Source: Thauera sp.
GTDB lineage: Bacteria > Pseudomonadota > Gammaproteobacteria > Burkholderiales > Rhodocyclaceae
Assembly: GCF_035444905.1 (NCBI RefSeq)
Contig: NZ_DAOMPS010000014.1
Location: 4,439 to 68,438 of the forward strand
Direction: 5' to 3'
Length of the DNA stretch: 64,000 nucleotides
The notes under the pieces were generated by a model. That model made no database searches, was not told where the DNA came from, and worked only from the letters and a program-made list of their open reading frames with translations. Of this stretch, positions 1-64,000 are shown in pieces. Positions within the stretch are counted from its first letter, which is position 1; each line of letters begins with the position of its first letter. A program made the position numbers and the translations under genes.

Positions 1-1341
1 GGCGCTCGCCGGGGTCGCGTTTGCGGGCGCGGCAGCGCCGAGCAGTTGGCGGCGGTAGCGCGGCAGCGCGAAAATCAGGCAGAGCGCGGTCAGCGCATAG
101 AGGACGACCGTGCTGGCGAGCGCATAGCGCAGGGCTTCCTGGCCGAGGCTGACGGCGAAGAAGTCGCTCAGGCCGCCGACGATGATCGGGCCGAGGCCGA
201 CGCCGAACAGCGTCATGCCCATCACGAAGATGGCGTTCGCCTGAGCCTGGCGGTTGGGCGGAAAGAGGTGGCTGATGGCACCGAAGCAGGGCACTGTCCA
301 CCAGGTGGCGGCGAAGCTGAAGGCCAGATAGAACAGGTAGGCCTGCGGAACGGCCATGCTGCCGAGGTGGAAGGCGGTGCCACTGGGCCACAGGTAGAAG
401 GCGAACCCGAGCGGCACGCTGAGCAGGCAGGCGATGACCGGTACGCCGAGCTGCCAGCCCGGGTCGCGCGCCACCAGGCGGTCGGTGACGCTGCCGCAAA
501 GCAGCGTGCCCACCGTCGCCGCGATGCCGCCGCCGAGGCCGACGAGCAGGCCGGCGTGCTGCATCGACAGACCATGCGAGCGGATCAGGAAGCTCGGGTT
601 CCAGGTGCCGATCGCGTAACCCATGATCGCGGCCAGGGTGCCGGCGACGACGATCAGCAGGAAGCCAGGCATGGCGAACAGGCTCCCCAGCGTGCGCTTC
701 CAGTTCTCCTGCGCGGCGTCGGCCGCCTCGCGCGTGGTGAGCGCCGCCGGGCGCGGGGCGCGGACGGTGAGCAGGAACGACAGGCCGAGCAGCACGCCCG
801 GCGCACCGATGGCGATGAAGGCCGTGCGCCAGCCATAGGTCTGCGCGATCCAGCCGCCCAGCCCGAGACCCAGGATTGCGCCCAGGCTCGGCCCCATCAG
901 GAACACCGACAGCGCGCGCGAGCGCTGCTTGGCGGGATAGAGGTCGGATACCATCGCCACCGAAGGCGCCGTGCCGCCGGCCTCGCCCACGGCGACCCCG
1001 ATGCGGAACAGCAGCAGCATCGCAAAGCTCGTCGCCACCCCGCACAGCATGGTCATCGCGCTCCACGCGATGCAGGCGAGGGCGATCACCGGCTTGCGCC
1101 CGATGCGATCGGCGAGGCGACCGAAGGGCAGGCCGAAAACGGTGTAGAAGATCGCGAACGCGACCCCCGACAACAAGCCGATCTGGGTGTCCGAGATGCC
1201 GAATTCGAGCTTGATCGGTTCGATCAGGATCGAGATCACCAGGCGGTCGATGTAATTGAAGACGTAGATGATCGCCAGCATCGCCAGGGCGTAGTGGGAG
1301 TGCCAGGTGACGCGTTGCTCAATACCGGGGCTTGCGTTCAC
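1..1341 (-). CDS. MFS-family transporter, C-terminal end beyond the window edge
   Basis: Not in the ORF track, because no stop lies inside the window. Reverse translation from GTG 1341 (GGAGG 6 nt upstream) stays open for all 447 codons down to position 1: VNASPGIEQRVTWHSHYALAMLAIIYVFNYIDR... It has the MFS loop motif LADRIGRKPVI and many hydrophobic segments. The + strand ORF 46..1368 is its Arg/Ala/Gly-rich shadow. Confidence 0.8.
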   Translation of the reverse strand, partial: MNASPGIEQRVTWHSHYALAMLAIIYVFNYIDRLVISILIEPIKLEFGISDTQIGLLSGVAFAIFYTVFGLPFGRLADRIGRKPVIALACIAWSAMTMLCGVATSFAMLLLFRIGVAVGEAGGTAPSVAMVSDLYPAKQRSRALSVFLMGPSLGAILGLGLGGWIAQTYGWRTAFIAIGAPGVLLGLSFLLTVRAPRPAALTTREAADAAQENWKRTLGSLFAMPGFLLIVVAGTLAAIMGYAIGTWNPSFLIRSHGLSMQHAGLLVGLGGGIAATVGTLLCGSVTDRLVARDPGWQLGVPVIACLLSVPLGFAFYLWPSGTAFHLGSMAVPQAYLFYLAFSFAATWWTVPCFGAISHLFPPNRQAQANAIFVMGMTLFGVGLGPIIVGGLSDFFAVSLGQEALRYALASTVVLYALTALCLIFALPRYRRQLLGAAAPANATPASA

Positions 1342-1494
1342 AGCCTGCCTCCATGCGGGGGTCGATGAATGGCGGACGCGGATCCGCCGACGTTGTGCCG
1401 CTATCGTCCGGCGCGCCCGCGGCGGCGGCATCGTCCATTCAGACGAAAGGCCCACCGCCGTCCGCCTCTTCCCGCCTGTGCAATGTCGTCCTCA

Positions 1495-1514
1495 TTAGTC
1501 TTAGTGGACGATGT
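1495..1514. promoter_or_regulatory. Copy of recurring motif TTAGTC-N5-GGACGATGT (core TAGTC-N6-GACGA), candidate operator
   Basis: TTAGTCttagtGGACGATGT lies 100 bp upstream of ATG 1614 in the MFS/SDR divergent region. An extra TCGTC half-site is at 1486..1490. The same architecture occurs at 4958, 5467, 9519 and 51690. Confidence 0.5.
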
Positions 1515-1613
1515 CCGCCTGTTCCATCCCGACAAAACTGCGCTCCATCGACTCGAGCGACGACTGCAACCGTGGTCGCCGACGCCCAAACGAGACAAGG
1601 AAGGAGACGACGG

Positions 1614-2348
1614 ATGAGCTTTGCAGACAAGGTGGTGTTCGTGACCGGTGCCGGTCAGGGCATGGGGCGCGCGATTGTGCGCCACTTCGGTGCGGCCGGT
1701 GCGCGCGTGGTGGCGGCCGATATCAACGCCGACGCGGCGTCTGCCGCGGTGGCCGAGCTGGGCGCAAAGGGCCTGGCGCTGGCCTGCAACGTGGCCGATC
1801 CGGCCTCGGTGAAATCGGCTTTCGAGGCCGTCGCCGAGCGTTTCGGCCGGCTCGACGTGCTCATCAACAGCGCCGGCATCGGCTCGGTCGATGCCTTCCT
1901 CGATACCCCCGACGACAACTGGCTGCGCGTCATCGGCGTGAACCTCACCGGCACCTTCCTGTGCTGCCGCGAGGGCGCACGCCTGATGCAGAAGAGCGGC
2001 GCCAAGGGCGCCATCATCAACGTCTCCAGCACCGCCGCGATGTCGGGCGAGGGCCCCAGCCACTACTGCGCCTCCAAGGCCGGCGTGATGGGTCTCACGC
2101 GCAGCATCGCGCGCGAGCTCGCCGCCAGCGGCATCCGCGTGAACACCATCGTCCCGGGGCCGACCAACACCCCGATGATGGCCGGCATCCCCGACGAGTG
2201 GATGCAGTCGATGATCAAGGCCATCCCGCTCGGCCGCATGTGCGAGCCCGAGGAGATCGCGCGCGTCGCCGGCTTCCTCGCCAGCGACGACGCCAGCTTC
2301 ATCACCGGGCAGAACATCGCCGTCAACGGCGGCATGGCCTTCATCTGA
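1614..2348 (+). CDS. Short-chain dehydrogenase/reductase (SDR)
   Basis: Track ORF 1332..2348 trimmed to ATG 1614, which is preceded by aaggagacgacgg. It has VTGAGQGMGRA (TGxxxGxG), NSAG and catalytic YCASKAG. Confidence 0.9.
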   Translation: MSFADKVVFVTGAGQGMGRAIVRHFGAAGARVVAADINADAASAAVAELGAKGLALACNVADPASVKSAFEAVAERFGRLDVLINSAGIGSVDAFLDTPDDNWLRVIGVNLTGTFLCCREGARLMQKSGAKGAIINVSSTAAMSGEGPSHYCASKAGVMGLTRSIARELAASGIRVNTIVPGPTNTPMMAGIPDEWMQSMIKAIPLGRMCEPEEIARVAGFLASDDASFITGQNIAVNGGMAFI

Positions 2349-2359
2349 GCGGCGCCGGC

Positions 2360-3001
2360 ATGACGACCTCCGCACCGCAGGCCGACCTGCTCGCCCGCAT
2401 CGACCGTCTCGAGTCGACCGAGGCCATCCGCCAGCTGGTGGCCCGGTATGCGCTGTCGCTCGACATGCGCGACCTCGACGCCCATGTGAACCTGTTCGCG
2501 CCCGACATCCGCGTCGGCCGCGAGAAGGTGGGCCGCGCCCATCTCAAGGCCTGGGTCGACGACACCCTGCGCAACCAGTTCTCCGGCACCTCGCACCACC
2601 TGGGCCAGCACGTCATCGAGTTCACCGACCCCGACCATGCCGTCGGCGTCGTGTACTCGAAGAACGAGCACGAGACCGGCCCGGAATGGGTGATCATGCA
2701 GATGTTGTATTGGGACGATTACGAGAGAATCGACGGGCAGTGGTATTTCCGCCGCCGCCTGCCGTGCTACTGGTATGCGACCGACCTGAACAAGCCGCCG
2801 ATCGGCGATCGCAAGATGCGCTGGCCGGGGCGTGAACCCTACGAGGGCAGCTTCCACGACCTGTTCCCGTCGTGGCGCGCGTTCTGGGCCGAACGTCCCG
2901 CCAAGGACCAGCTGCCCGAAGTGGCGGAACCCGCCGCGCTGGACCGCTTCCTCGCCACGCTGCGCCGTGGCGCTCCCGATCCCCGCATCCGCGTGCGCTG
3001 A
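2360..3001 (+). CDS. SnoaL/NTF2-like fold protein
   Basis: In-frame tail of track ORF 1511..3001 starting at ATG 2360, 12 nt after the SDR stop. The N-terminus RIDRLESTEAIRQLVARYALSLDMRDLD resembles SnoaL_4-type NTF2 domains. Confidence 0.7.
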   Translation: MTTSAPQADLLARIDRLESTEAIRQLVARYALSLDMRDLDAHVNLFAPDIRVGREKVGRAHLKAWVDDTLRNQFSGTSHHLGQHVIEFTDPDHAVGVVYSKNEHETGPEWVIMQMLYWDDYERIDGQWYFRRRLPCYWYATDLNKPPIGDRKMRWPGREPYEGSFHDLFPSWRAFWAERPAKDQLPEVAEPAALDRFLATLRRGAPDPRIRVR

Positions 3002-3056
3002 CGCGCGCGGTCGCTCTCCGAACAGCAACGCTCGAACACAACATGGAGAAGGGCGC

Positions 3057-4904
3057 ATGTCCGATTCTGCCGTCGTTATGAATCCGCCCGCGGCCCGCAG
3101 CAAGGTGGTCCCGCGCGAAGAAACCCAGGCCAAGCTCGACGCGCGCTCGCGCGCGGCCAATCTGATCAAGCCGGCCGACCGCTACACCGTGGCCGACCGC
3201 CTCGAGGAGCAGGCCGCGCGCTTCGGCGAGCGCGACTTCCTGATCTACGGCGGGCGCCGCTTCAGCTATGCCGAGGTGGACGCACGCGCCAACCAGGTCG
3301 CCCATGCCCTGCATGCGCGCGGCCTGCGCTGCGGCGACGTGTGCGCGCTGGCGATGGAGAACCGGCCCGAGTTCTTCTTCTACTGGTTCGGTCTCGCCAA
3401 GCTGGGCGTGGTGGTCGCGGTCATCAACACCCAGGTCAGCGGCCGTCCGCTCGCTCACGCGCTGGAGTCGACGCACGCCCGCGCCGTCGTGCTCGGCGAG
3501 GAGTGCCTCGAGAACTTCGCGCTCACGCCCGAGCGTCCCGCGCAGCCCCTGTACCTCGTCGCCGACCCCGAGAAGCCCGCCACCGCCGAGCATCGCGCGC
3601 TGGCGAGTGCCGATCTGAGCGCCGAGGTCGAGGCCGCCGCGCGCAGCCCCTTCCCGCGCGAAGGCCGTGCCGAGGTGCGCGCCGAGGAGTCGATGCTGCT
3701 GATCTTCACCTCGGGCACCACCGGCCTGCCCAAGGCGGCGCGCTACAGCCACATGCGCTGGATGTCCTCGGGCGACGTCATGCAGGTGACCCTCGAGGTG
3801 ACGCCCGATGACGTCTTCTACTGCTGCCTGCCGCTGTACCACGGCGCGGCGGCGACCTCGGTGACCTCCACCGCGCTGAAGTCGGGCAGCAGCATCGTGG
3901 TGCGGCGCAAGTTCAGCACGCGCGAGTTCTGGACCGACGTGCGCGCCAACGGCATCACCATCTTCCAGTACATCGGCGAGATCTGCCGCTACCTGCTCAA
4001 CGCGCCCGCCCAGGCCAACGACCGCGACCACAGCCTGCGCGCCATGCTCGGCGCCGGCCTCACCGCGGAGACCTGGACGCGCTGGCTCGATCGCTTCGGC
4101 CCGATCCAGATCTTCGAGGGCTGGGGTTCGACCGAGGCCAACACGGCGGTGATCAACGTCGACAACCACGTCGGCTCCTGCGGTCGCATCCCCGACTGGA
4201 ACAAGACCAACTTCCGCCTGGTGCGCTACGACGTCGAGACCGAATCGCATCCGCGCGACGAGAACGGGCACTACATCCTGTGCCAGCCGGGCGAGGTCGG
4301 CGAAGGCATCGCCTTCATCGTCAATCATCCCGAGATCGGCGGCGGGCGCTTCGAGGGCTACACCTCCGAAGAAGCCACCGAGAAGAAGATCGTGCGCAAC
4401 GTCTTCACCGAAGGCGATGCGTACTGGAGTTCAGGCGACCTACTGCGCTACGACGAGGACGGCTACTTCTACTTCGTCGACCGCATCGGCGACACCTTCC
4501 GCTGGAAGAGCGAGAACGTCTCCACCGCCGAGGTCGCCGATGCCTTGTCGGACTGCGCCGGCGTGGAGCTGATCAACATCTACGGGGTGAAGGTGCCCGG
4601 CCACGAGGGGCGTGCGGGCATGGCGGCCATCGTGATGCAGCCTGGCCACGCCTTCGATCCGAAGGCCTTCTACGCGCTCACCGAGGCCCGCCTGCCGCGC
4701 TATGCGGCGCCGCAGTTCGTGCGCGTATCGAGCGCCGCCGACCTCACCACCACCTACAAGCTGCGCAAGGTGGACCTGCAGCGGCAGGGCTACGACGACA
4801 AGGCCTTCGACGACCCGCTGTACGTGCGCGACGAGGCGGGCGCCACCTACGTGCCGTACTCGGCCGAGGCGCTCGCACGTGCGGGCCTGCCCCCGTTCGC
4901 CTGA
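3057..4904 (+). CDS. FATP/very-long-chain-type acyl-CoA synthetase
   Basis: Track ORF 2832..4904 trimmed to ATG 3057 (ggagaagggcgc upstream). It has the AMP-binding motif LLIFTSGTTGLPKAARYSH and the FATP-like stretch YWSSGDLLRYDEDGYFYFVDRIGDTFRWKSENV. Confidence 0.9.
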   Translation: MSDSAVVMNPPAARSKVVPREETQAKLDARSRAANLIKPADRYTVADRLEEQAARFGERDFLIYGGRRFSYAEVDARANQVAHALHARGLRCGDVCALAMENRPEFFFYWFGLAKLGVVVAVINTQVSGRPLAHALESTHARAVVLGEECLENFALTPERPAQPLYLVADPEKPATAEHRALASADLSAEVEAAARSPFPREGRAEVRAEESMLLIFTSGTTGLPKAARYSHMRWMSSGDVMQVTLEVTPDDVFYCCLPLYHGAAATSVTSTALKSGSSIVVRRKFSTREFWTDVRANGITIFQYIGEICRYLLNAPAQANDRDHSLRAMLGAGLTAETWTRWLDRFGPIQIFEGWGSTEANTAVINVDNHVGSCGRIPDWNKTNFRLVRYDVETESHPRDENGHYILCQPGEVGEGIAFIVNHPEIGGGRFEGYTSEEATEKKIVRNVFTEGDAYWSSGDLLRYDEDGYFYFVDRIGDTFRWKSENVSTAEVADALSDCAGVELINIYGVKVPGHEGRAGMAAIVMQPGHAFDPKAFYALTEARLPRYAAPQFVRVSSAADLTTTYKLRKVDLQRQGYDDKAFDDPLYVRDEAGATYVPYSAEALARAGLPPFA

Positions 4905-4926
4905 GGCGGGGCGGCAAACGATCGAT

Positions 4927-4954
4927 CGGCGCTCTTCGGAGCGCCGTTTTTTTT
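4927..4954 (+). terminator. Rho-independent terminator
   Basis: CGGCGCTC-TTCG-GAGCGCCG forms an 8-bp GC stem with a tetraloop, followed by T8. It starts 23 nt after stop 4904. Confidence 0.85.
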
Positions 4955-4957
4955 GAT

Positions 4958-4977
4958 TTAGTCCATTCGGACGATGT
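4958..4977. promoter_or_regulatory. Copy of recurring motif TTAGTC-N5-GGACGATGT
   Basis: TTAGTCcattcGGACGATGT lies immediately after the terminator and 143 bp upstream of ATG 5120. Confidence 0.5.
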
Positions 4978-5119
4978 CGCGCTTGCGCGCCTTCGACAAT
5001 CTACACACCGTGCAGGAGGAGACACCTGGGCGGCAGTCGCAGCGAAGCGGCGTCGCATCACGTTCCTGCAGGCGGCGTGCAGCGCGCACGCAAAACTGTA
5101 GCGCACGAAGGAGAAGCAC

Positions 5120-5323
5120 ATGATTACCAAGGCCCTGTTGTGCGGGTGCGTGTTTGGATGCCTCGCGGCCTTTGCGGCAATGCTCGATCGTGGCCATGCC
5201 CGGGTGCTCGACTCCCTGGTCCAGATCCCGGCCTGCGGCGCCAGCGAGACCGAGTGCCACACCACGGGTTCGCCCGCGAACGCCTCGACCGGCCGCTTCT
5301 TTGCGATGCTGGCGACGCACTGA
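5120..5323 (+). CDS. Hypothetical small Cys-containing protein with hydrophobic N-terminus (67 aa)
   Basis: Strong RBS gaaggagaagcac directly before the ATG. Third-codon positions are mostly G/C. The N-terminus MITKALLCGCVFGCLAAFAAML looks signal-like. Two hairpins follow. No family recognised. Confidence 0.35.
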   Translation: MITKALLCGCVFGCLAAFAAMLDRGHARVLDSLVQIPACGASETECHTTGSPANASTGRFFAMLATH

Positions 5324-5333
5324 AACATGCTCC

Positions 5334-5397
5334 GCGACCGCCGCTGCGGTCGCAACGAACGACGTGGCCCTGCCTTCGGAATCCGGAGGCAGGGCCA
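5334..5397 (+). terminator. Two tandem hairpins after the small ORF (possible terminator)
   Basis: GCGACCGC-cgct-GCGGTCGC at 5334..5353. A long hairpin TGGCCCTGCC...GGCAGGGCCA at 5365..5397 is followed by TGTTG, which is only a weak U-tract. Confidence 0.4.
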
Positions 5398-5466
5398 TGT
5401 TGCATGGGGGCGCCCGATCCTGCGCCGGCAGCTGCGCACCATGACCTAGGGTCTCCCCCGCTTCGC

Positions 5467-5486
5467 CTAGTCGATTTGAACGATTG
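5467..5486. promoter_or_regulatory. Copy of recurring motif (CTAGTC-N5-GAACGATTG)
   Basis: CTAGTCgatttGAACGATTG lies 75 bp upstream of ATG 5561, with the same spacing as the other copies. Confidence 0.45.
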
Positions 5487-5560
5487 CCGGCCGCAGCGCC
5501 TGTGGCATCGTTGAGCGCACTACAGAGCGGGCGGTGCCCGCATCAGCGAGGTGAGGGAGC

Positions 5561-6772
5561 ATGGGTCTCAAAGGAAACGCAGCAATTGTCGGCGCCGCGC
5601 AGTACCGGCCGGAGAAGTACGCGATCGCGCCACGGATGTTCCATCTCGAGCAGGTGGCCGACCTGGCCGGCCTTGCCCTGGCGGACGCCGGGCTCAAGGC
5701 CAGCGACATCGACGGCCTGGTGATCCACGGCCCGCAGTTCCACGAAGCGCAGGTCTTCGTGCCGGCGATGGCGGCGGAGTATCTCGGCCTGTCGCTCAAC
5801 TTCGCCGAAGTCGTCGACCTGGGCGGCTGCTCGTCGGTGGCGGCGGTGTGGCGCGCGGCGATGGCGGTCGAGATGGGCCTGTGCCAGGCCGTGCTGTGCG
5901 TGATTCCCGCGCGCATGGCGCCCTTCGGGCCGGACGAGGACCCGAGCTGGATGGCGCGGGCGATGCGCTTCGGTGGCCACAGCACCGCCTTCGGCGCCCC
6001 CGAGGCCGAGTTCGACCTGCCCTACGGTCACATGGGCCAGAACACCGGCTACGCGATGATCGCCCAGCGTTACGCGGCCAAGTACGGCTACGACCCGGTG
6101 GCGATGGCCAAGATCGCGGTCGACCAGCGCACCAACGCGCTCGCCAACCCGGACGCCAGCTTCTTCGGCAAGCTGCTCTCCATCGAGGACGTGCTCGCCA
6201 GCAAGATGGTCGCCGAGCCGCTGCGCGTGCTCGAGATCGTGATGCCGGTCGCTGGCGGTGCCGCCGTGATCGTGGCCTCCAAGGAAGTGGCGGCGCGGGC
6301 GAAGAACCGCGGCGCCTGCATCACCGGCTTCGGCGAGCACCTGTACTTCAAGTCGCCGACCTACGCGACCGAGATGACCGACACCCCGATCGGCCCTGCG
6401 GCCGAGCGCGCCTTCGCGATGGCGGGCATCCAGCGCAGCGACATCCACGCCGCGCAGCTCTACGACTGCTACACCATCACCGTGCTGCTGACGCTGGAAG
6501 ATGCCGGCTTCGCGCCCAAGGGCGAGGGTATGCGCTGGGTGCGCGAGCACGACCTGACCTACAAGGGCAACTTCCCGATGAACACCCACGGCGGGCAGCT
6601 GAGCTTCGGCCAGAGCGGCACCGCGGGCGGCATGTCGCAGGTCATCGAGGCCTTCCACCAGATTTCCGGCCGCGCCGGCGAGCGCCAGCTCAAGCGCTGC
6701 GACACCGTGTTCGTCTCGGGCACCGGTGGCGTGATGAGCGAGCAGGGCGCACTGATTCTCCAGGGAGCATGA
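5561..6772 (+). CDS. Thiolase-fold protein of the SCP-x/lipid-transfer (Ltp/BbsB-like) type
   Basis: 403-aa ORF. It has a thiolase-like fold (MNTHGGQLSFGQ, VSGTGGVMSEQG) but not the classical thiolase N-terminus. Its stop overlaps the next start (ATGA), and the next gene is a DUF35 partner. Confidence 0.88.
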   Translation: MGLKGNAAIVGAAQYRPEKYAIAPRMFHLEQVADLAGLALADAGLKASDIDGLVIHGPQFHEAQVFVPAMAAEYLGLSLNFAEVVDLGGCSSVAAVWRAAMAVEMGLCQAVLCVIPARMAPFGPDEDPSWMARAMRFGGHSTAFGAPEAEFDLPYGHMGQNTGYAMIAQRYAAKYGYDPVAMAKIAVDQRTNALANPDASFFGKLLSIEDVLASKMVAEPLRVLEIVMPVAGGAAVIVASKEVAARAKNRGACITGFGEHLYFKSPTYATEMTDTPIGPAAERAFAMAGIQRSDIHAAQLYDCYTITVLLTLEDAGFAPKGEGMRWVREHDLTYKGNFPMNTHGGQLSFGQSGTAGGMSQVIEAFHQISGRAGERQLKRCDTVFVSGTGGVMSEQGALILQGA

Positions 6773-7737
6773 CGAGCATGTCGACCAACAAACCCCTGCC
6801 GACGGCCACCGAGATCTCGGCACCGTTCTGGAACGGCCTCAAGGCAGGCCGCCTCACGATCCCGCAATGCAAGTCCTGCGGTCACTGGGTCTTCTTCCCC
6901 CGCCGCCATTGCGACAAGTGCTGGTCGCAGGACCTGGCGTGGAAGGAGGTCAAGGGTACGGGCACGCTCTACACCTATACGCTGACCCGCGTCCCGACAC
7001 TGCCCGACTTCGCCGACGAGATGCCGCAGAAGATGGCGGTGGTCGAGCTCGACGAAGGCGTGCGCATCAATACCACGCTGATCGGCGTGGATGAATCCGA
7101 GGTCAAGGTCGGCATGCGGGTCAAGCCTGTGTTCGACACGGTGAAATCCGATGGCACCGCGCTGCTGCGCTTCACCGCGGCGGACAAGGATCTCCCGTCC
7201 CGCATCGACAGCACGCCGACCGCGCTCGCCGCGGCCGCCGAGGCCCAGGCCAGCGCCGAGCCGGAGGCCGCGAAGCGCCAGGTGCGTTTCGACGACGAAG
7301 CGGCTATGAAGGCGCTGGTCAGCGAGACCTACTCGGCCTGGAGCAACCAGGTCGTGGTCGATCAGGCGCTGATCGACGAGTTCGCCAGGCTGTCGGGCGA
7401 CGACTACTGGATCCACACCGATCCCGAGCGCGCGCGCAAGCAGAGCCCCTTCGGCGGCACCATCGCCCACGGCGCGCTGGTGCAGGTGCTGCAGTCGCGC
7501 CTGCGCATCCCGCTCGACTTCGAGGTGGTCGGCTTCAACAACATGGTCAATTACGGCTCGAACCGCCTGCGCTTCCCGGCGCCGGTGCCGGCAGGATCGC
7601 GCATCCACGCGCGCTCGCGGGTCAAGTCGGTGGAGAAGCTGCCCAAGGGCATGCAGATGACGATGGAGATCGTGACCCATATCGTCGGCAGCGAGCGGCC
7701 GTCCGTCATCAACGATCTCGTGATCCTTTACATGTGA
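6769..7737 (+). CDS. DUF35 (Zn-ribbon/OB-fold) fused to a MaoC-like hot-dog hydratase domain
   Basis: Tail of track ORF 5551..7737. The N-terminal part has CKSCGHWVFFPRRHCDKC followed by an OB region. An Ala/Glu-rich linker follows. The C-terminal part has DDYWIHTDPERARKQSPFGGTIAHG and RLRFPAPVPAGSRI, paralogous to the MaoC gene at 31770. ATG 6778 is an alternative start. Confidence 0.85.
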   Translation: MTSMSTNKPLPTATEISAPFWNGLKAGRLTIPQCKSCGHWVFFPRRHCDKCWSQDLAWKEVKGTGTLYTYTLTRVPTLPDFADEMPQKMAVVELDEGVRINTTLIGVDESEVKVGMRVKPVFDTVKSDGTALLRFTAADKDLPSRIDSTPTALAAAAEAQASAEPEAAKRQVRFDDEAAMKALVSETYSAWSNQVVVDQALIDEFARLSGDDYWIHTDPERARKQSPFGGTIAHGALVQVLQSRLRIPLDFEVVGFNNMVNYGSNRLRFPAPVPAGSRIHARSRVKSVEKLPKGMQMTMEIVTHIVGSERPSVINDLVILYM

Positions 7738-7834
7738 GGCGCCGCCGTCCCGCGGTGCTCGATGTGCAGTTGTTCCTGTAGTGCGCAGTCGTAGTACCTG
7801 CAGTTTCGTTGCATGGTTGTCCTCCTCTCTTCCA

Positions 7835-7870
7835 GGCCGCCTCCCCGCAAGGGTTGGTGGCCGTTTTTTT
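7835..7870 (+). terminator. Rho-independent terminator
   Basis: GGCCGCCTCCCC-gcaa-GGGTTGGTGGCC hairpin followed by G+T7, about 100 nt after stop 7737. Confidence 0.75.
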
Positions 7871-7890
7871 GCTGCCTCGGCAGGAGAGGG

Positions 7891-9333
7891 CTAATTGGAG
7901 CCTTGGTTGTCCTCATCCGATCGGCGCTGGCCTTGCGCCTGTTGCCAAGCCGTGAATTCCGAGCGCCGCAGCCGGTAGCGGGCAATGTTGCCCTCATGCA
8001 GCTGGCGCAGGGCCGCCGTGAGCATTGCACGGAATGCCGCCAGGTCGGCTTCGATCGCGTGCGTACGTGCCTCCCTGGCGATGACGGTCTGGCTGGGGGG
8101 GCGCAAGCCCTTGACCACGGATTGCACTGCCTGGATCAGGGCTTCCCGGTACTTGATCTTGAGCGGATCGGGCTCGACCATCGTCTGCGTGATGGCCAGA
8201 TACCGCTGGCAGGACCGCTCGTAGGCCCAGACGAATACATCGCGCAGCAGGTCAATCCGGTTCAGTTCATATACGCCCAGAGTCCCTTCGACGTAGGCGC
8301 GTTCCGGTACATCGATGAAGGAAAGCGGACAAAGGTTGTGCTTGAAGAGCGGGATGTTGGCGCCAACGCGCGAGACGCGTTTGTTCACGTCTTCAAACGG
8401 CTGCAGGTAGGGTAGCTGCACCATCAGGAAGAAGGCCTGCTCGAACGGGTCGGGAATGGCAGTCGCCTTGTCCAGAAGAAGTGAAAAGCAGTCTTCGATG
8501 AGTTGCGGCAGCGCCAGCGGGTGAAACACCGTTCCCGAGATGTCCACCGGCCGACGGCGCAGGCGGCCGCTGGCTTCTTCATCGGGCATCAGGTCTTGCG
8601 ACAGGACCGCGTGCAGGTTCTTGAAGGTGAAGGCGTCAAGGCCCACCTCTTCCGCGCCCTCGATCAGCATCTCGATCGCCGCCTTGTGGTTCAGGATCAT
8701 CTGCGTTTCGATGGCGTCCTTACCCTTGGCGACCTGACCAAACTCGATCAGATTCTGGGTGTCGAGCCGGCTATAGGTGTTGCCCTCCAGTCTCGATGAG
8801 GCCCAGGACAGATCGACCAGCAGGCGGCTCAGGATGTCCCGTGCATAGGTACCTGCGGGTCGCTCGCTGTCGGACGTGCGCCCCATCTCGTGCAACTGGT
8901 GGCGCAGCGTTTCAGGCAGGTAGAAGGTTTCGCCGGGGACGTAAGCCTCCAGAAAGTCACGCTGATAACCGACCGGGCGGCGATGCATCAGGGGTCGCCT
9001 CATCTGGTCGCGGATGGCGGCACCTTCCGGGGATAAGGGCACATACAGCGCCGTTTCGGTCGGTGCCGTGGTAGTCGGTGTCGCCGGACCAATGGCTTGC
9101 ACCGCGCGATCGGAGGCCGGCTTGTAGACCAGGGCGACGCTTTCGCCCTCGGTGGTCAGGCGCCGCTCGACGACGAGCCTCTGCAGGCGGCGTTGCAATG
9201 TACGACGGTTGGGCTTGGTGCCTTGGCGCCGAGTCATTTCGAGTTCAATGTCGGCAATGCCGATTCCGACCGGATGTGCTCCGACGACGGATGCGATCAG
9301 CTCGAGTTCTTGTTGCAGCGTGGTGCGTGGCAT
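7891..9333 (-). CDS. Fic-domain protein with N-terminal wHTH-like region and degenerate catalytic motif
   Basis: Fic_N-type SxxxEGN (SSRLEGN, 8782..8799). At 8368..8403 the core motif reads QPFEDVNKRVSR instead of HPFx(D/E)GNGRxxR. The track ORF runs to 9528, but that extension covers the palindromes at 9358..9421 and the motif copy at 9519..9538. ATG 9333 has GAGGAG 9 nt upstream. The region looks lower in GC than its flanks. Confidence 0.8.
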   Translation of the reverse strand: MPRTTLQQELELIASVVGAHPVGIGIADIELEMTRRQGTKPNRRTLQRRLQRLVVERRLTTEGESVALVYKPASDRAVQAIGPATPTTTAPTETALYVPLSPEGAAIRDQMRRPLMHRRPVGYQRDFLEAYVPGETFYLPETLRHQLHEMGRTSDSERPAGTYARDILSRLLVDLSWASSRLEGNTYSRLDTQNLIEFGQVAKGKDAIETQMILNHKAAIEMLIEGAEEVGLDAFTFKNLHAVLSQDLMPDEEASGRLRRRPVDISGTVFHPLALPQLIEDCFSLLLDKATAIPDPFEQAFFLMVQLPYLQPFEDVNKRVSRVGANIPLFKHNLCPLSFIDVPERAYVEGTLGVYELNRIDLLRDVFVWAYERSCQRYLAITQTMVEPDPLKIKYREALIQAVQSVVKGLRPPSQTVIAREARTHAIEADLAAFRAMLTAALRQLHEGNIARYRLRRSEFTAWQQAQGQRRSDEDNQGSN

Positions 9334-9357
9334 CGCGAAAAGCTCCTCGGGGGATTC

Positions 9358-9395
9358 TGTCGCGCTTTGTCGCGCCTGAGCGACAAAGCGCGACA
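9358..9395. promoter_or_regulatory. Perfect 16-bp inverted repeat (candidate operator of the Fic gene)
   Basis: TGTCGCGCTTTGTCGC-gcctga-GCGACAAAGCGCGACA lies 25-62 nt upstream of ATG 9333. Further GTCGCGC half-sites are at 9402..9408 and 9415..9421. Confidence 0.5.
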
Positions 9396-9518
9396 AGAGT
9401 GTGTCGCGCAAGTGGTCGCGCTTCAAGTTGAATCTTTCGCCTGCCGGCTCACCTGCAGCGAGCACGCTTGACACCTCGTGCGGAGGCTTGGGCAGGTCAC
9501 CTTCGGGCAGGCGTTTTC

Positions 9519-9538
9519 GTAGTCTCAACGGACGATGA
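9519..9538. promoter_or_regulatory. Copy of recurring motif (GTAGTC-N5-GGACGATGA)
   Basis: GTAGTCtcaacGGACGATGA lies 62 bp upstream of ATG 9600. Confidence 0.45.
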
Positions 9539-9599
9539 TGGCGCCGCCGCCTCTTCGCACAATGCCCTCACGTATCCGACCAATCTCTTGGGGGCAGCA

Positions 9600-10502
9600 A
9601 TGATCGACATCCGCGGTTTGGCCTACTTCGTCGCGCAGATCGACGACCTCGCCGAATGGAAGCATTACGCCGAGGAGGTGCTCGGCATGATGACCTCGAC
9701 CGCGCCTGGCGGCGGTCTGTACATCAAGATGGACGAGCGCCCCTTCCGCATCCTGGTGGTGCAGGGCGCCGAGCGCCGCTATGTGGCGTCGGGCTGGGAG
9801 CTGGCGGGTGACGACGCCTTCAAGGCCGCGCTCGCCGAACTCGACGCCAAGGGCGTGGGCTACGAGCTCGCCGATGCCGCCACCGTCGCCCAGCGCGGCA
9901 TGCAGGCGGTCGCGGTGGTGACCGACCCCTCGGGCAACCGCCACGAGCTGTGCTGGGGCCACCTGTCGGACTGCCAGCCCTTCGTGTCGCCGCAGGGCGT
10001 GCCGCGCTTCCTCACCGGCGACATGGGCCTGGGCCACACCGTGATGCCGGCCCCCAACTTCGACGCCACCGCGGCCTTCTTCCGCGACGTGCTCGGTTTC
10101 GGCCTGTCGGACATCTTCAATTTCCGTCCCGATCCCTCGGCGCCGCCGGTGCGCATCCACTTCCTGCACTGCAACAACGCCCGCCACCACAGCCTGGCGA
10201 TCGCCGAGTACCCGGTGCCGAGCGGTTGCGTGCATGTGATGGTCGAGGTCGACTCGATGACCGAGGTCGGCCGCGCCCACGACCGCCGCATCGCGCACAA
10301 GGTGCCGCTGTCGGCCACCCTGGGCCAGCACCTCAACGACCGCATGATCTCCTTCTACATGAAGACCCCCTCGGGCTTCGACCTCGAGTACGGCTACGGT
10401 GGGCTGCAGTGCGACTGGGAGCGCCACAACGCCTTCGAATTCACCCGCGTCAGCATCTGGGGCCACGACTTCGGCGTGGGTCAGCAGGAACAGGCCGCCT
10501 GA
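9600..10502 (+). CDS. Type I extradiol ring-cleavage dioxygenase (HsaC/TesB/BphC-like, VOC fold)
   Basis: Track ORF 9468..10502 trimmed to ATG 9600. It is 300 aa with two VOC modules: MIDIRGLAYFV..., GLGHTVMPAP, HHSLAIAE and FYMKTPSGFDLEYG. Confidence 0.9.
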   Translation: MIDIRGLAYFVAQIDDLAEWKHYAEEVLGMMTSTAPGGGLYIKMDERPFRILVVQGAERRYVASGWELAGDDAFKAALAELDAKGVGYELADAATVAQRGMQAVAVVTDPSGNRHELCWGHLSDCQPFVSPQGVPRFLTGDMGLGHTVMPAPNFDATAAFFRDVLGFGLSDIFNFRPDPSAPPVRIHFLHCNNARHHSLAIAEYPVPSGCVHVMVEVDSMTEVGRAHDRRIAHKVPLSATLGQHLNDRMISFYMKTPSGFDLEYGYGGLQCDWERHNAFEFTRVSIWGHDFGVGQQEQAA

Positions 10503-10528
10503 GCGCGGCCGGCAACAGGAAAGAATCC

Positions 10529-11404
10529 ATGAACAAACTGATGACGACGGCCGATGTCGTCGCCCAATTGCGCGATGGCATGACCATCGGTTTCGGTGGC
10601 TGGGGCCCGCGGCGCAAGCCGATGGCGATCGTGCGCGAGATCCTGCGCTCGGACGTGAAGGACCTCACCGTGGTGTCCTACGGCGGCCCGGACGTGGGCA
10701 TGCTGTGCGCCGCCGGCAAGGTCAGGAAGCTGATCTTCGGCTTCGCCACGCTGGATGCCATTCCGCTCGAGCCCTGGTACCGCAAGGTGCGCGAGGCGGG
10801 CAAGCTCGAACTGCTCGAGCTCGACGAAGGCATGTGGCAGTGGGGCCTGCGTGCCGCCGGCATGCGTGTGCCCTTCCTGCCCACGCGCTGCGGTCTGGCC
10901 ACCGATGTCACCAAGCTCAACCCCGAGCTCAAGACCATCCAGTCGCCGTATGACGACGGCGAGGTGCTGCTGGCGATGCCGGCCCTGAAGCTCGACGTCG
11001 CGCTGGTGCACGTCAATGTCGCCGACCAGCTCGGCAACACCCTGATCCAGGGCGGTGACCCGTATTTCGACCACCTCGTCGCACGTGCGGCAGACGCCTG
11101 CTACGTGTCGGCCGAGCGTGTCGAGGAGCGCCTGGCGCTCACCCCCGACCAGGCCCGCCTCAACACCTTCGAGCGCTACCTGGTGAAGGGCGTGGTACAT
11201 GCGCCCTGCGGCGCCCACCCGACCACCTGCGCGCCCGAGTACGGCTGGGACATGAGCCACTTCAAGCGCTACGTCGCCAGCGCGGCGGAAGAGGGCGGCT
11301 GGCAGGCCTACATGGACGAGTTCGTCACCCCGGGCGAGGCCGCCTACCAGGACAAGAACGGCGGCATCGAGCGCATGGGCAAGCTGCCCCTGCCGGTGTT
11401 TTGA
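10529..11404 (+). CDS. ipdA: CoA-transferase subunit A (IpdA/ScdL1-like)
   Basis: Tail of track ORF 9950..11404 from ATG 10529 (aggaaagaatcc upstream). It has GMTIGFGGWGPRRKPMA and ELLELDEGMW, typical of the glutaconate-CoA-transferase A family. It sits just after the dioxygenase, as in steroid ring C/D clusters. Confidence 0.85.
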   Translation: MNKLMTTADVVAQLRDGMTIGFGGWGPRRKPMAIVREILRSDVKDLTVVSYGGPDVGMLCAAGKVRKLIFGFATLDAIPLEPWYRKVREAGKLELLELDEGMWQWGLRAAGMRVPFLPTRCGLATDVTKLNPELKTIQSPYDDGEVLLAMPALKLDVALVHVNVADQLGNTLIQGGDPYFDHLVARAADACYVSAERVEERLALTPDQARLNTFERYLVKGVVHAPCGAHPTTCAPEYGWDMSHFKRYVASAAEEGGWQAYMDEFVTPGEAAYQDKNGGIERMGKLPLPVF

Positions 11405-11418
11405 GGAGCGCGAGCGGC

Positions 11419-12219
11419 ATGAGCAACAACACTGAATTCACCCTGGCCGAACTGATGATCGTCGCGGCCTCGGAAGCCTGGCGCGGCGACGGCGAGGTGC
11501 TGGCCTCGGGCATCGGCGTGATCCCGCGCCTGGGCGCCAGCCTGGCCAAGCTCACCTACGCCCCCGAGCTGCTGATGACCGACAGCGAATGCTTCCTGGT
11601 CGAGGAGCCGATTCCGCTCGGCCCGCGCGGCGACTATGTGCCGAAGTACTCCGGCTACATGTCCTTCGAACGCGTGTTCGAGTGCGTGTGGGGCGGCCGC
11701 CGTCACGCCATGATCGGCCCGACCCAGATCGACCGCTTCGGCCAGACCAACCTGTCGGTGGTGGGCGACTACAGGAAGCCCAAGGCCGCCATCCTCGGCG
11801 TGCGCGGCCTGCCGGGCAACAGCATCAACCACATCAACTCCTTCTTCGTGCCCAACCACAGCAAGCGCGTGTTCGTCGAAGGCGAGGTGGACATGGTGTC
11901 GGGCGTCGGCTTCAACCCGGCGCGCTGGGAACCCGGCATGAAGCAGGACTTCATGGACATCCGCCGCATCGTCACCGATCTCTGCGTGCTCGACTTCGAA
12001 GGTCCGGAGCACGCCATCCGCGTGCGCTCGCTGCACCCGGGCGTCAGCTTCGACGAGGTGCAGGAGAAGACCGGCTTCCCGCTGCTGAAGGCGCCTGAGC
12101 TGGGCGAAACCCCGCATCCGACCGCGGCGCAGCTGGAGACCATCCGCCGCCTCGATCCGCACGACCTGCGTGGCGCACAGATCAAGGGCAACCCGCCCGG
12201 CATCCGCACTGCAGCCTGA
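11419..12219 (+). CDS. ipdB: CoA-transferase subunit B (IpdB/ScdL2-like)
   Basis: Track ORF 11401..12219 trimmed to ATG 11419 (GAGGAG upstream). It is adjacent to subunit A and has RFGQTNLSVVGDY and GVRGLPGN. Confidence 0.85.
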   Translation: MSNNTEFTLAELMIVAASEAWRGDGEVLASGIGVIPRLGASLAKLTYAPELLMTDSECFLVEEPIPLGPRGDYVPKYSGYMSFERVFECVWGGRRHAMIGPTQIDRFGQTNLSVVGDYRKPKAAILGVRGLPGNSINHINSFFVPNHSKRVFVEGEVDMVSGVGFNPARWEPGMKQDFMDIRRIVTDLCVLDFEGPEHAIRVRSLHPGVSFDEVQEKTGFPLLKAPELGETPHPTAAQLETIRRLDPHDLRGAQIKGNPPGIRTAA

Positions 12220-12241
12220 GGCCGCAAAGGAAGAAGCAGAG

Positions 12242-13153
12242 ATGAGCGCCCCCGACCAGAACTTCGTCACCCGCCCCGACAACGCGGTGTACGAGACCGA
12301 CAGCCCGGTGCACTACGCCGTGGCCGACGGCATCGCCACGGTGACGATGAGCCGTACCGAGTTCAACAACGCGCAGAACTCGCAGATGACCTATGCGCTG
12401 GACGCCGCCTTCCGCCGTGCGGTGGATGACGACGCGGTCAAGGTCATCGTGCTGCGCGGCGATGGCAAGCACTTTTCCGCCGGCCACGACATCGGTACGC
12501 CGGGGCGCGACATCAACAAGCCCTTCGACCGCGTGCACCTGTGGTGGGACCACACCAACAAACCCGGCGGCGAGTACCTCTACGTGCGCGAGCAGGAGGT
12601 CTACCTGAACATGTGCCGGCGCTGGCGCGACCTGCCCAAGCCGACCATCGCCATGGTGCAGGGCGCCTGCGTCGCCGGCGGGCTGATGCTGGCCTGGGTG
12701 TGCGACCTGATCGTCGCCAGCGACGACGCCTTCTTCCAGGACCCGGTCGTGCGCATGGGCATCCCCGGCGTGGAGTACTTCGCCCACCCCTACGAGCTCA
12801 ACCCGCGCATCGCCAAGGAATTCCTCATGACCGGCGACCGCATGGGGGCCGAGCGCGCGTACCAGATGGGCATGGTCAACCGGGTGGTGGCGCGCGAACA
12901 GCTCGAGGCCGAGACCTACGCGCTCGCCGCGCGCATCGCCAAGCAGCCGCGCATGGGCCTGGCGCTGACCAAGCAGGCGATCAACCACGTCGAGGACCTG
13001 CAGGGCAAGCGCACCGCGATGGATGCGGTGTTCGCCTGGCATCACTTCGCCCACACCCACAACGAACTGCTGTCGGGCGACAAGCTCGGCGGCTATGACG
13101 CGAAAGCCATGGCCAGCGCCAACAAGCAGGCCGCCGGCGAGCGCAAGGCATGA
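12242..13153 (+). CDS. Enoyl-CoA hydratase/crotonase (EchA20/ScdN-like by position)
   Basis: Track ORF 12170..13153 trimmed to ATG 12242. It has the crotonase motifs VIVLRGDGKHFSAGHDIG and VQGACVAGGLMLAWVCD. Confidence 0.88.
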   Translation: MSAPDQNFVTRPDNAVYETDSPVHYAVADGIATVTMSRTEFNNAQNSQMTYALDAAFRRAVDDDAVKVIVLRGDGKHFSAGHDIGTPGRDINKPFDRVHLWWDHTNKPGGEYLYVREQEVYLNMCRRWRDLPKPTIAMVQGACVAGGLMLAWVCDLIVASDDAFFQDPVVRMGIPGVEYFAHPYELNPRIAKEFLMTGDRMGAERAYQMGMVNRVVAREQLEAETYALAARIAKQPRMGLALTKQAINHVEDLQGKRTAMDAVFAWHHFAHTHNELLSGDKLGGYDAKAMASANKQAAGERKA

Positions 13154-14292
13154 GTCACTCCGCCATGAATCCCGATTTCTCCGCGCTGCTGCGCACGCCG
13201 CTCACCGAGCGCCTCGGTTGCCGCTACCCCATCATCCAGACCGCAATGGGCTGGGTGGCGGATGCGAACCTGGTGATCGCCACCACCAAGGCCGGCGGCT
13301 TCGGCTTCCTGGCCGGCGCCACCATCGACGCCGACAAGATCGAGGGCGAGATCCAGAAGGTCATCGCCGCCACCGGTGGCAGCAACTTCGGCCTCAACTT
13401 CCACATGTTCCAGGAGAACGCCGCGCAGTGCGTCGACCTGGCGATCCAGTACAAGCTGCGCGCGGTGAGCTACGGCCGCGGGCCGGACAAGAAGACCATC
13501 GCCCGCTTCAAGGAAGCCGGCGTGCTGTGCATCCCCACCGTGGGTGCGCTGAAGCACGCGGTGAAGGCGGTCGAGCTCGGCGCCGACATGATCACCATCC
13601 AGGGCGGCGAGGGCGGCGGCCACACCGGCGGCGTGCCCACCACCATCCTGCTGCCGCAGGTGCTGGCGGCGGTGAAGGTGCCGGTGATCGCCGCCGGTGG
13701 CTACTCCACCGGGCGCGGCCTGGCCGCGGCGCTGGCCGCTGGTGCGGCGGGCATCGCCATGGGCACGCGCTTCCTGATGACCACCGACTCGCCGACGCCG
13801 CCGGCCACGCTCGACCGTTACGTCAAGGTCGACGACCCGCAGAAGGTGCGGGTCACGCTCGCGGTCGATGGCATGCGCCACCGCATGATCGAGAACCCCT
13901 TCATCAACAAGCTCGAGGGCGCCAGCCCGATGGGCCGGCTGCTGATCGCGCTCAAGAGCGCCTGGCACTGGAAGCAGCAGACCGGCATGAGCCTCGGCCA
14001 CATGCTCGGAGTGTTCCGCCAGGCGCTGAAGGAAGACCCGGGCGCCGTGTCGCAGACGGTGATGTCGGCCAACCAGCCGGTGCTGCTGCAGCGCTCGATG
14101 GTGGACGGCTTCCCCGACGAAGGCATCCTGCCCAGCGGCCAGGTGGCGGCGGCGATCGGCAAGCTCGAGAGCTGCGAGGACGTCATCCACGGCATCGCAG
14201 CCGAGGCCGAAACCTGCCTCGCCGCGCTGTACGCCCGCCTCGACGACGCGCGCGGCACCGAACCCTGCAAAGAGACCGCGGCCGTCGCCTGA
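13150..14292 (+). CDS. Nitronate monooxygenase-family FMN enoyl reductase (IpdC/ScdK-like by position)
   Basis: ATGA overlap with the preceding stop. It has PIIQTAMGWV, ITIQGGEGGGHTGG and VIAAGG. Confidence 0.88.
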   Translation: MSHSAMNPDFSALLRTPLTERLGCRYPIIQTAMGWVADANLVIATTKAGGFGFLAGATIDADKIEGEIQKVIAATGGSNFGLNFHMFQENAAQCVDLAIQYKLRAVSYGRGPDKKTIARFKEAGVLCIPTVGALKHAVKAVELGADMITIQGGEGGGHTGGVPTTILLPQVLAAVKVPVIAAGGYSTGRGLAAALAAGAAGIAMGTRFLMTTDSPTPPATLDRYVKVDDPQKVRVTLAVDGMRHRMIENPFINKLEGASPMGRLLIALKSAWHWKQQTGMSLGHMLGVFRQALKEDPGAVSQTVMSANQPVLLQRSMVDGFPDEGILPSGQVAAAIGKLESCEDVIHGIAAEAETCLAALYARLDDARGTEPCKETAAVA

Positions 14293-14355
14293 GCGAGCAG
14301 CCCGAGCCCCACCGCAACCCCAGACCCGACAAGAGACCCAACGGAGCCCGATAAC

Positions 14356-15108
14356 GTGAGCCAGGCCTTCCAGACAACGATCGACGGCGGCATTGCCGAA
14401 CTCGTCATCAACAAACCGCCGGTCAATGCGCTCGACAGCAGCGAGTGGTACGCGCTGGCGCACCGCATCGACGAACTCGGCCACGACCCCGAGGTGCGCG
14501 TGATCGTGATCCGTGCCGAAGGGCGCGGTTTCTGCGCGGGCGTGGACATCAAGGAGCTCGACGCTCACCCCGAGCGCATCGTCGCGGTCAACGGCGGCAA
14601 CTACGCCACCTTCAAGGCGGTGCACCGCAACCCGGTACCGGTCGTCGTCGCGGTGCACGGCTTCGTGCTCGGCGGTGGCATCGGCATCACCGGCGCGGCC
14701 GACATCGTGATCGCTTCCGACTGCGCCACCTTCGCGCTCCCCGAGGTCGATCGCGGCGCGATGGGTGGCGGCGCCCACCTGCAGCGCCTGTTCCCGGTGC
14801 AGAAGGTGCGCTACCTGTTCTTCACCGGCGAGAAGATCGGCGCGCGCGAGGCCGAGCGCTACGGCTTCATCGAGCGCATCGTGACCAAGGCCGAGCTGCG
14901 CGGCGCGGCGCTCGAGATTGCCCGCAAGATCGCCGAGAAGAGCCCGGCCATGATCCGCATCGCCAAGGAGGCGCTGAACGGCATCGAGGACGGCAACCTG
15001 GAAGACAAGTACCGCTGGGAGCAGGGCTTCACGCTGCAGGCCTACACCAGCCCCGACTCGGCGGAAACCCGCCGCGCCTTTATCGAGAAACGCGAAGCCA
15101 AGTTCTGA
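14356..15108 (+). CDS. Enoyl-CoA hydratase/isomerase
   Basis: GTG start after aacggagcccgataac. It has RGFCAGVDIKE and VHGFVLGGGIGITGAAD. Confidence 0.9.
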   Translation: MSQAFQTTIDGGIAELVINKPPVNALDSSEWYALAHRIDELGHDPEVRVIVIRAEGRGFCAGVDIKELDAHPERIVAVNGGNYATFKAVHRNPVPVVVAVHGFVLGGGIGITGAADIVIASDCATFALPEVDRGAMGGGAHLQRLFPVQKVRYLFFTGEKIGAREAERYGFIERIVTKAELRGAALEIARKIAEKSPAMIRIAKEALNGIEDGNLEDKYRWEQGFTLQAYTSPDSAETRRAFIEKREAKF

Positions 15109-15115
15109 GGACACC

Positions 15116-16285
15116 ATGGATCTCGCCTACACCCCCCGCCAGAAAGCCTTCCGCGAGGAAGTGCGCGCCTGGCTCGCGGCCAACCTGCCGCGCGAGCCCC
15201 TGGCCAGCTACGACACCCGCGAGGGCTTCGAGCAGCACCGCGAATGGGAGCGCAAGCTGTTCGATGCGCGCCTGTCGATGGTGATCTGGCCCGAAGCCCT
15301 CGGCGGACGTGGCTGCGACCTCATCGAATGGCTGATCTTCGAGGAGGAGTACTACGGCGCCGGTGCCCCGATGCGGGTGAACCAGAACGGCCAGCTGCTG
15401 CTCGGCCCGACGCTGATCGAATTCGGCACCGAGGAACAGAAGGCGCGCTTCCTGCCGCGCATGTCCTCGAGCGAGGACATGTGGGCGCAGGGCTGGTCCG
15501 AGCCCAACGCCGGTTCCGACATGGCGGCGATCACCAGCAAGGCCATCCTGTCGGCCGACGGCACGCACTACGTGGTCAATGGCCAGAAGACCTGGTCGAC
15601 GCGGGCGAGCTTCGCCGACTGGCTGTTCGGCCTGTTCCGCAGCGACCCGGGCTCGAGCCGCCACCACGGCCTGTCCTACCTCGCGGTGCCGCTGGACGCG
15701 CCGGGCGTGACCATCCGCCCGATCCAGGCGCTCAACGGCAAGCAAGCCTTCGCCGAGATCTTCTTCGACGACGTCAAGGTGCCGGTCGACAACCGCATCG
15801 GTGACGAGGGCCAGGGCTGGCACGTGGCGATGGCCACGGCCGGCTTCGAGCGCGGCCTGCTGCTGCGCTCGCCGGCGCGCTTCCAGTACACCGCGCGCAG
15901 GCTGGTCGAGCTCTACAAGGCGAACCGCGAGGTCGCCGACCGCGACCCGAGCATCCGCGACGCGGTCATCGAGGCCTGGACCGGCACCGAGGCCTACGCG
16001 CTGTCGGCCTACCACACCGTCGGCCGCCTGGCGAAGGGCGCCCGCATCGGCGCCGAGGCCAGCACCAACAAGATCTACTGGTCCGAGCTCGACCTGAAGA
16101 TGCACGAGACCGCGATGCGCATCCTCGGCCCGCTCGGCGAGCTCACCGGCGACGCGCCGGCCGCAGTCGACGCAGCGCGCTGGCTGGACGGCTTCCTGTT
16201 CGCCCAGGCCGGGCCGATCTACGCCGGCACCAACGAGATCCAGCGCAACATCATCGCCGAGCGCATGCTCGGCCTGCCGAAATAA
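15116..16285 (+). CDS. Acyl-CoA dehydrogenase, catalytic-type subunit
   Basis: 389 aa. It has WSEPNAGSD and a C-terminal IYAGTNEIQRNIIAERMLGLPK with the catalytic-base Glu context. Confidence 0.92.
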   Translation: MDLAYTPRQKAFREEVRAWLAANLPREPLASYDTREGFEQHREWERKLFDARLSMVIWPEALGGRGCDLIEWLIFEEEYYGAGAPMRVNQNGQLLLGPTLIEFGTEEQKARFLPRMSSSEDMWAQGWSEPNAGSDMAAITSKAILSADGTHYVVNGQKTWSTRASFADWLFGLFRSDPGSSRHHGLSYLAVPLDAPGVTIRPIQALNGKQAFAEIFFDDVKVPVDNRIGDEGQGWHVAMATAGFERGLLLRSPARFQYTARRLVELYKANREVADRDPSIRDAVIEAWTGTEAYALSAYHTVGRLAKGARIGAEASTNKIYWSELDLKMHETAMRILGPLGELTGDAPAAVDAARWLDGFLFAQAGPIYAGTNEIQRNIIAERMLGLPK

Positions 16286-16298
16286 GGAAGGGGCCGCC

Positions 16299-17357
16299 AT
16301 GGACTTCACCTTCACCGACGACCAGCTCACCTTCCGCGAGGCGGTGAGCCGCTTCCTGATGACCGAGGCCGCCCCCGAGCGGCTGCGCGAGATCTGGGAC
16401 ACCGACACCGGGCGCTCGCCCGAGCTGCGCAAGAACATCGCCGAGCAGGGCCTGACCGCGCTGTCGGTGCCCGAGGACTGCGGCGGCCTGGGCATGGACG
16501 ACGTCGCCTGGGCGCTGATGACGCAGGAGCTCGGCTACTACGCCCTGCCGGATTCGCTCGCCGATGCCGCCTACGTCGCCGCCGGCCTCGTCACCGCGCT
16601 GCCTGCCGGCACCGCGTCGCGCGAGGAATGGCTCGCCCGCATTGCCGAGGGCAGCATCCGCATCGCGGTCGGCCATCCGGTCAACCCGCTGGTGGCCGAC
16701 GCCAACCCGGCCAACCTGCTGCTGCTCGCCGACGGCGACGCGGTGCATGCCGTGCCGCGCGAGCAGGTCGAGGTCGAGGCCAACCCCAGCATCGACCTGT
16801 CGCGCCGCCTGGCGCGCGTGCGCTGGACGCCGGCCGCCGCCACCCTGATCGCCGACGGCGAGAGCGGGCGCGCGCTGTGGGCGCAGACGCTCAACCGCGG
16901 CGTGCTGTCGGCCGCCGGCCAGCTGCTCGGCCTGGCGCAGCGCATGCTGGACCTGTCGGTCGACTACGTCGCCCAGCGCAAGCAGTTCGGCAAGCCGATC
17001 GGCAGCTTCCAGGCGGTCAAGCACCACCTCGCCGACGTCGCGACGAAGATCGAATTCGCCAAGCCGGTGCTGTACCGCGCCGCCTACGCGCTCGCGCACG
17101 GCGAGGCCGGTGCCGATGCGCGTGTCTCGCACGCCAAGCTCGCCTGCGGCGAAGCCGCCTGGCTGGCCGCGCGCCATGGCATCCAGGTGCACGGCGCGAT
17201 GGGCTACACCTGGGAAGTCGATCTGCAGATGTTCATGAAGCGCGCCTGGGCGCTCGATGCGTCCTGGGGCGACCGCGGCTTCCACAAGGCGCGGGTCGCC
17301 GATGCGATCCTGGTCGAGGGCGCCGTCCTCGGTCCCGGCCACACTTTCGAGGAATGA
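16299..17357 (+). CDS. Acyl-CoA dehydrogenase-fold partner subunit (lacks GTxEIQ catalytic-base motif)
   Basis: 352 aa with an ACAD fold (QVHGAMGYTWEVDLQMFMKRAW) but no YxGTxEIQ segment. It is adjacent to a catalytic-type ACAD. Confidence 0.88.
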   Translation: MDFTFTDDQLTFREAVSRFLMTEAAPERLREIWDTDTGRSPELRKNIAEQGLTALSVPEDCGGLGMDDVAWALMTQELGYYALPDSLADAAYVAAGLVTALPAGTASREEWLARIAEGSIRIAVGHPVNPLVADANPANLLLLADGDAVHAVPREQVEVEANPSIDLSRRLARVRWTPAAATLIADGESGRALWAQTLNRGVLSAAGQLLGLAQRMLDLSVDYVAQRKQFGKPIGSFQAVKHHLADVATKIEFAKPVLYRAAYALAHGEAGADARVSHAKLACGEAAWLAARHGIQVHGAMGYTWEVDLQMFMKRAWALDASWGDRGFHKARVADAILVEGAVLGPGHTFEE

Positions 17358-18523
17358 AGATGCGGGAAGCTTCCAATCAAGCCTACATTGTCGATGCCCT
17401 GCGCAGCCCCACCGGCAAGCGCAAGGGCGGTCTGTCCCACGTGCATGCGATCGACCTCGGTGCGCATGTCCTCAAGGCGCTGGTCGAGCGCAACGCCATT
17501 CCCGCCGACGAGTACGACGACGTGATCTTCGGCTGCGTCGACACCATCGGCTCGCAGGCGGGCGACATCGCGCGCACCGCGTGGCTGGCCGCCGGCCTGC
17601 CGCTGAACGTGCCCGGCACCACGGTGGACCGTCAGTGCGGCTCCTCGCAGCAGGCGGTGCACTTCGCCGCCCAGGCGGTGATGAGCGGCACCCAGGACGT
17701 GGTGGCGGTCGGCGGCGTGCAGACCATGACGCAGATCCCGATCTCGTCGGCCATGCTCGCCGGGCAGCCGCTCGGCTTTCCCGACCCGTTCTCGGGCAGC
17801 AAGGGCTGGAAGGCGCGCTTCGGCGACCAGCCGGTGAACCAGTTCTATTCCGCGCAGCGCATCGCCGACCACTGGCAGTGCAGCCGCCGCGACATGGAGG
17901 TCTATGCGCTCGAGAGCCACCGCCGCGCGCTGGCAGCGATCGCCGAGGGTCGTTTCGAGCGCGAAATCGTCGGCCTGGAGGGCGTGACGAGGGACGAGAC
18001 GCCGCGCGTGTCCACGCTCGAGAAGATGGCCGAGTTGGAACCGGTCGGCCCCGAGTACCCGTCGATCACCGCCGCGGTGTCGAGCCAGACCTGCGACGCC
18101 TCCGCTGCGCTGCTGGTGGTGTCCGAGGCCGCGCTCAAGCGCTACAACCTGACCCCGCGCGCGCGCATCCACCACCTGTCGGTGATGGGCGACGACCCGA
18201 TCTGGCACCTCACCGCGCCGATCCCCGCCACCCGCGCCGCGCTCAAGAAGGCCGGCATGCGCATGAGCGACATCGACGTGGTCGAGATCAACGAGGCCTT
18301 CGCCTCGGTGGTCATGGCCTGGCAGAAGGAACTCGACTACGACCCCGCGCGCATGAACCCCAACGGCGGCGCCATCGCCCTGGGCCACCCGCTCGGCGCC
18401 ACCGGCGCCCGCCTGATGACCGCGCTGCTGCACGAGCTCGAGCGCAGTGGCGGCCGTTATGGCCTGCAGACCATGTGCGAAGGTGGCGGCCAGGCCAACG
18501 TGACCATCATTGAACGCTTGTAA
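17354..18523 (+). CDS. Thiolase (acetyl-CoA C-acyltransferase)
   Basis: Tail of track ORF 16628..18523. ATG 17354 overlaps the preceding stop. It has [28 protein letters not shown] and CEGGGQANV. Confidence 0.92.
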   Translation: MKMREASNQAYIVDALRSPTGKRKGGLSHVHAIDLGAHVLKALVERNAIPADEYDDVIFGCVDTIGSQAGDIARTAWLAAGLPLNVPGTTVDRQCGSSQQAVHFAAQAVMSGTQDVVAVGGVQTMTQIPISSAMLAGQPLGFPDPFSGSKGWKARFGDQPVNQFYSAQRIADHWQCSRRDMEVYALESHRRALAAIAEGRFEREIVGLEGVTRDETPRVSTLEKMAELEPVGPEYPSITAAVSSQTCDASAALLVVSEAALKRYNLTPRARIHHLSVMGDDPIWHLTAPIPATRAALKKAGMRMSDIDVVEINEAFASVVMAWQKELDYDPARMNPNGGAIALGHPLGATGARLMTALLHELERSGGRYGLQTMCEGGGQANVTIIERL

Positions 18524-18537
18524 GAGAAGGGATCGAC

Positions 18538-19413
18538 ATGGGTATTTGTGAAGGACGCACCGTCATCATCACCGGCGCCGGCGGCGGCCTGGGCCGCGCC
18601 TATGCGCTGGCCTTCGCGGCCGAGGGCGCCAACGTGGTGGTCAACGACATCCGCAAGGAAGCCGCCGACGCCGTCGTGGCCGAGATCACCGCGGCAGGCG
18701 GCAAGGCGATCGCCAACGCCGACGACATCACCCGCATCGACACCGCGCAGCAGATCGTCGACGCCGCCGTGGCGGCCTTCGGCGAGGTGCACGTCGTCGT
18801 CAACAACGCCGGCATCCTGCGCGACCGCATGTTCATCAGCCTGTCCGAGGACGACTGGGACCAGGTCATGCGGGTGCACCTGAAGGGCCACTTCTGCCTC
18901 GCCAACATCCTCGGGAAGCGCTGGCGCGACCAGGCCAAGGCCGGCAACAGGATCGCCGCGCGCATCATCAACACCAGCTCCGGCGCCGGCCTGCAGGGCT
19001 CGGTCGGGCAGTCCAACTATGCAGCGGCCAAGGGCGGCATCGCCGCGCTCACCCTGGTGCAGGCTGCCGAGCTGGCGCGCTACGGCGTCACCGCCAACGC
19101 GCTCGCCCCGGCCGCGCGCACCTCGATGACCGAGAGCGCGATGCCCGACGTGGTCAAGGCGCCCGAGAGCGGCTTCGACGCCTGGGCGGCGGAGAACGTG
19201 GCCCCGCTGGTGGTGTGGCTGGGCAGCGGACAGTCCTCGCACGTCACCGGCCAGGTGTTCGAGAGCCAGGGCGGTCGCATCTCGGTGTGCGACGGCTGGC
19301 GCACCGGTCCGCAGAAGGACAAGGGCGCGCGGCTGACGGTGCAGGAAGCCGGGGCCATGGTCGATGAACTGATGAAGCAGGCCGTGCCTGCGCAGAAGGT
19401 ATGGGGAACCTGA
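18538..19413 (+). CDS. SDR, MFE-2/Hsd4A-like hydroxyacyl-CoA dehydrogenase type
   Basis: It has ITGAGGGLGRAYA, NNAGILRD and YAAAKGGIAAL. Confidence 0.88.
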   Translation: MGICEGRTVIITGAGGGLGRAYALAFAAEGANVVVNDIRKEAADAVVAEITAAGGKAIANADDITRIDTAQQIVDAAVAAFGEVHVVVNNAGILRDRMFISLSEDDWDQVMRVHLKGHFCLANILGKRWRDQAKAGNRIAARIINTSSGAGLQGSVGQSNYAAAKGGIAALTLVQAAELARYGVTANALAPAARTSMTESAMPDVVKAPESGFDAWAAENVAPLVVWLGSGQSSHVTGQVFESQGGRISVCDGWRTGPQKDKGARLTVQEAGAMVDELMKQAVPAQKVWGT

Positions 19414-19414
19414 C

Positions 19415-21001
19415 ATGAGCGAGCAGGCGGTGGAGCAGGGGCGTCGTGATTTCCTGAAGGCGGGTGCAGCGCTCGGTGGCGCGGCGGCTGTGGGTCTGAG
19501 TGGGGCCAAAGCGGCTGGTGCTGCGGGTACGGCTGCGGCGGCCACGCCTGCGGCTCTGCCACTGCCCGAGTACGAGCAGTGGGACGCGACCGAGATCGCG
19601 CTGCGCATCCGCCGCGGCGACGTCAAGCCGAGCGAGGTGCTCGAGGCGGCGATCGCCCGCGCCGAGGCCTACGCGGCGATCAACGCGGTCACCGTGCCGC
19701 ACTTCGATCTCGCTCGCGAGGCTGCTCGCGCGCTCGACGCGGCCGGGCAGGCTGAGCGCGCGGCGCGCCCGGCCTTGTCCGGCGTGCCGTTCGCGCTCAA
19801 GGACCTCGGCATCGCCCTCAAGGGCACGGTCACCACCAACGGCTGCGCCTTCTTCCAGGACGCCGTCGCCGACCACGATTCCACCCTGGTGCAGCGCTAC
19901 CAGGCGGCGGGCCTCAACATCTTCGCCAAGCTCGCCTCGCCCGAGTTCGGCCAGACCGCCTCCACCGAATCGCGCCTGTTCGGCGCCACCCGCAACCCCT
20001 GGGATCTGGAGCGCAGCTCCGGCGGTTCCTCGGGCGGCGCCTCGGCGGCGGTGGCCGCGGGCGTGCTGCCGGCGGCGCATGCGAGCGACGGCGGCGGCTC
20101 GATCCGCATCCCGGCCTCGCACTGCGGCCTGTTCGGCCTCAAGCCCAGCCGCGGCCTCATCCCGATGGGCCCGAAGTCACTCGAAGGCTGGCTCGGCCTG
20201 TCCGCGCACAACGTGATCAGCCGCAGCGTGCGCGATACCGCGCTGCTGATGCAGCTCAGCCAGGGCGCCGAGCCCGGCGCGCGCACCCTGCCGCCCACCG
20301 CAGACCTGCTCGCGGCGCTCGAGCAGGCACCGCGCGGACTCAGGATCGGCCTGTTCCAGGCCAACCTGTTCGGCGCCGGCGTGCACGCGGAGTGCATCGA
20401 GGCGTCCAACAAGGCGGCCACGCTGTGCACCAGCCTCGGCCACCACGTCGAGCCGATCGACCTGTCGGCACTGCCCTTCCTCGAGATGGCGGGCAGCATG
20501 GGCGTCGTCACCGCCAGCGGCATGCTCTACACCGTACAGGCGCGCGAGAAGGCCATCGGCCGCGAGGCGCGCGAGGACGAGTTCGAGCCGATCGACTGGC
20601 AAAGCATGCAGAAGGCGAAGACCTACACCGCGCAGCAGGTCTTTGCCGCGCGCACGGTGTTCGATCGGGGTGGCCGCGTGTTCGATGAGCTGTTCTCGCG
20701 CTACGACCTGATCCTGTCGCCGACCACGGCCGCGCTGCCGCCCAAGCTCGGCGAGCTCTCGCTCGACCAGCCCTTCGAGAACTTCGCGCGCCGGGCGGTG
20801 CTGGCCTCGGCCTTCACCTCGATGTTCAACATGACCGGCCTGCCGGCGATGTCGGTGCCGCTGCACTGGAGCGCGGAAGGCCTGCCGATCGGCGTGCAGT
20901 TCGCCGCGCCCTATGGTGGCGAGGCGCGCCTGATCGCACTGGCCGCGCAGCTCGAGAAGGCCGCGCCGTGGGCAGACCGCCGGCCGCCGGCGCTGGCTTG
21001 A
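19415..21001 (+). CDS. Amidase-signature enzyme with twin-arginine (Tat) signal peptide
   Basis: The N-terminus has GRRDFLKAGAALGGAAAVG followed by an Ala-rich region. It also has the amidase signature GGSSGGASAAVAAG and SDGGGSIRIPA. Confidence 0.9.
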   Translation: MSEQAVEQGRRDFLKAGAALGGAAAVGLSGAKAAGAAGTAAAATPAALPLPEYEQWDATEIALRIRRGDVKPSEVLEAAIARAEAYAAINAVTVPHFDLAREAARALDAAGQAERAARPALSGVPFALKDLGIALKGTVTTNGCAFFQDAVADHDSTLVQRYQAAGLNIFAKLASPEFGQTASTESRLFGATRNPWDLERSSGGSSGGASAAVAAGVLPAAHASDGGGSIRIPASHCGLFGLKPSRGLIPMGPKSLEGWLGLSAHNVISRSVRDTALLMQLSQGAEPGARTLPPTADLLAALEQAPRGLRIGLFQANLFGAGVHAECIEASNKAATLCTSLGHHVEPIDLSALPFLEMAGSMGVVTASGMLYTVQAREKAIGREAREDEFEPIDWQSMQKAKTYTAQQVFAARTVFDRGGRVFDELFSRYDLILSPTTAALPPKLGELSLDQPFENFARRAVLASAFTSMFNMTGLPAMSVPLHWSAEGLPIGVQFAAPYGGEARLIALAAQLEKAAPWADRRPPALA

Positions 21002-21011
21002 TTGATCGCAG

Positions 21012-21302
21012 TCAGAGGTGGCGGCCGGTGTCCATGCGCTCATGCAGTACGCGCATCACAACGGTCACCCCCTGATCGATGCAGAAATAGACCCAGTGGT
21101 GTTCTACCCGCCAGCGCCGGTAGCCCTTGCGGATATGTTCGCAAGCCGGCGCGGAGAGGGGCTCCCGGGCAAACTGTTCGAAGGCTGCGTTGAGGAGATC
21201 GAGGTATCGCTCTGCCTGCGCAGCGCTCCATCGCCGCGCTGTGTAGCGCCAGATGTCTTCCAGATCTCGAACCGCGGCTGGCGAGAGTTGGAACTCAGCG
21301 AT
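21012..21302 (-). CDS. parE: ParE-family toxin reading frame with no canonical start codon (ATC at the expected ATG)
   Basis: Not in the ORF track. The reverse frame reads (I)AEFQLSPAAVRDLEDIWRYTARRWSAAQAERYLDLLNAAFEQFAREPLSAPACEHIRKGYRRWRVEHHWVYFCIDQGVTVVMRVLHERMDTGRHL-stop. An in-frame TGA lies 3 codons upstream of the ATC. The first ATG comes only 14 codons before the stop. Confidence 0.6.
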   Translation of the reverse strand: MAEFQLSPAAVRDLEDIWRYTARRWSAAQAERYLDLLNAAFEQFAREPLSAPACEHIRKGYRRWRVEHHWVYFCIDQGVTVVMRVLHERMDTGRHL

Positions 21303-21392
21303 GCTCGGCGTTCATGCGTGCTTTGAAGGCCTCAAGATCAAAGGGCTGTGCGGGTCCGCTGTTCTCGCCCTCGATCAGAGCAGCACGGATCG
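21255..21392. repeat. Direct repeat copy A (parE 5-prime end / parD 3-prime end), paired with 23299..23436
   Basis: By-eye ungapped alignment to 23299..23436 gives about 80% identity, for example ATCTCGAACCGC and TTCATGCGTGCTTTGAAGGC...TCCGCTGTTCTCGCCCTCG. Confidence 0.8.
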
Positions 21393-21540
21393 CTTCGGTT
21401 TGCGCCGTGCCCGCCTGCTCGCGACGAATCAGGTCGCGGATGTACTCGCTGTCGTTGGTGTAATGCCCCGCCTCGATCTGCGCTTTGATCCAGCGATCCT
21501 GCTGGTCGGTCAAGGTGATGGTCTTGCGTACGACGGACAT
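21295..21540 (-). CDS. parD: ParD-family (RHH/CopG) antitoxin
   Basis: 81 aa: MSVVRKTITLTDQQDRWIKAQIEAGHYTNDSEYIRDLIRREQ... It lies immediately upstream of the ParE frame and overlaps it. Confidence 0.88.
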   Translation of the reverse strand: MSVVRKTITLTDQQDRWIKAQIEAGHYTNDSEYIRDLIRREQAGTAQTEAIRAALIEGENSGPAQPFDLEAFKARMNAEHR

Positions 21541-21717
21541 GATGATCTCCTGGAGAAAGCGACTTTAATCATACTATCGGTGCAGAGCTTGTCTATATTG
21601 ATGTTGGGTTGCTTGTCACCACGGTGTACCCAAGTGGCGGACTCGACTATTCCGAGCTGGCGGCAGAGCAGGTTGGATATACTCGTTTTGTCGCGTATAT
21701 CTTATTGAGGTGCAACC

Positions 21718-21960
21718 ATGCATGTCGCCAAATGGGGCAATTCGCTCGCCGTCCGCCTGCCTGCGGCGGTGGTTCAGGCCCTGGATCTGAAGGAAGGGGA
21801 AGAGATCGAGCTGCATGTCGCTGGCGAGCGCTCTCTCGAGGTCGCGCGCAAGACGCCGCCACAGGAACTGGTGGCCCGCCTGCGCCGCCTTCGTGGCAGG
21901 CTTCCTGCGGACTTCCGCTTCGACCGCCTCGAGGCCAACGATGCCGACCGCGAGCGCTGA
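21718..21960 (+). CDS. vapB: AbrB/SpoVT-family antitoxin (VapB-type)
   Basis: MHVAKWGNSLAVRLPAAVVQALDLKEGEEIEL. Its end overlaps the PIN gene by 20 nt. Confidence 0.85.
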   Translation: MHVAKWGNSLAVRLPAAVVQALDLKEGEEIELHVAGERSLEVARKTPPQELVARLRRLRGRLPADFRFDRLEANDADRER

Positions 21961-22363
21961 ACCAACCCGCCGGGTATTTCTCGACACCAACGTTGTGCTC
22001 TACCTGCTGTCCGCCGACGAGCGCAAGGCGAACATGGCCGAAGCGCTGCTGGCACAGGGTGGCCTGGTCAGCGTGCAGGTACTGACCGAGGCCGCGTCGG
22101 TCTGCCTGCGCAAGCTCAACCTGCCCTGGCCCGAGGTCCGCGAACTGCTCGACGCAGTGAAAGCCTGCTGCGAGGTGCTCCCGCTCACGCTTCCCGTCCA
22201 TGAACGCGCGCTGTATCTCGCGGAGCGGTATCGGCTATCGCTTTACGACGCGCTGATCTGCGCGGCGGCTCAGAGCGCCGGTGCCGAAGTGCTTTACACC
22301 GAGGACTTGCAGGACGGTCTGGTGCTCGATGGCCTGACCGTCCGCAATCCTTGCAATGGTTGA
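21941..22363 (+). CDS. vapC: PIN-domain toxin (VapC-type)
   Basis: Track ORF 21815..22363 trimmed to ATG 21941. It has VFLDTNVVLY, YDALICAAA and YTEDLQ acidic residues in PIN spacing. Confidence 0.87.
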   Translation: MPTASAEPTRRVFLDTNVVLYLLSADERKANMAEALLAQGGLVSVQVLTEAASVCLRKLNLPWPEVRELLDAVKACCEVLPLTLPVHERALYLAERYRLSLYDALICAAAQSAGAEVLYTEDLQDGLVLDGLTVRNPCNG

Positions 22364-22536
22364 TGCCCTGTTGCCTGATTCTTTGCGGAGACCTTCCTGG
22401 CTCTGCGCGGGCGGATCGCCTATTCGGCAGTCTGCTCATCGAAGCGGATGATGTGGGCCTGGCTGGGCCTCTCCGCGGATGACAAACCGAAGCAGCGGCG
22501 TTGAAGTGGAGCAATCAGTGCACTACACTCCGATGC

Positions 22537-22764
22537 ATGCCGATCCTGCAACGCTTCAACGACGTACGTGTTCTGATGTACCTGAGCGACCATCCCCCGC
22601 CCCATGTGCACGTGAAGCTGCGTGACGGCAGGGAGTGCACCGTTGATATCGACGACGGCGTAATCAAGGGCCGGGTGTCCGAACGCGAAATACGTGAAGC
22701 GCTGGCCTGGATCGAAACGAACCGGGATTTCCTGTTCGACGAATGGCGGAGGAACAACCCGTGA
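22537..22764 (+). CDS. DUF4160-family small protein
   Basis: Track ORF 22501 (TTG) trimmed to ATG 22537. It has the hallmark LSDHPPPHVHV. Confidence 0.8.
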   Translation: MPILQRFNDVRVLMYLSDHPPPHVHVKLRDGRECTVDIDDGVIKGRVSEREIREALAWIETNRDFLFDEWRRNNP

Positions 22765-23255
22765 GCGATTACTTTTTCCCGAAGCTGACAGCCGTTGTGG
22801 CGCTGGCACCCTACCGCCTGCGCACCACCTGGAGCACGGGTGAAGTGCTGGAGGTCGATGTGGGCGAAATCCTGCGCGAGGTCCCAGCGCTCGCACCCAT
22901 CCTCGAACCCGAGGTGTTTGCGCGTGCGCATATCGCCGAGTGGGGCGGCGGCATCGAGTGGTTCGATACCGAGTTTGGCGAGGACAACGTCTATGCGTGG
23001 GCCAAGGAGCAGGCCGGTGAAGTCAGTCATGAAATGTTCGGCGACTGGATGCACCGTAACGATCTGTCGCTGACCACGGCGGCCGAGGCGCTCGGCATCA
23101 GCCGCCGCATGGTGAGCTACTACCGCACCGCGCACAAAGCCATTCCGCGTTCCATCTGGCTGGCCTGCCTCGGTTGGGAAGTCACTCGACCGACGACGAA
23201 GACACTGCCGCGTACCTTGCCGACGGTACGCGAGTACGCTGCCGCGCGTGCTTGA
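22761..23255 (+). CDS. DUF2442-like protein with C-terminal HTH extension
   Basis: GTG 22761 has GGAGG 8 nt upstream and forms a GTGA overlap with the DUF4160 stop. ATG 22743 is the alternative start. The C-terminal part LSLTTAAEALGISRRMVSYYRTAHKAIP looks like an XRE-type HTH. Confidence 0.72.
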   Translation: MSDYFFPKLTAVVALAPYRLRTTWSTGEVLEVDVGEILREVPALAPILEPEVFARAHIAEWGGGIEWFDTEFGEDNVYAWAKEQAGEVSHEMFGDWMHRNDLSLTTAAEALGISRRMVSYYRTAHKAIPRSIWLACLGWEVTRPTTKTLPRTLPTVREYAAARA

Positions 23256-23295
23256 GCCTGAAGGCCTCATCGCCTGATCTGGACGCGAACGGTGG

Positions 23296-23340
23296 TCAGT
23301 CTTCGATATCTCGAACCGCTGCTGGAGAGCGTTCAAACTC
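23296..23340 (-). pseudogene. Truncated parE remnant (14 codons)
   Basis: The reverse frame EFERSPAAVRDIED-stop aligns to the N-terminus of the ParE frame at 21302 (EFQLSPAAVRDLED). It lies just downstream of the hsdS-parD fusion stop. Confidence 0.55.
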
Positions 23341-23436
23341 AGTCGTGCTCCGCCTTCATGCGTGCTTTGAAGGCTGCCAGGTCAAAGGGCTGCTGCGGTC
23401 CGCTGTTCTCGCCCTCGCGCAGCGCAGCGCCGATCG
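23299..23436. repeat. Direct repeat copy B, paired with 21255..21392
   Basis: See copy A. It covers the parE stump and the last roughly 32 codons of the hsdS ORF. Confidence 0.8.
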
Positions 23437-25108
23437 GGGTCGTCACTTCGGCGATCAGGGCCTCAGCCAGATGCGCCTGCTTGGTCTGGGCTGCGGTGAG
23501 GCGGGCCTTGAGGCTGGCGGTCATTGCCTGCAGCTTTTCGACCTGGGCGACGATGCGGGATTGTTCGGCGAGCGGGGGAAGCGCAAAGCGATATGAGAAG
23601 AGCTTCTCTGACTCCAGTTTGCACGTCCCATGCGTTGATCGATCGACCAATGCCAGGATGTCGGACTTGAAACCCCGCATTGCCAAAGCGAGATAGCTGC
23701 TTAGCGATTCCGCATAGGGCGTGAGCGATTTCATGTCCTGATTGATGGTTACCTCCGTCTGCGTAACGCCAACAGGAAACGAGTGCGCAAGAATCATCCC
23801 GCGTACAACGACCAATATGCTGTTTGGTGGAACCAGCGGAAGGCGCGTTTCCTCTAGCGCAGCAGGCGACACGTGGTCAATCGCATCGGCGATCAGGGCA
23901 ACCTTCATGTCCTTTGGACTCACCCACGGAATCGAACCGTCCCAGTAGCGACCTATGTTCTTGCTGGGTGTTGAACCCCCGCCGATCTGGCATAGCTCCG
24001 GAATCGTGACCCACACCCATCCCTCCGGCAGCTCATAGGGCTTTTCGTCGTCGCTGACCGGCAGCAATTGCTTGTCGCGCTTGATCCTCCCTTCCTTGAT
24101 CAGTCGGTCCTTCTCGGCGCGGATCTTCTTGAGCAGCTCGCTGGCGGGCTCGTCGTTCGGGTCTTGCGGGACGAGTTTGCCGCGCACGGCGAGCTGGAGC
24201 AGGGTGGCGTCGAGGCGGTCGATGGATTCGGGCGTGGTGAAAAGGGTGTCGAAATGCGCGGCGAGGTGCTGCCAGTGGCGGCGGAATTCGTCGGCGTCGG
24301 CGGATTCGGCGAGTTGGTCGAGCGCGGCCTCGACCCAGTGCCCCTGCACCCGCGCGGCGTGGCCTTGCTCGGCTTCGAGCCGGTCGCACAGGGCCATGAG
24401 TTCCTCGACCTTGGCGACGATGCGGGATTGTTCGGCAAGTGGGGGGAGAGGCGCGAGCGTCTTCTCCATGCTGTCCTTCGTCATGTGCAACATGGAGACG
24501 CCATGCCCGCCAGCTTTCAGCTCTTGCGTTCTCTCATGCAAGAACGTGTAGAGATACTGCTTGTTCAGGTCTGCCGGACTGTGAAGGTTCAGCTTCCAGA
24601 TGTGGTAGTGGTAAATCGCTTTCGGACCAGACCAGATGAAGGGGCCGAACGAGGCAGACCAGGCGAACAGCAGATCACCCTCCTCGCAATATTTGTCGTC
24701 TTCAAGTGTCAGGTCGGAGTAGTACCAATGGGATGACGTAAACAAATTCCCCACGCGGAGAACGGGGGTGCCAGCTTCGAGTAGTTCGTGCTGTTTGTAG
24801 GCTCGTCCATTCAGCACGGTAACGAGGTCGGCAAGGCGCACCCACTCCCAACCCACGGGGAGTTGGTAGGGTTTTTCATCCTCAAAAATGTCGGGTAGCG
24901 GCTTGTTCCGCTTGATCCTCCCTTCCTTGATCAGCCGATCTTTCTCCGCACGAATCCGCTTCAGCAGCTCGCCCGCCGGCTCGTCGTTTGGGTCCTGCGG
25001 CATCAGGCTGCCACGCACGGCGAGGCTCAGGATCAGTTCGCGCAGCCTGGCGACACCGCCCGCGCTGGTGGCGAGCAGGTCGAAGTTCTCCAGCAGCGCT
25101 GCGCTCAT
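23339..25108 (-). CDS. hsdS: Type I restriction-modification specificity subunit HsdS, with C-terminal tail derived from ParD
   Basis: Track ORF 23339..25873 trimmed to ATG 25108, which forms an ATGA overlap with the hsdM stop. There are two target-recognition domains separated by repeated conserved regions (LPPLAEQSRIVAKVEEL / LPPLAEQSRIVAQVEKL). The tail AALREGENSGPQQPFDLAAFKARMKAEHD matches the ParD C-terminus AALIEGENSGPAQPFDLEAFKARMNAEHR. Confidence 0.9.
   Translation of the reverse strand: MSAALLENFDLLATSAGGVARLRELILSLAVRGSLMPQDPNDEPAGELLKRIRAEKDRLIKEGRIKRNKPLPDIFEDEKPYQLPVGWEWVRLADLVTVLNGRAYKQHELLEAGTPVLRVGNLFTSSHWYYSDLTLEDDKYCEEGDLLFAWSASFGPFIWSGPKAIYHYHIWKLNLHSPADLNKQYLYTFLHERTQELKAGGHGVSMLHMTKDSMEKTLAPLPPLAEQSRIVAKVEELMALCDRLEAEQGHAARVQGHWVEAALDQLAESADADEFRRHWQHLAAHFDTLFTTPESIDRLDATLLQLAVRGKLVPQDPNDEPASELLKKIRAEKDRLIKEGRIKRDKQLLPVSDDEKPYELPEGWVWVTIPELCQIGGGSTPSKNIGRYWDGSIPWVSPKDMKVALIADAIDHVSPAALEETRLPLVPPNSILVVVRGMILAHSFPVGVTQTEVTINQDMKSLTPYAESLSSYLALAMRGFKSDILALVDRSTHGTCKLESEKLFSYRFALPPLAEQSRIVAQVEKLQAMTASLKARLTAAQTKQAHLAEALIAEVTTPIGAALREGENSGPQQPFDLAAFKARMKAEHD
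24078..24200. repeat. hsdS internal repeat, copy 1 (pairs with 24908..25030)
   Basis: CGCTTGATCCTCCCTTCCTTGATCAG...CTCGTCGTTCGGGTC recurs at 24908 with roughly 75-80% identity by eye. It encodes RGxLxPQDPNDEPAxELLKxIRAEKDRLIKEGRIKR. Confidence 0.75.
24908..25030. repeat. hsdS internal repeat, copy 2
   Basis: See 24078..24200. Confidence 0.75.
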
Positions 25109-26574
25109 GCCTGCCCCTCGAGCGCGGCGGCGAGGATGGCCTTGAGTTCGTCGCGCGTGGTCTGGATCTGGGCCTGCAGCGCGGTGTACTGCGCAAGCAG
25201 TTCCTGCGGGTCGTGGCTGTCTTCCTCGGGGTGGTGCGGGTTCTTGATGTCGAGGTTGAAGTTGCGCGCGCGCAGCTCGTCGATGCTGACCTTCCAGGCG
25301 AACTCGGTCTCGACGCGGGCGGCGAAGCCATCTTCTTCCGTGCCCCACCAGGCTTTCTCGGCAGCGAATTCCTCGATGCGGATGGGCTTGGTCTTGGAGT
25401 AGCTCTTGTAGCCGGCGGGGTAGGGGTGCTCGTAGTACCAGACGTGCTCGGTGGGCCGGCCCTTGGTGAAGAACAGCAGGTTGGTCTTGATGCCGGTGTA
25501 GGGCGCGAACACGCCGTTGGGCAGGCGCACGATGGTGTGCAGGTTGCACTCGGTGAGCAGGCGCTCCTTGATGCGGGTCTTCACGCCTTCGCCGAACAAG
25601 GTACCGTCGGGCAGCACCACCGCCGCGCGGCCGCCGTCCTTGAGCAGGTGCATGATCAGCACCAGGAAGAGGTCGGCGGTTTCCTTGGTGCGGATGTCGG
25701 CGGGGAAGTTGGCCTCGATGCCGGGTTCCTCGGTGCCACCGAAGGGCGGGTTGGTGAGGATGACGTCGACGCGGTCGGCCGGGCGGTAGTCGCGCAGCGG
25801 GCGCGACAGGGTGTTGTCGTGGCGGATCTGGCTGGGCACTTCGATGCCGTGCAGTAGCATGTTGGTGACGCACAGCAGGTGCGGGAGCTGCTTCTTCTCG
25901 ACGCCCGACACCGCGCGTTGCCAGGTGTGGCGATCCTCGACCGTGCGGATCTGGTCGCGCAGGTGCTCGAGCGTGCAGGCGAGGAAGCCGCCGGTGCCGC
26001 AGGCGGGGTCGAGCATGCGCTCGCCGAGTCGGGGATTGACCTGGTCGACCATGAACTGGGTGACCGCGCGCGGGGTGTAGAACTCGCCCGCGTTGCCAGC
26101 GCTCTGCAGGTCCTTGAGGATCTTTTCGTAGAGGTCGTTGAAGAGGTGGCGCTCGGCCTGGTCGTTGAAGTCGATCTCGTTGATCTTGTTGATGACCTGG
26201 CGCAGCAGCTGGCCGGACTTCATGTAGTTGTAGGCGTCCTCGAACACCGACTGCACGACGTAGCCGCGCGGGTTGCGCGCGGGGTCGGCGGCGAGGCCTT
26301 TCATGCCGGGGAAGAGTTCGGTGTTGATGAAATCCTGCAGATCGTCGCCGGTGATGCCTTCGGCGTCCGCCGCCCAGTTGCGCCAGCGCAGCGGCTCGGG
26401 GATGGGCGAGCGGTAGCGGTCGTGCATCAGCTCGAGCTCGGTCTCCTGGTCGTCGAAGATCTTGAGGAAGAGCAGCCAGCTGAGCTGCGACAGGCGTTGG
26501 GCGTCGCCGTCGACGCCGGCGTCTTGCCGCATGATGTCCTGGATGGATTTGATGAGGGTGGTGCTGATTGCCAT
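25105..26574 (-). CDS. hsdM: Type I restriction-modification N6-adenine methyltransferase subunit HsdM
   Basis: 489 aa with an HsdM_N-like start, the SAM motif DPACGTGGFL and the catalytic NPPFGG. Confidence 0.95.
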   Translation of the reverse strand: MAISTTLIKSIQDIMRQDAGVDGDAQRLSQLSWLLFLKIFDDQETELELMHDRYRSPIPEPLRWRNWAADAEGITGDDLQDFINTELFPGMKGLAADPARNPRGYVVQSVFEDAYNYMKSGQLLRQVINKINEIDFNDQAERHLFNDLYEKILKDLQSAGNAGEFYTPRAVTQFMVDQVNPRLGERMLDPACGTGGFLACTLEHLRDQIRTVEDRHTWQRAVSGVEKKQLPHLLCVTNMLLHGIEVPSQIRHDNTLSRPLRDYRPADRVDVILTNPPFGGTEEPGIEANFPADIRTKETADLFLVLIMHLLKDGGRAAVVLPDGTLFGEGVKTRIKERLLTECNLHTIVRLPNGVFAPYTGIKTNLLFFTKGRPTEHVWYYEHPYPAGYKSYSKTKPIRIEEFAAEKAWWGTEEDGFAARVETEFAWKVSIDELRARNFNLDIKNPHHPEEDSHDPQELLAQYTALQAQIQTTRDELKAILAAALEGQA

Positions 26575-26620
26575 GGTGCCTTTGGTTGCTTGAGGTGCTG
26601 CGGCGGGTCGTCCGCGTCCT

Positions 26621-26651
26621 TTGCCGGCGATTTTGCCGGTTTTCTTGCCGG
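26621..26651. repeat. Three TTGCCGG heptamers at 12-bp phase
   Basis: TTGCCGG at 26621, 26633 and 26645, in the hsdR-hsdM spacer just upstream of the hsdM start. Confidence 0.7.
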
Positions 26652-26721
26652 CTACGTCACTTCCGGAAGCCTTGTCCGTACTGGGATGCCGGCACGATCT
26701 GACGTCTGAACTCCCGATTTC

Positions 26722-26752
26722 TTGCCGGTTGTTCTGCCGGTTAGTTTGCCGG
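26722..26752. repeat. Three (T/C)TGCCGG heptamers at 12-bp phase
   Basis: TTGCCGG at 26722, CTGCCGG at 26734 and TTGCCGG at 26746. The last copy lies inside the final codons of hsdR. Confidence 0.7.
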
Positions 26753-29086
26753 CTGCTGGTACAGCCCGCGCTCTAGCTCGCGGATGGCGCCGAGGTAAGC
26801 GGGCTTGCCGCCGAAGGCCTTGATGATCTGGGAGACGGAGCCGAGCGCATCGAAGGGCTGGAGCTGCAGCACTTCCATGCTTTCCACCTCGGTGATGCCG
26901 GCGTCGGCGTACTTGTCGAGCAGCAGCTCCAGCACCTTGCGCGCGGTGCCTTCGTAGCGGGTGAAGTAATCGCGCTTGCGGACGTTGTCGGCGCGCTCGC
27001 GGCGGGTGAGTGGCTTGCGGCCGAAGGCGATGTGGCAGACGAGGTCGAAGGGGTCGAGCGCCTTGCCGGTCTCCTTGGCAAGCTCCTCGAAGAGGATGCC
27101 CTGGTTTTCCAGTTCGGCGATGACGGCAGCCTTGCGGTCGGCGTCGTTCCAGGTCTTGAGGAAATCGTCGAGCGAGGCGAAGCGCTTGCCGATCTGGATG
27201 CGGGTGTAGTCGCGCAGCGATTCGGTGATGAGGCGGCCGTCGGTGCCGTAGTACTGCACGCGCTCGTTCACCACATAGACCGGCACGTCCTTGATGACGT
27301 ACTTGATGCGTTCGCCGCCAGTCGTGGGAGCTTCGGGAAGCTCGCCGGGCTGGCCCCGAGTCTCCTGGTCCGGTGGCGGCGGGTCCTCCGGCGGCACAAC
27401 GGGCTCATCGCCACTCGGGTTGTAGATGACCGCCGGCTCGCCATCGAAGGCCGGGTCGGCAAACAGTTCGGTCGCGCGCTTGAAGTCGAGGATGGAGAAC
27501 CAGAGCTTGCCGTACTCCTCGTCGATGCGGGTGCCGCGGCCGATGATCTGCTTGAACTCGGTCATCGAGTTGATGGTGCGATCGAGCACGACGAGCTTGC
27601 AGGTCTTGGCGTCGACGCCGGTGGTCATGAGCCGGCTGGTGGTGGCGATGACCGGGTACGGCTTTTCGGGGTCGATGAAGTTGTCGAGCTCGAGCTTGCC
27701 CTCGAGGTTGTCGCCGGTGATCTGCATCACGTACTTGGGGTTGCGGCTGGCGAGGTCGGCGTTGGCGTTGATCAGCGCCTGGCGCATGCGCGCGGCGTGG
27801 TCGATGTCCTCGCAGAACACGACGGTCTTGGCCATGCGGTCCGTGCCGCGGAGGAATTCGCTGATGCGCCGGGCGACGGCCTCGTCGCGCTGGGTGAGCA
27901 CCAGCGTGCGGTTCATGTCGCCCTGGTTGTAGATGCGGTCCTCGACGAGCTGGCCCCTGGAATCGAGCTTGCCGGCCTGCGGTCGCCAGCCGAGGTCCTT
28001 GTCGAGATCGACGCGGATGACCTTGTAGGGGGCGAGAAAGCCGTCCTCGATGCCCTGCTTGAGCGAGTAGGTGTAGACCGGCTCGCCGAAGTAGCTGATG
28101 TTGGAGACCTCTTCGGTTTCCTTGGGCGTGGCGGTGAGCCCGAGATGCACGGCGCCGCTGAAGTAGTCGAGCACCGCGCGCCAGGCGGAGTCCTCGGCCG
28201 CGCTGCCGCGGTGGCATTCGTCGATGACGACGAGGTCGAAGAAATCCGGGCTGAACTGGCGGTAGATGTTCTTCTCTTCCTCGCTGCCGGTGACGGCCTG
28301 ATAGAGCGAGAGGTAGATCTCGTAGGACTTGTCGATCGAGCGGTTCTCGATCTTGGTCATCGCGCCGCCGAAGGGCTTGAAGTCGTTGCTCTTGGTCTGG
28401 TCGACGAGGATGTTGCGGTCGGCGAGGAAGAGGATGCGGCTGTTGGGGTGCGACTTCCAGAACCGCCAGATGATCTGGAAGGCGGTGTACGTCTTGCCGG
28501 TGCCGGTCGCCATGACGAGCAGGACGCGGTCCTGCCCCTTGGCGATGGCCTCGATGGCGCGGTTGACCGCTGTCGTCTGGTAGTAGCGCGGCTGCTTGCC
28601 GGTGTTGTGGTAGTCCTGCGCGTAGACCGGGGCGATATCGGCGCCGATGCCTTTCCAGGCCAGATAGCGCTGCCACAGCACCTCGGGAGACGGGAAGTCG
28701 CTCAGCGCGATCTCGGTTTCGAGGGCGCCATCGGTGCGCGTCCTGTCGTGGAAGACGAAGCCGTCACCGTTGCTGGAGAAGGCGAAGGGCACGTCGAGCA
28801 TCGTCGCGTAGTCCAGCGCCTGCTGGATGCCGTCGCGCATCGAGTGGTTGTTGTCCTTGGCTTCAACGACGGCGAGCGGCAGACCCGGCTTGTAGTAGAG
28901 GACGTAGTCCGCGCGCCGGATGCTGTTCTTGTCGCGCCTCCCGGTCTGCCCGCGCACAACGACGCGGCCGTCGGTGAGCCGGACTTCCTCGCGCACCTGC
29001 AGCTCGGTGTTCCACTGCGCCGCAGCGATCGCCGGGGTGATGTACTGGGTGCAGATGTCGCGTTCGGACAGCGTCTTCTTGGTCAT
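26741..29086 (-). CDS. hsdR: Type I restriction endonuclease subunit HsdR
   Basis: Track ORF 26741..29137 trimmed to ATG 29086 ([20 protein letters not shown]). It has an N-terminal nuclease region (ADYVLYY...VVEAKD), Walker A MATGTGKT and a DEAH-type VIDECHRGS. Confidence 0.93.
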
Positions 29087-29205
29087 GAGCCCGGAATGAT
29101 CTGGCGTTGAGCTTGGCGGGGATGATGACAGCAACAAGCGCGCAGAGGCAAAGGTGACGGGGGCGTTGCAGGGATGGCGGGTGTAACCCGCCTTCGTTCG
29201 TCCGC

Positions 29206-30501
29206 TTACTGCGGGGACGCGGGGCTGTCGCCCTCGCGCGAGGCGGGTGCGCTCAGCTTGCGGAGCGTCAGCGCGCAGCGTTGTTCGATCAAGGCGACGA
29301 TTCTTTCAACGACGCCGTTCCCGGCAAAACCATTCGCGCGGTCGGACTGGAGCGCACGCGCGGCGCGGGGCAGCGAGTTCGTCAGTTCCAGGATGCGCCG
29401 CCGCGCCTGTGCCTTGGCAAGACCGGCGCCCTCGGCGAACTGGTCCCAGTGCCGGGCCTCGACTTCGCTGAACTTGTACTTGCTGCCGATCTTCATCGCC
29501 ATCTTGGGCGTCAAGGTCGGATAGACGGCGGTGGAGAGCGCGTCGTAGAGCGGGGCCAGGACCGGTGCCCTGCCGGAGTAGAGCAGGGAGAAGTTCTTGG
29601 CGTGCGCGTCGTGATTGCCGATGAGCGCGTTGAAGATGACGTAATCGAACAGGCGCAGCACCTGTGGCGCGCTCGGGCGCGTCGCACGGCGTACCAGATC
29701 GAAGCATTGCGCCAGATCCGGCCCGCCCTCGTTCTGGTACTTCATCTCGGGCACCACGCCGAGTGCCTGGCAGAAGTCTTCCTGGTGGAGGCGTCGCCGG
29801 CGCCCCTGTGGATCCAGCACACGGTCGTAGCGTTCGACCAGCAGGAAGGGGCGATGCAATACGGCATGGACGCTCGCCTTCGCCGGCTCGAGCTGCAGGG
29901 CCTCTGCCAGCGCCATGCAGAATCCTTCGTTGACCACGCTGTCCTCGACGGCGGGGATGGCCGGTTTGAGGATGTGCGAGCTCGGGCTACCGTTGAGGGG
30001 GAGGCCGAGGCGAGTGCCGTCGAAGACCACCGGCAGCTTGTCCTGGGCGCCCGCCAGCGAGAGCCGCAAGCCGTCCTTGCCCGCCAGCATCGGGCGACGA
30101 GGCAGCTCGTCCAGTACGGCGACGACTTCCTCCTCACTCAGCCATTGAACGTCGTCGGCCTGCGCGGGCGCCGGGAGACTCTGCCCGGGTGCCAGGAAGG
30201 TCACGGCGCCGGCACATTCGCCGCCGATGTGGTCGAGCAGGGCGAAGTCGTTCTGGCCCGAGACCTGGAACTGCCGCGCGATCAGGCGACGCATCTGTCC
30301 TTCCGGCAGCAGGCCGGCAAAGAAGGGGCGCGTCGCACGATCGTCGAACGGCTCGGCCCGCAGGGGCAGCGAGTGCGACAGGGCGACAGCGGTTGACCGC
30401 GACAGCCAGCCGGGGGCGTAGCAAAAGCCGAGGCGCCCATCGACCAGCGCGAGCGTGCCGACGTGGTCGGAGAACAGCCAGACCTCCAGCTCATGCGTCA
30501 T
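29206..30501 (-). CDS. hipA: HipA-family serine/threonine kinase toxin
   Basis: 431 aa with [11 protein letters not shown], the catalytic loop [13 protein letters not shown] and LAPLYDALS. It overlaps the hipB stop by 11 nt. Confidence 0.92.
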
Positions 30502-30751
30502 GGCCGCTGCCCTCGGTGGCGTGATCGGCTTCTAATGCGGGCAAACCGTCCAATTGGAGCTCTCCCCCCAGCGCATCGATCACCCGCAGGACGTTCTCCA
30601 GCCTTACGGTCGGCTTGCCCGCTTCGAGGTCGACGATGAAGCGCACGCCCACGCCCGCGGCCAGCGCCAGCTGAGGCTGGGTCAGGCCGAGTTGCTTGCG
30701 GGCGGCACGCAGGGCGTCGCCGAGTTGCTGGGGGGAGCGGATGGATGTCAT
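30491..30751 (-). CDS. hipB: HipB-type XRE-family HTH antitoxin
   Basis: 86 aa: LGDALRAARKQLGLTQPQLALAAGVGVRFIVDLEAGKPTVRL. Confidence 0.88.
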   Translation of the reverse strand: MTSIRSPQQLGDALRAARKQLGLTQPQLALAAGVGVRFIVDLEAGKPTVRLENVLRVIDALGGELQLDGLPALEADHATEGSGHDA

Positions 30752-30763
30752 GGCTTTCCTCGG

Positions 30764-30781
30764 ATTTCCCGTTCGGGAAAT
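30764..30781. promoter_or_regulatory. hipBA operator-like palindrome 1
   Basis: ATTTCCCGttCGGGAAAT, 13 bp upstream of the hipB start. Confidence 0.6.
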
Positions 30782-30814
30782 TATGGACTGGGCTTCTGCT
30801 TTGCGCCAGCGATA

Positions 30815-30830
30815 TTTCCCGATCGGGAAA
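30815..30830. promoter_or_regulatory. hipBA operator-like palindrome 2
   Basis: TTTCCCGATCGGGAAA, a perfect 16-bp palindrome. Its centre is 50 bp from palindrome 1. Confidence 0.6.
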
Positions 30831-30863
30831 CATAGGCTCAGAGAGCCGCATCAGGAGGGAGAG

Positions 30864-30880
30864 ATTTACCGATCGGGAAT
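30864..30880. promoter_or_regulatory. hipBA operator-like palindrome 3
   Basis: ATTTACCGATCGGGAAT. Its centre is 50 bp from palindrome 2. Confidence 0.55.
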
Positions 30881-30897
30881 CCGCCACTGCTGTGGCC

Positions 30898-30913
30898 CCG
30901 TCCGTTTTGACGA
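30898..30913. promoter_or_regulatory. Degenerate copy of recurring palindrome (CCGTC-N6-GACGA)
   Basis: CCGTCcgttttGACGA lies 28 bp upstream of ATG 30941, or 61 bp upstream of the alternative GTG 30974. TATAAA follows at about 30935. Confidence 0.3.
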
Positions 30914-30940
30914 TGCCGGGCTAGCCCGACCCCCCTATAA

Positions 30941-31759
30941 ATGACGGCGTATCCACCCTTCGAGGTTCACGCCGTGAGAGAAGCGCCTTCCTATGTCCCC
31001 GGTCACCAGCTGCTCGCTGGCAAGTCCGTCCTGATCACCGCCGCCGCCGGAGCCGGCATCGGCTTTGCCGCCGCGCGCAAGTGCGCCGAAGAAGGCTGCC
31101 GCGCGCTGATGATCTCCGACATCCATCCGCGCCGCCTGGAAGAGGCGGTCGCCAAGCTCAAGGCCGACACCGGGCTGCAGCACGTCTGGGGCCAGCTGTG
31201 CAACGTCACCAATGAAGAAGGGGTGCAGGCCCTGGTCGCCGCGGCCGAGGACAAGCTCGGCGGCGTCGACGTGCTGATCAACAACGCCGGCCTGGGTGGC
31301 GAGAAGCGCGTCACCGAGATGACGGATGACGAGTGGAGCCGGGTGCTCGACATCACGCTCACCGGCACCTTCCGCATGACGCGCGCGATGCTCCCGCACA
31401 TGGAAAAGCGCGGTCGCGGCGCGATTGTGAACAACGCCTCGGTGCTGGGCTGGCGCGCGCAGAAGGGCCAGGCCCACTACGCCGCCGCCAAGGCCGGCGT
31501 GATGGCGCTGACGCGCTGCTCGGCGGTCGAGGCGGCCGAGCACGGCGTGCGCATCAACGCGGTGTCGCCGTCGATCGCGCTGCACGAGTTCCTGAAGAAG
31601 GCCTCGAGCGAGGAGCTGCTCGCCCAACTCGCCAGCCGCGAGGCCTTCGGCCGTGCCGCCGAGGTGTGGGAAGTGGCCAACGTGATGGTCTTCCTCGCCA
31701 GCGACTACGCCTCGTACATGACGGGCGAAGTGCTCTCCGTCAGCTCGCAGCACGCTTGA
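30941..31759 (+). CDS. Short-chain dehydrogenase/reductase (SDR)
   Basis: It has ITAAAGAGIGFAAA, NNAGLGG and YAAAKAGVMAL. In-frame GTG 30974 is a possible alternative start. Confidence 0.87.
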   Translation: MTAYPPFEVHAVREAPSYVPGHQLLAGKSVLITAAAGAGIGFAAARKCAEEGCRALMISDIHPRRLEEAVAKLKADTGLQHVWGQLCNVTNEEGVQALVAAAEDKLGGVDVLINNAGLGGEKRVTEMTDDEWSRVLDITLTGTFRMTRAMLPHMEKRGRGAIVNNASVLGWRAQKGQAHYAAAKAGVMALTRCSAVEAAEHGVRINAVSPSIALHEFLKKASSEELLAQLASREAFGRAAEVWEVANVMVFLASDYASYMTGEVLSVSSQHA

Positions 31760-31769
31760 GGGCGCGGCG

Positions 31770-32231
31770 ATGACCATGGTTTTCTCCAGCGCCGAGCAGC
31801 TGGTCGCGGCCGAGGGCCAGGACCTGGGCACGACCGACTGGGTCGCGCTCGACCAGGACCGCATCAACCAGTTTGCGGATGCCACCGACGACCACCAGTG
31901 GATCCACGTCGACCCTGTGCGCGCCAAGGACGGCCCGTTCGGCGCCTGCATCGCGCACGGCTACCTGACGCTGGCGCTCGCCAGCCTGTTCCTGCCGCAG
32001 CTGATCCGCGCCGACAAGCTGAAGATGGGCGTGAACGTCGGCTGCGACCGCGTGCGCTTTCCGGCGCCGGTCAAGGCCGGCGCGCGCATCCGCGGCCGCG
32101 GCGAGATCCTCAAGGTCGAGCGCGTTAAGGACGCGGTGCAATCCACCGTGCGCGTGACCATCGAGATCGAGGGCAGCGAGCGCCCGGGCTGCGTGGTCGA
32201 CACCATCAGCCGCTACACCTTCAACGATTGA
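31770..32231 (+). CDS. MaoC-like (R)-specific enoyl-CoA hydratase (hot-dog fold)
   Basis: It has [25 protein letters not shown] and [14 protein letters not shown]. Confidence 0.88.
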
Positions 32232-32253
32232 ATTCCCGAGAGAGAGCATCGCC

Positions 32254-33456
32254 ATGACCGAAGCCGTCATCGTTTCCACCGCCCGTACCGCGCTCACCAA
32301 GTCCTTCCGCGGCTCCTTCAACGATACCGAGGCGCCGGTGCTGGGCGGCCATGTGGTGCGCGCCGTCGTCGAGCGTGCCGGCATCGAGCCCGCCGCGGTC
32401 GAGGACGTGATCATGGGCGCCGCCGTGCAGCAGGGCACCCAGGCCTACAACATCGGCCGCCTGTGCGCCTACACCGGCGGCCTGCCGGACACCGTGCCGG
32501 GCATGGCGCTCGACCGCATGTGCGCCTCGGGTCTGATGACGATTGGTGTCGCCGCCAAGAACATCCTGGCCGGCGAGATGAAGATCGCGGTGGCCGGCGG
32601 CGTCGAGTCGCTGTCGCTGACCCAGACTAAGCACAAGAACACCTACCGCGCGCAGTCCGAGGCGGTGAAGGCGATCGTGCCCGCGGCCTACATCCCGATG
32701 CTGGAGACGGCCGAGATCGTGTCGGCGCGCTACGGCATCTCGCGTGCGGCGCAAGACGAATTCTCGCTGCAGAGCCAGCAGCGCACTGCCGCCGCTCAGG
32801 CCGCCGGCCTGTTCGACGCCGAGATCGTGCCGCTGGCGGCGCGCAAGATCGTGTTCGACAAGGAAGGCAAGCCCGCCGGCTTTGAAGACGTGATCGCCAC
32901 CCGCGACGAGTGCAACCGCGCCTCGACCACGCTGGCGGATCTCGCCAAGCTGAATCCGGTGGTCAAGGACGGCCAGTGGGTGAAGCAGGGCGAATTCGTC
33001 ACCGCCGGCAACGCCTCGCAGCTGTCGGATGGCGCCTCGGCTGCGCTGCTGATGAGCCGCGACGAGGCCGAGCGCCGTGGCATCGCGCCGCTGGGCGTGT
33101 ATCGCGGCATCGCGGTGGCCGGCTGCGCGCCGGAGGAGATGGGTATCGGCCCGGTGTTCGCCATCCCCAAGCTGCTCGAGCGCTTCAACCTCAAGGTCAG
33201 CGACATCGGCCTGTGGGAGATCAACGAGGCCTTCGCCTGCCAGGTGCTGTACAGCCGCGACAAGCTCGGCATCCCCAACGACCGCCTCAACGTCAACGGC
33301 GGCGCGATCGCCATCGGCCACCCCTTCGGCATGTCGGGCGCGCGTATGGTCGGCCACGCGCTGCTCGAGGGTCGTCGCCGGGGCGTGCGCTACGTGGTGG
33401 TGTCGATGTGCATCGGCGGCGGCATGGGCGCGGCGGGCCTGTTCGAGGTGCTGTGA
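32254..33456 (+). CDS. Thiolase (acetyl-CoA C-acyltransferase)
   Basis: It has [27 protein letters not shown] and [10 protein letters not shown]. Confidence 0.92.
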
Positions 33457-34580
33457 TGAACCTCTCCGACGAGCAACGTGCGCTGCAGGAGACGGCGGCC
33501 GACTTTCTCGCCGCCCATACCAATGCGCGCAAGGAAGCGGATGCCGACGCCGAGCTGTGGTCGCGCATCGTCGAACTCGGCTGGGCGGCGGTACAGGTGC
33601 CGGAAGAGCTCGACGGCCTCGGCCTGGGGCCGGTCGAGCTCGCGCTGCTGATGGAGGAGATGGGCTGGCGCCTGGCACGCACGCCCTTCCTGGCCAACGT
33701 GGTGCTGGCGCAGACCGCGCTGCTGCAGGCCGGCACGGCCGAGGCGCAGCAACGCGCGCTGGCCGCGCTGGCCTATGGCGAGCGCACCGCCACGCTGATC
33801 CTCGGTCCGGGCCTGGACGCCGCGTCGGCGTCGTTGACCGTCAAGGCGCGTCGCGACGGCGAGGGCTGGGTGCTGGCCGGCGAGGCCGCGCAGGTGCTCG
33901 ACGACGGGCTGCTGACCCACGCCTACGTGGCGGCTCGCATCGAGGAGGCGCCGGGCGTGGCGCTGTTCGAGCTGGCGGTGGACGCCGCCGGCCTATCGCG
34001 CACGCCGCTGGAGGTGTGGGACCTGACCCGTCCGCAGGCGCGCTGGCGCTTCGATGAAGTCCGGCTGACGGCCGATGCGCGCGTCGATGACCCGACGCGG
34101 GTGCTGGCCGGCCTTGCGCGCACGCGCGTGCTGGCGGCGCTGCAGGTGGCGGCCGAGCAGGTCGGCGGTGCGGCGCAGTGCCTGCAGCTCGCGGTCGATT
34201 ACACCAAGGAGCGCGTGCAGTTCGGCAAGGCGGTGGCGAGCTTCCAGGCGGTCAAGCACCGCGCGGCCGAGATGATGGTGCGCATGGAAACCGCGCGCTC
34301 CACCGTGCTCGGCGTGGCGGCCCGGGTTACGCAGGGCGCGCAGGGGAACGGACTCGACGACGCCGCGCTGGCCGCCGAGGTCGCCGCCGCGCGCGTGCAG
34401 GCCACCGAGGCCTATCGCTACTGCGCGCAGGAAGCCATCCAGCTCCACGGCGGAGTCGGCTTCACCTGGGAATACGATCCGCAGATGCACTTCAAGCGCG
34501 CGCAGTGGGCGAGCCAGTGGTTCGGCCCCACCCGCGACTGGCGCGAGGCGCTTGCCGCCCATCTGCTCGACGCCGCCTGA
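33456..34580 (+). CDS. Acyl-CoA dehydrogenase-fold partner subunit (no GTxEIQ motif)
   Basis: Tail of track ORF 32910..34580. ATG 33456 overlaps the thiolase stop (TGATG). It has IQLHGGVGFTWEYDPQMHFKRAQW. Confidence 0.87.
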   Translation: MNLSDEQRALQETAADFLAAHTNARKEADADAELWSRIVELGWAAVQVPEELDGLGLGPVELALLMEEMGWRLARTPFLANVVLAQTALLQAGTAEAQQRALAALAYGERTATLILGPGLDAASASLTVKARRDGEGWVLAGEAAQVLDDGLLTHAYVAARIEEAPGVALFELAVDAAGLSRTPLEVWDLTRPQARWRFDEVRLTADARVDDPTRVLAGLARTRVLAALQVAAEQVGGAAQCLQLAVDYTKERVQFGKAVASFQAVKHRAAEMMVRMETARSTVLGVAARVTQGAQGNGLDDAALAAEVAAARVQATEAYRYCAQEAIQLHGGVGFTWEYDPQMHFKRAQWASQWFGPTRDWREALAAHLLDAA

Positions 34581-34598
34581 CAGGACCGACAAGGACCG

Positions 34599-35762
34599 AT
34601 GAGCATGAACGAACAGCAATTTCGCCAGGAGGTCGCCGACTGGATGGCGACCCACCTGGTTGGCCGCTTCGCCTGCCTGAAGCACCGCGGCGGCCCGGGC
34701 GACGAGGAAGCCTTCCCGGCGCTGCGCAAGGAATGGGAACAGGAACTGGCCGCCGGCGGCTGGGTCGGCCTGGGCTGGCCCAAGGCGCACGGCGGGCGCG
34801 ACCTGCCGCTGGCGCTGCAGCTCGCCTTCCACGAGGAATACGTGCGCGCCGGTGGTCCGGGCCGCATCGGCCACATCGGCGAGACGCTGATGGCGCCGAC
34901 GCTGATCGCGCTCGGCACCCCCGCACAGCAGGCGCGCTTCCTGCCGGGCATCCGTGAAGGGCGTGAGTACTGGGCGCAGGGCTACTCCGAGCCGGGCGCC
35001 GGCTCCGACCTCGCTGCCATCACCACCCGCTGCTGGCAGGACGAGGACGGCCGCTGGCGACTGCAGGGGCAGAAGGTGTGGACCTCGCTCGCGCACGAAT
35101 CCGAATGGATCTTCGTGGTCGCGCGCAGCACGCCGGGCTCGGTGGGGCGCGAGGGGCTGTCCTTCCTGCTGGTGCCGCTCGACCAGCCGGGCATCGAGAT
35201 CCACCCGATCCGCCAGATGACCGGCGAGGCCGAGTTCAACTCGGTGTTCTTCGACGGCGCGGTGACCGAGGCCGACTGCATCGTCGGCAAGCCGGGCGAG
35301 GGCTGGAAGGTGGCGATGGCGCTGCTCGGCTTCGAGCGCGGCGTGTCCACACTCGGCCAGCAGATGCACTTCATCCACGAGCTGCAGCTGGTGATCGACG
35401 TGGCGCGCGCCAACGGCGCCGCGCGCGACCCGGCGATCCGCCAGCGCATCGCCGACGCCTGGGTGGGCCTGCAGGGCCTGCGCTACAACGGCCTGCGCAT
35501 GCTGGAAGAAGACACCGGCTCGACCAAGGTCCGGCCCGAGGCGCTGATCTACAAGTACGCGTGGTCGAACTGGCACCGCGAACTGGGCCAGCTGGCGATG
35601 GACGTGATCGGCGTGGCGGGCGATGTGCGCTCGGACGACGACGCGCTGCGCCGCCTGCAGCAGGTGTTCTTTTTCTCGCGCGCCGACACCATCTACGCCG
35701 GCACCAACGAGATCCAGCTCAACATCATCGCCGAGCGCGGGCTGGGCATGCCGCGCGGCTGA
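34599..35762 (+). CDS. Acyl-CoA dehydrogenase, catalytic-type subunit
   Basis: It has YSEPGAGSD and IYAGTNEIQLNIIAERGLGMPRG. Confidence 0.9.
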   Translation: MSMNEQQFRQEVADWMATHLVGRFACLKHRGGPGDEEAFPALRKEWEQELAAGGWVGLGWPKAHGGRDLPLALQLAFHEEYVRAGGPGRIGHIGETLMAPTLIALGTPAQQARFLPGIREGREYWAQGYSEPGAGSDLAAITTRCWQDEDGRWRLQGQKVWTSLAHESEWIFVVARSTPGSVGREGLSFLLVPLDQPGIEIHPIRQMTGEAEFNSVFFDGAVTEADCIVGKPGEGWKVAMALLGFERGVSTLGQQMHFIHELQLVIDVARANGAARDPAIRQRIADAWVGLQGLRYNGLRMLEEDTGSTKVRPEALIYKYAWSNWHRELGQLAMDVIGVAGDVRSDDDALRRLQQVFFFSRADTIYAGTNEIQLNIIAERGLGMPRG

Positions 35763-35817
35763 GCCGGCCGCGCCGGGCGGCGCTCGCGCTGCCCGGCCTT
35801 TCCATGGAGGTGAGGGG

Positions 35818-36834
35818 ATGCCCATTCCCGAGATGTTTCGCGGGCGGCTCGCGCTGCCGCTGATCGGCTCGCCGATGTTCCTCGCCAGCGGCCAGGAGTT
35901 GGTGCTGGCGCAGTGCAGGGCGGGTGTCGCGGGCAGCTTCCCGACGCTCAACGCGCGCACGCCCGAGCTGCTCGATCAGTGGCTGACGCGCATCGCGGCC
36001 GAACTTGCGCAGTGGGACCTCGAGCATCCGGATCGTCCGGCGGCGCCCTTCGGTGCCAACCTGATCCTGCACAGATCCAACCGGCGGCGCGAGGCCGACC
36101 TCGAGTGCGTGGTCAGGCACCGCGTGCCCTTCGTGATCACCTCGGTGGGCCGCCCCGATGCGGTGGTCGAGCGCGTGCACGACTACGGCGGGCTGGTGTT
36201 CCACGACGTCATCAACGTCGAGCACGCGCGCAAGGCCGCGGCCAGCGGCGTCGACGGACTGATCCTGGTGTGCGCCGGGGCGGGCGGCCACGGCGGCACG
36301 CTGTCGCCCTTCGCCCTGGTGGCCGAGGTGCGCGCGTTCTGGGACGGCCCGCTGGTGCTCGCCGGCGCCTTGTCCAGCGGGCGCGCGCTGCGCGCGGCCG
36401 AGGTCATGGGTGCCGACCTGGGCTACATGGGTACGCGCTTCATCGCCACCCGCGAGGCTGCGGCCGACGCCGGCCACAAGGACATGATCGTGCGCGACGG
36501 CGCGGCAGACATCGTCTACACCCCGGTGTTCAGCGGCATCTGGGCCAACTACCTGAAGAACAGCGTGCGCGCGGCGGGGATCGACCCCGACGGGCTAGCG
36601 GGCAGCCAGGACGGCGGCAAGGACGACCTTTTTGCCAGTCTCGACAGCAAGCCCAAGGCCTGGAAGGAGGTGTGGTCGGCCGGACAGGGCATCGGCAGCA
36701 TCCACGACGTGCCCTCGGTGGCGGAGCTGGTGGCGCGCATGAAGCGCGAATACACCGAGGCCGCCGCGCAACCGGCCGCATTTGCCGAATCCGCCGGGAT
36801 ATCGGCAGCAGCGTCGGCCGGAGCCTCGGCATGA
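35818..36834 (+). CDS. Nitronate monooxygenase-family FMN oxidoreductase (second NMO paralogue)
   Basis: Track ORF 35623..36834 trimmed to ATG 35818 (ggaggtgagggg upstream). It has PLIGSPMFLAS and VCAGAGGHGG. Confidence 0.87.
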   Translation: MPIPEMFRGRLALPLIGSPMFLASGQELVLAQCRAGVAGSFPTLNARTPELLDQWLTRIAAELAQWDLEHPDRPAAPFGANLILHRSNRRREADLECVVRHRVPFVITSVGRPDAVVERVHDYGGLVFHDVINVEHARKAAASGVDGLILVCAGAGGHGGTLSPFALVAEVRAFWDGPLVLAGALSSGRALRAAEVMGADLGYMGTRFIATREAAADAGHKDMIVRDGAADIVYTPVFSGIWANYLKNSVRAAGIDPDGLAGSQDGGKDDLFASLDSKPKAWKEVWSAGQGIGSIHDVPSVAELVARMKREYTEAAAQPAAFAESAGISAAASAGASA

Positions 36835-37508
36835 CCATGCAGTGGAAGATGATCTACCTCGCACGGCGTAATCCCGCGCTGGCGCCCGAGGAATTCCCCC
36901 TGGCCTGGCGCGAGCACTCGGCGCTTGGCCGCGAATGCCGCAACGTGCAGGACAAGGTCAAGGCGGTGCGCCAGTGCTCGCGCGTGCTCGACCGCCCTGG
37001 TGTGCCGAACGGCGCCAGCCTCGACTACGACGGCGTCAACCTGCTGTCGCTGCGCGACCGCCAGGCTGCCGACGACATCTGGAACGACGAGGAGACGCTG
37101 CGCATCATGCGGCCCGACGAGCCGCGGGTGTTCTCGACCTACGTGCGCGACTTCACCCTGGTCGCACGCGAGCAGGTGCTGGTCGACGGCGCCGAGACCG
37201 GCGTGTGTCTGGTGCTGTTTCTGCGCGCGCGGCCGGGACAGCGCTTGCAGGCGCGTGATCTCGCCGGCGCCCCCGCCGCGCCGTGGTCGGCTGCGACGCG
37301 CTTGGTCTGGAACGAGGTGGCGGGCGAGCGACCGCCTGGCTACGACTACGACGCGATCGTCGAGGCCTGGTATGAATCGGTCGATGCCGTGGCCGCAGCG
37401 TTTGCCGGCCCGCCGGTTTGGCACTGGCTGCCGCCGGCCTTGGCGGACGCCGTCGACACCGCCAGATCGGTGTGCATGCTGACGCGGATCACGCACCGGC
37501 GGCCCTGA
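36831..37508 (+). CDS. EthD-like domain protein
   Basis: Tail of track ORF 35913..37508. ATG 36831 overlaps the NMO stop (ATGA). The start MIYLARRNPALAPEEFPLAWREHSAL resembles EthD-family starts. The family call is from memory only. Confidence 0.65.
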   Translation: MTMQWKMIYLARRNPALAPEEFPLAWREHSALGRECRNVQDKVKAVRQCSRVLDRPGVPNGASLDYDGVNLLSLRDRQAADDIWNDEETLRIMRPDEPRVFSTYVRDFTLVAREQVLVDGAETGVCLVLFLRARPGQRLQARDLAGAPAAPWSAATRLVWNEVAGERPPGYDYDAIVEAWYESVDAVAAAFAGPPVWHWLPPALADAVDTARSVCMLTRITHRRP

Positions 37509-37551
37509 GCGCAGGTCCGCCAAAGGGGCCGCGGACCGCGCGGCACGGGCA

Positions 37552-38448
37552 TCATTGTTTCCCGCGCGGGTCCAGGTAGCGCAGGATGTGTGAGGCCACC
37601 GCTTCGGGCTGCTCCGGCAGCAGGGCGTGGCCGGCGTTGGCGATGACATGGCGGGTCGCCCGCGCGCCGAGCTGCGCCGCAAGCTTCTCCGAGTCCGCGG
37701 GCGCGGCGGCGGTGTCGTCGGCCGGCTGCAGGATCAGCATCGGAGCCGAGCCACCGTGGCTCCAGCTCGAATAGGCTTGCGCGGTGGTCGCGCGTGTCTG
37801 GTGCAGTGCCGCGAGCGGATACCAGCCGGTGACCCAGGACGCGGGCACCGTCTCGCCCGCGAAGAAGGCGAGCGCGATCGCCGCCTCCCGCGCCTCGCCA
37901 TCGAAACCGAACACGGCCTTGCGGATCGCCGCGTTGATCTCGGGCGGTGGCGGCTTTCCGCCCCCCGCGGCCAGCAGGACGAGCTTGCGCACTCGTTCCG
38001 GGTGGTGGACGGCAAACACCCGGGCCACCCGGTTCCCGTACGCGTGGCCGATCACCGCGCGCGCAGTGGCGACGCCCTCGGCGTCGAGCACGGCGGCGAC
38101 GTCGGCGGCGTAGTCGGCCAGGCTCACGTCCAGGATGCCGAACGCCGACCCCTCGATGCCCCGCGGCTGAACCGCCAGGCTGCGATAGCCGGCATCCGCC
38201 AGTGCCTGGGCCAGGCGGTTGAAGTCGGCGGCCGAGCGGGCGAAGCTGGGCAACAGCACCACCGCGTCCCCCTGCCCGAGGCGGTGATAGACCAGGTCGC
38301 CACCCGGGCCGGTGATCACGACCCGCTCGCCGGCGGCGGGTTCCGCCGAGCGGTCCTGCAGGATCGCCCCCAGGCCTGCAAGCAGCAGCATCAGGATGAC
38401 GAGGGTGAAGATCGCGCTACGTTTCAGGAGAAGCTTGGTATTCATCAT
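37552..38448 (-). CDS. Alpha/beta-hydrolase-fold protein with N-terminal membrane anchor; nucleophile elbow reads GHAYG
   Basis: 298 aa. It has a hydrophobic N-terminus (SAIFTLVILMLLLAGLGAIL) and the fold pattern VVLLPSF...VIGHAYGNRVA...LLAAGG. GCG (Ala) occupies the position where Ser is expected. Confidence 0.82.
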   Translation of the reverse strand: MMNTKLLLKRSAIFTLVILMLLLAGLGAILQDRSAEPAAGERVVITGPGGDLVYHRLGQGDAVVLLPSFARSAADFNRLAQALADAGYRSLAVQPRGIEGSAFGILDVSLADYAADVAAVLDAEGVATARAVIGHAYGNRVARVFAVHHPERVRKLVLLAAGGGKPPPPEINAAIRKAVFGFDGEAREAAIALAFFAGETVPASWVTGWYPLAALHQTRATTAQAYSSWSHGGSAPMLILQPADDTAAAPADSEKLAAQLGARATRHVIANAGHALLPEQPEAVASHILRYLDPRGKQ

Positions 38449-38550
38449 GCGGACGCCTGGGATTCCATTTTCGAGGGGAGGGATGGCGAGGGGACGGGCC
38501 TTGCGCAGGCTGCCCGCGCAGGCGTGCGAAGGCAGCGTGCGCGGCGTCGC

Positions 38551-40086
38551 TCATTGCCCTCCCATCCGCAGGGAACCTCCCTTCTGCCGCGGCGGGCATG
38601 CCTGGAAGCTGGCCATGTGGGCGCCGGCGGCGTCCGCGACCTGGCCGCCGAAACCGATGCCCATCTTCATGGCGAGATCGTTGCTCTTCTGTCCGCCATG
38701 CCGCTCGTAGGGATCCATGCGCAGGTTGAACACCAGCGAGCTCGGCGTGTGGCTGTCGAAGAAGCCCTCGCGGGTCTGGAAGTGGCTCTTCCACGCGCCG
38801 ATGCGGATCGCCGTGTACTTGCTCTCGTCGTAGTAGTGGACCACGTTGCGCGCCGAGGGGGCGTCGCCCGTCCAGTGCGTCAGGTTGTCGACACCGTCGA
38901 TGCAGACGCCGTCACGCTCCTTGAGCTTGGCCGCGACCTTGTCATGGCCGGCGGCGCTGGCCAGCGTGGTGAACATGTCCTCATGGGTCTGGATGCCGTT
39001 CGAGACCTTGCCGGCGGGGATCTTCGCCGGCCAGCGCACCAGCATCGGCACGCGCACGCCGCCTTCCCAGGTCGTGGCCTTTTCGCCGCGGAAGGGCGTT
39101 GCGCCGGCGTCGGGCCACCAGGCGACCATCGCGCCGTTGTCGGTGGTGTAGACCACGATCGTGTCGTCGGCGATCTTCAGCGTGTCGAGCAGGTCGAGCA
39201 GCTGGCCGACGTGGCCGTCATGCTCGATGAGCCCGCTGCCGTAGATGTCGAACTCGCTGGAGAGGTCGCTGGCGAGGTGACGCGACTCGGGCTTCAGGTG
39301 CGTGTAGATGTGCATCCGGGTCGTGTTCAGCCAGGCGAAGAAGGGCTCGCCCGCCTGCGTGGATTGGGTGATGAAGCGCTTGGTGCGCTCCAGGAACTCT
39401 TCGTCCACGGTTTCCATGCGCTCGGTGGTGAGCGGGCCGGTGTCGCGCACCTTCTGCTTGCCGACCTTGCCGAAACGGGGATCGACGGTCGCGTCGTCCT
39501 CCTTGCTCGCCACGCTGTCGATCACGCCGCGCGGCCGGTAGCGGGCATTGAAGCCGGGATCCTTGCCCCACATGCGCAGTTCCGGCTCTTCCTCGGCATT
39601 GAGGTGGTAGAGGTTGCCGTAGAACTCGTCGAAACCGTGCACCGTGGGCAGGTGCTCGTTGCGGTCGCCGAGGTGGTTCTTGCCGAACTGCCCGGTGCGA
39701 TAGCCCAGCTCCTTGAGCAGCTCGGCCAGCGTCGGATCGCGCGCGTCGAGCCCGATCGGCGAGCCGGGGAGGCCGACCGTGGTCAGGCCGGTGCGGATCG
39801 GCAGCTGGCCGGTGATGAAGGCGGCGCGCCCGGCGGTCGAGCTCGGGTGGGCGTAATGATCGGTGAACAGGATGCCTTCGCGCCCGATGCGATCGATGTT
39901 GGGGGTGGGCACCATCATCCCGTGGCTATAGAGGCCGACGTTCGAGTAGCCGATGTCGTCGCCCATGATCACGAGGATGTTCGGCCGCTTGGGCGCCTGC
40001 GATTGTGCCTGCGCCTGCGCGGCGCCGAAGCCGGCGATGGCGGCGGCGAGGGCCAGGCGTTGCCAGCGGCGTTGGGGGTGTTTCAT
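38551..40086 (-). CDS. Ser-type sulfatase with signal peptide
   Basis: Track ORF 38551..40707 trimmed to ATG 40086 (gagaggagacctc upstream). It has NILVIMGDDIGY, an FGly motif region SSTAGRAAFITG ((C/S)x(P/A)xR with Ser), and GKNHLGD. Confidence 0.9.
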   Translation of the reverse strand: MKHPQRRWQRLALAAAIAGFGAAQAQAQSQAPKRPNILVIMGDDIGYSNVGLYSHGMMVPTPNIDRIGREGILFTDHYAHPSSTAGRAAFITGQLPIRTGLTTVGLPGSPIGLDARDPTLAELLKELGYRTGQFGKNHLGDRNEHLPTVHGFDEFYGNLYHLNAEEEPELRMWGKDPGFNARYRPRGVIDSVASKEDDATVDPRFGKVGKQKVRDTGPLTTERMETVDEEFLERTKRFITQSTQAGEPFFAWLNTTRMHIYTHLKPESRHLASDLSSEFDIYGSGLIEHDGHVGQLLDLLDTLKIADDTIVVYTTDNGAMVAWWPDAGATPFRGEKATTWEGGVRVPMLVRWPAKIPAGKVSNGIQTHEDMFTTLASAAGHDKVAAKLKERDGVCIDGVDNLTHWTGDAPSARNVVHYYDESKYTAIRIGAWKSHFQTREGFFDSHTPSSLVFNLRMDPYERHGGQKSNDLAMKMGIGFGGQVADAAGAHMASFQACPPRQKGGSLRMGGQ

Positions 40087-40120
40087 GAGGTCTCCTCTCT
40101 CGGGTTGGGGTCCTGGGGGC

Positions 40121-41398
40121 TTACCGACCAAGGCGGCGCCGGATGGCGGGAATGTCCCTGCGGACCTGTTGATAGAAGTGGGCGAGGCCTTCGCACAGGT
40201 AGTTGAGGCCGGTCTCGCCGTCGGGCGCACGCAGCAGCCGGTTCTTCGGGCATTCGCCCCAGCACAGCTGCAGGTGCAGGCAGCGCCGGCAGTGGCCGGG
40301 CAGGCTGTCATGCTTGGCGAGGCCGAAGCGGACCTGCTTGTCGGCGAAGGCGAGGTCGCCCTGGTGGACCTCGCGGATGTTGCCGAGACGGTATTCCGGG
40401 TAGACGAAGTGGTCGCAGGCATAGAGCTCGCCGTCGTGCTCCAGCGCCATGGCCTTGCCGCACACCGGCGCGCTGGTGCACATCTGAGCGGGCAGGCCGA
40501 GCGACTGCGCCACCGCGGTCTCGAACACGTTGATGTGCAGGCGGCCGAAGTCCTGCGCCAGCCATTCCGCCCACACGGCACACAGGAAGTCGCCATAGTC
40601 GCGGGCATCGACCGACCATTCGGTGACGATGGACAGCGGGTGATCGGGTCGCGTGCGCGGGGTGCCGAGCAGCGGCATGTCGGCCGGCCTGGCGAGGCCG
40701 GGCGCACGTAGCTTGAAGTCGCGCGTCTCGACGCAGGGCGTGAACTGGATGCGGAAGCTACCCGGGATCGCGCGCAGGTTGCGATAGACCTCGAGCGGTG
40801 CCCGTGCCACGTCGCGATTCACCACGCACAGCAGGGAGAAGGGCACCTCGGCCGCCGCCAGCCGGGCGGCGGCGGCGAGCACGCGCGCGTAGGTGGGTTC
40901 GCCGCCCTTGGTCGGGCGATAGCGGTCGTGCAGTTCGGGCGTGCCGTCCACGCTGAGGCCGACGACGAAGCCGTGCGCCTTCAGGAAGGCGACCCACTCG
41001 TCGTCGAGCAGCAGGCCGTTGGTCTGCAGGTCGTTCTCGATACGCTGGCCGGGCTTGCGATGGCGCGCCTGAAGTTCGACCACGCGGCGGAAGAAGTCCA
41101 GCCCCATCACCGTGGGCTCGCCGCCCTGCCAGGAGAACACCACCTCGTCCCCGGTCTGGGCCTCGATGTACTGGCGGATGTGGGCTTCCAGCAGCCCCTC
41201 GTCCATGCGCGCGTTGCGGCCGTGCTGCAGCAGGTCGGTCTTGTGCAGGTAGAAGCAGTACGGACAGTCGAGGTTGCACAGCGCGCCGGCCGGCTTGACC
41301 ATCACGTGGTAGCGGTAGTGGCGCCCGGGTGGCAGGGGCGGCAGCGTGCAGCGCGGCGTGGCGGTCATGGGGTCGGCGTGGCTCACATCTCCCTCCAT
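40121..41398 (-). CDS. Radical-SAM anaerobic sulfatase-maturating enzyme (AtsB/anSME type, SPASM domain)
   Basis: It has CNLDCPYC (CxxxCxxC) and C-terminal Cys clusters (CTSAPVCGK, YACDHF, CRRCLHLQLCWGECPKN). The start is uncertain: ATG 41398, GTG 41386 or ATG 41368. Confidence 0.9.
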   Translation of the reverse strand: MEGDVSHADPMTATPRCTLPPLPPGRHYRYHVMVKPAGALCNLDCPYCFYLHKTDLLQHGRNARMDEGLLEAHIRQYIEAQTGDEVVFSWQGGEPTVMGLDFFRRVVELQARHRKPGQRIENDLQTNGLLLDDEWVAFLKAHGFVVGLSVDGTPELHDRYRPTKGGEPTYARVLAAAARLAAAEVPFSLLCVVNRDVARAPLEVYRNLRAIPGSFRIQFTPCVETRDFKLRAPGLARPADMPLLGTPRTRPDHPLSIVTEWSVDARDYGDFLCAVWAEWLAQDFGRLHINVFETAVAQSLGLPAQMCTSAPVCGKAMALEHDGELYACDHFVYPEYRLGNIREVHQGDLAFADKQVRFGLAKHDSLPGHCRRCLHLQLCWGECPKNRLLRAPDGETGLNYLCEGLAHFYQQVRRDIPAIRRRLGR

Positions 41399-41519
41399 CC
41401 TTGTTAGAGTGCCCTTTTCGTCCGGCCCGCCGATGCGGGACGTGGCGGCACATGGGATGCAGTATAGGTAGGGGGAGCGGAGGTCGGAATTCGCATTCCC
41501 CGTCGCCGCTCCATATTGA

Positions 41520-41533
41520 TAAATAGCTGTTTA
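41520..41533. promoter_or_regulatory. Near-palindrome TAAATAGCTGTTTA upstream of the TetR gene
   Basis: 14 bp with 6 of 7 symmetric pairs around AGCT, in the AT-rich divergent region 23 bp before ATG 41556. It shares ATAGCT with the site at 42346. Confidence 0.4.
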
Positions 41534-41555
41534 AAAAAGGACTTTAGCCTCTTGC

Positions 41556-42296
41556 ATGGCTGAGTCCGGAACCGTCTTCGTATTGCATATGGCACCTGGA
41601 AAGCCCGTCCACCCCGATCACTCACGCAAGGGGCGCGTCCCCGCACCGCGCAAGCTGCCTTCCCAGTCGCGCTCGCGCTCGCTCGTCTCGGCGCTGATCG
41701 AGGCCTGCATACGCGTGCTGGAGGAGGAGGGCAGCGAGGCGCTTACGGTCAACCGTCTGGCCGAGGTGTCGGGCGTCGCGGTCGGCTCCTTCTATCAGTA
41801 CTTCCCGAATATCGAGGCCCTGCTCGGCCAGACCTTCGAGCATGTGCTGCGCGAGGAGGCCGCCGTGTCGGTGCCCGCGCTGCGCGCCTCGGTCGCCGGC
41901 CTGCCGCTCGAAGGGGCGCTGCGCGAGATCCTGCAGAACATGGTCAGAACCGAACTGCGCCTGCACCGGCTGCACGCCGAGTTCCACCTCAAGTACCACC
42001 CGGAGCTGCAGATGGGCATGCGTATCGGGCCTTATGCGAGCTCGCGCGAGTTCGTTGACGACGCCTGGCGGCCCTTCGTCACGCTCTACGCGCCCGAGCT
42101 CGAACCCGAACGCGCCGACATGGCGGCCTACATGCTGTGCATGGCGATGCGCTCGGTCATCCGGGCTGCATTGGAGGATGCGCCCGAGCGCGTCGGCCAG
42201 GCTGCCTTCCTCGATTGCCTGCTCGCCATGGCGCTCGGGATGCTCGACCCCCGCCTGCCCACCCGCGAACAACAGGACAGGGCTGGCGAAACGTGA
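41556..42296 (+). CDS. TetR-family transcriptional regulator
   Basis: It has the HTH segment LTVNRLAEVSGVAVGSFYQYFPNIEAL. The N-terminal start is uncertain; ATG 41589 is the alternative. Confidence 0.87.
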   Translation: MAESGTVFVLHMAPGKPVHPDHSRKGRVPAPRKLPSQSRSRSLVSALIEACIRVLEEEGSEALTVNRLAEVSGVAVGSFYQYFPNIEALLGQTFEHVLREEAAVSVPALRASVAGLPLEGALREILQNMVRTELRLHRLHAEFHLKYHPELQMGMRIGPYASSREFVDDAWRPFVTLYAPELEPERADMAAYMLCMAMRSVIRAALEDAPERVGQAAFLDCLLAMALGMLDPRLPTREQQDRAGET

Positions 42297-42345
42297 CAGA
42301 CGGGCCTGCCGAGCGCCGCGTACGCTTTTTTCTTTCGCCTTTTCA

Positions 42346-42357
42346 ATAGCTTGCTAT
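42346..42357. promoter_or_regulatory. Palindrome ATAGCTTGCTAT upstream of the crotonase gene
   Basis: ATAGC-TT-GCTAT, 108 bp before GTG 42465. Confidence 0.35.
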
Positions 42358-42464
42358 CCATGTTCGGTTCCGCTTAATGCGAATCGGGATGGCGGGAGGG
42401 GCTCCCTATACTTGAGGCGTCCCGGCGACAGCGTGTGCGCCGGATGTAATAGGAGCTGCGTCCC

Positions 42465-43256
42465 GTGAGCAAGGTCTTGACCCGAATCGACGGCCATGTG
42501 CTGACCGTCACCATCAACCGGCCAGAGGCGATGAACGCGCTCGACCCGGAAACCCAGGCGCTGATGTCCGAGGCCTTCGATGCCTTCGCGGCCGATGACG
42601 AACTCTGGATCGCCGTCGTGCGTGGCGCGGGCGGGCGGGCGTTCTCGGCCGGCGGCGACATCCGTGCGATGCGCACCGCGCTCGAAGGCGGCGCCCCCTA
42701 CACGATCCCCGCCACCGGCTACGGCGGCCTCACCAGCCGTTTCGACCTCGACAAGCCGGTCATCGCCGCGGTCGAGGGCATCGCCATGGGCGGTGGCTTC
42801 GAGGTGGCGATGGCTTGCGACCTGGTGCTCGCTACCCGCAGTTCGAGCTTCGCGCTGCCCGAGCCGCGCATCGGCGCCGTCGCCTACGCCGGCGGCATGC
42901 ACCGCCTGCCGCGCCAGATCGGCATGAAGCGGGCGATGGAGCTGCTGCTGACGGCGCGCAGCATCGACGCTGCGCAGGCGGCAGAGTGGGGGCTGGTGAA
43001 CGAGGTGGTGGACGACGGCACCCTGGACGCCGCCATCGCGCGCTGGTGCGAGCTGCTGTGCGCCAACGCGCCGCTGGCGCTGCGCGCGACCAAGGCCGCG
43101 GTGCGCGACGGCCTGGCGCTGCCGCTCGACGAGGCGATCCGCCGCCAGGATGCAGGCGGCTACCCGGCCATCGAGGCGATGCGGGGCAGCCGCGACGTGG
43201 TCGAGGGCATCATGGCCTTCAACCAGAAGCGCGCAGCGGTGTGGGAAGGGCGCTGA
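42465..43256 (+). CDS. Enoyl-CoA hydratase/isomerase
   Basis: GTG start with AGGAG 9 nt upstream. It has RAFSAGGDIRAM and VEGIAMGGGFEVAMACD. Confidence 0.9.
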   Translation: MSKVLTRIDGHVLTVTINRPEAMNALDPETQALMSEAFDAFAADDELWIAVVRGAGGRAFSAGGDIRAMRTALEGGAPYTIPATGYGGLTSRFDLDKPVIAAVEGIAMGGGFEVAMACDLVLATRSSSFALPEPRIGAVAYAGGMHRLPRQIGMKRAMELLLTARSIDAAQAAEWGLVNEVVDDGTLDAAIARWCELLCANAPLALRATKAAVRDGLALPLDEAIRRQDAGGYPAIEAMRGSRDVVEGIMAFNQKRAAVWEGR

Positions 43257-43322
43257 GGCGGCGGACCGCCCAGCGCGCCCCCTGCGGTGGCCCCTCAGGC
43301 CGATCCTTCGGCATCAACCCGG

Positions 43323-44021
43323 ATGAACCTTTCCATGCAACAGACTGATACCGATCTCGCTGCGGCCTTCGCCGACATCGTCGCGCGTCGCGCCTCGACC
43401 CGTGCCTTTCTCGCCGAGCCGTTGCTGCGCGCCGACATCGAGCGCGCCCTCGCGCTCGCCTGCCGTGCGCCTTCGAACTGCAACACGCAGCCGTGGACGA
43501 TCGCGGTGGCCTCCGGCGCCGCCCGCGATCGGCTGGCGGCCGCCATCTCCGCCGACATGATGCGCGGCCACATGGCGCCGGACCTGCCCTATGACGGCCG
43601 CTACGCCGGCATCTACCGCGAGCGCCAGGTCGCCGCCGCCGAGGCCCTCTACGGGGCGGCCGGCATCGCGCGCGAGGACAAGATGGGGCGGCAGGCGCAG
43701 TTCATGCGCAACTACGCCTTCTTCGGCGCGCCGCACGTCGCCTTCTTCTTCCTGCCCCCGGGCTTCGGCATCCGCGAGGCTGCCGACCTGGGCATGTGCG
43801 CGCAGACCTTCATGCTGGCGCTGACGAGCATGGGCCATGCGAGCTGCCCGCAGACCGCGCTCAGCTTCCACCCCGAGCGGGTACGCGCCGAGTTCGACAT
43901 CGCGCCCGGCGCCCAGCTCCTGTTCGGCGTGTCCTTCGGCCGCCCCGACCCCGCCGCGCCGGTCAATGACGCGCGCGTCGGGCGCGACGTGACCGCCTGC
44001 ACCCTGATCCGTGAGGATTGA
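43323..44021 (+). CDS. Nitroreductase-family flavoprotein
   Basis: Track ORF 43287 (GTG) trimmed. It has RRASTRAFL and APSNCNTQPW. The start is ambiguous: 43287, 43323 or 43335. Confidence 0.83.
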   Translation: MNLSMQQTDTDLAAAFADIVARRASTRAFLAEPLLRADIERALALACRAPSNCNTQPWTIAVASGAARDRLAAAISADMMRGHMAPDLPYDGRYAGIYRERQVAAAEALYGAAGIAREDKMGRQAQFMRNYAFFGAPHVAFFFLPPGFGIREAADLGMCAQTFMLALTSMGHASCPQTALSFHPERVRAEFDIAPGAQLLFGVSFGRPDPAAPVNDARVGRDVTACTLIRED

Positions 44022-44022
44022 G

Positions 44023-45627
44023 ATGGACAGCTTCGACTACATCGTGGTGGGCGCGGGCAGCGCCGGCTGCGCAGTCGCCGCGCGCCTGTCGGAAGACCCC
44101 GGCTGCAGCGTGCTGCTGCTCGAGGCCGGCGGGCGCGACGACAAGCTGCTGATCGACATGCCCGCCGGCTGGGGCAAGACGCAGGATCCGGCCAGCCCCT
44201 TCAACTGGGCCTTCGAGACCGAGGCCGAGCCCGGTCTCGAGGGCCGCCGCGTGCCCTTGCCGCGCGGCAAGGTGCTGGGCGGCAGCTCGGCGATTAACGG
44301 CCTGATCTACATCCGCGGCCAGCACGAGGACTACGACGACTGGGTCGCCGCCGGGGCGCCCGGCTGGGGCTGGGCCGAACTGGCGCCGTACTTCCGCCGC
44401 ATGGAGCGCAACCTGGGCATTGCCGATGAGCATCACGGCCAGGACGGCCCGATCGCGGTGTCCGACCTGGTCGACCCGACGCCGCTGGCCGAGGTCATGA
44501 TCCGGGCCGCCGAGCAGGCGGGCGTTCCCCGCACCCGCGACTTCAACGGCGCGCGCCAGGAGGGCGTCGGCCCCTACCAGGCGACGATCGCCCGCGCGCG
44601 CCGCTGTTCGGCGGCGCATGGCTACCTGCGCCCGGCAGGCGCACGCCACAACCTGGCGGTGCACACCGGGGCGCTGGTCGCCGGCGTGGTGCTCGAGGGC
44701 GGGCGCGCGACCGGCGTGCGCTACCAGCTCGGCGGGCAGGAGCGGGTGGCCGCAGCGCGCGCCGAGGTGATCCTGTGCGCCGGCGCCATCGGCTCGCCGC
44801 AGATCCTGATGCTGTCTGGGATCGGGCCGGGCGCGGAGCTCGTACGCCATGGCATCCCGGTGCGCGTCGATGCGCCTGCGGTGGGCGCGGACCTGCAGGA
44901 TCATCTGGTGGTGCCGCTGATGTGGCGGCTGCGCGACGGCCAGCCTTCGATGAACCCCCGCCTGGGCGGGGCGCGCGTGCTGCTCGAAGTGCTGAACTAC
45001 CTCGTGCGCAAGCGCGGTGCGATGACCATGCCGGCGGCCGAGGTCGGCATCTTCCTGCGCAGCCGCGCCGATCTCGTGCGCCCCGACCTGCAGTTCCACG
45101 TGCTACCGCTCTCGGGCGACCTCGACGGCGAGCACAAGAAGCTGCATGCCTTCCCTGGCTATACGCTGGCGCCCAACGTCTGCCGGCCGACCTCGCGCGG
45201 TGTCGTGAGCCTGGCCTCGGCCGATCCCGCGGCGCGGCCCCGCCTGCGCATGAACTACCTGAGCACCGACCACGACGTCGAGCTCACGCTCGCCGGCATG
45301 GCGTGGGCGCGGCGCATCGCCGCCGCCCCGGCGCTGGCGCAGATCACCGCGGACGAGGTGTATCCCGGTACCGCCGCGACCACGCGCGAACAGCTGCTGG
45401 ACTACGCCCGCCGTGCCGGCACCACCGGACATCATCCGGTGGGCACCTGCCGCATGGGCAATGACGCCGCCGCCGTGGTCGATACCACGCTGGCGGTGCG
45501 CGGCGTGACGGGGCTGCGCGTGGCCGACGCCTCGGTGATGCCGCGGCTGATCTCGGGTAACACCAACGCCACCGCGATCGTGATCGGCGAACGCGCGGCC
45601 GAGTTCGCGCGCGCCGCGCGGGGCTGA
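44023..45627 (+). CDS. GMC-family FAD oxidoreductase (choline/alcohol dehydrogenase-like)
   Basis: ATG 44023 has GAGGA 6 nt upstream. It has DYIVVGAGSAGCAVAARLSE, GKVLGGSSAINGLIY and HPVGTCRMG. Confidence 0.9.
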   Translation: MDSFDYIVVGAGSAGCAVAARLSEDPGCSVLLLEAGGRDDKLLIDMPAGWGKTQDPASPFNWAFETEAEPGLEGRRVPLPRGKVLGGSSAINGLIYIRGQHEDYDDWVAAGAPGWGWAELAPYFRRMERNLGIADEHHGQDGPIAVSDLVDPTPLAEVMIRAAEQAGVPRTRDFNGARQEGVGPYQATIARARRCSAAHGYLRPAGARHNLAVHTGALVAGVVLEGGRATGVRYQLGGQERVAAARAEVILCAGAIGSPQILMLSGIGPGAELVRHGIPVRVDAPAVGADLQDHLVVPLMWRLRDGQPSMNPRLGGARVLLEVLNYLVRKRGAMTMPAAEVGIFLRSRADLVRPDLQFHVLPLSGDLDGEHKKLHAFPGYTLAPNVCRPTSRGVVSLASADPAARPRLRMNYLSTDHDVELTLAGMAWARRIAAAPALAQITADEVYPGTAATTREQLLDYARRAGTTGHHPVGTCRMGNDAAAVVDTTLAVRGVTGLRVADASVMPRLISGNTNATAIVIGERAAEFARAARG

Positions 45628-45658
45628 GGCCGGCGATCAGGATGAAGCGAGGAATGCG

Positions 45659-47110
45659 ATGAAGATGAACAGCGATGAGATGGCGCGGCTGCAAAGCGCG
45701 GACGAGACGACGCTGCGCGCCTGCCTCGAGGCGATGAAGGCAGCGCACGCGCGTGACGGTCTGGCGGATGCGGCCCTGCGCACCGATCGCCTCACGCGGC
45801 TGATGGTTCTGCTGCGCGAGCGGGCGGACGAGTTCTGCGCCGCGCTCGACGCGGATTTTGGCGGGCGGCCGCGCGAGACCTCGCTGATGAGCGACGTGAT
45901 GGCGACCTTCAACACGGTCAATTACGCACGCGGGCGGGTCCGACGCTGGATGAAGCCCGACCGGCGCGACGGCGTCGTCCCCTTCAACCTGTTCGGGGCC
46001 CGGGTCGAGGTGCAGCGCATGCCCAAGGGGGTGGTGGGCATCCTTGGGCCGTGGAACGTACCGCTGTTCACCACCCTGGCGCCGCTGGCCTTTGCGCTCG
46101 CTGCCGGCAACCGCGCGATGCTGAAGCCGTCGGAGTTCGTGCCGCGCACGTCGGCCTTGTTGCAGGCGGCGGTCGCGGACCGGTTCGCTGCGGACGAGGT
46201 CGCCGTGTTCACCGGTGATGCGGCGGTGGCGGGGGCCTTCAGTGCCTTGCCCTTCGATCACCTGGTGTTTACCGGCAGCACGACGACCGGCATCCGGGTG
46301 ATGCGGGCAGCGGCGGAGAACCTGGTCCCCGTCACCCTGGAACTGGGTGGCAAGTCGCCGGTGATCGTCGGTCGAAGCGCGGATGTGGCGCTGGCCGCCG
46401 AGCGCATCGTGAGCGCAAAGGTCATGAACGGCGGCCAGGTCTGCGTCAGTCCGGACACGGTTCACGTCGCGGACGCGCTCGTCGAGCCCTTCATTGCGGC
46501 GTGCGAGGCGGTTCATCGGCGCCTGTTCCCCACGGTCGCCGGTGATGCCGCGCTGACCTCGATCATCGACGCGCGCCACTTCGCCCGCATCCACGGCTAC
46601 CTGGACGAAGTTCGCTCGGCAGGCGGACGGATCGTCGACTGCGGTGGGGGCCTGGTCGCCAGCGGGCGCAAGCTGTCGCTCCATCTGGTCGTCGATGCGC
46701 CTGTCGGCAGCCGGATTGCGCGCGAGGAGATCTTCGGCCCCTTGCTCCAGGTCGAGCGCTACGCGGACATCGCCGCGGTCATCGAGCGCATCAACGCCGC
46801 TCCGCGTCCGCTCGCGCTGTATTACTTTGGCACCGACCGTGCGGAGGAGCGCCGGGTACTCGAGCACACCCTGTCCGGTGGCGTCGCGATCAATGACGTG
46901 ATGCTGCAGGTCGCCGCGCACGATGCGCCCTTTGGTGGCGTGGGCGCCTCGGGCATGGGGGTGTATCACGGGCGCGAAGGATTCAACGAATTCTGTCATC
47001 CGCGCACGGTGTATCGCAGCGGCTGGTGGGATCCGCGCAAGGCCCTCGGCTTGCTGCCGCCCTATTCGAAGAAACTCTATGGGCGCTTGTTGGCGACGCT
47101 GAAGGTGTGA
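45659..47110 (+). CDS. NAD(P)-dependent aldehyde dehydrogenase (coniferyl-aldehyde/ALDH3-like)
   Basis: It has LELGGKSP, NGGQVCVSPD and EEIFGPLL. Confidence 0.92.
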   Translation: MKMNSDEMARLQSADETTLRACLEAMKAAHARDGLADAALRTDRLTRLMVLLRERADEFCAALDADFGGRPRETSLMSDVMATFNTVNYARGRVRRWMKPDRRDGVVPFNLFGARVEVQRMPKGVVGILGPWNVPLFTTLAPLAFALAAGNRAMLKPSEFVPRTSALLQAAVADRFAADEVAVFTGDAAVAGAFSALPFDHLVFTGSTTTGIRVMRAAAENLVPVTLELGGKSPVIVGRSADVALAAERIVSAKVMNGGQVCVSPDTVHVADALVEPFIAACEAVHRRLFPTVAGDAALTSIIDARHFARIHGYLDEVRSAGGRIVDCGGGLVASGRKLSLHLVVDAPVGSRIAREEIFGPLLQVERYADIAAVIERINAAPRPLALYYFGTDRAEERRVLEHTLSGGVAINDVMLQVAAHDAPFGGVGASGMGVYHGREGFNEFCHPRTVYRSGWWDPRKALGLLPPYSKKLYGRLLATLKV

Positions 47111-47112
47111 CG

Positions 47113-47148
47113 CATCGCGGCCCCGTGCAGACGGGGCCGCGATGTTTC
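47113..47148 (+). terminator. Hairpin terminator after the aldehyde dehydrogenase gene
   Basis: CATCGCGGCCCCGT-gcag-ACGGGGCCGCGATG forms a 14-bp stem followed by TTTC, which is a short U-tract. Confidence 0.55.
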
Positions 47149-47440
47149 AGGCGATCGCGCGGAGCGCGAAGGGGAGGCCGGCCATGCCCGCCCAGCCTAG
47201 GCGCCCCCAGAACGCGAGCGTCGGGGACTGGTGGTTCCACAGACCGAGCGCCCCGAAGGCGCCCATGGCGCCGGCGCCCTCGATCCAGATGCCGGCGAGC
47301 CCAGCCAGGCCGAGCAGGCCCAGCATGCGGATGGCCGCGCCGGAGCGCGCGGGGAGGACCGGGCGCCGGAGGCCGGCGAGCCCGGCGAGGCCGATGAGAC
47401 CGATCAGTCCGACCCAGGGTGCGAACGATGCAATGGCCAT
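47147..47440 (-). CDS. Hypothetical small Gly/Leu-rich membrane protein (97 aa)
   Basis: MAIASFAPWVGLIGLIGLAGLAGLRRP... has repeated GLxGLAGL segments. AAGGA lies 9 nt upstream of the ATG. It is flanked by hairpins on both sides. Reading-frame evidence is weaker than for the enzymes. Confidence 0.45.
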   Translation of the reverse strand: MAIASFAPWVGLIGLIGLAGLAGLRRPVLPARSGAAIRMLGLLGLAGLAGIWIEGAGAMGAFGALGLWNHQSPTLAFWGRLGWAGMAGLPFALRAIA

Positions 47441-47468
47441 GTCTGGCGTCCTTTTCTGCAGTGGAGGG

Positions 47469-47495
47469 AAAAACGGCCTGTCGGGGAGACAGGCC
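47469..47495 (-). terminator. Rho-independent terminator of the Rieske oxygenase gene
   Basis: On the minus strand, GGCCTGTC-tcccc-GACAGGCC is followed by GTTTTT, 27 nt after stop 47522. Confidence 0.7.
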
Positions 47496-47521
47496 GTGCG
47501 GGCGTCGTGGATGTCCGGCGC

Positions 47522-48628
47522 TCAGGCTGCAACCGGGGTCTCGGTGTAGGGCGGGATGCCCTTCGGCACGTAGTGGCCCTCACACTGCTCGAGGTACTCC
47601 TGCTTCTTCGCGCGCGGGTTGAAGAACTGCTTGTACCAGATGCGCGCCTTCATGAAGGGGCCATCGCTGGGGATGAAGAGCCCGTTCAGGCAGGGTGCCT
47701 TGTTGGTCCACACCTCGAAATCCTGCGCGAAGGCGAGGCGGCTGGATTCCTGGAACTGGCGGGCGGCGATCATGTCGGTGTGCGTCGCGACCGCGCTGTT
47801 GCTCGGCGACTTGACCAGCAGCGCATGCCAGACCTTGAGCGAGCCGTCCTCGACCGGGGTGTGAGTGATCATCAGCACCGCGTCGTAGAGGCCGGTCAGG
47901 TGGGAGATCAGCACGCCGGGGCCGTGGTAGATGGTGATGGTGTGCAGGATCGGGCTGACGCCGTTCGGGCCGACCAGGGTGCGGTGCGGGCCGCACTGGC
48001 GCTGGATGGCGTGGTGGGCCTTGAACTCGTTCTCGTAGCGCTGCACGGTCGAGCCGTGGATCGGGCTCAGGTGGCCGTAGTCGCAGATGTTGTCGATGAC
48101 TTCCTGCGGGTGCTGCTGGAGCATGCCGAGGTGGTCGAACTTCCAGTGCACCCAGGCCGGATCGTCCCACTCCTTCAGGCTAGGGTGGTCCCACTCGGGC
48201 TCGCCGCCCTCGGGGTCGTGCCACACCCAGATTGCGCCCAGGCTCTCGACCACCGGCCACGACTTGACCTTCGCGGCGGCGGGAATCGGCCCCTCGTGAT
48301 AGGGAATGTCGTTGCACTTGCCGTCGGTGCCGAAGCGCCAGCCATGGTAGGGACAGCGGATGCCGTCACCCTCGACGTTGGAGCCGCCGCCGTCGATGAC
48401 GACGTAGGAGGTGTTGTTCGGTGCCGCCAGGTGCGTCTTCATGTGCGGGCAGTAGGCGTCGAGCAGCACGACCTTGCCGGTTTCACGGCCGCGGTAGAGC
48501 GCGAAGTCCTGGCCGAAGAAGCGCACCGACAAGGGCTTGTGGGTGTCGAGCTCGGAAGCCTCCGCGATCATGAACCAGCCGCGCGGGAAGGTGAACTCAC
48601 CAAGGCGATAGTCTTTCGTTGTGGCCAT
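47522..48628 (-). CDS. kshA: Rieske non-haem-iron oxygenase, 3-ketosteroid 9-alpha-hydroxylase (KshA)-like
   Basis: Track ORF 47522..48739 trimmed to ATG 48628 (gaggaggcccgc upstream). It has the Rieske motif CPHMKTH...CPYHGWRF and a non-haem-iron region with DYGHLSPIHG. Confidence 0.85.
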   Translation of the reverse strand: MATTKDYRLGEFTFPRGWFMIAEASELDTHKPLSVRFFGQDFALYRGRETGKVVLLDAYCPHMKTHLAAPNNTSYVVIDGGGSNVEGDGIRCPYHGWRFGTDGKCNDIPYHEGPIPAAAKVKSWPVVESLGAIWVWHDPEGGEPEWDHPSLKEWDDPAWVHWKFDHLGMLQQHPQEVIDNICDYGHLSPIHGSTVQRYENEFKAHHAIQRQCGPHRTLVGPNGVSPILHTITIYHGPGVLISHLTGLYDAVLMITHTPVEDGSLKVWHALLVKSPSNSAVATHTDMIAARQFQESSRLAFAQDFEVWTNKAPCLNGLFIPSDGPFMKARIWYKQFFNPRAKKQEYLEQCEGHYVPKGIPPYTETPVAA

Positions 48629-48738
48629 GCGGGCCTCCTCTTCGTTGTGAACCAGTGTGCAATTCATCGGGCTGGCACCAGATCCCGGCCTGAAACCCCG
48701 ACCCTGGCTGATTGTCAGGGCCGGTGCCGGGGCGCGCA

Positions 48739-48754
48739 TCCCCTGTTTGGACGA
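48739..48754. promoter_or_regulatory. Half-conserved copy of recurring palindrome (TCCCC-N6-GACGA)
   Basis: ctgtttGGACGATGG. The right half is conserved and the left half is weak. It lies in the kshA/MBL divergent region. Confidence 0.25.
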
Positions 48755-48796
48755 TGGTCGGCGTGCGCGGGGCAGGGCGGCGTGATGACGGGCTTA

Positions 48797-48812
48797 TCGT
48801 CCTTTTGGACGT
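48797..48812. promoter_or_regulatory. Copy of recurring palindrome (TCGTC-N6-GACGT)
   Basis: TCGTCcttttgGACGT lies 64 bp upstream of ATG 48876 and 169 bp upstream of the kshA start. Confidence 0.35.
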
Positions 48813-48875
48813 GTTCGCGCCCTGCGCTCCCGCCTAAGGTTAGGCTCGGACAACAATCACAAGGACGGAGACTCC

Positions 48876-49949
48876 ATGGTCCACACCGCGCATTCCCCTG
48901 CAGAAGTGGCATGCGACGCCCCCGAGCGGATCGCATTTCCGTTCGATCCGCCGCAGCCCGACGGCGAGGTGGTCACGCTCGCCCCCGGTGTGCTGTGGGC
49001 GCGCATGCCGATGCCGATGCAGCTCGACCACATCAACGTCTATCTGCTTCGCGATCACGACGGCTGGTTCATCGTCGACACCGGCCTCAACCTGCCGACC
49101 TCGCGCACGCTGTGGGAGACGATCGTCGAGCGCCATTTCGACGGCCTGCCGTTGAAGGGCCTGATCTGCACGCACTTCCACTACGACCACGCCGGCCTGT
49201 CGGCGTGGCTGACCGAACGCTTCGATGCGCCGCTGTACATGACGCATGGCGAGTACTTCACCATGCGCACGCTCGCCGGCCCGCCGCCCGAGCCGCTGCC
49301 CGATTCCATGCTCACGTTCTACCTGCGCGCGGGCATGCCGCGCGAGCGCGTCGAGGAGATGTTCGCCAAGCTGCGCCGCGACCCCTTCATGCCGCCGCAG
49401 CCGCGCGCGTTTACCCGGCTGCGCGAAGGGCAGGTGCTGCACATCGGCGGTCGTGACTGGCGGGTGGTGATCGGCGAGGGCCATTCGCCCGAGCATGCCT
49501 GCCTGTATTGCGGTTCGGACCGCCTGCTGATCGCGGGCGACCAGCTGCTGCCGCGCATCACCTCCAACGTGCTGGTCTCCGACATCGAGCCCGAGGCCAA
49601 CCCGCTCAAGCTCTGGCTCGACTCGCTCGACCGCCTGGCCCAGCTTGCCCCCGACACCCTGGTGCTGCCCTCGCACGAGCGCGTGTTCCGCGGCCTGCTG
49701 CCGCGGGTGGCGGAGCTGCATGCCCACCACGCCCTGCAGTTCGACATCGTGCGCGGCCACCTGCGCGAGACCGGCAGCGCGACCGCCTTCGAGACCAAGA
49801 GCAAACTATTTCCGCGCGTGCTCAGCGCCGTCGAAGACATGATGGCGCTGGGCGAAACGATCGCCCATCTGTCCTGCCTGCGCTACGCGGGCGAGGTCCG
49901 CCGCGTGCTGGACGACGACGGGCTTTACCGCTTCAGCCTTGCAAACTGA
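48876..49949 (+). CDS. Metallo-beta-lactamase-fold hydrolase
   Basis: It has the THFHYDHAG (HxHxDH) motif and a later GHSPEH. GGAG RBS. Confidence 0.85.
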   Translation: MVHTAHSPAEVACDAPERIAFPFDPPQPDGEVVTLAPGVLWARMPMPMQLDHINVYLLRDHDGWFIVDTGLNLPTSRTLWETIVERHFDGLPLKGLICTHFHYDHAGLSAWLTERFDAPLYMTHGEYFTMRTLAGPPPEPLPDSMLTFYLRAGMPRERVEEMFAKLRRDPFMPPQPRAFTRLREGQVLHIGGRDWRVVIGEGHSPEHACLYCGSDRLLIAGDQLLPRITSNVLVSDIEPEANPLKLWLDSLDRLAQLAPDTLVLPSHERVFRGLLPRVAELHAHHALQFDIVRGHLRETGSATAFETKSKLFPRVLSAVEDMMALGETIAHLSCLRYAGEVRRVLDDDGLYRFSLAN

Positions 49950-49965
49950 TCTTCAGGAGTTATCG

Positions 49966-51666
49966 ATGTCCCCGCTTTCCGAACTGGCCCACAAGGTTCG
50001 AGCCCAGCTGACCGCGCCTGGCGCGCCCTTCGAGACCGTGGAGGCCGAGGTCGACGGGCGCACCGTGCGCGTCTACCGCAACGCCTTCCCCAACCTGCCG
50101 GCGCTGATCTCGAGCGCACGCGCGCACGGCGCCAAGCCGTTCATCCGCTTCCAGGGCGAGACCTGGACCTTCGACCGTTTCTTCGCCGAGGCGGACGCGG
50201 TTGCCGCGCAGCTGCGCGCCTGGGGCGTGCAGCCCGGCGACCGGGTCGCGATCGCGATGCGCAACCGGCCCGAGTGGGCGGTGGTGTTCGCGGCCGCGGC
50301 GCTGATCGGCGCGGTGCCGGCGCCGCTCAACAGCTTCGGCCTCGGCGAGGAGCTGCGTGCGGCGCTCGACGACGTCGAGCCGCGCGTCTTCGCCTGCGAC
50401 GCCGAGCGCCTGGCACGCATCGAGGGCGACACCCGCGTGCCCGGCTGCCGCATCCTGTGCGTGGGCGAAGCCGAGCTGCCTGCAGGCATCACCGACTATC
50501 GGGCGATGACCAGCCAGGCGGCCGAACCAACGGTCTCGCCCGCGCTCGCCCCGGATGACGCGGCGCTGATCCTGTTCACCTCGGGCGCGACCAGCCGGGC
50601 CAAGGGGGTGCTGTCGTCCCAGCGCGCGGTCTGCCAGGCCTTGTTCAACATCGACTTCATCGGCGCCCTGTCGGGCATGACCTCGCCCGAGGCGGTCGCG
50701 GCGCTGATGGCGAAGGGCCTGCCGCCGACCACGCTCACCGCGGTTCCGCTGTTCCACGTCAGCGGCCTGCATGCGCAGCTGCTCAGCGCACTGCGCAACG
50801 GCCGCCAGCTGGTGTTCGTCAGCCGCTGGGATCCCGCGCAGGCGATCGACGTCATCCGCGAGGAACACGTCACCCAGTTCAACGGCGCGCCGTCCATGGT
50901 GATGCAGCTCCTCGCGCAGCCGGGCTTCGACGATCCGGCCCAGACCGGCACGCTGGCCGGCCTTGGCTTCGGTGGAGCAGGGCTGCCGCAGCGCCTGATC
51001 GACGAGGTCATGCGCCGCCGGCCCAACTCGTTGTCGGGCATCGGTTTCGGCCTGACCGAGACCAACGGCGTCGGTGCCGCCGCGTCGGGCGCGCTGTTCG
51101 CCTACAAGCCGCGCAGCTCGGGCCTGACCTCGCCGATCGTCGACGTCCGCATCGCCGACCTCGACGGCCAGGCGCTGCCACCCTGCGAGTCGGGAGAGAT
51201 CTGGCTGCGCGGCGTGACCGTGATGCAGGGCTACTGGCGCAACCCGGAGGCCACCGCTGCGGCGATGCACGAAGGCTGGTTCCGCACCGGCGACGTCGGC
51301 TACGTGGACGAGGAGGGCTTCCTGTTCGTCGTCGACCGGATCAAGGACGTCATCAACCGTTGCGGCGAGAAGATCGCCGCAGCCGAGGTCGAGTCCTGCC
51401 TGCTGCAGCAGCCCGAGGTGCTAGAGGCCGCCGTGTTCGCGGTGCCCGACGAGGAGACCGGCGAGGCGATCGCTGCGGTGGTGTCGGTCCGCGAGGGCAG
51501 TGGCCTGGATGCGCAGGCCTTGCGCGCCCACGTCGGCGCCCACCTCGCCGCCTACAAGGTGCCGGCCGTCGTCCACGTGCTCACCGACGCCTTGCCGCGC
51601 AATCCGGCCGGCAAGCTGCTGAAGGCGCAGCTGCGCAGCGCCTTCATCGGCGCATCGCCAGGCTGA
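49966..51666 (+). CDS. AMP-dependent acyl-CoA synthetase/ligase
   Basis: Track ORF 49939 (TTG) trimmed to ATG 49966 (caggagttatcg upstream). It has LILFTSGATSRAKGV and GWFRTGDVGYVDEEGFLFVVDRIKD. Confidence 0.9.
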   Translation: MSPLSELAHKVRAQLTAPGAPFETVEAEVDGRTVRVYRNAFPNLPALISSARAHGAKPFIRFQGETWTFDRFFAEADAVAAQLRAWGVQPGDRVAIAMRNRPEWAVVFAAAALIGAVPAPLNSFGLGEELRAALDDVEPRVFACDAERLARIEGDTRVPGCRILCVGEAELPAGITDYRAMTSQAAEPTVSPALAPDDAALILFTSGATSRAKGVLSSQRAVCQALFNIDFIGALSGMTSPEAVAALMAKGLPPTTLTAVPLFHVSGLHAQLLSALRNGRQLVFVSRWDPAQAIDVIREEHVTQFNGAPSMVMQLLAQPGFDDPAQTGTLAGLGFGGAGLPQRLIDEVMRRRPNSLSGIGFGLTETNGVGAAASGALFAYKPRSSGLTSPIVDVRIADLDGQALPPCESGEIWLRGVTVMQGYWRNPEATAAAMHEGWFRTGDVGYVDEEGFLFVVDRIKDVINRCGEKIAAAEVESCLLQQPEVLEAAVFAVPDEETGEAIAAVVSVREGSGLDAQALRAHVGAHLAAYKVPAVVHVLTDALPRNPAGKLLKAQLRSAFIGASPG

Positions 51667-51689
51667 CTATTTCGGCCGAACGCCCCGAT

Positions 51690-51709
51690 TTAGTCCCATC
51701 GGACGATGT
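51690..51709. promoter_or_regulatory. Copy of recurring motif TTAGTC-N5-GGACGATGT
   Basis: TTAGTCccatcGGACGATGT lies 131 bp upstream of ATG 51840. It differs from the 4958 copy only within the 5-nt spacer (ccatc versus cattc). Confidence 0.5.
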
Positions 51710-51839
51710 AGTGGGTGACCCGAAAGCCAAACAATGGGAACACGGATGCAAGAGCGGCGCGACAGACCGAGAAGCCCTCCGCATCCGGTTCGCTGGATCA
51801 ATCGGGACACTTGATACGCCCACCAGGAAGGAGACTTAA

Positions 51840-53222
51840 ATGAACAAAACCCGTGTTTGGGTGCCGGTCATGACCACGATCGCGTTGTCGATGGCTGCCG
51901 GTAATGCGATGGCCAAAGTGACCGAAGCCGAAGCTGCCAAGCTTGGCAAGGAACTTACTTGTGTCGGTGCCGAGGCCGGCCCGAACGCGGACGGCAGCAT
52001 CCCTGCCTTCTCCGGAAAGTGGCTGGGCAAGCCGCCTCACGTCGAGTACTCGCCGCACGTCGGCCAGCATCCGGTGGACGTGTATCCGGAAGACAAGCCG
52101 TTGTTCGAGATCACCGCGGCGAACATGGACCAGTATGCGGACAAGCTGAGCGAAGGCCAGAAGGCCATGCTCAAGCGCTTCCCTGAGACCTTCCGCATGC
52201 CGGTGTATCAGAGCCGCCGCGATTTCCGCTATCCGGACATCATCTGCGAGCTGGCAAAGAAGAACGCGCTGGAGGCGGAGCTGATCGACGGCGGGCTCGG
52301 CTACACGGGCTACAAGGGGCCGGTCGGGTTTCCGATCCCCAAGGAGCCGATGGAAGTCCTGGCCAACATGAACTTCCCCTACCGCGCATTCACCGAGCAC
52401 ATCGTCCGTGATACCGCAGACGTCTCGTCGGACGGCAGCATCACCTGGGGTCGCCAGGTCAACAAGAACCTGAACGTGGTCACGACGCCCGATGAGCTGG
52501 GCAAGCCGATGGAAGGCCTGATGGCCTACTCGATCTCCGGCACCTTGCTCCCCGAGCGCGACCGCGGCAGCTACACCGCCTCGCAGGAGCCGGTGAACTT
52601 CGCGCGGGCCAAGCGCCTGGCCTGGCAGTACGACCCGGGCACCCGTCGCGTGCGCCAGCTGCCGACCTACGGCTTCGACTCGCCGATGGGTGGTACCGGC
52701 GGCAAGATGACCATCGACCAGGACCGCCTGATGAACGGCGACCCCAGCCGCTATGAGTGGACGCTGCACGGCAAGAAGGAGATGTACATCCCGGCGAACG
52801 CCTACCGCATCCACTCCAAGGACGTGAAATACGCCGACCTGCTGACCAAGGGTCACGCCAACCCCAAGTTCATGCGCTATGAACTGCGCCGGGTGTGGGT
52901 GCTCGAGGGCAAGCTCAAGGAGGGCTATCGCCACGCCTTCGGCAAGCGCGTGATGTTCATCGACGAGGACAACTGGCAGGCCTCGGTGGGCGATTACTAC
53001 GACACCCGCGGCGAGTTGTGGCAGCACGCCTTCATCAACCACTACTACGCCTTCGACCTGAACGCCTGGCAGGCCGGCACCGCCTTCTACCACGACCTCA
53101 ACTCGGGCGCCTATGTCGGCTTCAACCTGGTCCAGGAGCGCGACAAGGCGTGGGTCCTCAATGCCGGCGACCTGACCCCCGACATGTACACCCCTGCCGC
53201 GCTGCGTGCAATGGGCCAGTGA
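51840..53222 (+). CDS. DUF1329-family periplasmic/outer-membrane-associated protein (LolA-like)
   Basis: 460 aa with the signal peptide MNKTRVWVPVMTTIALSMAAGNAMA. The family call is from recollection of DUF1329 sequences and from pairing with a DUF1302-like barrel. Confidence 0.85.
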   Translation: MNKTRVWVPVMTTIALSMAAGNAMAKVTEAEAAKLGKELTCVGAEAGPNADGSIPAFSGKWLGKPPHVEYSPHVGQHPVDVYPEDKPLFEITAANMDQYADKLSEGQKAMLKRFPETFRMPVYQSRRDFRYPDIICELAKKNALEAELIDGGLGYTGYKGPVGFPIPKEPMEVLANMNFPYRAFTEHIVRDTADVSSDGSITWGRQVNKNLNVVTTPDELGKPMEGLMAYSISGTLLPERDRGSYTASQEPVNFARAKRLAWQYDPGTRRVRQLPTYGFDSPMGGTGGKMTIDQDRLMNGDPSRYEWTLHGKKEMYIPANAYRIHSKDVKYADLLTKGHANPKFMRYELRRVWVLEGKLKEGYRHAFGKRVMFIDEDNWQASVGDYYDTRGELWQHAFINHYYAFDLNAWQAGTAFYHDLNSGAYVGFNLVQERDKAWVLNAGDLTPDMYTPAALRAMGQ

Positions 53223-53254
53223 GCGAATAGAGCGAACCATAGGGAGCACGCAGC

Positions 53255-54868
53255 ATGAAACTGCACAGGAAGATGAAGCCGGTTGCGCTCGCCGTGATCG
53301 GGATGGGAATGGTCGCGCCAGCGATGGCCTTCGAGGCGATCGAGTTCGAGAATGGGGCGGTGCTGGAATCGCGACTGACCACGACCTATACCTTGTCGAC
53401 CCGTCTTGAGGAGCGTGATCGTCTGCTCGCCAACAACCCGGGCGGCAATGACGGCAACAACAACTTCGACAAGGGCGCGCTGACCTCGAACCGGGTGAGC
53501 CTGCTGCTCGACACGCACTTCAAGAAGGGCCGTTCGGGTTTCATTCTGTCGGCGAGCACCTTCTACGACGACGTCTATCATAGTGCGAACGACAACGACG
53601 GCACCTCGTTCCCGAACAAGATCGGGGGACCGGCGAATCGTTTCACCAGTGACGCGAAGCGCTACCACGGCGGTTACAGCCGTCTGCTTGACGCCTACGG
53701 CTACACCTCGTTCGATGTCGGCCAGGAAGGGCGTGCAACGGTTCGCCTTGGCAAGCACGTGGTGTCCTGGGGCGAGACCCTGTTCATCCCAGGCATCTCG
53801 GCTGCTCAGGGGCCTGCGGATGGAACCAAGGCCGGCATTCCGGGTACCGAGGTCAAGGATCAGCTCCTTCCGGAGGACCAGATCTCGGCCCTGTTCGAGG
53901 TCAACGAGAGGCTGTCGCTGATGGCCCACGCGCAATATGGCTGGCACAAGACGCTGGTCAATGCGCCGGGCTCATTCATGAGCACTTCTGATGTCGTTGG
54001 GCCCGGCGCTGTCTGCCTGACCCCTGGGCCGATGTGTGGTGTTCCGCGTAGTGCCGACGACAAGCCTGGCAAGACGGGGCAGTGGGGTATCGGTGCCAAG
54101 TACCGGGTGACAGACGAAACTGAGGTCGGCCTGATCTATCTCAATTACCACGATCGGGCGCCGATGGTGGATATTGACTACGTCGGAGCTAACCTGGGTG
54201 GCGGGAGTATTGGGTTCAACCACCGCTATTTCGAGGACATCAAGATGCTCGGTGCGACGTTCAGCACCAGCTTCGGTATCGCGACCCTTGGTGGTGAAAT
54301 CTCGTATCGGAAGGACGCGCCCGCTCTTGTCAGCACCCGGTTTGGTCCGGCAGTGATCCCAACCGCCACCACGGCCGACGTGTTGCAGACCAACCTCAAC
54401 ACTTTCATCAACCTGGGGCGTACCTTCCTGGCTCCGCAGGGTAACTTCCTCGCCGAAGTCGCTTACACGGACGTCCGCAACCCGGACGCGCGTCGTGTGC
54501 CCGGGGCGACCGCCACCTCCAACCAGTTCGGGCTGACCCCCGAGTCCGACTCGCTGAACTTCGGCAGCTACGGCCTCGCCTTCGCCTCGACGCTCAGCCT
54601 GACCTACCCGGGCATCATCGAGAACTGGGAGTTGGGTGTGCCGATCAGCTACTCGCGCCAGCTCAAGGGCCGCACGCTGCAGGGCAACCTCGGCATGGGC
54701 GAGGGTGATCACCGTATGAGCGTGGGTGCGACGATGACCTATCGCCGCAACCTGCAGATCGGCCTGACCTACCTGGGCTACTTCGGCGATGCCAGCCTGG
54801 ATCCGGTGAAGAACCGTCAGCTCACCGACCGCGACCAGCTCTCCCTGGTGGTGAAGTACACCTTCTGA
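53255..54868 (+). CDS. DUF1302-family outer-membrane beta-barrel protein
   Basis: 537 aa with a signal peptide ending APAMA, alternating beta-strand pattern and a C-terminal ...LSLVVKYTF (terminal Phe). Confidence 0.85.
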   Translation: MKLHRKMKPVALAVIGMGMVAPAMAFEAIEFENGAVLESRLTTTYTLSTRLEERDRLLANNPGGNDGNNNFDKGALTSNRVSLLLDTHFKKGRSGFILSASTFYDDVYHSANDNDGTSFPNKIGGPANRFTSDAKRYHGGYSRLLDAYGYTSFDVGQEGRATVRLGKHVVSWGETLFIPGISAAQGPADGTKAGIPGTEVKDQLLPEDQISALFEVNERLSLMAHAQYGWHKTLVNAPGSFMSTSDVVGPGAVCLTPGPMCGVPRSADDKPGKTGQWGIGAKYRVTDETEVGLIYLNYHDRAPMVDIDYVGANLGGGSIGFNHRYFEDIKMLGATFSTSFGIATLGGEISYRKDAPALVSTRFGPAVIPTATTADVLQTNLNTFINLGRTFLAPQGNFLAEVAYTDVRNPDARRVPGATATSNQFGLTPESDSLNFGSYGLAFASTLSLTYPGIIENWELGVPISYSRQLKGRTLQGNLGMGEGDHRMSVGATMTYRRNLQIGLTYLGYFGDASLDPVKNRQLTDRDQLSLVVKYTF

Positions 54869-54889
54869 TCCGCTCCTGAAGCGCTTCCT

Positions 54890-54926
54890 GAAGCCCGCCG
54901 GCCTCCGTGCCGAGCGGGCTTCTTCT
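54890..54926 (+). terminator. Possible terminator hairpin after the DUF1302 gene
   Basis: GAAGCCCGC...GCGGGCTTC forms a 9-bp stem with a 15-nt loop, followed by TTCT. Confidence 0.4.
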
Positions 54927-54943
54927 CGTCCGTCTTCCGCGCG

Positions 54944-54986
54944 GGAAAAACGAGAACGCCACTGGCTCGACGAGTCAGTGGCGTTC
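54944..54986 (-). terminator. Rho-independent terminator of the minus-strand beta-oxidation operon
   Basis: GAACGCCACTG...CAGTGGCGTTC forms an 11-bp stem. On the minus strand it is followed by TCGTTTTTCCC. Confidence 0.6.
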
Positions 54987-55054
54987 TTCAGGCTCTTCAC
55001 GGAATGGGCGTGCTGCGCGGCGGGGTCGATCCCTTGGCCGGCCCCGCTTCCCGC

Positions 55055-56680
55055 TCACCCGGCATATTCCGCCGAGGCCACTGCGTTCTGCGCCACTTCC
55101 TTCGCCCACACGTAGTTCGCCTTGCCGGCGGCCGAGCGCAGCACCTCCGGTACGGTCACGATCTCCTTCGGGACCTTGTAGCCGGCCAGATGCGCATGGC
55201 AGAGGGTGCGCAGCGCCGCGTGGTCTAGCGCCACCCCCGGTCGCACCGAGACCACCGCGCTGACCTTCTGTCCCCAGCGCGGATCAGGCAGGCCGACGAC
55301 GACGGCGTCGAGGATCTGCGGGCTCATGCGGAGGACCTCCTCGACCTCCTCCGGGAACACCTTCTCGCCGCCGGTGTTGATGCAGTTGTTGCCGCGGCCG
55401 AAGATCACGATCGAGCCGTCCTCGTCGCGCCGAGCGGCGTCGCCGGTGATCGCGTAGCGCGTGCCGTCGATGGTGACGAAGGCCTCGGCGGTCTTGGCGG
55501 GATCGCCGTAGTAGCCGAGCGGCAGGTAGCCGCTGCGGGCGAGGATGCCGGACTCGCCCGGCGCGGCGATGCGCTTGCCCTCGACCACGACGGCGAGGTC
55601 CGGGCGCGCCGCGATCTTGATCATGCCGCCTTCGACCGGCTTGGCACCCATGCCGAGGGCGCCCCCTTCGGACGAGCCCATGCCGTCGCTGAAATAGACG
55701 TTCGCCGGCAGGAAGGGCTTGAGGGCCTCCTTGACGTGGGCCGACATCACGGCGCCGCCGTTGCCGAACAGGAACAGCGCGGACAGGTCCCAGCGCCCCG
55801 GGTGGGCCTTCAGGGCATCGAGGATAGGCAGCGCCATCGCGTCGCCGACGAGGGTGATGCCGTTCAACTTCTCGGCCACGGCGATGTCGAGCACGTGCTC
55901 GGCGTTGAAGTGGTGCTGGTCGTTGAGCACCACGGTGTGGCCGGCGAACAGCGACACCATGGTGGCCCAGTGTGCAGCGCCATGCATCAGCGGTGCGACC
56001 GGCATGAAGCGCAGCGGATGCGCCTTGCGGATGCGGTCGGCGAGCTGTTGCGGGGTCGTCACCGGACCGTCGGCCGGGGCGTAGAAACCGCCGCCGCCGA
56101 GGCAGCCGAAGAAGAGGTCCTTGTGCGGCCACATCACGCCCTTGGGCTTGCCGGTGGTGCCGCCGGTGTAGAGCAGGGAGAGGTCATCGTCGCTGCAGCG
56201 GACGTCTTGCAGGGCGCGGACGTCGTCCATCCGCGCGTCCTCGTACGCGGTGGCGCCGGCCAGCGCGGGGGCGCCGCCGCCGGTGCGCACCTTCACCTTC
56301 AGATCCGGGGCGGCGTCGAGCACCTCGGCGACGGCGGGCTCGAGCTCGGCGCTGTAGAACAGCGCCTTGATGCCGGCGTTGTCGTAGATGTAGCGCAGCT
56401 CGTCGGCGACGTAGCGGTAGTTGATGTTGGCCGGCACCGCGCGCACGCGGCAAGCGGCGAGGAAGGCCTCGAGGTATTCGGCCGAGTTGTACATCTGCAG
56501 GCCGACGACGTCGCCCTGGCCGATGCCCTGGGCGTGCAGCCAGGCGGCGAGGCTGTCGACGCGCTCGGCCATCTGGCGGTAGCTGCGGCGGGTGTCGCCG
56601 ATGACCAGCGCATCGCGCTCGGGTACGGTCTCGGCGGTGATCGCGAACAGGTCCGCGAGGCTGAAGGTGCGTGGGTTCAT
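55055..56680 (-). CDS. AMP-dependent acyl-CoA synthetase (FadD3/FadD19-like steroid-acid CoA ligase type)
   Basis: Track ORF 55055..56794 trimmed to ATG 56680 (gacggagacatc upstream). It has LLYTGGTTGKPKGVMW and ITGDAARRDEDGSIVIFGRGNNCINTGGEKV. Confidence 0.9.
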   Translation of the reverse strand: MNPRTFSLADLFAITAETVPERDALVIGDTRRSYRQMAERVDSLAAWLHAQGIGQGDVVGLQMYNSAEYLEAFLAACRVRAVPANINYRYVADELRYIYDNAGIKALFYSAELEPAVAEVLDAAPDLKVKVRTGGGAPALAGATAYEDARMDDVRALQDVRCSDDDLSLLYTGGTTGKPKGVMWPHKDLFFGCLGGGGFYAPADGPVTTPQQLADRIRKAHPLRFMPVAPLMHGAAHWATMVSLFAGHTVVLNDQHHFNAEHVLDIAVAEKLNGITLVGDAMALPILDALKAHPGRWDLSALFLFGNGGAVMSAHVKEALKPFLPANVYFSDGMGSSEGGALGMGAKPVEGGMIKIAARPDLAVVVEGKRIAAPGESGILARSGYLPLGYYGDPAKTAEAFVTIDGTRYAITGDAARRDEDGSIVIFGRGNNCINTGGEKVFPEEVEEVLRMSPQILDAVVVGLPDPRWGQKVSAVVSVRPGVALDHAALRTLCHAHLAGYKVPKEIVTVPEVLRSAAGKANYVWAKEVAQNAVASAEYAG

Positions 56681-56690
56681 GATGTCTCCG

Positions 56691-56710
56691 TCGTGTGGTT
56701 GTCGTGTGGT
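56691..56710. repeat. 11-bp tandem direct repeat in the 5-prime leader of the CoA-ligase gene
   Basis: TCGTGTGGT-tg-TCGTGTGGT (minus strand: ACCACACGA ca ACCACACGA), 11-30 nt upstream of ATG 56680. Confidence 0.6.
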
Positions 56711-56753
56711 CGTCCCGATCGGCGCCAGCGCGCCCGGGACGGCAGCGGCGTGG

Positions 56754-57926
56754 TCAGATCGCGCCGGCGGCCTTGAGCGCCGCGATGGCGTCATCGCCGT
56801 GGCCGAGCGCGCGCAGCACCGCTTCGTTGTGCTCGCCGGCCGCAGGCGGCGGACGGTCGAGGCTGAAGGCGTAGTCGCTCATCTTCACCGGGAAGGCGAA
56901 GTAGGGCGCGCTGCCGCCGTCGGGCAGCGGCGTGTCCACCGTCATGCCGCGCGCGCGGGTGAGCGGGTGGGCGAGCACCTCGTCGATACGCAGCACCGGG
57001 CTCACGCAGGCGTCCACGCCGGCGAGCACAGTGGTCCATTCCGCCAGGCTGCGCGCCTTGATGATGTCCGCGACCTGGGCCTTGACCGCGGCGCCGGCCT
57101 TGCCGGCCGCCCAGCCGCTCTTGCTCAGCTCGGGACAACCGGCGGCGGCGCAGAAGGCCTGCCAGAACTTGGGCTCCAGCGCCCCGACCGCCAGATGGCG
57201 ACCATCGGCGGTCTCGTAGGTGCCGTAGCAGGGCAGACCGCCCGACAAGGTGTCGTGGCCGGCGGGCACCGGCTGCTTCCAGCTGTGCAGGCTGGCGAGC
57301 GGCTGAACGTTGAGCGCCATGGCGCAGTCGGTCATCGACACGTCGATGAAGCGCCCCTGGCCGCTGCGCTGCGCGTCGAACAGCGCGGCGAGGATCGCCA
57401 TCGCCGCCGACAGCGCGCCGCCGGCCAGATCGGCGATCGGGAAGTTGCCCGGATGCGGCTTGCCTCCGGGCGCCGCGCTCTGCTCGAGGATGCCGGCGTA
57501 GCTCTGGTAGTTGATGTCGTGGCCGCCGAGCTCGGCAAGCGGGCCGTCCTGGCCGTAGCCGCTGATCGCGCAATACACCAGCTTCGGGTTGATCGCCTTG
57601 AGGTCGTCAAAACCGATGCCGAGCCGGCTCATCACGCCGGGGCGGAAGCCCTCGACGACGATGTCGGCGTCCTTGGCCAGGGCGTGGATGATGTCGCGGG
57701 CGCCGGACGCGCGCAGGTTGATCGCCAGCGAGCGCTTGTTGCGGTTCACCGCGAGAAAGAAGTGCGAGATCGGCGTGCCGGCCGGGCCGCGCGCGGCTTC
57801 GCCGCCGGGCGGCTCGATCTTGATCACGTCCGCGCCCATATCGGCCAGGTGCAGGGTACACATCGGCCCGGGCAGGAGCTGGGTGAAGTCGAGCACCTTG
57901 ACGCCGCTCAGGGGTTTGCTTGCCAT
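56754..57926 (-). CDS. Family III CoA-transferase fold (CaiB/BaiF), alpha-methylacyl-CoA racemase-like
   Basis: Track ORF 56754..57947 trimmed to ATG 57926 (gaggagacaagacg upstream). It has GVKVLDFTQLLPGPMCTLHLADMGADVIKIE and GHDINYQ. Confidence 0.86.
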   Translation of the reverse strand: MASKPLSGVKVLDFTQLLPGPMCTLHLADMGADVIKIEPPGGEAARGPAGTPISHFFLAVNRNKRSLAINLRASGARDIIHALAKDADIVVEGFRPGVMSRLGIGFDDLKAINPKLVYCAISGYGQDGPLAELGGHDINYQSYAGILEQSAAPGGKPHPGNFPIADLAGGALSAAMAILAALFDAQRSGQGRFIDVSMTDCAMALNVQPLASLHSWKQPVPAGHDTLSGGLPCYGTYETADGRHLAVGALEPKFWQAFCAAAGCPELSKSGWAAGKAGAAVKAQVADIIKARSLAEWTTVLAGVDACVSPVLRIDEVLAHPLTRARGMTVDTPLPDGGSAPYFAFPVKMSDYAFSLDRPPPAAGEHNEAVLRALGHGDDAIAALKAAGAI

Positions 57927-57951
57927 CGTCTTGTCTCCTCCGTGCACTGCG

Positions 57952-59181
57952 TCAGCTGCGTTCGAGGTCGCGGAACGGGACCTTGCGGTCGCTGCGGATC
58001 TCGCCGGGCAGGCCGAGCACGCGCTCGGCGATCACGTTCTTCAGGATCTCGTCGGTGCCGCCGCCCATGCGCGCGCCGGGCGAGCCCAGCCACAGCCGCT
58101 GCATATAGCGCCAGTCGCCACCCAGGGCCTCGTGGCCGATCATGCCCTCGGGGCCGGCGAGCTCGAGTGCGAAGGCCGCGATGTCCTGCATGGCCTTGCC
58201 GGCGACCAGTTTGGTGATCGACATCTCGGGGCCGGGCGCCTTGCCCTTCGAGATCGCCGTGAGGCCGCGGGCGATCACGAGCTCGACGCCTTTCTGCTGC
58301 AGGTAGGCGTCGGCGATGCGGGCGCGCACGCGATCGTCCTCGATCGCCGGACGATCATCCCATGCGCATTTCTGCGCCAGCGCAATGAGATGTTCGTGCA
58401 GGTCGGTGGGCAGGTTGCCGCCGACCGACAGGCGCTCCTGCATCAGCGTGCTCAGCATCACCTTCCAGCCGCCGCATTCGGGGCCGAGGCGGTAGGTGTC
58501 GGGGATGCGCACGTCGGTGAAGAAGACCTCGTTGAACTCCGAGTCGCCCGACATCTGGTGGATCGGACGGACCTCGACGCCGGGGGCCTTCATGTCAACG
58601 ATGAACATCGTCAGGCCTTCCTGCTTGGGCTTGTCCCAGTCGGTGCGGGTGAGCAGGATGCCGTAGTCGCAGAAGTGCGCACCCGAGGTCCATACCTTCT
58701 GGCCGTTGACGATCCAGTCGTCGCCTTCGCGCACCGCGCGCGTGCGCACGCCACCGGTGTCCGACCCGGCGCCGGGCTCGGAGAAGAGCTGGCACCAGAT
58801 CTCCTCGCCGGCAAGGCCGGGGCGCAGGAAGCGGGCCTTGAGCTCGGGCGCGGCCCAGGTCATCACCGTGGGCAGGCCCATGCCGATGCTGATCTCGAAG
58901 ATCATGCCCGGCACCACGAAGGCGGCTTCCTCCTGCTGGTAGATCACCTGCTGCATGGCGGTGCCGCCGCGGCCGCCGGCCGCCTTCGGCCAGGTGATGG
59001 CGGCATAGCCGGCTGCGGCCTTCTTCGCCTGCCAGGCCTTGGCGGCGGCGAGCCGCGCGGCGTCGTCCAGGCCTTCGCCGAAGACCTCGTCGGGGCGGCT
59101 GCGTTTCTGGCCGTTGGCTTCCAGCCAGGCGCGCACTTCGGCGCGGAAGGCGGCTTCTTCGGGGGTGTCTCTGAAGTCCAT
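57952..59181 (-). CDS. Acyl-CoA dehydrogenase, catalytic-type subunit
   Basis: It has FSEPGAGSD and a C-terminal GGGTDEILKNVIAERVLGLPG. Confidence 0.92.
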   Translation of the reverse strand: MDFRDTPEEAAFRAEVRAWLEANGQKRSRPDEVFGEGLDDAARLAAAKAWQAKKAAAGYAAITWPKAAGGRGGTAMQQVIYQQEEAAFVVPGMIFEISIGMGLPTVMTWAAPELKARFLRPGLAGEEIWCQLFSEPGAGSDTGGVRTRAVREGDDWIVNGQKVWTSGAHFCDYGILLTRTDWDKPKQEGLTMFIVDMKAPGVEVRPIHQMSGDSEFNEVFFTDVRIPDTYRLGPECGGWKVMLSTLMQERLSVGGNLPTDLHEHLIALAQKCAWDDRPAIEDDRVRARIADAYLQQKGVELVIARGLTAISKGKAPGPEMSITKLVAGKAMQDIAAFALELAGPEGMIGHEALGGDWRYMQRLWLGSPGARMGGGTDEILKNVIAERVLGLPGEIRSDRKVPFRDLERS

Positions 59182-59196
59182 GTGGGCGTGTTCCGC

Positions 59197-60297
59197 TTAC
59201 GCGGCCTCCTTGATGAGTTCGTCCGCCAGGCATGCGCGCCAGGCGTGTTCGCTGCCGATGAGCTGGCCGAGGTGGCGGGCGCGGCGGTAGTGGAGATGGC
59301 AGTCCATCTCCCAGGTGAAGCCGATGCCGCCGTGCAGCTCGATGCCTTCCTCGGCGGCGACCACGTAGGCGCGGGTGGCGGACACGCGCGCGGCGGCGGC
59401 GGCCTTGGGCAGTTCGGGCGCGTCGGAGGACAGCGCCCAGGCGCCGTAGTAGGCGTGCACCCGGGCCAGCTCGATCGCGGTGTAGATCTCGGCCATCCTG
59501 TGCTTGAGGGCCTGGAAGCTGCCGATCTGGCGGCCGAAGGCCTTGCGCTCGAGCGAGTAGTCGCGGGTCGCCTCCAGGATGCGGGCGGCACCGCCAACCT
59601 GCTCGAAGGCGAGCAGCACGGCGGCGCCGTCGAGCACGCGGGCGGCCACGGTGGCAGCATTGGTGGCAGCGTCGGCGGCCGGCAGGCGTTCGGCAGGCGT
59701 GCGATCGAAGTGGAGCGCGGCGAGCGGGCGGGTGGGGTCGAGCGTGGGCACGGGCCTGCGGCTCACGCCGGCGCCGGCGAGATCGACCAGGACCAGCTCG
59801 TCGGCCACCCGCAGCACAGCCAGCCCGGCGATGCCGCCGTCGACCAGCGCCGGGCTGGTGCCGGTGAGCGTCGCGCCGTCGAAGGCGAGCGGGGCAGGGG
59901 TGCGATAGCGCTCGCGGCTGCCCAGCGCGGCGGTGGCGACCAGCTCGCCGCCGGCGATCTTCGGCAGCCAGCGCTGCTTCTGCGCATCGCTGCCGGCGCG
60001 CAGGATGGCCTCGGCCGCCAGGTAGAAGCTGGACGAGAGGGGCACGGCGGCAAGGTGGCGGCCGGCTTCCTCGGCAACCAGGCACAGTTCCAGGTAGCCC
60101 AGTCCGGCGCCGCCGTATTGCTCGGGGATGGCGGCGGCGGCCGCGCCCATCTCGATCAGGTTGAGCCAGACGGCTTCGGAATGGCTCGCCCGCCCCTCGA
60201 GCACCTCGCGCACCGCCTGCGAGGTGCTGGTGTCGGCGAGCATGGTGCGCACTGCGTCCTGCAGCAGGCGCTGATCGTCGGAAAAATCGAAGTTCAC
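59197..60297 (-). CDS. Acyl-CoA dehydrogenase-fold partner subunit (no GTxEIQ motif)
   Basis: GTG start with GGAGTAAAGC upstream. It has IELHGGIGFTWEMDCHLHYRRARH. Confidence 0.88.
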   Translation of the reverse strand: MNFDFSDDQRLLQDAVRTMLADTSTSQAVREVLEGRASHSEAVWLNLIEMGAAAAAIPEQYGGAGLGYLELCLVAEEAGRHLAAVPLSSSFYLAAEAILRAGSDAQKQRWLPKIAGGELVATAALGSRERYRTPAPLAFDGATLTGTSPALVDGGIAGLAVLRVADELVLVDLAGAGVSRRPVPTLDPTRPLAALHFDRTPAERLPAADAATNAATVAARVLDGAAVLLAFEQVGGAARILEATRDYSLERKAFGRQIGSFQALKHRMAEIYTAIELARVHAYYGAWALSSDAPELPKAAAAARVSATRAYVVAAEEGIELHGGIGFTWEMDCHLHYRRARHLGQLIGSEHAWRACLADELIKEAA

Positions 60298-60373
60298 GCT
60301 TTACTCCTTGGCAAGCCGCCGCCGGCTCCCTGGAGAGGCGGCGGCGGATGCGGGTTTCGTGGGGTGGGGCCGG

Positions 60374-62557
60374 TCAGCGCACGGCGGCCGGCGGGGTGAC
60401 GCGGTTGGCGCCGTAGAAGCGCTGCCCGCGGGCCGCCATGTCACGCAGCAGCTGCGGTGCGGCGTACTGCTCGCCGTAGCGCGCGGCCAGGCGGTCGCAC
60501 TCGGCCACCACCTTGTCGAGCCCGATCGTGTCCATCATCGAGAATGGGCCGCCGAGGTAGGCCGGGAAGCCGACGCCGAGGATGGAGCCCACGTCGCCGT
60601 CGGCAGGGTCGATCACCACGCCCTCGGCCATCGCCTTGGCGGCATCGACGAGCTGGGCATAGAGCATGCGCGCCTTCACCTCCTCCACGCCGGGCTGCTC
60701 GGCGAGCGGCGGGAACAGTTCGGCCAGGCCGGACCACAGCTTCTTGCTGCCGTCTGCGGCGTATTCGAAGAAGCCCTTGCCGTTCTTGCGGCCGTGGCGG
60801 CCGAGCTCGCCGACGAGCTTTTCCACCAGGCGGAAGGTGGGCGTCGGCTTGAAGGCCTCGCCCTCGTCCTTCTTGCGCTGCTGGCTGGCGTGGTAGGCGG
60901 TGTCGAGGCCGATTTCGTCGGACACGGTGAGCGGGCCGACCGGGATGCCGGCCATCTTCGCTGCGTTCTCGATCAGCGCCGGATTCACGCCTTCGGTGAC
61001 CATGGCCAGGCTCTCGTTGATGTAGGCGCCGATGAAGCGGCTGGTGAAGAAGCCCGGACCGTCGTTGACCACGATCGGCGTCTTCTTCATCGCCTGCACC
61101 AGGTCGAGCGCGCGCGCCAGGGTCTCGGGCGAGGTCTTGCGGCCGCGGATGACCTCGACTAGCGGCATGCGCTCCACCGGCGAGAAGAAGTGCATGCCGA
61201 TGAAGTTCTCCGGGTGGGCGCCGGCCTCGGCCAGCTCGCTGATCGGCAGCGCCGATGTGTTGGAGGCGATCACCGCATGCGGCGGCAGTACGGCGTCGAG
61301 CTTGCACGTGATCTCGGCCTTGAGGCCGCGGTCCTCGAACACCGCCTCCACCACCAGCTCGACGTCGGCCAGGCCGGCGTAGTCGGTGGTGGGGTGGATG
61401 CGGGCGAGGATGGCGTCGGCCTTGTCCTGCGTCATGCGGCCCTTGGCGATGTCCTTCTCCAGGCGCTTGCTGGAATAGGCCTTGCCCTTGTCGGCGGCGG
61501 CCTGGTCGCGGTCGATCAGCACCGTCTCGATGCCGAGCCTGGCGCAGTGGTAGGCGATGCCCGCGCCCATCAGGCCGGCGCCGACGACGCCGATCTTACG
61601 GAAAGTCGTCTTCGGCACGCCTTCGGGGCGGTGCATCAGCTTGTCCGCCTTGCCCTTGTTGATGAAGAGCGTGCGGATCATGTTGCGCGACACCGGGTCG
61701 AGCTGGAGCAGGGTGAAGTACTTGGCCTCGACCTCGAGCGCCTTGTCCATCGGCAGCTGCGGGCCCTCGTACAGGCAGGACAGGATGGCCTTGGGGGCAG
61801 GCAGGTTGTGGAAGGTCTTGGCCTGCAGCATGGCGTTGCTGACCACCAGCATCTGCGCGACCGCAGGGGCTGACGGGCCGGCGCCGCCGGGCACCTTGAA
61901 ACCCTTCTTGTCCCAGGGCTGCACCGGGTCGCCTTGCTCGAGCAGCCAGCGCTTCGCCTCGGCGAGCAGCTCGCCGGCGGGCACGACCTTGTGCACCAGC
62001 CCCATCTTCAGCGCCTTCTCGGCGGACAGGGCCTGGCCTTCCATCACCACCGGCATCGCCGCCTGGATGCCGATCAGGCGCGATACGCGCTGGGTGCCGC
62101 CGCCGCCGGGCAGCAGGCCGACCTGCACTTCAGGCAGGCCGAGCTGGATGCCGCGGGCGTCGGAGACCACGCGGTAGTGGCAGGCGAGCGCGATCTCGGT
62201 GCCGCCGCCCAGCGCCGTGCCGTTGATGGCGCAGGCCACCGGCTTGCCGCAGGTCTCCATGCGGCGCAGCAGCTTCGACAGCGAGGCGTTCATCTGCAGG
62301 CGCTTGGCCACCGGGATTTCGTCCGCCTTGTCGAGGTTGGCCTCCATCTCCTTGAGGTCGGCGCCGGCGGCGAACACCGGCTTGCCCGAGGTGAAGATGG
62401 CGCCCTTGATGGCGTCGTCGGTGGCGAGGCGCTCGATCGCGGCCTCGATCTCGGCCATGAACTTCGTGTCCATGGTGTTCATCGCGCTGTCGCTGCGATC
62501 GAAGAGCAGGGTGGCGATGCCGTCGGCGTCCACCGTGATGTGGATGACTTCAGTCAT
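60374..62557 (-). CDS. FadB/FadJ-type bifunctional enoyl-CoA hydratase / 3-hydroxyacyl-CoA dehydrogenase
   Basis: 727 aa. The N-terminal crotonase part has [10 protein letters not shown] and [16 protein letters not shown]. The central Rossmann part has [11 protein letters not shown], followed by a C-terminal HACD region. Confidence 0.93.
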
Positions 62558-62590
62558 GTCGGTCGATTCCTTGATGTGGTCCGGTGGCGC

Positions 62591-63799
62591 TCAGACGAGC
62601 TCGATGATGGTGGCGGTGCCCATGCCGGCGGCCTCGCACAGCGTGACCAGGCCGGTGCCGACCTGGCGGCGCTCCATCTCGTCGAGCAGGGTGCCGAGGA
62701 TCATGGCGCCGGTCGCGCCCAGCGGGTGGCCCATGGCGATGGCGCCACCATTGACGTTGATGCGGTCGTGAGGGACCTTGAGGCGCTCCATCAGGCACAG
62801 CACGACCGAGGAGAAGGCTTCGTTGAGCTCCCACAGGCCGATGTCGGAGGCGGTCATGCCGGCCTTCTTCAGCGCCTTCTGCGCGGCGTAGCTGGGGGCG
62901 TCGAGCATCAGCGTCGGCTCGGAGCCGACGGTGGCGACCGAGCGGATGCGCGCGCGCGGCTTGAGGCCGGCGCGCTTGCCGGCTTCGGCATTGCCCACCA
63001 GCACGGCGGCGGCGCCATCGACGATGCCCGAGCTGTTGCCGGCGTGGTGCATGTGGGTAATCGCTTCGAGCTGCGGGTACTTGAGCAGCGCGACGCCGTC
63101 GAAGCCGTACTGCGTGCCCATCTCGAGGAAGGCGGGCTTGAGCGCGGCGAGCGATTCCAGCGTGGTCTCGGGGCGGATCGCCTCGTCCTTCGCCAGCACC
63201 GGCAGGCCGAGCACGTCCTTGACCGCCACCACCGAGCGGTCGAACCAGCCATTGGCCCAGGCCTGGGCGGCACGGCGCTGGCTCTCCACCGCATAGGCGT
63301 CGCACTGTTCGCGGGTGAAGCCATGCAGCGTGGCGAGCAGGTCGGCGCTGACGCCCTGCATGGTGAAATACATCTTGAACGCGACCTGCGGGTCGAGTGC
63401 CATGGCGCCGCCATCGCTGCCCATCGGCACGCGCGACATGCTCTCCACGCCGCCGCCGATCACCATGTCGACCTGGCCCGAGCCTACCTTGGCGGCGGCG
63501 AAATTCACCGCCTCCAGGCCCGAGCCGCAGTAGCGGTTGAGCTGCATGCCGGGCACGCCGTGGTCGAAACCGGCCACCAGCGCGGTGACGCGGGCGATGT
63601 TGCCGCCCTGTTCGCCCACCGGCACCACGCAGCCAAGGAGCACGTCCTCGATCAGTCGGCTGTCGAGCTGGTTGCGGTCGCGCACCGCCTGCAGCATCTG
63701 GGCGGCGAGTTGAACCGGGGTGATCTCGGCGAGGGCGCCGTCGGCCTTGCCTTTGCCGCGCGGGCTGCGCACGTGGTCGTAGATGAAGACGTCGGTCAT
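62591..63799 (-). CDS. Thiolase (3-ketoacyl-CoA thiolase, FadA/FadI-like)
   Basis: Track ORF 62591..63931 trimmed to ATG 63799 (ccaaggacagtc upstream). It has [27 protein letters not shown] and CEAAGMGTA. Confidence 0.93.
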
Positions 63800-63885
63800 G
63801 ACTGTCCTTGGATGATTGCGATGATCGGGGCCGCCCGTCGTGCTGCGGACATGGGCCGCAGGGCGGCGCCGGGGCGCCGTTGGGC

Positions 63886-63904
63886 GGATTGGCAAAAGCA
63901 ATCC
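63886..63904. promoter_or_regulatory. Inverted repeat GGATTG-N7-CAATCC upstream of the thiolase/FadB operon
   Basis: GGATTGgcaaaagCAATCC lies 87 bp upstream of ATG 63799. It is a single occurrence and its function is unknown. Confidence 0.25.
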
Positions 63905-64000
63905 TAGGGGAAGCGCGGCGCACCCGAGCAAAGATGAGCAGGAAACCGAACGGCGTCGGTTTATGATGTCTATCTCGCTGAAAGGAAAACTGTTTTTTGC

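What the first reader, a model, noticed from the sequence alone, without database searches (positions are those of the whole stretch)
1486..1514. Recurring imperfect palindrome T(A/C)GTC-N6-GACGA upstream of at least five catabolic transcription units
Five intergenic sites share the same 20-bp architecture, all in the same orientation on the + strand:
- 1495 TTAGTCttagtGGACGATGT
- 4958 TTAGTCcattcGGACGATGT
- 51690 TTAGTCccatcGGACGATGT
- 9519 GTAGTCtcaacGGACGATGA
- 5467 CTAGTCgatttGAACGATTG

Each lies 62-143 bp upstream of a start codon that begins a + strand unit:
- SDR at 1614
- small ORF at 5120
- thiolase-like gene at 5561
- extradiol dioxygenase at 9600
- DUF1329 gene at 51840

The core is an imperfect inverted repeat (TAGTC / GACGA, 4 of 5 symmetric), which suggests a dimeric regulator. 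It does not fit a sigma-70 or sigma-54 promoter, and it does not resemble the KstR/KstR2 operators I recall from actinobacterial steroid regulons. The only regulator in the window is a TetR whose own flanks carry a different palindrome. The cognate factor is therefore probably encoded elsewhere. This looks like the operator of a cluster-wide regulon.
Basis: seen in the sequence. Interest (0 to 1): 0.75.

Follow-up and report, generated by a model that had tools for sequence, protein, structure and literature searches.

The report
Conserved steroid-regulon promoter box
The repeated T(A/C)GTC-N5-GGACGATG box is real and sits at a fixed place in the promoters of steroid-degradation operons in many beta- and gammaproteobacteria, where it most likely binds a steroid-responsive PAS-LuxR activator that this window does not encode.

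Summary
All five sites exist, against 0 expected by chance. A sixth strong site lies on the minus strand at 1429-1446, facing the MFS transporter gene. Weaker copies precede kshA and the SDR-MaoC-thiolase operon.

The window is from a Thauera species and carries a 9,10-seco steroid catabolic cluster. The same box precedes the tesB orthologue in 79 of 80 species genomes (Thauera, Zoogloea, Aromatoleum, Pseudomonas, Halopseudomonas, Stutzerimonas) and on a 43% GC Vibrio plasmid.

In 178 unique sites, a sigma-70-type -10 hexamer (xAxxxT) starts 38 or 39 bp after the first T in 94%. The box therefore spans about -51 to -34 and overlaps a poor -35. This is the geometry of an activator-dependent (class II) promoter, not of a free-standing operator.

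The best candidate factor is a PAS plus LuxR-type (GerE HTH) regulator of about 390 aa. It is absent from the window. It is encoded beside or inside box-driven operons in sister Thauera strains, Aromatoleum, Halopseudomonas and Vibrio. In Geopseudomonas it follows DUF1302-DUF1329, where only a degenerate copy of the box is present. Binding and homology to Comamonas TeiR/TesR are not shown. I found no description of the motif in the literature I could search.

The parts
1496..1513 (+). Box TAGTCTTAGTGGACGATG; promoter of the SDR (1614-2348) and acyl-CoA synthetase (2832-4904) unit. Predicted -10 is AAAACT at 1534-1539.
   Evidence: The orthologous box precedes the SDR orthologue in 37 loci, including Pseudomonas.
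1429..1446 (-). Predicted -10 is GACGAT at 1408-1403.
   Evidence: The same 18-mer stands before the MFS orthologue in L004, L005, L007 and L013.
4959..4976 (+). Box TAGTCCATTCGGACGATG, directly after an intrinsic terminator (4927-4946 plus T run); promoter of a conserved 67-aa ORF (5120-5323). Predicted -10 is CAATCT at 4997-5002.
   Evidence: Small-ORF homologues with a box are seen in L002, L007 and L014.
5468..5485 (+). Box TAGTCGATTTGAACGATT; promoter of the thiolase-like (5561-6772) and ChsH2-like (6772-7737) unit. Predicted -10 is CATCGT at 5506-5511.
   Evidence: Synteny with other Thauera begins at 5446-5467, at most 22 bp before the box.
9520..9537 (+). Box TAGTCTCAACGGACGATG; promoter of the tesB operon (9600 to about 21001: TesB, CoA transferase, hydratases, acyl-CoA dehydrogenases, thiolase, SDR, amidase). 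Predicted -10 is CACAAT at 9558-9563, with the predicted start near 9570.
   Evidence: The box is conserved about 66 bp before the tesB ATG in 79 of 80 species genomes, with a one-mismatch variant in the 80th. It is also on the Vibrio plasmid and in Burkholderia. Synteny starts at 9514-9520.
51691..51708 (+). Box TAGTCCCATCGGACGATG; promoter of the DUF1329 (51840-53222) and DUF1302 (53255-54868) unit. Predicted -10 is AACAAT at 51730-51735.
   Evidence: A box precedes DUF1329-DUF1302 on the Vibrio plasmid (record 7389+). A degenerate box precedes DUF1302-DUF1329-regulator in Geopseudomonas.
48795..48812 (-). Weak variant ACGTCCAAAAGGACGATA in the divergent kshA / MBL-hydrolase region. No -10 at the canonical distance.
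   Evidence: The same variant, ACGTCCAAAAGGACGATG, lies in the orthologous MBL / MFS-KshA region of the Vibrio plasmid (record 173530).
48737..48754 (-). Degenerate box TCGTCCAAACAGGGGATG with -10 GACAAT (48716-48711) at the canonical +38; candidate kshA promoter. The true kshA start is ATG 48628, giving 368 aa.
30898..30915 (+). Degenerate box CCGTCCGTTTTGACGATG with -10 TATAAA (30936-30941); candidate promoter of the SDR-MaoC-thiolase operon (probable start GTG 30974, RBS GAGG).
   Evidence: The orthologous Vibrio operon carries TAGTCCGGTTTGACGATG, the same TTGACGATG variant (record 157820-).

Best explanation
The box is the binding site of a dimeric, steroid-responsive transcription activator and forms part of sigma-70-type promoters. 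Its consensus is T(A/C)GTC-YCWWY-GGACGATG, an imperfect 6-4-6 inverted repeat T[A/C]GTCY-N4-RGACGA.

A -10 hexamer (xAxxxT) lies 38-39 bp downstream of the first T. The inferred transcription start is therefore near +50/51. The box spans about -51 to -34, and its dyad centre is at about -42.5 to -43.5. Its promoter-proximal half (GGACGATG) overlaps a poor -35 (ATGnnn, 17 bp from the -10).

This is class II geometry: the bound dimer would contact RNA polymerase and substitute for the missing -35. Unidirectional promoters keep the asymmetric TAGTC distal half. Some divergent gene pairs share one symmetric TCGTC...GACGA site.

The most likely factor is a PAS + C-terminal LuxR/GerE-HTH regulator of about 380-410 aa. 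This is the type called 'TeiR-like' or 'similar to TesR' in the steroid literature. The gene is not in this window. In sister Thauera strains it sits directly upstream of the tesB box, where this strain has a Fic-domain gene.

Shown: the sites, their conservation, the fixed -10 geometry, and the genomic linkage with the regulator family.
Inferred: the transcription starts, activation rather than repression, the identity of the factor, and the steroid signal.
For: 1. The sites are non-random and intergenic.

2. The box is deeply conserved at orthologous promoters. For tesB it is present in 79 of 80 species genomes across two proteobacterial classes. It is also found at the SDR, thiolase-like, MFS and small-ORF promoters. 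It is retained in a 43% GC Vibrio plasmid and, as a variant, in Burkholderia.

3. A replicon-wide test was run on Vibrio plasmid pVa1 (176 kb). A matrix trained on non-Vibrio sites gives 12 hits of at least 17 bits (11 sites), against 0.23 in shuffles. All lie in intergenic regions before steroid operons, and none lies in the exopolysaccharide half.

4. The geometry is fixed. xAxxxT starts at +38 in 78% and at +39 in 16% of 178 unique sites, against 1-2% at most other offsets tested (offset 41 gives 26%). A at +39 is 97% conserved among 150 sites. All 154 TAGTC-type sites have the -10 on the GGACGATG side.

5. No consensus sigma-70 promoter is called at the four sites scanned (window 1200-9700), which means the -35 is poor there. 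A terminator abuts site 4959. Synteny blocks start 0-22 bp before the box.

6. The regulator family is physically linked to the box:
- Its gene is adjacent to the tesB box in Thauera L002, L006, L008, L011 and L012.
- It is followed directly by a box in Halopseudomonas and related loci L033, L052 and L060.
- It lies inside box-driven operons in Aromatoleum anaerobium (MCP-Aldh-regulator) and on pVa1 (ETFbeta-ETFalpha-regulator).
- It is the third gene of a DUF1302-DUF1329-regulator operon with a degenerate box in Geopseudomonas.
- A perfect palindrome lies 2.4 kb from the gene in Paraburkholderia.
- It is the only transcription factor annotated within the steroid part of pVa1.

7. The HTH recognition region (ISRNTAR-HLRAIFAKTGV) is nearly invariant among members that are 33-63% identical overall, which fits an invariant DNA target.

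8. Literature:
- Proteobacterial steroid genes, including the tesB-to-tesR cluster, need the LuxR-type activator TesR/TeiR.
- Deleting a TeiR-like gene delays cholate degradation in P. stutzeri Chol1.
- Mechanisms are otherwise 'largely unknown' (PMC8399759, PMC6678751, PMC6895838, PMC12239570).
Against: - No binding, transcription-start or expression data exist for any of these sites.
- Homology of the candidate family to C. testosteroni TeiR/TesR was not shown. No Comamonas sequence could be retrieved, so it is unknown whether the experimentally TesR-dependent Comamonas promoters carry the box.
- The regulator family is large (710 hits) and is not restricted to steroid clusters.
- Some family members have no box within 10 kb. 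These are a Thauera paralogue beside a molybdenum hydroxylase (L081) and a Steroidobacteraceae member (L089/L090).
- N. aromaticivorans pNL2 has a distant homologue but no box before its tesB-like gene.
- A site overlapping the -35 could equally serve a repressor.
- The strictly conserved A in TAGTC is not explained by a simple symmetric dimer.
Confidence: 0.6

Rival explanations
1. The box is a repressor operator. A dimeric repressor (TetR-, IclR- or GntR-type, or the LuxR-type protein acting negatively) would sit on the -35 and be released by a steroid metabolite, as KstR and KstR2 are in actinobacteria.
For: The site overlaps the -35 position. Steroid regulons in actinobacteria, and the edc cluster of Caenibius, are repressor-controlled. 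A TetR gene is in the window.
Against: - The box-to-(-10) distance is fixed to within 1 bp across more than ten non-homologous promoter classes. That is typical of class II activators. From general knowledge, not tested here, repressor operators need no such fixed position.
- The core promoters are weak, with no consensus promoter called at the sites scanned.
- Genetics in Comamonas and in P. stutzeri Chol1 indicate positive control.
- A different inverted repeat (GGAAT-N4-ATTCC) lies just upstream of the window TetR gene.
- No TetR gene is consistently linked with the box.
Confidence: 0.17
2. The box is an activator site, but for a factor other than the PAS-LuxR family. Candidates are a CRP/FNR-type protein (same 5-6-5 layout and -41.5/-42.5 position) or a regulator encoded far from the clusters.
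For: The architecture TAGTC-N6-GACGA and its position resemble class II CRP/FNR sites. The window and many Pseudomonas loci have no PAS-LuxR gene within 10 kb of tesB. Some PAS-LuxR paralogues lack nearby boxes.
Against: - The PAS-LuxR gene is the only regulator repeatedly found beside or inside box-driven operons in five genera.
- It is the only transcription factor annotated in the steroid part of pVa1.
- The sequence does not match the CRP consensus (TGTGA-N6-TCACA) or the FNR consensus (TTGAT-N4-ATCAA), both recalled from memory.
Confidence: 0.15
3. The box is a promoter element read directly by an alternative sigma factor (ECF or sigma-54), or it is a recombination or mobile-element boundary, given that synteny blocks start at it.
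For: Orientation is strictly conserved and synteny breaks coincide with the box.
Against: - GGACGAT ends 21 bp before the -10, which is too far for a sigma -35 element.
- There is no GG-N10-GC pattern.
- The downstream element is a classical xAxxxT -10.
- No transposase, integrase or repeat structure accompanies the sites.
- Synteny starting at a promoter is expected for any operon.
Confidence: 0.04

Closest known systems
lux-box / tra-box type class II activator sites of LuxR-family (GerE HTH) dimers
   Same: Both are dyad-symmetric sites of 16-20 bp centred near -42.5 that overlap a weak -35 at a fixed distance from the -10. The candidate factor has a C-terminal GerE-type HTH. The 6-4-6 half-site layout also recalls the ComA box (recalled from memory).
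   Different: The sequence is unrelated. The candidate factor carries a PAS-like sensor rather than an acyl-homoserine-lactone domain. The distal half-site is a conserved variant (TAGTC) rather than a mirror image. Binding has not been shown.
TeiR/TesR, the LuxR-type activator of steroid degradation in Comamonas testosteroni
   Same: It is a positive regulator needed for the tesB-to-tesR and tesA clusters. It is LuxR-type and about 390 aa (the length is recalled from memory, not from a paper read here). 'TeiR-like' genes are reported in the P. stutzeri Chol1 cluster. The box sits before tesB, tesA2/tesEFG-like, kshA and side-chain operons, which are the kinds of genes TesR controls.
   Different: I found no DNA target for TeiR/TesR in the literature I could search. 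Sequence homology between the family found here and TeiR was not tested, because no Comamonas sequence was obtainable. TeiR is also described as a membrane-associated kinase, so direct DNA binding is itself not settled.
KstR and KstR2 operators of actinobacterial cholesterol regulons
   Same: Both are a short palindrome repeated before many steroid-catabolic operons, and both define a pathway-wide regulon.
   Different: KstR and KstR2 are TetR-family repressors. Their consensus sequences differ (TnnAACnnGTTnnA and AnCAAGnnCTTGnT, from memory). From general knowledge, their position relative to the promoter is not fixed. KstR homologues are reported absent from bile-acid-degrading Proteobacteria.
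Class II CRP/FNR-dependent promoters
   Same: Both have a 5-6-5 inverted repeat centred about 41.5-42.5 bp upstream of the start that replaces the -35.
   Different: The half-site sequence differs, and no CRP/FNR-family gene is linked to the clusters.

Membership tests
Class II (-35-overlapping) activator-dependent sigma-70 promoter | Factor site centred about 41.5-42.5 bp upstream of the transcription start, at a fixed distance from the -10 | tested here: met
   xAxxxT starts at +38/+39 in 94% of 178 unique sites. The dyad centre is 30.5 bp before the -10 hexamer, which corresponds to -42.5/-43.5. The transcription start is inferred, not mapped.
Class II (-35-overlapping) activator-dependent sigma-70 promoter | Recognisable -10 but poor -35 | tested here: met
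   The -10 hexamers are CACAAT, CATCGT, AACAAT, TATAAA and similar. Only T16 and G17 of a -35-like ATGnnn are conserved. The consensus scan of window 1200-9700 calls no sigma-70 promoter at the four sites in that range.
Class II (-35-overlapping) activator-dependent sigma-70 promoter | Transcription depends on the activator | not testable with these tools
   This needs reporter fusions or in vitro transcription.
LuxR/FixJ (GerE-HTH) family binding site | Inverted repeat suited to a dimer of tetrahelical HTH domains | tested here: met
   The repeat is T[A/C]GTCY-N4-RGACGA. Perfect palindromes exist in L088 (TCGTCCATATGGACGA) and L014. Bidirectional use is seen in L086, L091 and L098.
LuxR/FixJ (GerE-HTH) family binding site | Cognate GerE-HTH regulator encoded with the regulon | tested here: inconclusive
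   The regulator is absent from the window. It is present beside or inside box-driven operons in Thauera, Halopseudomonas, Aromatoleum, Geopseudomonas, Vibrio and Burkholderia loci. It is absent within 10 kb of tesB in most Pseudomonas loci.
LuxR/FixJ (GerE-HTH) family binding site | Direct binding of the protein to the box | not testable with these tools
   This needs EMSA, footprinting or DAP-seq.
TeiR/TesR regulon of Comamonas testosteroni | Regulator homologous to TeiR/TesR | not tested
   The architecture matches (PAS-like domain plus C-terminal GerE HTH, about 390 aa). No TeiR sequence was available, and no Comamonas protein appeared in the top 120 hits.
TeiR/TesR regulon of Comamonas testosteroni | Box present before the TesR-dependent operons of C. 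testosteroni (tesB, tesA1/tesA2) | not tested
   Comamonas loci were not among those retrievable. The orthologous operons in other genera do carry the box.
KstR/KstR2 operators | Match to the KstR or KstR2 palindrome and a linked TetR repressor | not tested
   By eye the box sequence is unrelated to the KstR/KstR2 consensus sequences as recalled from memory. No scan against those operators was run. The only window TetR (41556-42296) has a different inverted repeat (GGAAT-N4-ATTCC) just upstream.
Sigma-54 or ECF-sigma promoter | GG-N10-GC, or a -35/-10 pair spaced 16-17 bp apart | tested here: not met
   There is no GG-N10-GC pattern. GGACGAT ends 21 bp before a classical xAxxxT -10.

The most novel reading that the evidence does not exclude
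The box is the so far undescribed DNA target of the TeiR/TesR-type PAS-LuxR steroid regulators. Together with its fixed -10, it would form a portable steroid-inducible promoter module that travels with catabolic gene blocks across beta- and gammaproteobacteria, including onto a Vibrio plasmid.

The invariant TAGTC distal half-site would then encode promoter direction for an otherwise symmetric dimer: asymmetric sites fire one way and symmetric TCGTC...GACGA sites fire both ways.

In this Thauera strain the regulon would be controlled in trans, because the local regulator block has been replaced by a Fic-domain gene.
Probability: 0.4. Interest if true: 0.65.

Novelty: new member of a known kind. 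Interest (0 to 1): 0.55.

Why it matters
Reviews state that the regulation of steroid and bile-acid degradation in Proteobacteria is largely unknown beyond the genetic requirement for TeiR/TesR. This box gives three practical handles:

1. A sequence-level signature of the regulon that can be scanned in any genome or metagenome. It could delimit steroid-inducible operons, including transporters (MFS, DUF1329/DUF1302, MMPL) and a conserved 67-aa ORF of unknown role.
2. A concrete, testable target for the PAS-LuxR regulators.
3. A compact promoter, about 55 bp from box to predicted start, that could be used for steroid biosensors.

It also shows that one promoter design has been kept from 43% to 68% GC hosts.

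Tried and rejected
- **Regulator in the window.** I searched the window for a GerE-type HTH or a homologue of the candidate regulator by tblastn and found none. Pfam scans of essentially all ORFs found only one TetR.
- **Walking outside the window.** An exact look-up of the SDR product found no record. The DUF1329 look-up returned only near-identical contigs with no added context.
- **Apparent contig match.** A regulator homologue (P0012) seemed to lie on the Thauera WP-1-like contig because both contigs are 19,654 bp long. This is a coincidence. The P0012 contig carries a molybdenum hydroxylase cluster and has no box.
- **Fic gene as a regulator partner.** A Fic gene neighbours the regulator in Geopseudomonas, and a Fic gene occupies the regulator's place in the window. 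The two Fic proteins are not detectably related, so I dropped this lead.
- **Comamonas testosteroni.** I tried to reach it through TesB and regulator homologue searches. It was not among the listed hits, so the key test in the experimentally studied organism could not be run.
- **Literature.** Searches for the motif strings and for a TeiR/TesR binding site found nothing relevant. The original TeiR paper is not held.
- **Other readings.** Sigma-54, ECF-sigma and UP-element readings were rejected on geometry and composition.
Full report
**1. The observation**

The pattern TAGTC-N5-GRACGAT occurs exactly five times in the window, at 1496, 4959, 5468, 9520 and 51691, all on the + strand. None of 100 dinucleotide-preserving shuffles gave any match. 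The gaps from the box to the start codons are 100, 143, 75, 62 and 131 nt.

Allowing mismatches reveals a sixth strong site on the minus strand, at 1446->1429 (TCGTCTGAATGGACGATG). It faces the MFS transporter gene. By homology that gene starts at GTG 1341, 87 nt downstream.

A weight matrix built from orthologous sites gives six hits above 20 bits in the 64 kb, and all six are intergenic. Of the 20 hits above 6 bits, 15 are intergenic, although intergenic DNA is only a few per cent of the window. Shuffles give 0-6 such hits.

**2. Context**

The window has 68% GC. Its TesB-type dioxygenase is 99% identical to that of Thauera sp. WH-1.

Pfam scans show a 9,10-seco steroid and bile-acid catabolic cluster:

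| Coordinates | Strand | Product |
|---|---|---|
| 1-1341 | - | MFS transporter |
| 1614 onward | + | SDR |
| 2832 onward | + | acyl-CoA synthetase |
| 5120-5323 | + | conserved 67-aa ORF |
| 5561-7737 | + | thiolase-like and ChsH2-like side-chain proteins |
| 9600-21001 | + | TesB, then CoA transferase, hydratases, acyl-CoA dehydrogenases, thiolase, SDR, amidase |
| 30974-33456 | + | SDR-MaoC-thiolase |
| 38551-41398 | - | sulfatase and its radical-SAM maturase |
| 41556 onward | + | TetR |
| 47522-48628 | - | KshA |
| 51840-54868 | + | DUF1329 and DUF1302 |
| 55-64 kb | - | beta-oxidation block |

An island inserted at 21.0-30.9 kb carries a PIN toxin, a type I restriction-modification system and HipA. 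The TetR is the only regulator found. No GerE-type HTH is present.

**3. Conservation**

I fetched loci around the tesB orthologue from 80 species genomes. The exact pattern lies about 66 bp before the tesB ATG in 79 of them. These include Thauera, Zoogloea, Aromatoleum, Pseudomonas, Halopseudomonas, Geopseudomonas and Stutzerimonas. The 80th, an Aromatoleum MAG, has TAATC in place of TAGTC.

The box also precedes the orthologues of the SDR (37 loci, including Pseudomonas), the thiolase-like gene, the MFS gene and the small ORF.

Between Thauera strains, sequence similarity begins at 9514-9520 and at 5446-5467. That is 0-22 bp upstream of the boxes at 9520 and 5468, while the DNA further upstream is unrelated.

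The box survives in very different base compositions. On the 43% GC plasmid pVa1 of Vibrio alfacsensis, the tesB promoter reads TAGTCTTAATGGACGATGA-N19-GATAAT. In Burkholderia arboris it reads TCGTCCCAACAGACGATG-N20-CAGAAT. The tesB-like gene of Novosphingobium aromaticivorans pNL2 has no box.

**4. A replicon-wide test**

I assembled all 176 kb of pVa1 and scanned it with a matrix trained only on non-Vibrio sites. This gave 12 hits of at least 17 bits, representing 11 sites. Shuffles gave 0.23 on average.

Every site lies in an intergenic region before a steroid-catabolic unit:
- flavin reductase / tesEFG-like genes
- DUF1329-DUF1302
- YCF48/MMPL transporter
- alpha/beta hydrolase
- acyl-CoA ligase
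- the tesB operon
- acyl-CoA dehydrogenase and ferredoxin reductase
- ETFbeta-ETFalpha-regulator
- the ECH/SDR divergent pair
- SDR-MaoC-thiolase
- MFS-KshA

No site lies in the exopolysaccharide half of the plasmid.

Two weak window sites have the same unusual variants at the orthologous Vibrio promoters:

| Promoter | Window site | Vibrio pVa1 site |
|---|---|---|
| kshA | ACGTCCAAAAGGACGATA (48812-48795) | ACGTCCAAAAGGACGATG |
| SDR-MaoC-thiolase | CCGTCCGTTTTGACGATG (30898-30915) | TAGTCCGGTTTGACGATG |

This argues that these weak sites are functional.

**5. Anatomy**

The consensus is T(A/C)GTC-YCWWY-GGACGATG. Taking the first T as position 0, A at +39 is 97% conserved and T at +43 is 83% conserved among 150 unique sites. 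A at +51 is enriched, at 63%.

In 178 unique sites, a hexamer of form xAxxxT starts at +38 in 78% and at +39 in 16%. It starts at most other offsets tested in only 1-2%; offset 41 gives 26%. This is the signature of a sigma-70 -10 hexamer at a fixed distance.

The start should therefore be near +50/51. The box spans about -51 to -34, and the dyad centre of TAGTC-N6-GACGA is at about -42.5 to -43.5. The -35 position (+15 to +20, 17 bp before the -10) reads ATGnnn, so only a fragment of TTGACA is present. This explains why the conserved block runs past the palindrome into 'ATG' on one side only.

The consensus scan of window 1200-9700, which covers four of the sites, calls no sigma-70 promoter at them. 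It does find an intrinsic terminator (4927-4946 plus T run) immediately before the box at 4959.

All 154 TAGTC-type sites have the -10 on the GGACGATG side. Only 9 also have one on the other side, which is about what chance would give. Symmetric TCGTC...GACGA sites occur in divergent regions. In three cases one site has -10 hexamers on both sides: the ECH/SDR pair in Geopseudomonas, in a Pseudomonas-like contig and in Vibrio.

**6. Mechanism**

A spacing fixed to within 1 bp, across more than ten non-homologous promoter classes and from 43% to 68% GC, points to a mechanical constraint. The bound protein must touch RNA polymerase. That is the class II activator arrangement, also used by lux-box proteins and CRP/FNR.

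A repressor covering the -35 remains possible. It is disfavoured by the fixed geometry and the weak core promoters. It is also disfavoured by published genetics:
- TesR/TeiR is a positive regulator required for the tesB-to-tesR and tesA clusters in Comamonas testosteroni.
- Deletion of a TeiR-like gene delays cholate degradation in P. stutzeri Chol1.

The sources are PMC6678751, PMC8399759, PMC6895838 and PMC8700777. A strong steroid-responsive promoter upstream of tesB is also assumed in Comamonas work.

**7. Which factor**

A family of proteins of about 380-410 aa is physically linked with the box. Its members have weak PAS hits in the middle and a C-terminal GerE/LuxR HTH.

| Organism / locus | Arrangement |
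|---|---|
| Thauera L002, L006, L008, L011, L012 | Regulator gene, with a 3-alpha-hydroxysteroid dehydrogenase gene, lies directly upstream of the tesB box. The window has a Fic-domain gene in that place. Three other strains have nothing there. |
| Halopseudomonas and relatives (L033, L052, L060) | A box follows the gene immediately. |
| Aromatoleum anaerobium (L094) | One of two back-to-back boxes drives an MCP-aldehyde dehydrogenase-regulator operon. The other drives the tesA2/tesEFG-like operon. |
| Vibrio pVa1 | A box drives ETFbeta-ETFalpha-regulator. This is the only transcription factor annotated in the steroid part of the plasmid. |
| Geopseudomonas | The gene is third in a DUF1302-DUF1329-regulator operon that has a degenerate box. 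|
| Paraburkholderia pallida | A perfect palindrome TCGTCCATATGGACGA lies 2.4 kb from the gene. |
| Burkholderia arboris | The gene lies 17 kb from the tesB box. |

The HTH recognition region is almost invariant among members that are only 33-63% identical overall.

There are limits to this evidence:
- The family is large and is not confined to steroid clusters.
- Two members have no box nearby.
- I could not obtain any Comamonas sequence. Homology to TeiR/TesR, and the presence of the box at the TesR-dependent promoters, therefore remain untested.
- A 2025 paper describes the LuxR-type gene next to progesterone BVMO genes as 'similar' to TesR (PMC12239570).

**8. Comparison and novelty**

In kind, this is a transcription-factor binding site embedded in a class II promoter, which is a well-known arrangement. 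As a specific motif and regulon, I found no description of it. The motif strings are absent from the searchable literature. Reviews call regulation in steroid-degrading Proteobacteria largely unknown.

It does not resemble a KstR/KstR2 operator as I recall those sequences; that comparison was made by eye and no scan was run. It is not a sigma-54 or ECF promoter on geometry. I file it as a new member of a known kind.

Its value is practical:
- a scannable signature of the proteobacterial steroid regulon
- a concrete target for the TeiR-like regulators
- a compact inducible promoter

**9. Verdict**

It is a regulon site for a dimeric factor encoded outside the window. It is, however, part of a sigma-70 promoter and is probably an activator site.
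- Confidence that it is a promoter-embedded factor-binding site: about 0.9.
- Confidence that it activates: about 0.7.
- Confidence that the factor is the PAS-LuxR family: about 0.6.

Noticed in passing
window 21000-30900: An island is inserted between the end of the tesB operon (amidase, ends 21001) and the promoter of the SDR-MaoC-thiolase operon. It carries a PIN-domain gene (21815-22363), type I restriction-modification genes (HsdS 23339-25873, HsdM 25105-26574, HsdR 26741-29137; all on the - strand) and HipA (29206-30501, -). On the Vibrio plasmid, toxin-antitoxin genes also follow the same amidase.
   Followed up: partly
window 7870-9514: This is a variable spot between the ChsH2-like gene and the tesB box. 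Here it holds a lower-GC (about 60%) Fic-domain gene on the - strand (7894 to about 9024). In T. mechernichensis, T. humireducens and related strains it holds a BVMO, an esterase, the PAS-LuxR regulator and a 3-alpha-hydroxysteroid dehydrogenase. In three other strains it holds nothing.
   Followed up: partly
window 5120-5323: A conserved 67-aa ORF with a hydrophobic N-terminus and several cysteines has its own box-bearing promoter. It is bracketed by hairpins: an intrinsic terminator called at 4927-4946 and a stem-loop seen by eye near 5368-5397. Homologues occur in Thauera and Aromatoleum loci (L002, L007, L014). It has no Pfam or NCBIfam match.
   Followed up: partly
window 41480-41556: Upstream of the TetR gene there is an AT-rich stretch and the inverted repeat GGAAT-TCGC-ATTCC. 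This differs from the box and may mark a second regulon in the cluster. I did not search for further copies.
   Followed up: no
window 38551-41398 (-): A sulfatase and a radical-SAM/SPASM maturase lie inside the steroid cluster. This suggests use of sulfated steroids or bile salts.
   Followed up: no
L081 1-15330: A Thauera-like paralogue of the PAS-LuxR regulator sits beside a molybdenum hydroxylase of the xanthine-dehydrogenase family (three subunits), a TonB receptor and a PQQ dehydrogenase. This may be the anaerobic steroid pathway. No box lies within 10 kb.
   Followed up: partly
L094 6503-6723: In Aromatoleum anaerobium the regulator is co-transcribed with a methyl-accepting chemotaxis protein from a box-bearing promoter. 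This recalls the reported role of TeiR in steroid chemotaxis.
   Followed up: no
L057: A 2.86 Mb contig labelled Gordonia sp. IEGM753 carries a Pseudomonas-like tesB locus (76% identity) with Pseudomonas-type boxes. The record may be mislabelled or contaminated.
   Followed up: no

Follow-up and report, generated by a model that had tools for sequence, protein, structure and literature searches.

In Escherichia coli, the hipBA operon is preceded by four operators, and the HipB operator has the sequence TATCC-N8-GGATA. DUF4160, the toxin domain of another type of module, is an effector domain in Menshen systems too. A complete type I restriction-modification system of the EcoAI family would, from what is known of the family, methylate host DNA and cut unmethylated incoming DNA. 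In the DhiTA pair of Dickeya dadantii 3937, the DUF4160 toxin is toxic and is neutralised by the DUF2442 antitoxin (PMC8198452), and a DUF4160/DUF2442 pair found on a Thermus plasmid, the 'persistence-enhancing module', raises plasmid persistence (PMC12724237). The solved structure of the DUF2442 protein NE0471 (PDB 2AUW) has a C-terminal HTH domain related to Aca and HigA proteins. In the papers on the DhiTA family that we read, we found no experimental test of the long-antitoxin branch, in which a 75-aa DUF4160 protein is paired with a 164-aa DUF2442-HTH protein.

Members of these families lie together in a 64,000-nt stretch of Thauera sp. DNA (hereafter the window), in a 9.9-kb block at positions 20997-30890 that contains parDE, vapBC, DUF4160/DUF2442, a parDE remnant, hsdS-hsdM-hsdR and hipBA (Table 1). 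It separates two operons in a beta-oxidation/steroid-type catabolic cluster of Thauera and comprises 11 genes, forming four toxin-antitoxin pairs and one type I restriction system, together with one dead pair. No catabolic gene was found between 20997 and 30890. Every gene named in the initial annotation was recovered where it had been placed, its Pfam score exceeding the curated cut-off, and a foreign-looking block does interrupt the catabolic cluster. The five addiction or defence-type modules counted there were all present, but the toxin gene of one of them, parDE, has no canonical start codon.

The borders first proposed, 21002 and 30890, coincide almost to the base with synteny breaks relative to Thauera mechernichensis TL1, which blastn showed to be collinear with the window at 93% identity up to 20996 and again from 30891. 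On the left, the amidase stop codon (20999-21001) is closely followed by that of parE (21012-21014). Base composition changes sharply at both borders: the block has 63.7% GC and its flanks 69.7% and 70.0%, in line with the lower GC noticed earlier, and both AT-rich parts singled out then were confirmed, the parD-vapB intergenic region having 48.6% GC and the hsdS target-recognition regions 55-56%. GC3 is 0.72-0.79 in the toxin-antitoxin genes versus about 0.92 in host genes, and is host-like (0.92-0.93) in hsdM and hsdR. A more recent acquisition would likewise account for the lower GC and GC3 of the toxin-antitoxin genes. The description of the block as integrase-less was borne out, since only toxin-antitoxin modules and the type I system occupy it: we detected no integrase, recombinase or transposase gene, the coding space being filled by the 11 listed genes, and the largest non-coding gap, 189 nt, leaves no space for one. 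Likewise, there are no tRNA genes across the whole 64-kb window, and the two borders have no direct or inverted repeat and no word of at least 8 nt in common.

Table 1. Features of the block, in window coordinates
Feature	Position	Strand	Evidence and remarks
Left junction	20997..21011		blastn and alignment; T. mechernichensis homology stops just before the amidase stop codon
parE, toxin	21012-21302	-	Pfam ParE_toxin PF05016, 68.1 bits (cut-off 23); 96 codons
parD, ribbon-helix-helix antitoxin	21295-21540	-	Pfam ParD_antitoxin PF03693, 55.7 bits (cut-off 21)
parDE promoter-like site, TAGACA-16 nt-TATGAT	21568..21595	-	consensus match only
vapB, antitoxin, AbrB/MazE/SpoVT fold	21718-21960	+	Pfam MazE_antitoxin PF04014, 55.7 bits
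vapC, PIN-domain toxin	21941-22363	+	Pfam PIN PF01850, 58.5 bits
Putative DUF4160/DUF2442 operon promoter, TTGAAG-17 nt-TACACT	22501..22529	+	conserved in alignment of four unrelated loci
DUF4160 gene, DhiT-like toxin, 75 aa	22537-22764	+	Pfam PF13711, 61.3 bits
DUF2442 gene, DhiA-like antitoxin, 164 aa	22761-23255	+	Pfam PF10387, 31.5 bits; C-terminal HTH domain
Second parE stump	23296..23346	-	translation, repeat; first 15-16 codons, then stop
Second parD end	23339..23436	-	translation; last 32 codons, in-frame fusion to hsdS 3' end
hsdS, specificity subunit, 589 aa	23339-25108	-	Pfam Methylase_S, two stretches; PADLOC Specificity_I, E = 1e-156
hsdS target-recognition domains	about 23626-24051 and 24478-24903	-	55-56% GC
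hsdM, N6-adenine methyltransferase	25105-26574	-	Pfam N6_Mtase, 253 bits, and HsdM_N; PADLOC MTase_I
hsdM-hsdR spacer piece, 158 nt	26577..26734		pattern search; six TTGCCGG-like heptamers
hsdR, restriction subunit, 781 aa	26741-29086	-	EcoAI/FtnUII family (type IB); Pfam ResIII and EcoEI_R_C
hipA, kinase toxin, 431 aa	29206-30501	-	Pfam HipA_C, 176.6 bits, and Couple_hipA, 90 bits
hipB, HTH antitoxin	30491-30751	-	Pfam HTH_3 and HTH_31
Three 14-bp palindromes, TT(C/A)CCG(A/T)TCGGGAA	30766..30879		starts at 30766, 30816 and 30866; 50-nt spacing
Right junction	30880..30893		high-identity T. mechernichensis synteny restarts at 30891

The parDE pair has both expected domains, a ParE/RelE-fold toxin domain and a ParD antitoxin domain (parD also matches TIGR02606 at 64.7 bits, against a cut-off of 46.2), and its genes overlap by 8 nt, but the toxin gene lacks a canonical start. 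The parE start position is occupied by ATC (21300-21302), and frame analysis revealed no ATG, GTG or TTG before codon 78. Related parDE copies in metagenomes start with ATG or TTG, and the contigs bearing the block retain ATC. Because the start codon has been lost, the toxin is probably attenuated or dead; low-level initiation at ATC may occur. The promoter-like site of parDE sits in the AT-rich divergent promoter region (21541-21717) that separates this pair from vapBC. In vapBC, a motif search placed the acidic residues of the PIN toxin at D15, E50, D103 and E121/D122, and the small antitoxin gene lies ahead of the toxin gene and overlaps it by 20 nt. VapBC would pair an AbrB-type antitoxin with a PIN toxin that acts as an RNase, an activity predicted from the family. 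The parE stump reported earlier is real and belongs to a 138-nt copy (23299-23436) that is 82% identical to 21255-21392. A second parDE has shrunk to this remnant, the end of its parD now serving as the C-terminal tail of HsdS.

The DUF4160/DUF2442 pair, first described as uncharacterised, instead belongs to the experimentally validated DhiTA type II family (PMC8198452), for which NCBIfam holds a DhiT model. A DUF4160 gene is followed by an overlapping DUF2442 gene (GTG start, 4-nt overlap), but the toxin reaches no more than 40 bits with the toxin_DhiT model (NF048015), below the equivalog cut-off of 100, and is therefore a family member on a distant branch and not an equivalog. The antitoxin, for which 983 homologues were found, is 87-89% identical to NE0471, and its HTH matches are weak. 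The two genes form a conserved cassette in unrelated genomic contexts (loci L081-L083). Comparison with other copies gave dN of about 0.15 and dS of 0.8-1.5, indicating purifying selection; across many unrelated sludge and freshwater proteobacteria, the NE0470/NE0471-type branch keeps 75-95% amino-acid identity with saturated synonymous sites. A GCAAnnn(T/G)TGC palindrome inside the 17-nt promoter spacer is likely the operator of this operon. Only 7 nt separate the end of the -10 box from the ATG, so the mRNA would be nearly leaderless, and the Xre-like domain of the antitoxin probably represses its own promoter.

In the type I system, HsdR, HsdM and HsdS are all present at full length. HsdR matches NCBIfam NF046051 over positions 1-768 of 768 (1169.7 bits, cut-off 550) and contains GTGKT and DECH motifs, while HsdM has an NPPF motif at residue 275. 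The hsdS gene contains the internal repeats D2 and D3. The 32-residue C-terminal tail of HsdS derives from the dead parD, the PADLOC HsdS profile stopping at residue 555 of 589, and is conserved in contigs of metagenomes X3, X4 and X6. In other strains, 19 nt replace the 158-nt piece between hsdM and hsdR (joint 26576->26735 in X4, X6 and X13). The ParD tail and this insertion upstream of hsdM could impair the system. Read depth over the hsdS target-recognition domains was near zero in other metagenomes, where these domains are swapped and the framework is unchanged; the specificity of the system is probably undergoing alteration in the population through swaps of the two domains. For methylation and restriction activity, which the motifs predict, these swaps are support of an indirect kind only. 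The hipBA module consists of a kinase with Couple_hipA and HipA_C domains (catalytic loop HDAHAKN at residue 297) and an HTH HipB encoded ahead of it, with an 11-nt overlap. A search with the pattern of the upstream palindromes gave 7 matches versus 1.06 expected by chance, six of the seven being the three sites read on both strands, and on the Acidovorax plasmid pACP3.2 hipBA is likewise preceded by these three palindromes, spaced as they are here. They are putative HipB-type operators, on which the HipB repressor that accompanies the kinase toxin would act.

The same site was compared in relatives and metagenomes. The block is not a genus-wide feature: it is missing from T. mechernichensis, which has at this site a 5.9-kb SDR/SDR/SnoaL/P450/DUF1254/TetR catabolic segment. 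Remnants of the block nevertheless persist in two sister lineages, one represented by this isolate genome and the other, a third metagenomic lineage, by one short, low-coverage contig (L088, with a length of 1478 nt, a coverage of about 3.8 and terminal adapter sequence). T. mechernichensis retains two hipB-type palindromes, which adjoin the tetR gene there and might conceivably serve TetR as operators instead. L088 has, in this order, a pseudogene of the P450/TetR segment, a parD scrap of about 60 nt, 19 nt from the parD-vapB spacer and one operator-type palindrome. The initial annotation was right that the block splits the cluster, but these scars do not fit recent insertion into an intact cluster; the block therefore predates the split of the lineages, some of which are losing it. 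We consider it likely, with a probability of roughly 70%, that independent selfish and defence modules accumulated between two catabolic operons in a sludge Thauera lineage and that the resulting patch is old and no longer mobile. It would already have been present in the common ancestor of the lineage bearing it, T. mechernichensis and the third lineage, where it probably adjoined the P450/TetR segment, and would later have been deleted in the other two, leaving scars, and retained in the first. As to the order of events, the scars fit either a tandem ancestor followed by deletions or a replacement.

An account that we regard as improbable, and yet the best of the others, is that a mobile defence island recently inserted here in place of the P450/TetR segment, its integrase having disappeared afterwards. 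Such an event would explain the low GC (63.7% versus 70%) and the GC3 of the toxin-antitoxin genes, the different genes at the site in the closest genome, and the resemblance of the modules to plasmid-borne copies. However, the two operator-type sites in T. mechernichensis and the scraps of parD, spacer and operator in L088 argue against it, as do the absence of an integrase, tRNA gene or flanking repeat and the host-like GC3 of hsdM and hsdR. The plasmid copies of the modules come from different plasmids, with only about 78% identity, and never match as a block. In many metagenomes from 2016 to 2024, moreover, the block is a fixed feature of this site. Thus, deviant composition and absence from close relatives, two hallmarks of mobile islands, are found here without an integrase or a tRNA/repeat site, and the absence is secondary, because the relatives carry scars.

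Slightly less probable again is that the block has no present role and is a graveyard of toxin-antitoxin and restriction-modification genes that are decaying and no longer function. The parE gene without a canonical start codon, the second parDE reduced to 138 nt, the fusion of hsdS to a parD tail and the loss of the block from sister lineages without obvious harm all point in that direction. By contrast, every other reading frame is full length and covers its model completely, the catalytic motifs of VapC, HipA, HsdM and HsdR are intact, and the block is 95-100% identical across independent metagenomes. It occupies this site in several sludge metagenomes in which the hsdS target-recognition domains have been swapped, which suggests ongoing selection on specificity, and the DUF pair shows strong purifying selection throughout its family. 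Its conservation despite saturated synonymous sites, with a conserved promoter and operator, leaves some room for a more speculative idea, to which we give little credence: the NE0470/NE0471-type pair might go beyond simple addiction and act, for instance, as a phage-triggered abortive-infection switch, in keeping with the effector role of DUF4160 in Menshen systems. With as little credence, the whole block might be an anchor that slows the loss of neighbouring catabolic genes. An assembly or binning artefact joining foreign DNA to the catabolic cluster could account for the sharp composition shift at both borders, but is effectively refuted by contigs from independent runs and studies that span the left (X4 20944-21755, X6 20884-21555, X2 20950-21346) and right (X13 28989-30962, X4 30241-31392, X1 29188-33324) junctions.

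The block resembles chromosomal defence islands and integration hot spots in its clustering of restriction-modification with toxin-antitoxin modules, its deviant composition and the different content of the site in close relatives. It differs from them in having no integrase, recombinase, tRNA gene or att-like repeats, in containing a single PADLOC-recognised system, and in that the alternative content of the site is catabolic rather than defensive. A PADLOC search, suggested with the initial annotation, recognised the type I system as defence but matched no model to the toxin-antitoxin modules; the only other hit in PADLOC-DB was a weak match of HipA to the candidate PDC-M03A. That the toxin-antitoxin modules defend against phages is an assumption, and any stabilising effect, like the module activities and autoregulation proposed above, is predicted from family knowledge.

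Module by module, the restriction genes resemble EcoAI/FtnUII (type IB) systems: the full-length HsdR model match and EcoEI_R_C domain, the two target-recognition domains and internal repeats in an HsdS of about 590 aa, and contiguous hsdS, hsdM and hsdR on one strand are shared, whereas the ParD-derived tail of HsdS and the repeat-bearing insertion between hsdR and hsdM are not. Like the Dickeya (PMC8198452) and Thermus (PMC12724237) DhiTA pairs, the DUF4160/DUF2442 module has the same Pfam pair, with the toxin gene first and an overlap of a few nucleotides; unlike the 92-aa Thermus antitoxin, its 164-aa antitoxin has an added Xre-like HTH. The parDE and vapBC modules have the canonical domain pairs of their families, with antitoxin genes first and overlapping genes, but parDE departs in its ATC start and in the second copy being a remnant only. 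HipA has the N-terminal coupling domain and kinase domain of the long HipA in E. coli-type HipBA, and hipB comes first, overlaps hipA and follows several palindromic putative operators. These differ from those of E. coli in sequence, TTCCCG(A/T)TCGGGAA, and occur in three copies 50 nt apart, an arrangement common to pACP3.2. We conclude that the block is an ordinary, slowly eroding accretion of selfish and defence modules, all of known families, and not a new kind of system.

The island (window 20997–30890), in which genes were called by frame-specific GC analysis and Pfam scans, consists of toxin-antitoxin modules and a type I restriction-modification system lying between two catabolic operons (see the table). 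Its GC content was 63.7%, compared to 69.7% and 70.0% in the flanks and to a Thauera-like value of about 69% for the window. GC3 was 0.72–0.79 in the toxin-antitoxin genes and hsdS, 0.85 in hipA, and at the host-gene level of 0.92–0.93 in hsdM and hsdR, while the GC content of both hsdS target-recognition regions was 55–56% and that of the parD–vapB spacer 48.6%. We found no tRNA gene in the window and no repeat of at least 8 nt shared by the two ends of the island, and the largest gap within it, 189 nt, leaves no room for a mobility gene. The initial annotation, which had described a toxin-antitoxin and restriction island, less GC-rich in parts and devoid of recognizable mobility genes, was accurate as to content. 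An Rfam scan of the island returned a single sub-threshold match (COG3860 RNA, inside vapC), which at E = 0.1 was taken as chance. When the entire island was searched against plasmids, only module-wise matches of approximately 78% identity were obtained.

Features of the island (window coordinates)
Feature	Coordinates	Strand	Remark
parE	21012-21302	minus	
parD	21295-21540	minus	
vapB	21718-21960	plus	
vapC	21941-22363	plus	
DUF4160 gene	22537-22764	plus	
DUF2442 gene	22761-23255	plus	
second parDE remnant, 138 nt	23299-23436		82% identical to 21255-21392
hsdS	23339-25108	minus	
hsdM	25105-26574	minus	
hsdR	26741-29086	minus	
hipA	29206-30501	minus	
hipB	30491-30751	minus	

On the left, the island is flanked by an SDR gene and a Tat-signal amidase gene (19415–21001), and on the right by SDR, MaoC hydratase, thiolase and acyl-CoA dehydrogenase genes. 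Farther out lie genes for an extradiol dioxygenase (BphC/HsaC-like), a CoA-transferase, two enoyl-CoA hydratases, an NMO-type oxidoreductase and an alpha/beta hydrolase. The cluster, which spans 2832–20998 and 30941–38448 and also includes an AMP-ligase, an Ltp-type thiolase, several acyl-CoA dehydrogenases and SDRs, looks like those for aerobic degradation of the steroid rings and side chain. A gene for a radical-SAM/SPASM-domain protein (40121–41398, minus strand) is located downstream of the catabolic genes. GC content was also lowered (0.62–0.64 versus about 0.69) at 8001–9000 and at 51840–54868, the latter covering two genes, of 460 and 537 aa, in which GC1 and GC3 are reduced; both stretches may be other foreign segments.

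To compare the site in relatives, we scanned with the amidase as query. The genome scan yielded a single close genome, that of Thauera mechernichensis TL1 (amidase 92% identical at the amino-acid level), and the metagenome scan only two close loci, L086, which ends within the amidase, and L088, so that the comparative sample is small. The T. mechernichensis contig could be aligned collinearly to the window (93% identity) as far as 20996 and once more beginning at 30891. Between these stretches it carried 5.9 kb of other genes (L001, 11571–17511), encoding two SDRs, a SnoaL-like protein, a rubredoxin-like protein, a cytochrome P450, a DUF1254/DUF1214 protein and, from a divergently oriented gene, a TetR regulator. 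Thus, the comparison for an empty site proposed in the initial annotation revealed alternative contents rather than an empty site. Since the window lineage lacks this TetR and P450, regulation of the cluster and its substrate range may differ between the two species. L088 (amidase 88% identical) represents a third lineage, in which the amidase was followed by a copy, with an internal deletion, of the second SDR in the T. mechernichensis segment, by about 60 nt of parD whose end matched at 18/18 positions, by a 19/19 match to the parD–vapB spacer, and then by one palindrome of the type found upstream of hipB and the SDR promoter region. Coverage of L088 was about 3.8×, and its contig end (1430–1478) is Illumina adapter sequence (AGATCGGAAGAGC...). 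In runs X2, X3, X4 and X6, several low-identity contigs matched just the last ~47 nt of the amidase (20950–21001) and continued into four or five different downstream sequences; these may derive from amidase paralogues in other taxa or represent additional variants of the site.

The simplest reading is that in an ancestor the island stood in tandem with the catabolic segment and that the three lineages then took different deletions, although replacement events at the site could instead be responsible. Under either reading, because pieces of the island are present in T. mechernichensis and L088, the island is older than the split of these lineages, which now differ by 7–13% in DNA. It is therefore not a recent arrival, and the earlier picture of its age has to be revised to that of an old block with scars in relatives.

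The palindromes are three 14-bp sequences, TT(C/A)CCG(A/T)TCGGGAA, located upstream of hipB at 30766, 30816 and 30866 with a 50-nt spacing. A pattern search gave 7 matches versus 1.06 expected by chance, six of them being the three sites on both strands. T. mechernichensis lacks hipBA at the site, yet it retained two palindromes beside tetR, with spacers that align to the window. We considered that they were operators of the lost TetR, but dropped this possibility because an unrelated plasmid, pACP3.2 of Acidovorax carolinensis, carries these three palindromes at the same 50-nt spacing, but with unrelated spacers, upstream of hipBA. The palindromes are thus part of the hipBA module and, on the simplest interpretation, putative HipB operators.

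Both vapBC and hipBA are canonical and look intact. The domains of parDE are also canonical, with a promoter-like site upstream, but a TGA stop precedes the open parE frame, which has ATC at the start-codon position and no ATG, GTG or TTG before codon 78. Plasmid matches in a tblastn search with ParE (50% identity or less) were too distant to decide the start codon, and its state was determined from metagenome contigs. The ATC was retained in island-bearing contigs of four runs, whereas ATG or TTG occupied exactly this codon in related parDE copies from those metagenomes. We infer that the ParE toxin is attenuated or silenced; the block is thus less intact than the initial annotation had implied. 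Campbell-type integration via the 138-nt parDE repeat was rejected, because the right-hand copy joins neither the remaining parE nor the remaining parD.

In the restriction-modification system, HsdR gave a full-length match to the EcoAI/FtnUII family model (1169.7 bits; cut-off, 550), and NPPF, GTGKT and DECH motifs were present; an exact-protein look-up with HsdM found no record. The HsdS profile stopped at residue 555 of 589, and the final 32 HsdS residues represent the C-terminal end of a dead ParD, fused in frame and followed by a 15-codon parE stump. This fusion was conserved in other strains. Contigs identical to the window were found in the activated-sludge metagenome X1, and contigs crossing both junctions occurred in runs of other studies, dated 2016 to 2024, which excludes an assembly artefact and shows that the block is fixed in a widespread sludge population. 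In four other runs, depth over the hsdS target-recognition domains (23626–24051 and 24478–24903) was close to zero while the framework was still covered, and at the domain borders the contigs diverged into other sequences, a pattern of classical type I specificity-domain swapping. Between hsdM and hsdR, a 158-nt stretch (26577–26734) with six TTGCCGG-like heptamers, arranged three and three, was replaced by 19 nt (GGGGTCTGTTTCTGATTCT) in three other metagenome runs; it may represent either a small insertion or an array for protein binding.

The DUF4160/DUF2442 pair, labeled uncharacterized in the initial annotation, belongs to a known domain pair. In Dickeya dadantii, where it was named DhiTA, the first gene is toxic in both Dickeya and E. 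coli, the second neutralizes the toxin, and the complex represses the promoter (PMC8198452). A Thermus version of this domain pair raises plasmid persistence (PMC12724237), and DUF4160 serves as an effector domain in Menshen systems (PMC12065111). With 40 bits against the NCBIfam DhiT model (cut-off, 100), the window DUF4160 protein is a distant DhiT relative. The 164-aa DUF2442 protein is 87–89% identical to Nitrosomonas europaea NE0471, solved as 2AUW and described as a "putative DNA binding protein", whose C-terminal domain is an HTH closely resembling Aca1, Aca2 and HigA in structure (PMC9410881). Weak Pfam HTH matches and the HTH-type tail of the Foldseek list supported this HTH; the AlphaFold model was poor (pLDDT 61) and was used solely to recover 2AUW and the HTH-type matches.

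This long form of DUF2442 had 983 homologues, the top 120 of which showed 75–95% identity. In L081–L083, the loci where the upstream gene was called, a 75-aa DUF4160 gene precedes it with a 4-nt overlap; the genomic contexts examined are unrelated, frequently with other toxin-antitoxin pairs or transposases nearby. Comparison of the window pair with two such copies gave dS of 0.8–1.5 and dN of 0.14–0.15, indicating long-standing purifying selection and not recent transfer. In four loci from unrelated genomes (window 22501–22539; about 5740–5780 in L081–L083), a TTGAAG-like box is separated from a TACACT-like box by 17 nt that include a GCAAnnn(T/G)TGC palindrome, and the −10 box ends 7 nt ahead of the DUF4160 ATG. 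On sequence grounds, this arrangement suggests autoregulation and a nearly leaderless mRNA. The Serpentinimonas locus L084 (AP014569.1; 1554–7290) is a toxin-antitoxin-rich patch with one DUF4160/DUF2442 pair, a second DUF2442 gene without a DUF4160 gene called upstream, two RelB/YafQ(ParE)-type pairs and one YhaV/PrlF pair. We found no experimental test of the long-antitoxin branch in the literature consulted, despite the solved antitoxin structure. Being very widespread and strongly conserved, this branch is the most interesting lead and a convenient candidate for finding the target of DUF4160 toxins.

In summary, the block is an accretion of independent modules, probably inherited vertically in the window lineage and eroding at its edges, as the dead parDE, the start-less parE and the losses in sister lineages suggest. 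A PADLOC search, as proposed initially, recognized all three type I subunits and gave no match to the toxin-antitoxin pairs; the sole recognized defence function of the block is type I restriction-modification, with diversifying specificity. Stabilizing or abortive-infection roles of the toxin-antitoxin pairs are plausible on general grounds. The site shows a catabolic cluster carrying an old patch of selfish and defence modules that one lineage keeps and relatives delete with scars. This example helps in annotating wastewater Thauera and in interpreting its pangenome variation. Each module is well known, and the findings leave the current understanding of toxin-antitoxin and restriction systems unchanged.

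What the first reader, a model, noticed from the sequence alone, without database searches (positions are those of the whole stretch)
23296..23436. hsdS ends in a ParD tail: 138-bp direct repeat, parE stump and in-frame hsdS-parD chimera
The segments 23299..23436 and 21255..21392 align without gaps at roughly 80% identity by eye. In copy A this DNA is the parE 5-prime end plus the parD 3-prime end. In copy B the parE part is a 14-codon stump (EFERSPAAVRDIED-stop). The parD part is read in frame as the last roughly 30 residues of HsdS (…AALREGENSGPQQPFDLAAFKARMKAEHD versus ParD …AALIEGENSGPAQPFDLEAFKARMNAEHR). The type I restriction cassette has therefore landed in, or recombined with, a second parDE locus. 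The vapBC and DUF4160/DUF2442 modules are now bracketed by the two repeats, so they could be looped out by homologous recombination. Whether the ParD tail affects HsdS assembly is unknown.
Basis: seen in the sequence. Interest (0 to 1): 0.7.

Follow-up and report, generated by a model that had tools for sequence, protein, structure and literature searches.

The report
Inherited hsdS–parD fusion scar in Thauera
A restriction-enzyme specificity gene in this Thauera genome really does end in the last 29 residues of a decayed antitoxin gene, but the fusion is an old scar shared by one lineage of a highly variable defence island and is most likely a harmless floppy appendage.

Summary
Segments 21255-21392 and 23299-23436 match at 113 of 138 bases without gaps. 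HsdS residues 556-588 are 79% identical to ParD 48-80. A 14-codon parE stump follows the hsdS stop.

The interpretation needs revising. The fusion was not made in this genome and does not depend on the neighbouring parDE. The same junction and the same stump occur in at least nine other assemblies of Thauera and close relatives, on hsdS alleles with seven different target-recognition-domain combinations. Several of those loci have no parDE.

Related HsdS proteins normally end 44-49 residues after the last PPLAEQ motif; the fused alleles end after 79. The roughly 130-nt parD'/parE' patch is flanked on both sides by sequence colinear with sister alleles that carry a different 37-residue tail. 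No 5' half of parD exists in the window.

An exhaustive search of 1.84 billion representative proteins found the fusion only in this lineage. AlphaFold gives the tail pLDDT 29-47, against a confident HsdS body. Substitutions in the tail look relaxed, but the test lacks power.

The best reading is a near-neutral scar in a mosaic toxin-antitoxin/restriction island. A ParE-binding role for the tail is not excluded.

The parts
23339..25108 (-). Chimeric hsdS (589 aa). Residues 1-555 are a normal type I specificity subunit; residues 556-589 are the appended tail.
   Evidence: Two PF01420 stretches, E 1e-35. Exact protein is HRP24026.1 / WP_324539388.1, Thauera sp.. AF2 mean pLDDT 85, with the last conserved helix at 513-556.
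23342..23428 (-). ParD-derived tail coding region (HsdS 561-589 = ParD A53 to the end), the hsdS-side part of repeat copy B.
   Evidence: 79% aa identity to ParD 48-80. Matches Pfam ParD profile positions 51-78. pLDDT 29-47.
23426..23443 (-). Junction zone (HsdS T556-A561). Sequence is patchily similar to both the alt-tail hsdS alleles and parD, with C-GCT-G microhomology.
   Evidence: Alignment A3 and multi-locus alignment.
23296..23346 (-). parE stump: the former start codon (now ACG), 14 sense codons EFERSPAAVRDIED, and stop at 23296-23298.
   Evidence: Translation. Identical in L001, L018 and L028, nearly identical in L003 and L027.
23256..23295 (.). Spacer between the stump and the DUF2442 stop. 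It is colinear with the hsdS-DUF2442 spacer of alt-tail alleles.
   Evidence: Alignment A3.
21255..21392 (-). Repeat copy A: 3' part of intact parD_A plus the first 14 codons of parE_A.
   Evidence: the repeat finder family D1.
21295..21540 (-). parD_A, intact 81-aa antitoxin, with a promoter-like site at 21568-21595.
   Evidence: PF03693 E 7e-15. PDB relatives 6X0A, 3KXE, 8C24, 7B22. Promoter scan.
21012..21302 (-). parE_A, with an intact reading frame but ATC in place of the ATG start codon.
   Evidence: PF05016 E 1e-18. Frames. ATG in L010, L013, L016 and L024.
21718..22363 (+). vapB (21718-21960) and vapC (21941-22363), lying between the two repeats.
   Evidence: PF04014 and PF01850.
22537..23255 (+). 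DUF4160 (22537-22764) and DUF2442 (22743-23255) pair, lying between the two repeats.
   Evidence: PF13711 and PF10387.
22424..22438 (.). Mosaic breakpoint. Sequence to the left is 97.6% identical to Thauera sp. WH-1; sequence to the right is 96-97% identical to the L028/L003 type.
   Evidence: blastn of the window against all fetched loci.
25105..29086 (-). hsdM (25105-26574) and hsdR (26741-29086), both intact.
   Evidence: N6_Mtase and HsdM_N. ResIII, EcoEI_R_C and HSDR_N.

Best explanation
The end of hsdS is an inherited fusion scar.

In an ancestor of this Thauera island lineage, a roughly 130-nt piece of a parDE module became joined in frame to hsdS just after its last conserved helix. 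The piece comprised the last 29 codons of parD, the overlapping stop/start, and the first 14 codons of parE. It replaced the 3' end of an hsdS allele that previously carried a different 37-residue C-terminal extension. The join lies at a short microhomology (C-GCT-G).

The donor parD had diverged from the neighbouring parD_A while still a working gene. The toxin gene was reduced to a startless stump.

The chimeric 3' end then spread among island variants by homologous recombination inside hsdS. It now sits on alleles with many different target recognition domains.

The window's island is itself a recombinant. Its left arm (amidase, parDE_A, vapBC) resembles Thauera sp. WH-1. Its right arm (DUF4160, DUF2442, stump, hsdS) resembles the L028/L003 type. 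That recombination is what placed an intact parDE 2 kb from the scar and created the 138-nt direct repeat.

The tail is most likely a disordered, near-neutral appendage that does not stop HsdS from assembling with HsdM and HsdR.

Shown: the repeat, the fusion, its wide sharing, the normal HsdS end, the colinear flanks, the mosaic identity pattern, and the low model confidence for the tail.

Inferred: the order of events, the neutrality of the tail, and the functionality of the enzyme.
For: - Repeat and fusion are real.
- Normal HsdS C-terminus: 44-49 aa after PPLAEQ in nearly all of about 120 homologues. The closest relatives end ...AEALIAEV[A/V/C]. Fused alleles end after 79 aa and alt-tail alleles after 83 aa.
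- Same junction and same stump in L001, L002, L003, L018, L027 and L028, and with variation in L009, L019 and L026.
- Seven TRD combinations carry the tail.
- No parDE in the loci L001, L003 and L027.
- Both flanks of the patch are colinear with the alt-tail alleles L012 (Thauera sp. 2A1) and L020.
- No other parD or parE similarity in the window.
- B-type tails against free ParD_A give dN 0.09-0.16 and dS 0.72-0.76, so the divergence arose mostly under purifying selection. Within B-type tails dN/dS is 0.52 (6 nonsynonymous, 4 synonymous events). The same codons of free ParD_A give 0.11 (4 nonsynonymous, 7 synonymous events).
- Nonsynonymous changes in the tails hit positions conserved in the alignments to PDB ParDs: G to E in the SG motif, L to P after FD, and I to R or L before EG.
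- AF2: body pLDDT 85-95, tail 29-47, with the tail starting where helix 513-556 ends.
- An exhaustive HMMER search of 1.84e9 representatives finds end-to-end matches only in two clusters, both from this lineage. No species-representative genome has the fusion.
- Mosaic structure: window 16001-22438 is 97.6% identical to Thauera sp. WH-1, and 22424-25488 is 96.8% identical to L028.
- A natural alt-tail allele truncated to 63 aa (L021) suggests that sequence beyond the last helix may be dispensable.
Against: - The relaxed-constraint test is not significant (Fisher p = 0.39). dN/dS of 0.5 is still below 1.
- The tail keeps most of the ParD motif (EGENSGP..PFD..F), including the region that determines toxin specificity in ParD3 (PMC7354431, mapped through).
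- No frameshift or premature stop has removed the tail in any of about ten fused alleles.
- The order of events between the two patch types is unresolved. One illegitimate junction, or one exchange with a free parDE, must be assumed.
- Enzyme activity was not tested.
Confidence: 0.75

Rival explanations
1. The tail is functional. It would be a ParE-binding peptide tethered to HsdS. It could neutralise a ParE toxin, either a resident one or one brought in by a plasmid (anti-addiction). Alternatively it could couple the restriction complex to a gyrase poison.
For: - The tail is the C-terminal part of ParD, the part of type II antitoxins that neutralises the toxin (PMC7354431). It includes the positions equivalent to the ParD3 specificity residues 60, 61 and 64.
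- It is kept in frame in about ten alleles with seven TRD combinations.
- dN/dS within the tails is 0.52, not 1.
- Low pLDDT is also what is expected of an antitoxin tail without its toxin.
- The anti-addiction concept is established for chromosomal antitoxins (PMC2654758).
Against: - The cognate parE is a 14-codon stump without a start codon in every fused allele.
- In the window the only other parE has its own antitoxin and has lost its ATG.
- No contig was found with the fusion followed by a full parE.
- Non-conservative changes sit at family-conserved positions in several alleles.
- The fusion is confined to one lineage out of 1.84e9 representative proteins.
- Sister alleles do without it, carrying short or alt tails.
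Confidence: 0.1
2. The fusion arose recently in this genome, either by recombination between hsdS and the neighbouring parDE or by insertion of the hsd cassette into a second parDE locus.
For: Two parDE-like segments lie 2 kb apart in direct orientation.
Against: - The same junction and stump occur in other assemblies that lack parDE in the locus.
- The copies differ by 18%, with dS about 0.7.
- No 5' half of parD is present anywhere in the window.
- The flanks are colinear with alt-tail alleles.
Confidence: 0.03
3. The direct repeat is recombinationally active. The alleles L009/L019 and L026 would be descendants of a loop-out between a B-type scar and a free parDE_A, followed by loss of the now unprotected parE.
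For: - These alleles share the hsdS/parD junction with the B type.
- From GCTGCACTG onward they are 96-99% identical to free parD_A, against 85-88% to the B type.
- They lack vapBC and DUF4160/DUF2442.
- They are followed by the 3' flank of parE_A and the SnoaL_4 form that accompanies parE_A.
Against: - parE is a stump ending after codon 14, as in the B type. A fresh deletion would hit the same codon only by coincidence.
- The opposite order is equally compatible: these alleles could be the original fusion with the resident parDE_A.
- The clean loop-out product was not found.
Confidence: 0.3
4. The ParD-like end is a native domain of this HsdS family, or it is an assembly artefact.
For: The tail recurs in many HsdS proteins.
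Against: - Homologues end 33 residues earlier.
- A parE stump follows the tail.
- The Pfam match is to the ParD family.
- The structure is seen in independent NCBI, JGI, ENA and Logan assemblies.
Confidence: 0.02

Closest known systems
Decaying chromosomal toxin-antitoxin loci and orphan antitoxins. Examples are ccdO157 decay in E. coli and the Caulobacter parDE locus with a parE pseudogene.
   Same: A chromosomal parDE module has lost its toxin and survives only as a fragment. A second module in the same island (parDE_A) has a toxin without a start codon. This matches the described fate of chromosomal TA systems (PMC2654758; PMC7354431, section 4.2).
   Different: Here the surviving antitoxin fragment is not a free pseudogene. 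It is translated as the C-terminus of an unrelated, apparently working protein, and it is propagated on many alleles of that protein.
Type I restriction-modification loci with embedded toxin-antitoxin genes, such as the pneumococcal tvr/SpnIV locus with tvrAT (phd-doc).
   Same: TA genes sit inside or against an hsd operon whose hsdS is diversified by recombination of target recognition domains (PMC6265443).
   Different: In tvr the TA pair is intact and separate from hsdS, and shuffling is driven by a site-specific recombinase. Here no recombinase is seen, TRD exchange appears to be between strains, and the TA module is a fused remnant.
ParD antitoxins of the PF03693 family with solved ParD-ParE complexes (3KXE, 5CEG/6X0A, 7R5A/7B22, 8C24).
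   Same: The tail aligns with the C-terminal, toxin-contacting part of these antitoxins.
   Different: The ribbon-helix-helix DNA-binding and dimerisation half is absent. The score is below the Pfam cut-off. A specificity-position residue (I56) is R or L in the tail. No partner toxin is encoded.
Natural C-terminal length variation of HsdS.
   Same: Sister alleles carry a 37-residue 'alt tail', and Pseudomonas homologues carry a 219-residue extension. The end of HsdS therefore tolerates additions.
   Different: Those extensions have no recognisable origin: no Pfam hit and no similarity to parDE. The tail here has an identifiable donor gene.

Membership tests
Type I R-M specificity subunit (HsdS, PF01420) | Two target recognition domains | tested here: met
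   Two Methylase_S stretches, E 1e-35. Two beta-rich domains in the AF2 model.
Type I R-M specificity subunit (HsdS, PF01420) | Central and C-terminal conserved helical regions that repeat each other | tested here: met
   Internal 78-nt repeat at 76% identity, 23504-23581 and 24371-24448. Long helices 224-267 and 513-556.
Type I R-M specificity subunit (HsdS, PF01420) | Operon with intact hsdM and hsdR | tested here: met
   hsdM 489 aa overlaps the hsdS start. hsdR is 781 aa with ResIII, EcoEI_R_C and HSDR_N domains.
Type I R-M specificity subunit (HsdS, PF01420) | Directs sequence-specific methylation and restriction | not testable with these tools
   Needs a methylome or a restriction assay.
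ParD antitoxin (PF03693) | N-terminal ribbon-helix-helix DNA-binding/dimerisation domain | tested here: not met
   Only profile positions 51-78 of 81 are matched. Upstream sequence is HsdS.
ParD antitoxin (PF03693) | C-terminal toxin-binding region | tested here: met
   26/33 identical to ParD_A 48-80. Aligns to the C-terminal part of 3KXE and 6X0A ParD through ParD_A. Actual binding was not tested.
ParD antitoxin (PF03693) | Score above the Pfam gathering threshold | tested here: not met
   19.1 bits against 21.
ParD antitoxin (PF03693) | Intact cognate parE immediately downstream | tested here: not met
   14 codons followed by a stop, with the start codon changed to ACG.
ParE toxin (PF05016), for the stump | Full-length fold of about 95 aa with a start codon | tested here: not met
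   Only residues 2-15 remain.

The most novel reading that the evidence does not exclude
The ParD-derived tail is kept because it works. An HsdS-tethered, promoter-independent ParE-neutralising peptide would protect the cell against ParE toxins of incoming plasmids or of sister island variants (anti-addiction). Alternatively it would tie the stability of the restriction complex to a ParE toxin. This would be a natural case of an antitoxin module co-opted as a C-terminal tag of a defence enzyme.
Probability: 0.07. Interest if true: 0.7.

Novelty: new member of a known kind. Interest (0 to 1): 0.3.

Why it matters
The result mainly serves as a caution and as a small case study.

- A chimeric ORF that looks like a fresh recombination event in one genome turns out to be a population-wide polymorphism of a hypervariable restriction/toxin-antitoxin island.
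- The apparent 'direct repeat bracketing two modules' was assembled by recombination between island variants.
- The end of HsdS tolerates replacement of about 35 residues.
- A translated antitoxin fragment can persist on many specificity alleles.
- The public annotation (WP_324539388.1, 'restriction endonuclease subunit S') hides the chimera.

If the tail did bind ParE, it would be an unusual link between restriction-modification and toxin-antitoxin systems. The present evidence does not favour that.

Tried and rejected
- The word-indexed protein search with the 80-aa C-terminus returned only fragments and one free ParD. It gave no information on distribution.
- The scan of species-representative genomes found CR2-only or ParD-only matches and no fusion.
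- I suspected that the 219-aa C-terminal extension of the 747-aa Pseudomonas HsdS forms was an antitoxin-type domain. Pfam gave no hit, so the idea was dropped.
- I tested whether the 'alt tail' plus spacer is an older, more decayed parDE remnant. Local alignment scores were no better than for shuffled sequence.
- No terminator-like site was found at the hsdS end.
- dN/dS for the parE stump was computed in a wrong frame. Those stump numbers are discarded.
- The nonsynonymous/synonymous comparison of fused tails against free ParD is not significant (p = 0.39).
- Literature searches for an HsdS-antitoxin fusion or for a Thauera island description found nothing specific.
- A ParE-plus-tail complex prediction was not attempted. 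Only window sequences can be submitted, and a single-chain construct without an alignment would be uninformative.

Full report
**Observation.** The region was read on both strands and ORFs were listed.

The repeat finder gives a single long direct repeat, 21255-21392 and 23299-23436. It is 138 nt long and 82% identical without gaps. That is 113 of 138 matches. The chance probability is about 1e-29 after correcting for all offset pairs in the 64-kb, 68% G+C window.

Copy A spans the 3' end of an intact parD (21295-21540, minus strand; PF03693) and the 5' end of parE (21012-21302, minus strand; PF05016).

In copy B the parE frame gives EFERSPAAVRDIED and then a stop at 23296-23298. The parD part is the in-frame end of a 589-aa HsdS (23339-25108, minus strand). 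This HsdS has two Methylase_S stretches and overlaps the end of hsdM. HsdS 556-588 is 26/33 identical to ParD 48-80 (E 1e-14). The tail alone hits only the ParD Pfam model, at positions 51-78 and just below the cut-off.

**Where HsdS normally ends.** A search with the whole HsdS returned thousands of homologues. Among the 120 best, the distance from the last PPLAEQ motif to the C-terminus is 44-49 residues in nearly all of them. The closest relatives share the same conserved region and end ...AEALIAEV[A/V/C]. The window protein has 79 residues after the motif, which is 33 extra. The tail is therefore an addition and not a family feature.

**The fusion is not private to this genome.** Eight other database proteins carry the same tail: P0001-P0004, P0081, P0083, P0096 and P0117. 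With the window protein they show seven different combinations of target recognition domains.

Their contigs place them at the same chromosomal site, between an amidase gene and an SDR/MaoC pair. The assemblies come from Thauera and close relatives. The window itself is a 91-kb contig of a Thauera sp. MAG. Its HsdS is annotated simply as a restriction subunit S.

In L001, L002, L003, L018, L027 and L028 three things are the same as in the window to within a few bases: the hsdS/parD junction, the 14-codon stump, and the junction of the stump with the spacer before DUF2442. L001, L003 and L027 contain no parD or parE gene anywhere in the 11-18 kb recovered. The scar therefore predates this genome and does not depend on the neighbouring parDE_A.

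**Sister alleles and the anatomy of the patch.** Alleles with the same conserved regions have three kinds of end:
- a short form of 46 residues (P0005, P0008, Thauera sp. WH-1);
- the ParD tail of 79 residues;
- an 'alt tail' of 83 residues, TT.TP...GRE..GLALL.KAA.Q (P0006, P0007, P0098, Thauera sp. 2A1), which is truncated to 63 residues in L021.

I aligned the window with the alt-tail loci L012 and L020. The two types are colinear on the left through ...GAA(G/C)TGAC.ACCCCGA. They are colinear again on the right from ACC.CCGTT through CAGATCA.GC to the DUF2442 stop. Between these points about 130 nt of parD'/parE' stands in place of about 165 nt of alt tail and spacer.

The left junction lies in a C-GCT-G microhomology (alt CCC GCT GAA; parD CGT GCT GCT). 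The securely ParD-derived part is therefore HsdS 561-589, equivalent to ParD A53 to the end. TTPIG at 556-560 corresponds to TTPTP of the alt-tail alleles.

The window holds no other parD or parE similarity, so there is no displaced 5' half of parD. The alt tail and its spacer show no significant similarity to parDE.

The picture is a short parDE patch inside an otherwise colinear hsdS 3' region. It is not an hsd cassette dropped into a parDE locus. How the patch arose remains an inference. It could be two deletions in an hsdS-parD-parE arrangement, or a microhomology-mediated copy.

**Two patch types and the loop-out idea.** L009 (identical to L019) and L026 carry the same junction. From GCTGCACTG onward their tail is 96-99% identical to the free parD_A genes of the locus, and only 85-88% identical to the window-type tail. 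They lack vapBC and DUF4160/DUF2442. After a stump that again ends at codon 14, they are followed by the 3' flank of parE_A and the SnoaL_4 variant that accompanies parE_A in L024.

This is close to what recombination between the two repeats would leave, but parE is not full length. The opposite order is equally possible: these alleles could be the original fusion with the resident parDE_A. Either way, one exchange with a free parDE or one additional illegitimate junction has to be assumed. I could not decide between the two. No contig with the fusion followed by a complete parE was found.

**Origin of the repeat in this genome.** blastn of the window against all fetched loci shows that 16001-22438 is 97.6% identical to Thauera sp. 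WH-1. That strain has amidase, parE_A, parD_A, vapB and vapC in the same order. It then has a different gene and an hsdS with the short end. Window 22424-25488 is 96.8% identical to L028 and 96.1% identical to L003, which carry DUF4160, DUF2442, the stump and the fused hsdS.

The window's island is therefore a recombinant of two variants. That is what brought the intact parDE_A to within 2 kb of the scar.

The two copies are old paralogues or alleles. B-type tails against free ParD_A give dN 0.09-0.16 and dS 0.72-0.76, so most of the divergence accumulated while both were under purifying selection.

**Is the tail constrained?** Within the six B-type alleles, dN/dS in the tail is 0.52 (6 nonsynonymous and 4 synonymous events). 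The same codons of five free ParD_A genes give 0.11 (4 and 7 events). The adjacent HsdS conserved region gives 0.33. The contrast points to relaxation but is not significant (Fisher p = 0.39).

The nonsynonymous changes include G to E in the SG motif, L to P after FD, and K to S. B-type tails also have R or L where free ParD_A has I56, before EG. The first two positions and I56 are conserved in the alignments to solved ParDs.

ParD_A is homologous to ParD3 (5CEG/6X0A), ParD1 (3KXE, 8C24) and ParD2 (7B22). A review states that type II antitoxins neutralise through their less structured C-terminal part. It also states that ParD3 residues 60, 61 and 64 set toxin specificity (PMC7354431). By the alignment these correspond to ParD_A L55, I56 and E59, which read L, R and E in the window tail.

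The tail thus contains the toxin-recognition segment. It has a changed residue at a specificity position and has no partner.

**Structure.** AlphaFold2 with a 45-sequence alignment gives a confident HsdS (mean pLDDT 85). The last conserved helix ends at residue 556. Residues 557-589 have pLDDT 29-47. This fits a flexible appendage. It is also what an antitoxin tail looks like without its toxin, so it does not discriminate between the readings.

**Distribution.** A scan of one genome per species found no fusion. A metagenome scan added two more fused loci of the same lineage. An exhaustive HMMER search of 1.84 billion representative proteins with the last 80 residues found end-to-end matches in only two clusters, both from this lineage. 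More than 1,600 other hits matched only the HsdS part. There is no sign of recurrent or widespread HsdS-ParD architecture.

**Conclusion.** The finding is real and correctly described. It is best explained as an inherited, probably near-neutral fusion scar in a mosaic restriction/toxin-antitoxin island of Thauera.

The closest known situations are decaying chromosomal TA loci and orphan antitoxins (PMC2654758, PMC7354431) and type I loci with embedded TA genes (PMC6265443). The literature searches found no description of an HsdS-antitoxin chimera.

The most novel reading not excluded is that the tethered ParD fragment still binds a ParE. I put that at about 7%.

Noticed in passing
window 21300-21302 (parE_A start, minus strand): The intact parE_A has ATC where four related loci (L010, L013, L016, L024) have the ATG start that overlaps the parD stop. 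The same base change turns the last ParD residue from G to R. No other in-frame ATG, GTG or TTG occurs before about codon 79. The toxin is probably not translated or barely translated, while parD_A keeps a promoter-like site at 21568-21595.
   Followed up: partly
L001 5327-6520; L004 4499-5449 and 6931-7983; L010 968-2227: Variants of the same island carry extra genes inside or next to the hsd operon. These are Fic between hsdR and hsdM, Abi_2 between hsdR and hsdM, DUF1016/YhcG between hsdM and hsdS, and an SLFN_AlbA_2 + HATPase_c_4 protein after hsdS.
   Followed up: no
L016 9022-9700; L024 503-1400; L013 3120-3455: Some relatives have lost the restriction system through deletions that leave fused remnants: hipB joined to the 5' part of vapC, hipA with an internal deletion, and a 3' fragment of hsdS alone.
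   Followed up: partly
P0006, P0007, P0098; L012 10128-10253; L021 3686-3877: A 37-residue 'alt tail' (TT.TP...GRE..GLALL.KAA.Q) ends many sister HsdS alleles. It has no Pfam hit and no similarity to parDE. In L021 a premature stop shortens it to 63 residues after PPLAEQ.
   Followed up: partly
P0016, P0020, P0021, P0025, P0030 (Pseudomonas and metagenomes): HsdS homologues of 747 aa carry a 219-residue C-terminal extension beyond the usual end. Pfam finds nothing in it.
   Followed up: partly
window 22424-22438: A recurrent junction point of the island. To its left different loci have vapC or SnoaL_4. To its right they have DUF4160 or the AlbA_2-type gene. No repeat or recombinase was identified that would explain the shared breakpoint.
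   Followed up: no
L011 (Dongia sp. MAG, 1508-1651): An hsdS conserved region 88% identical in protein to the Thauera one (90% at the DNA level) sits on a contig binned as an alphaproteobacterium. This suggests horizontal transfer or a binning error.
   Followed up: no
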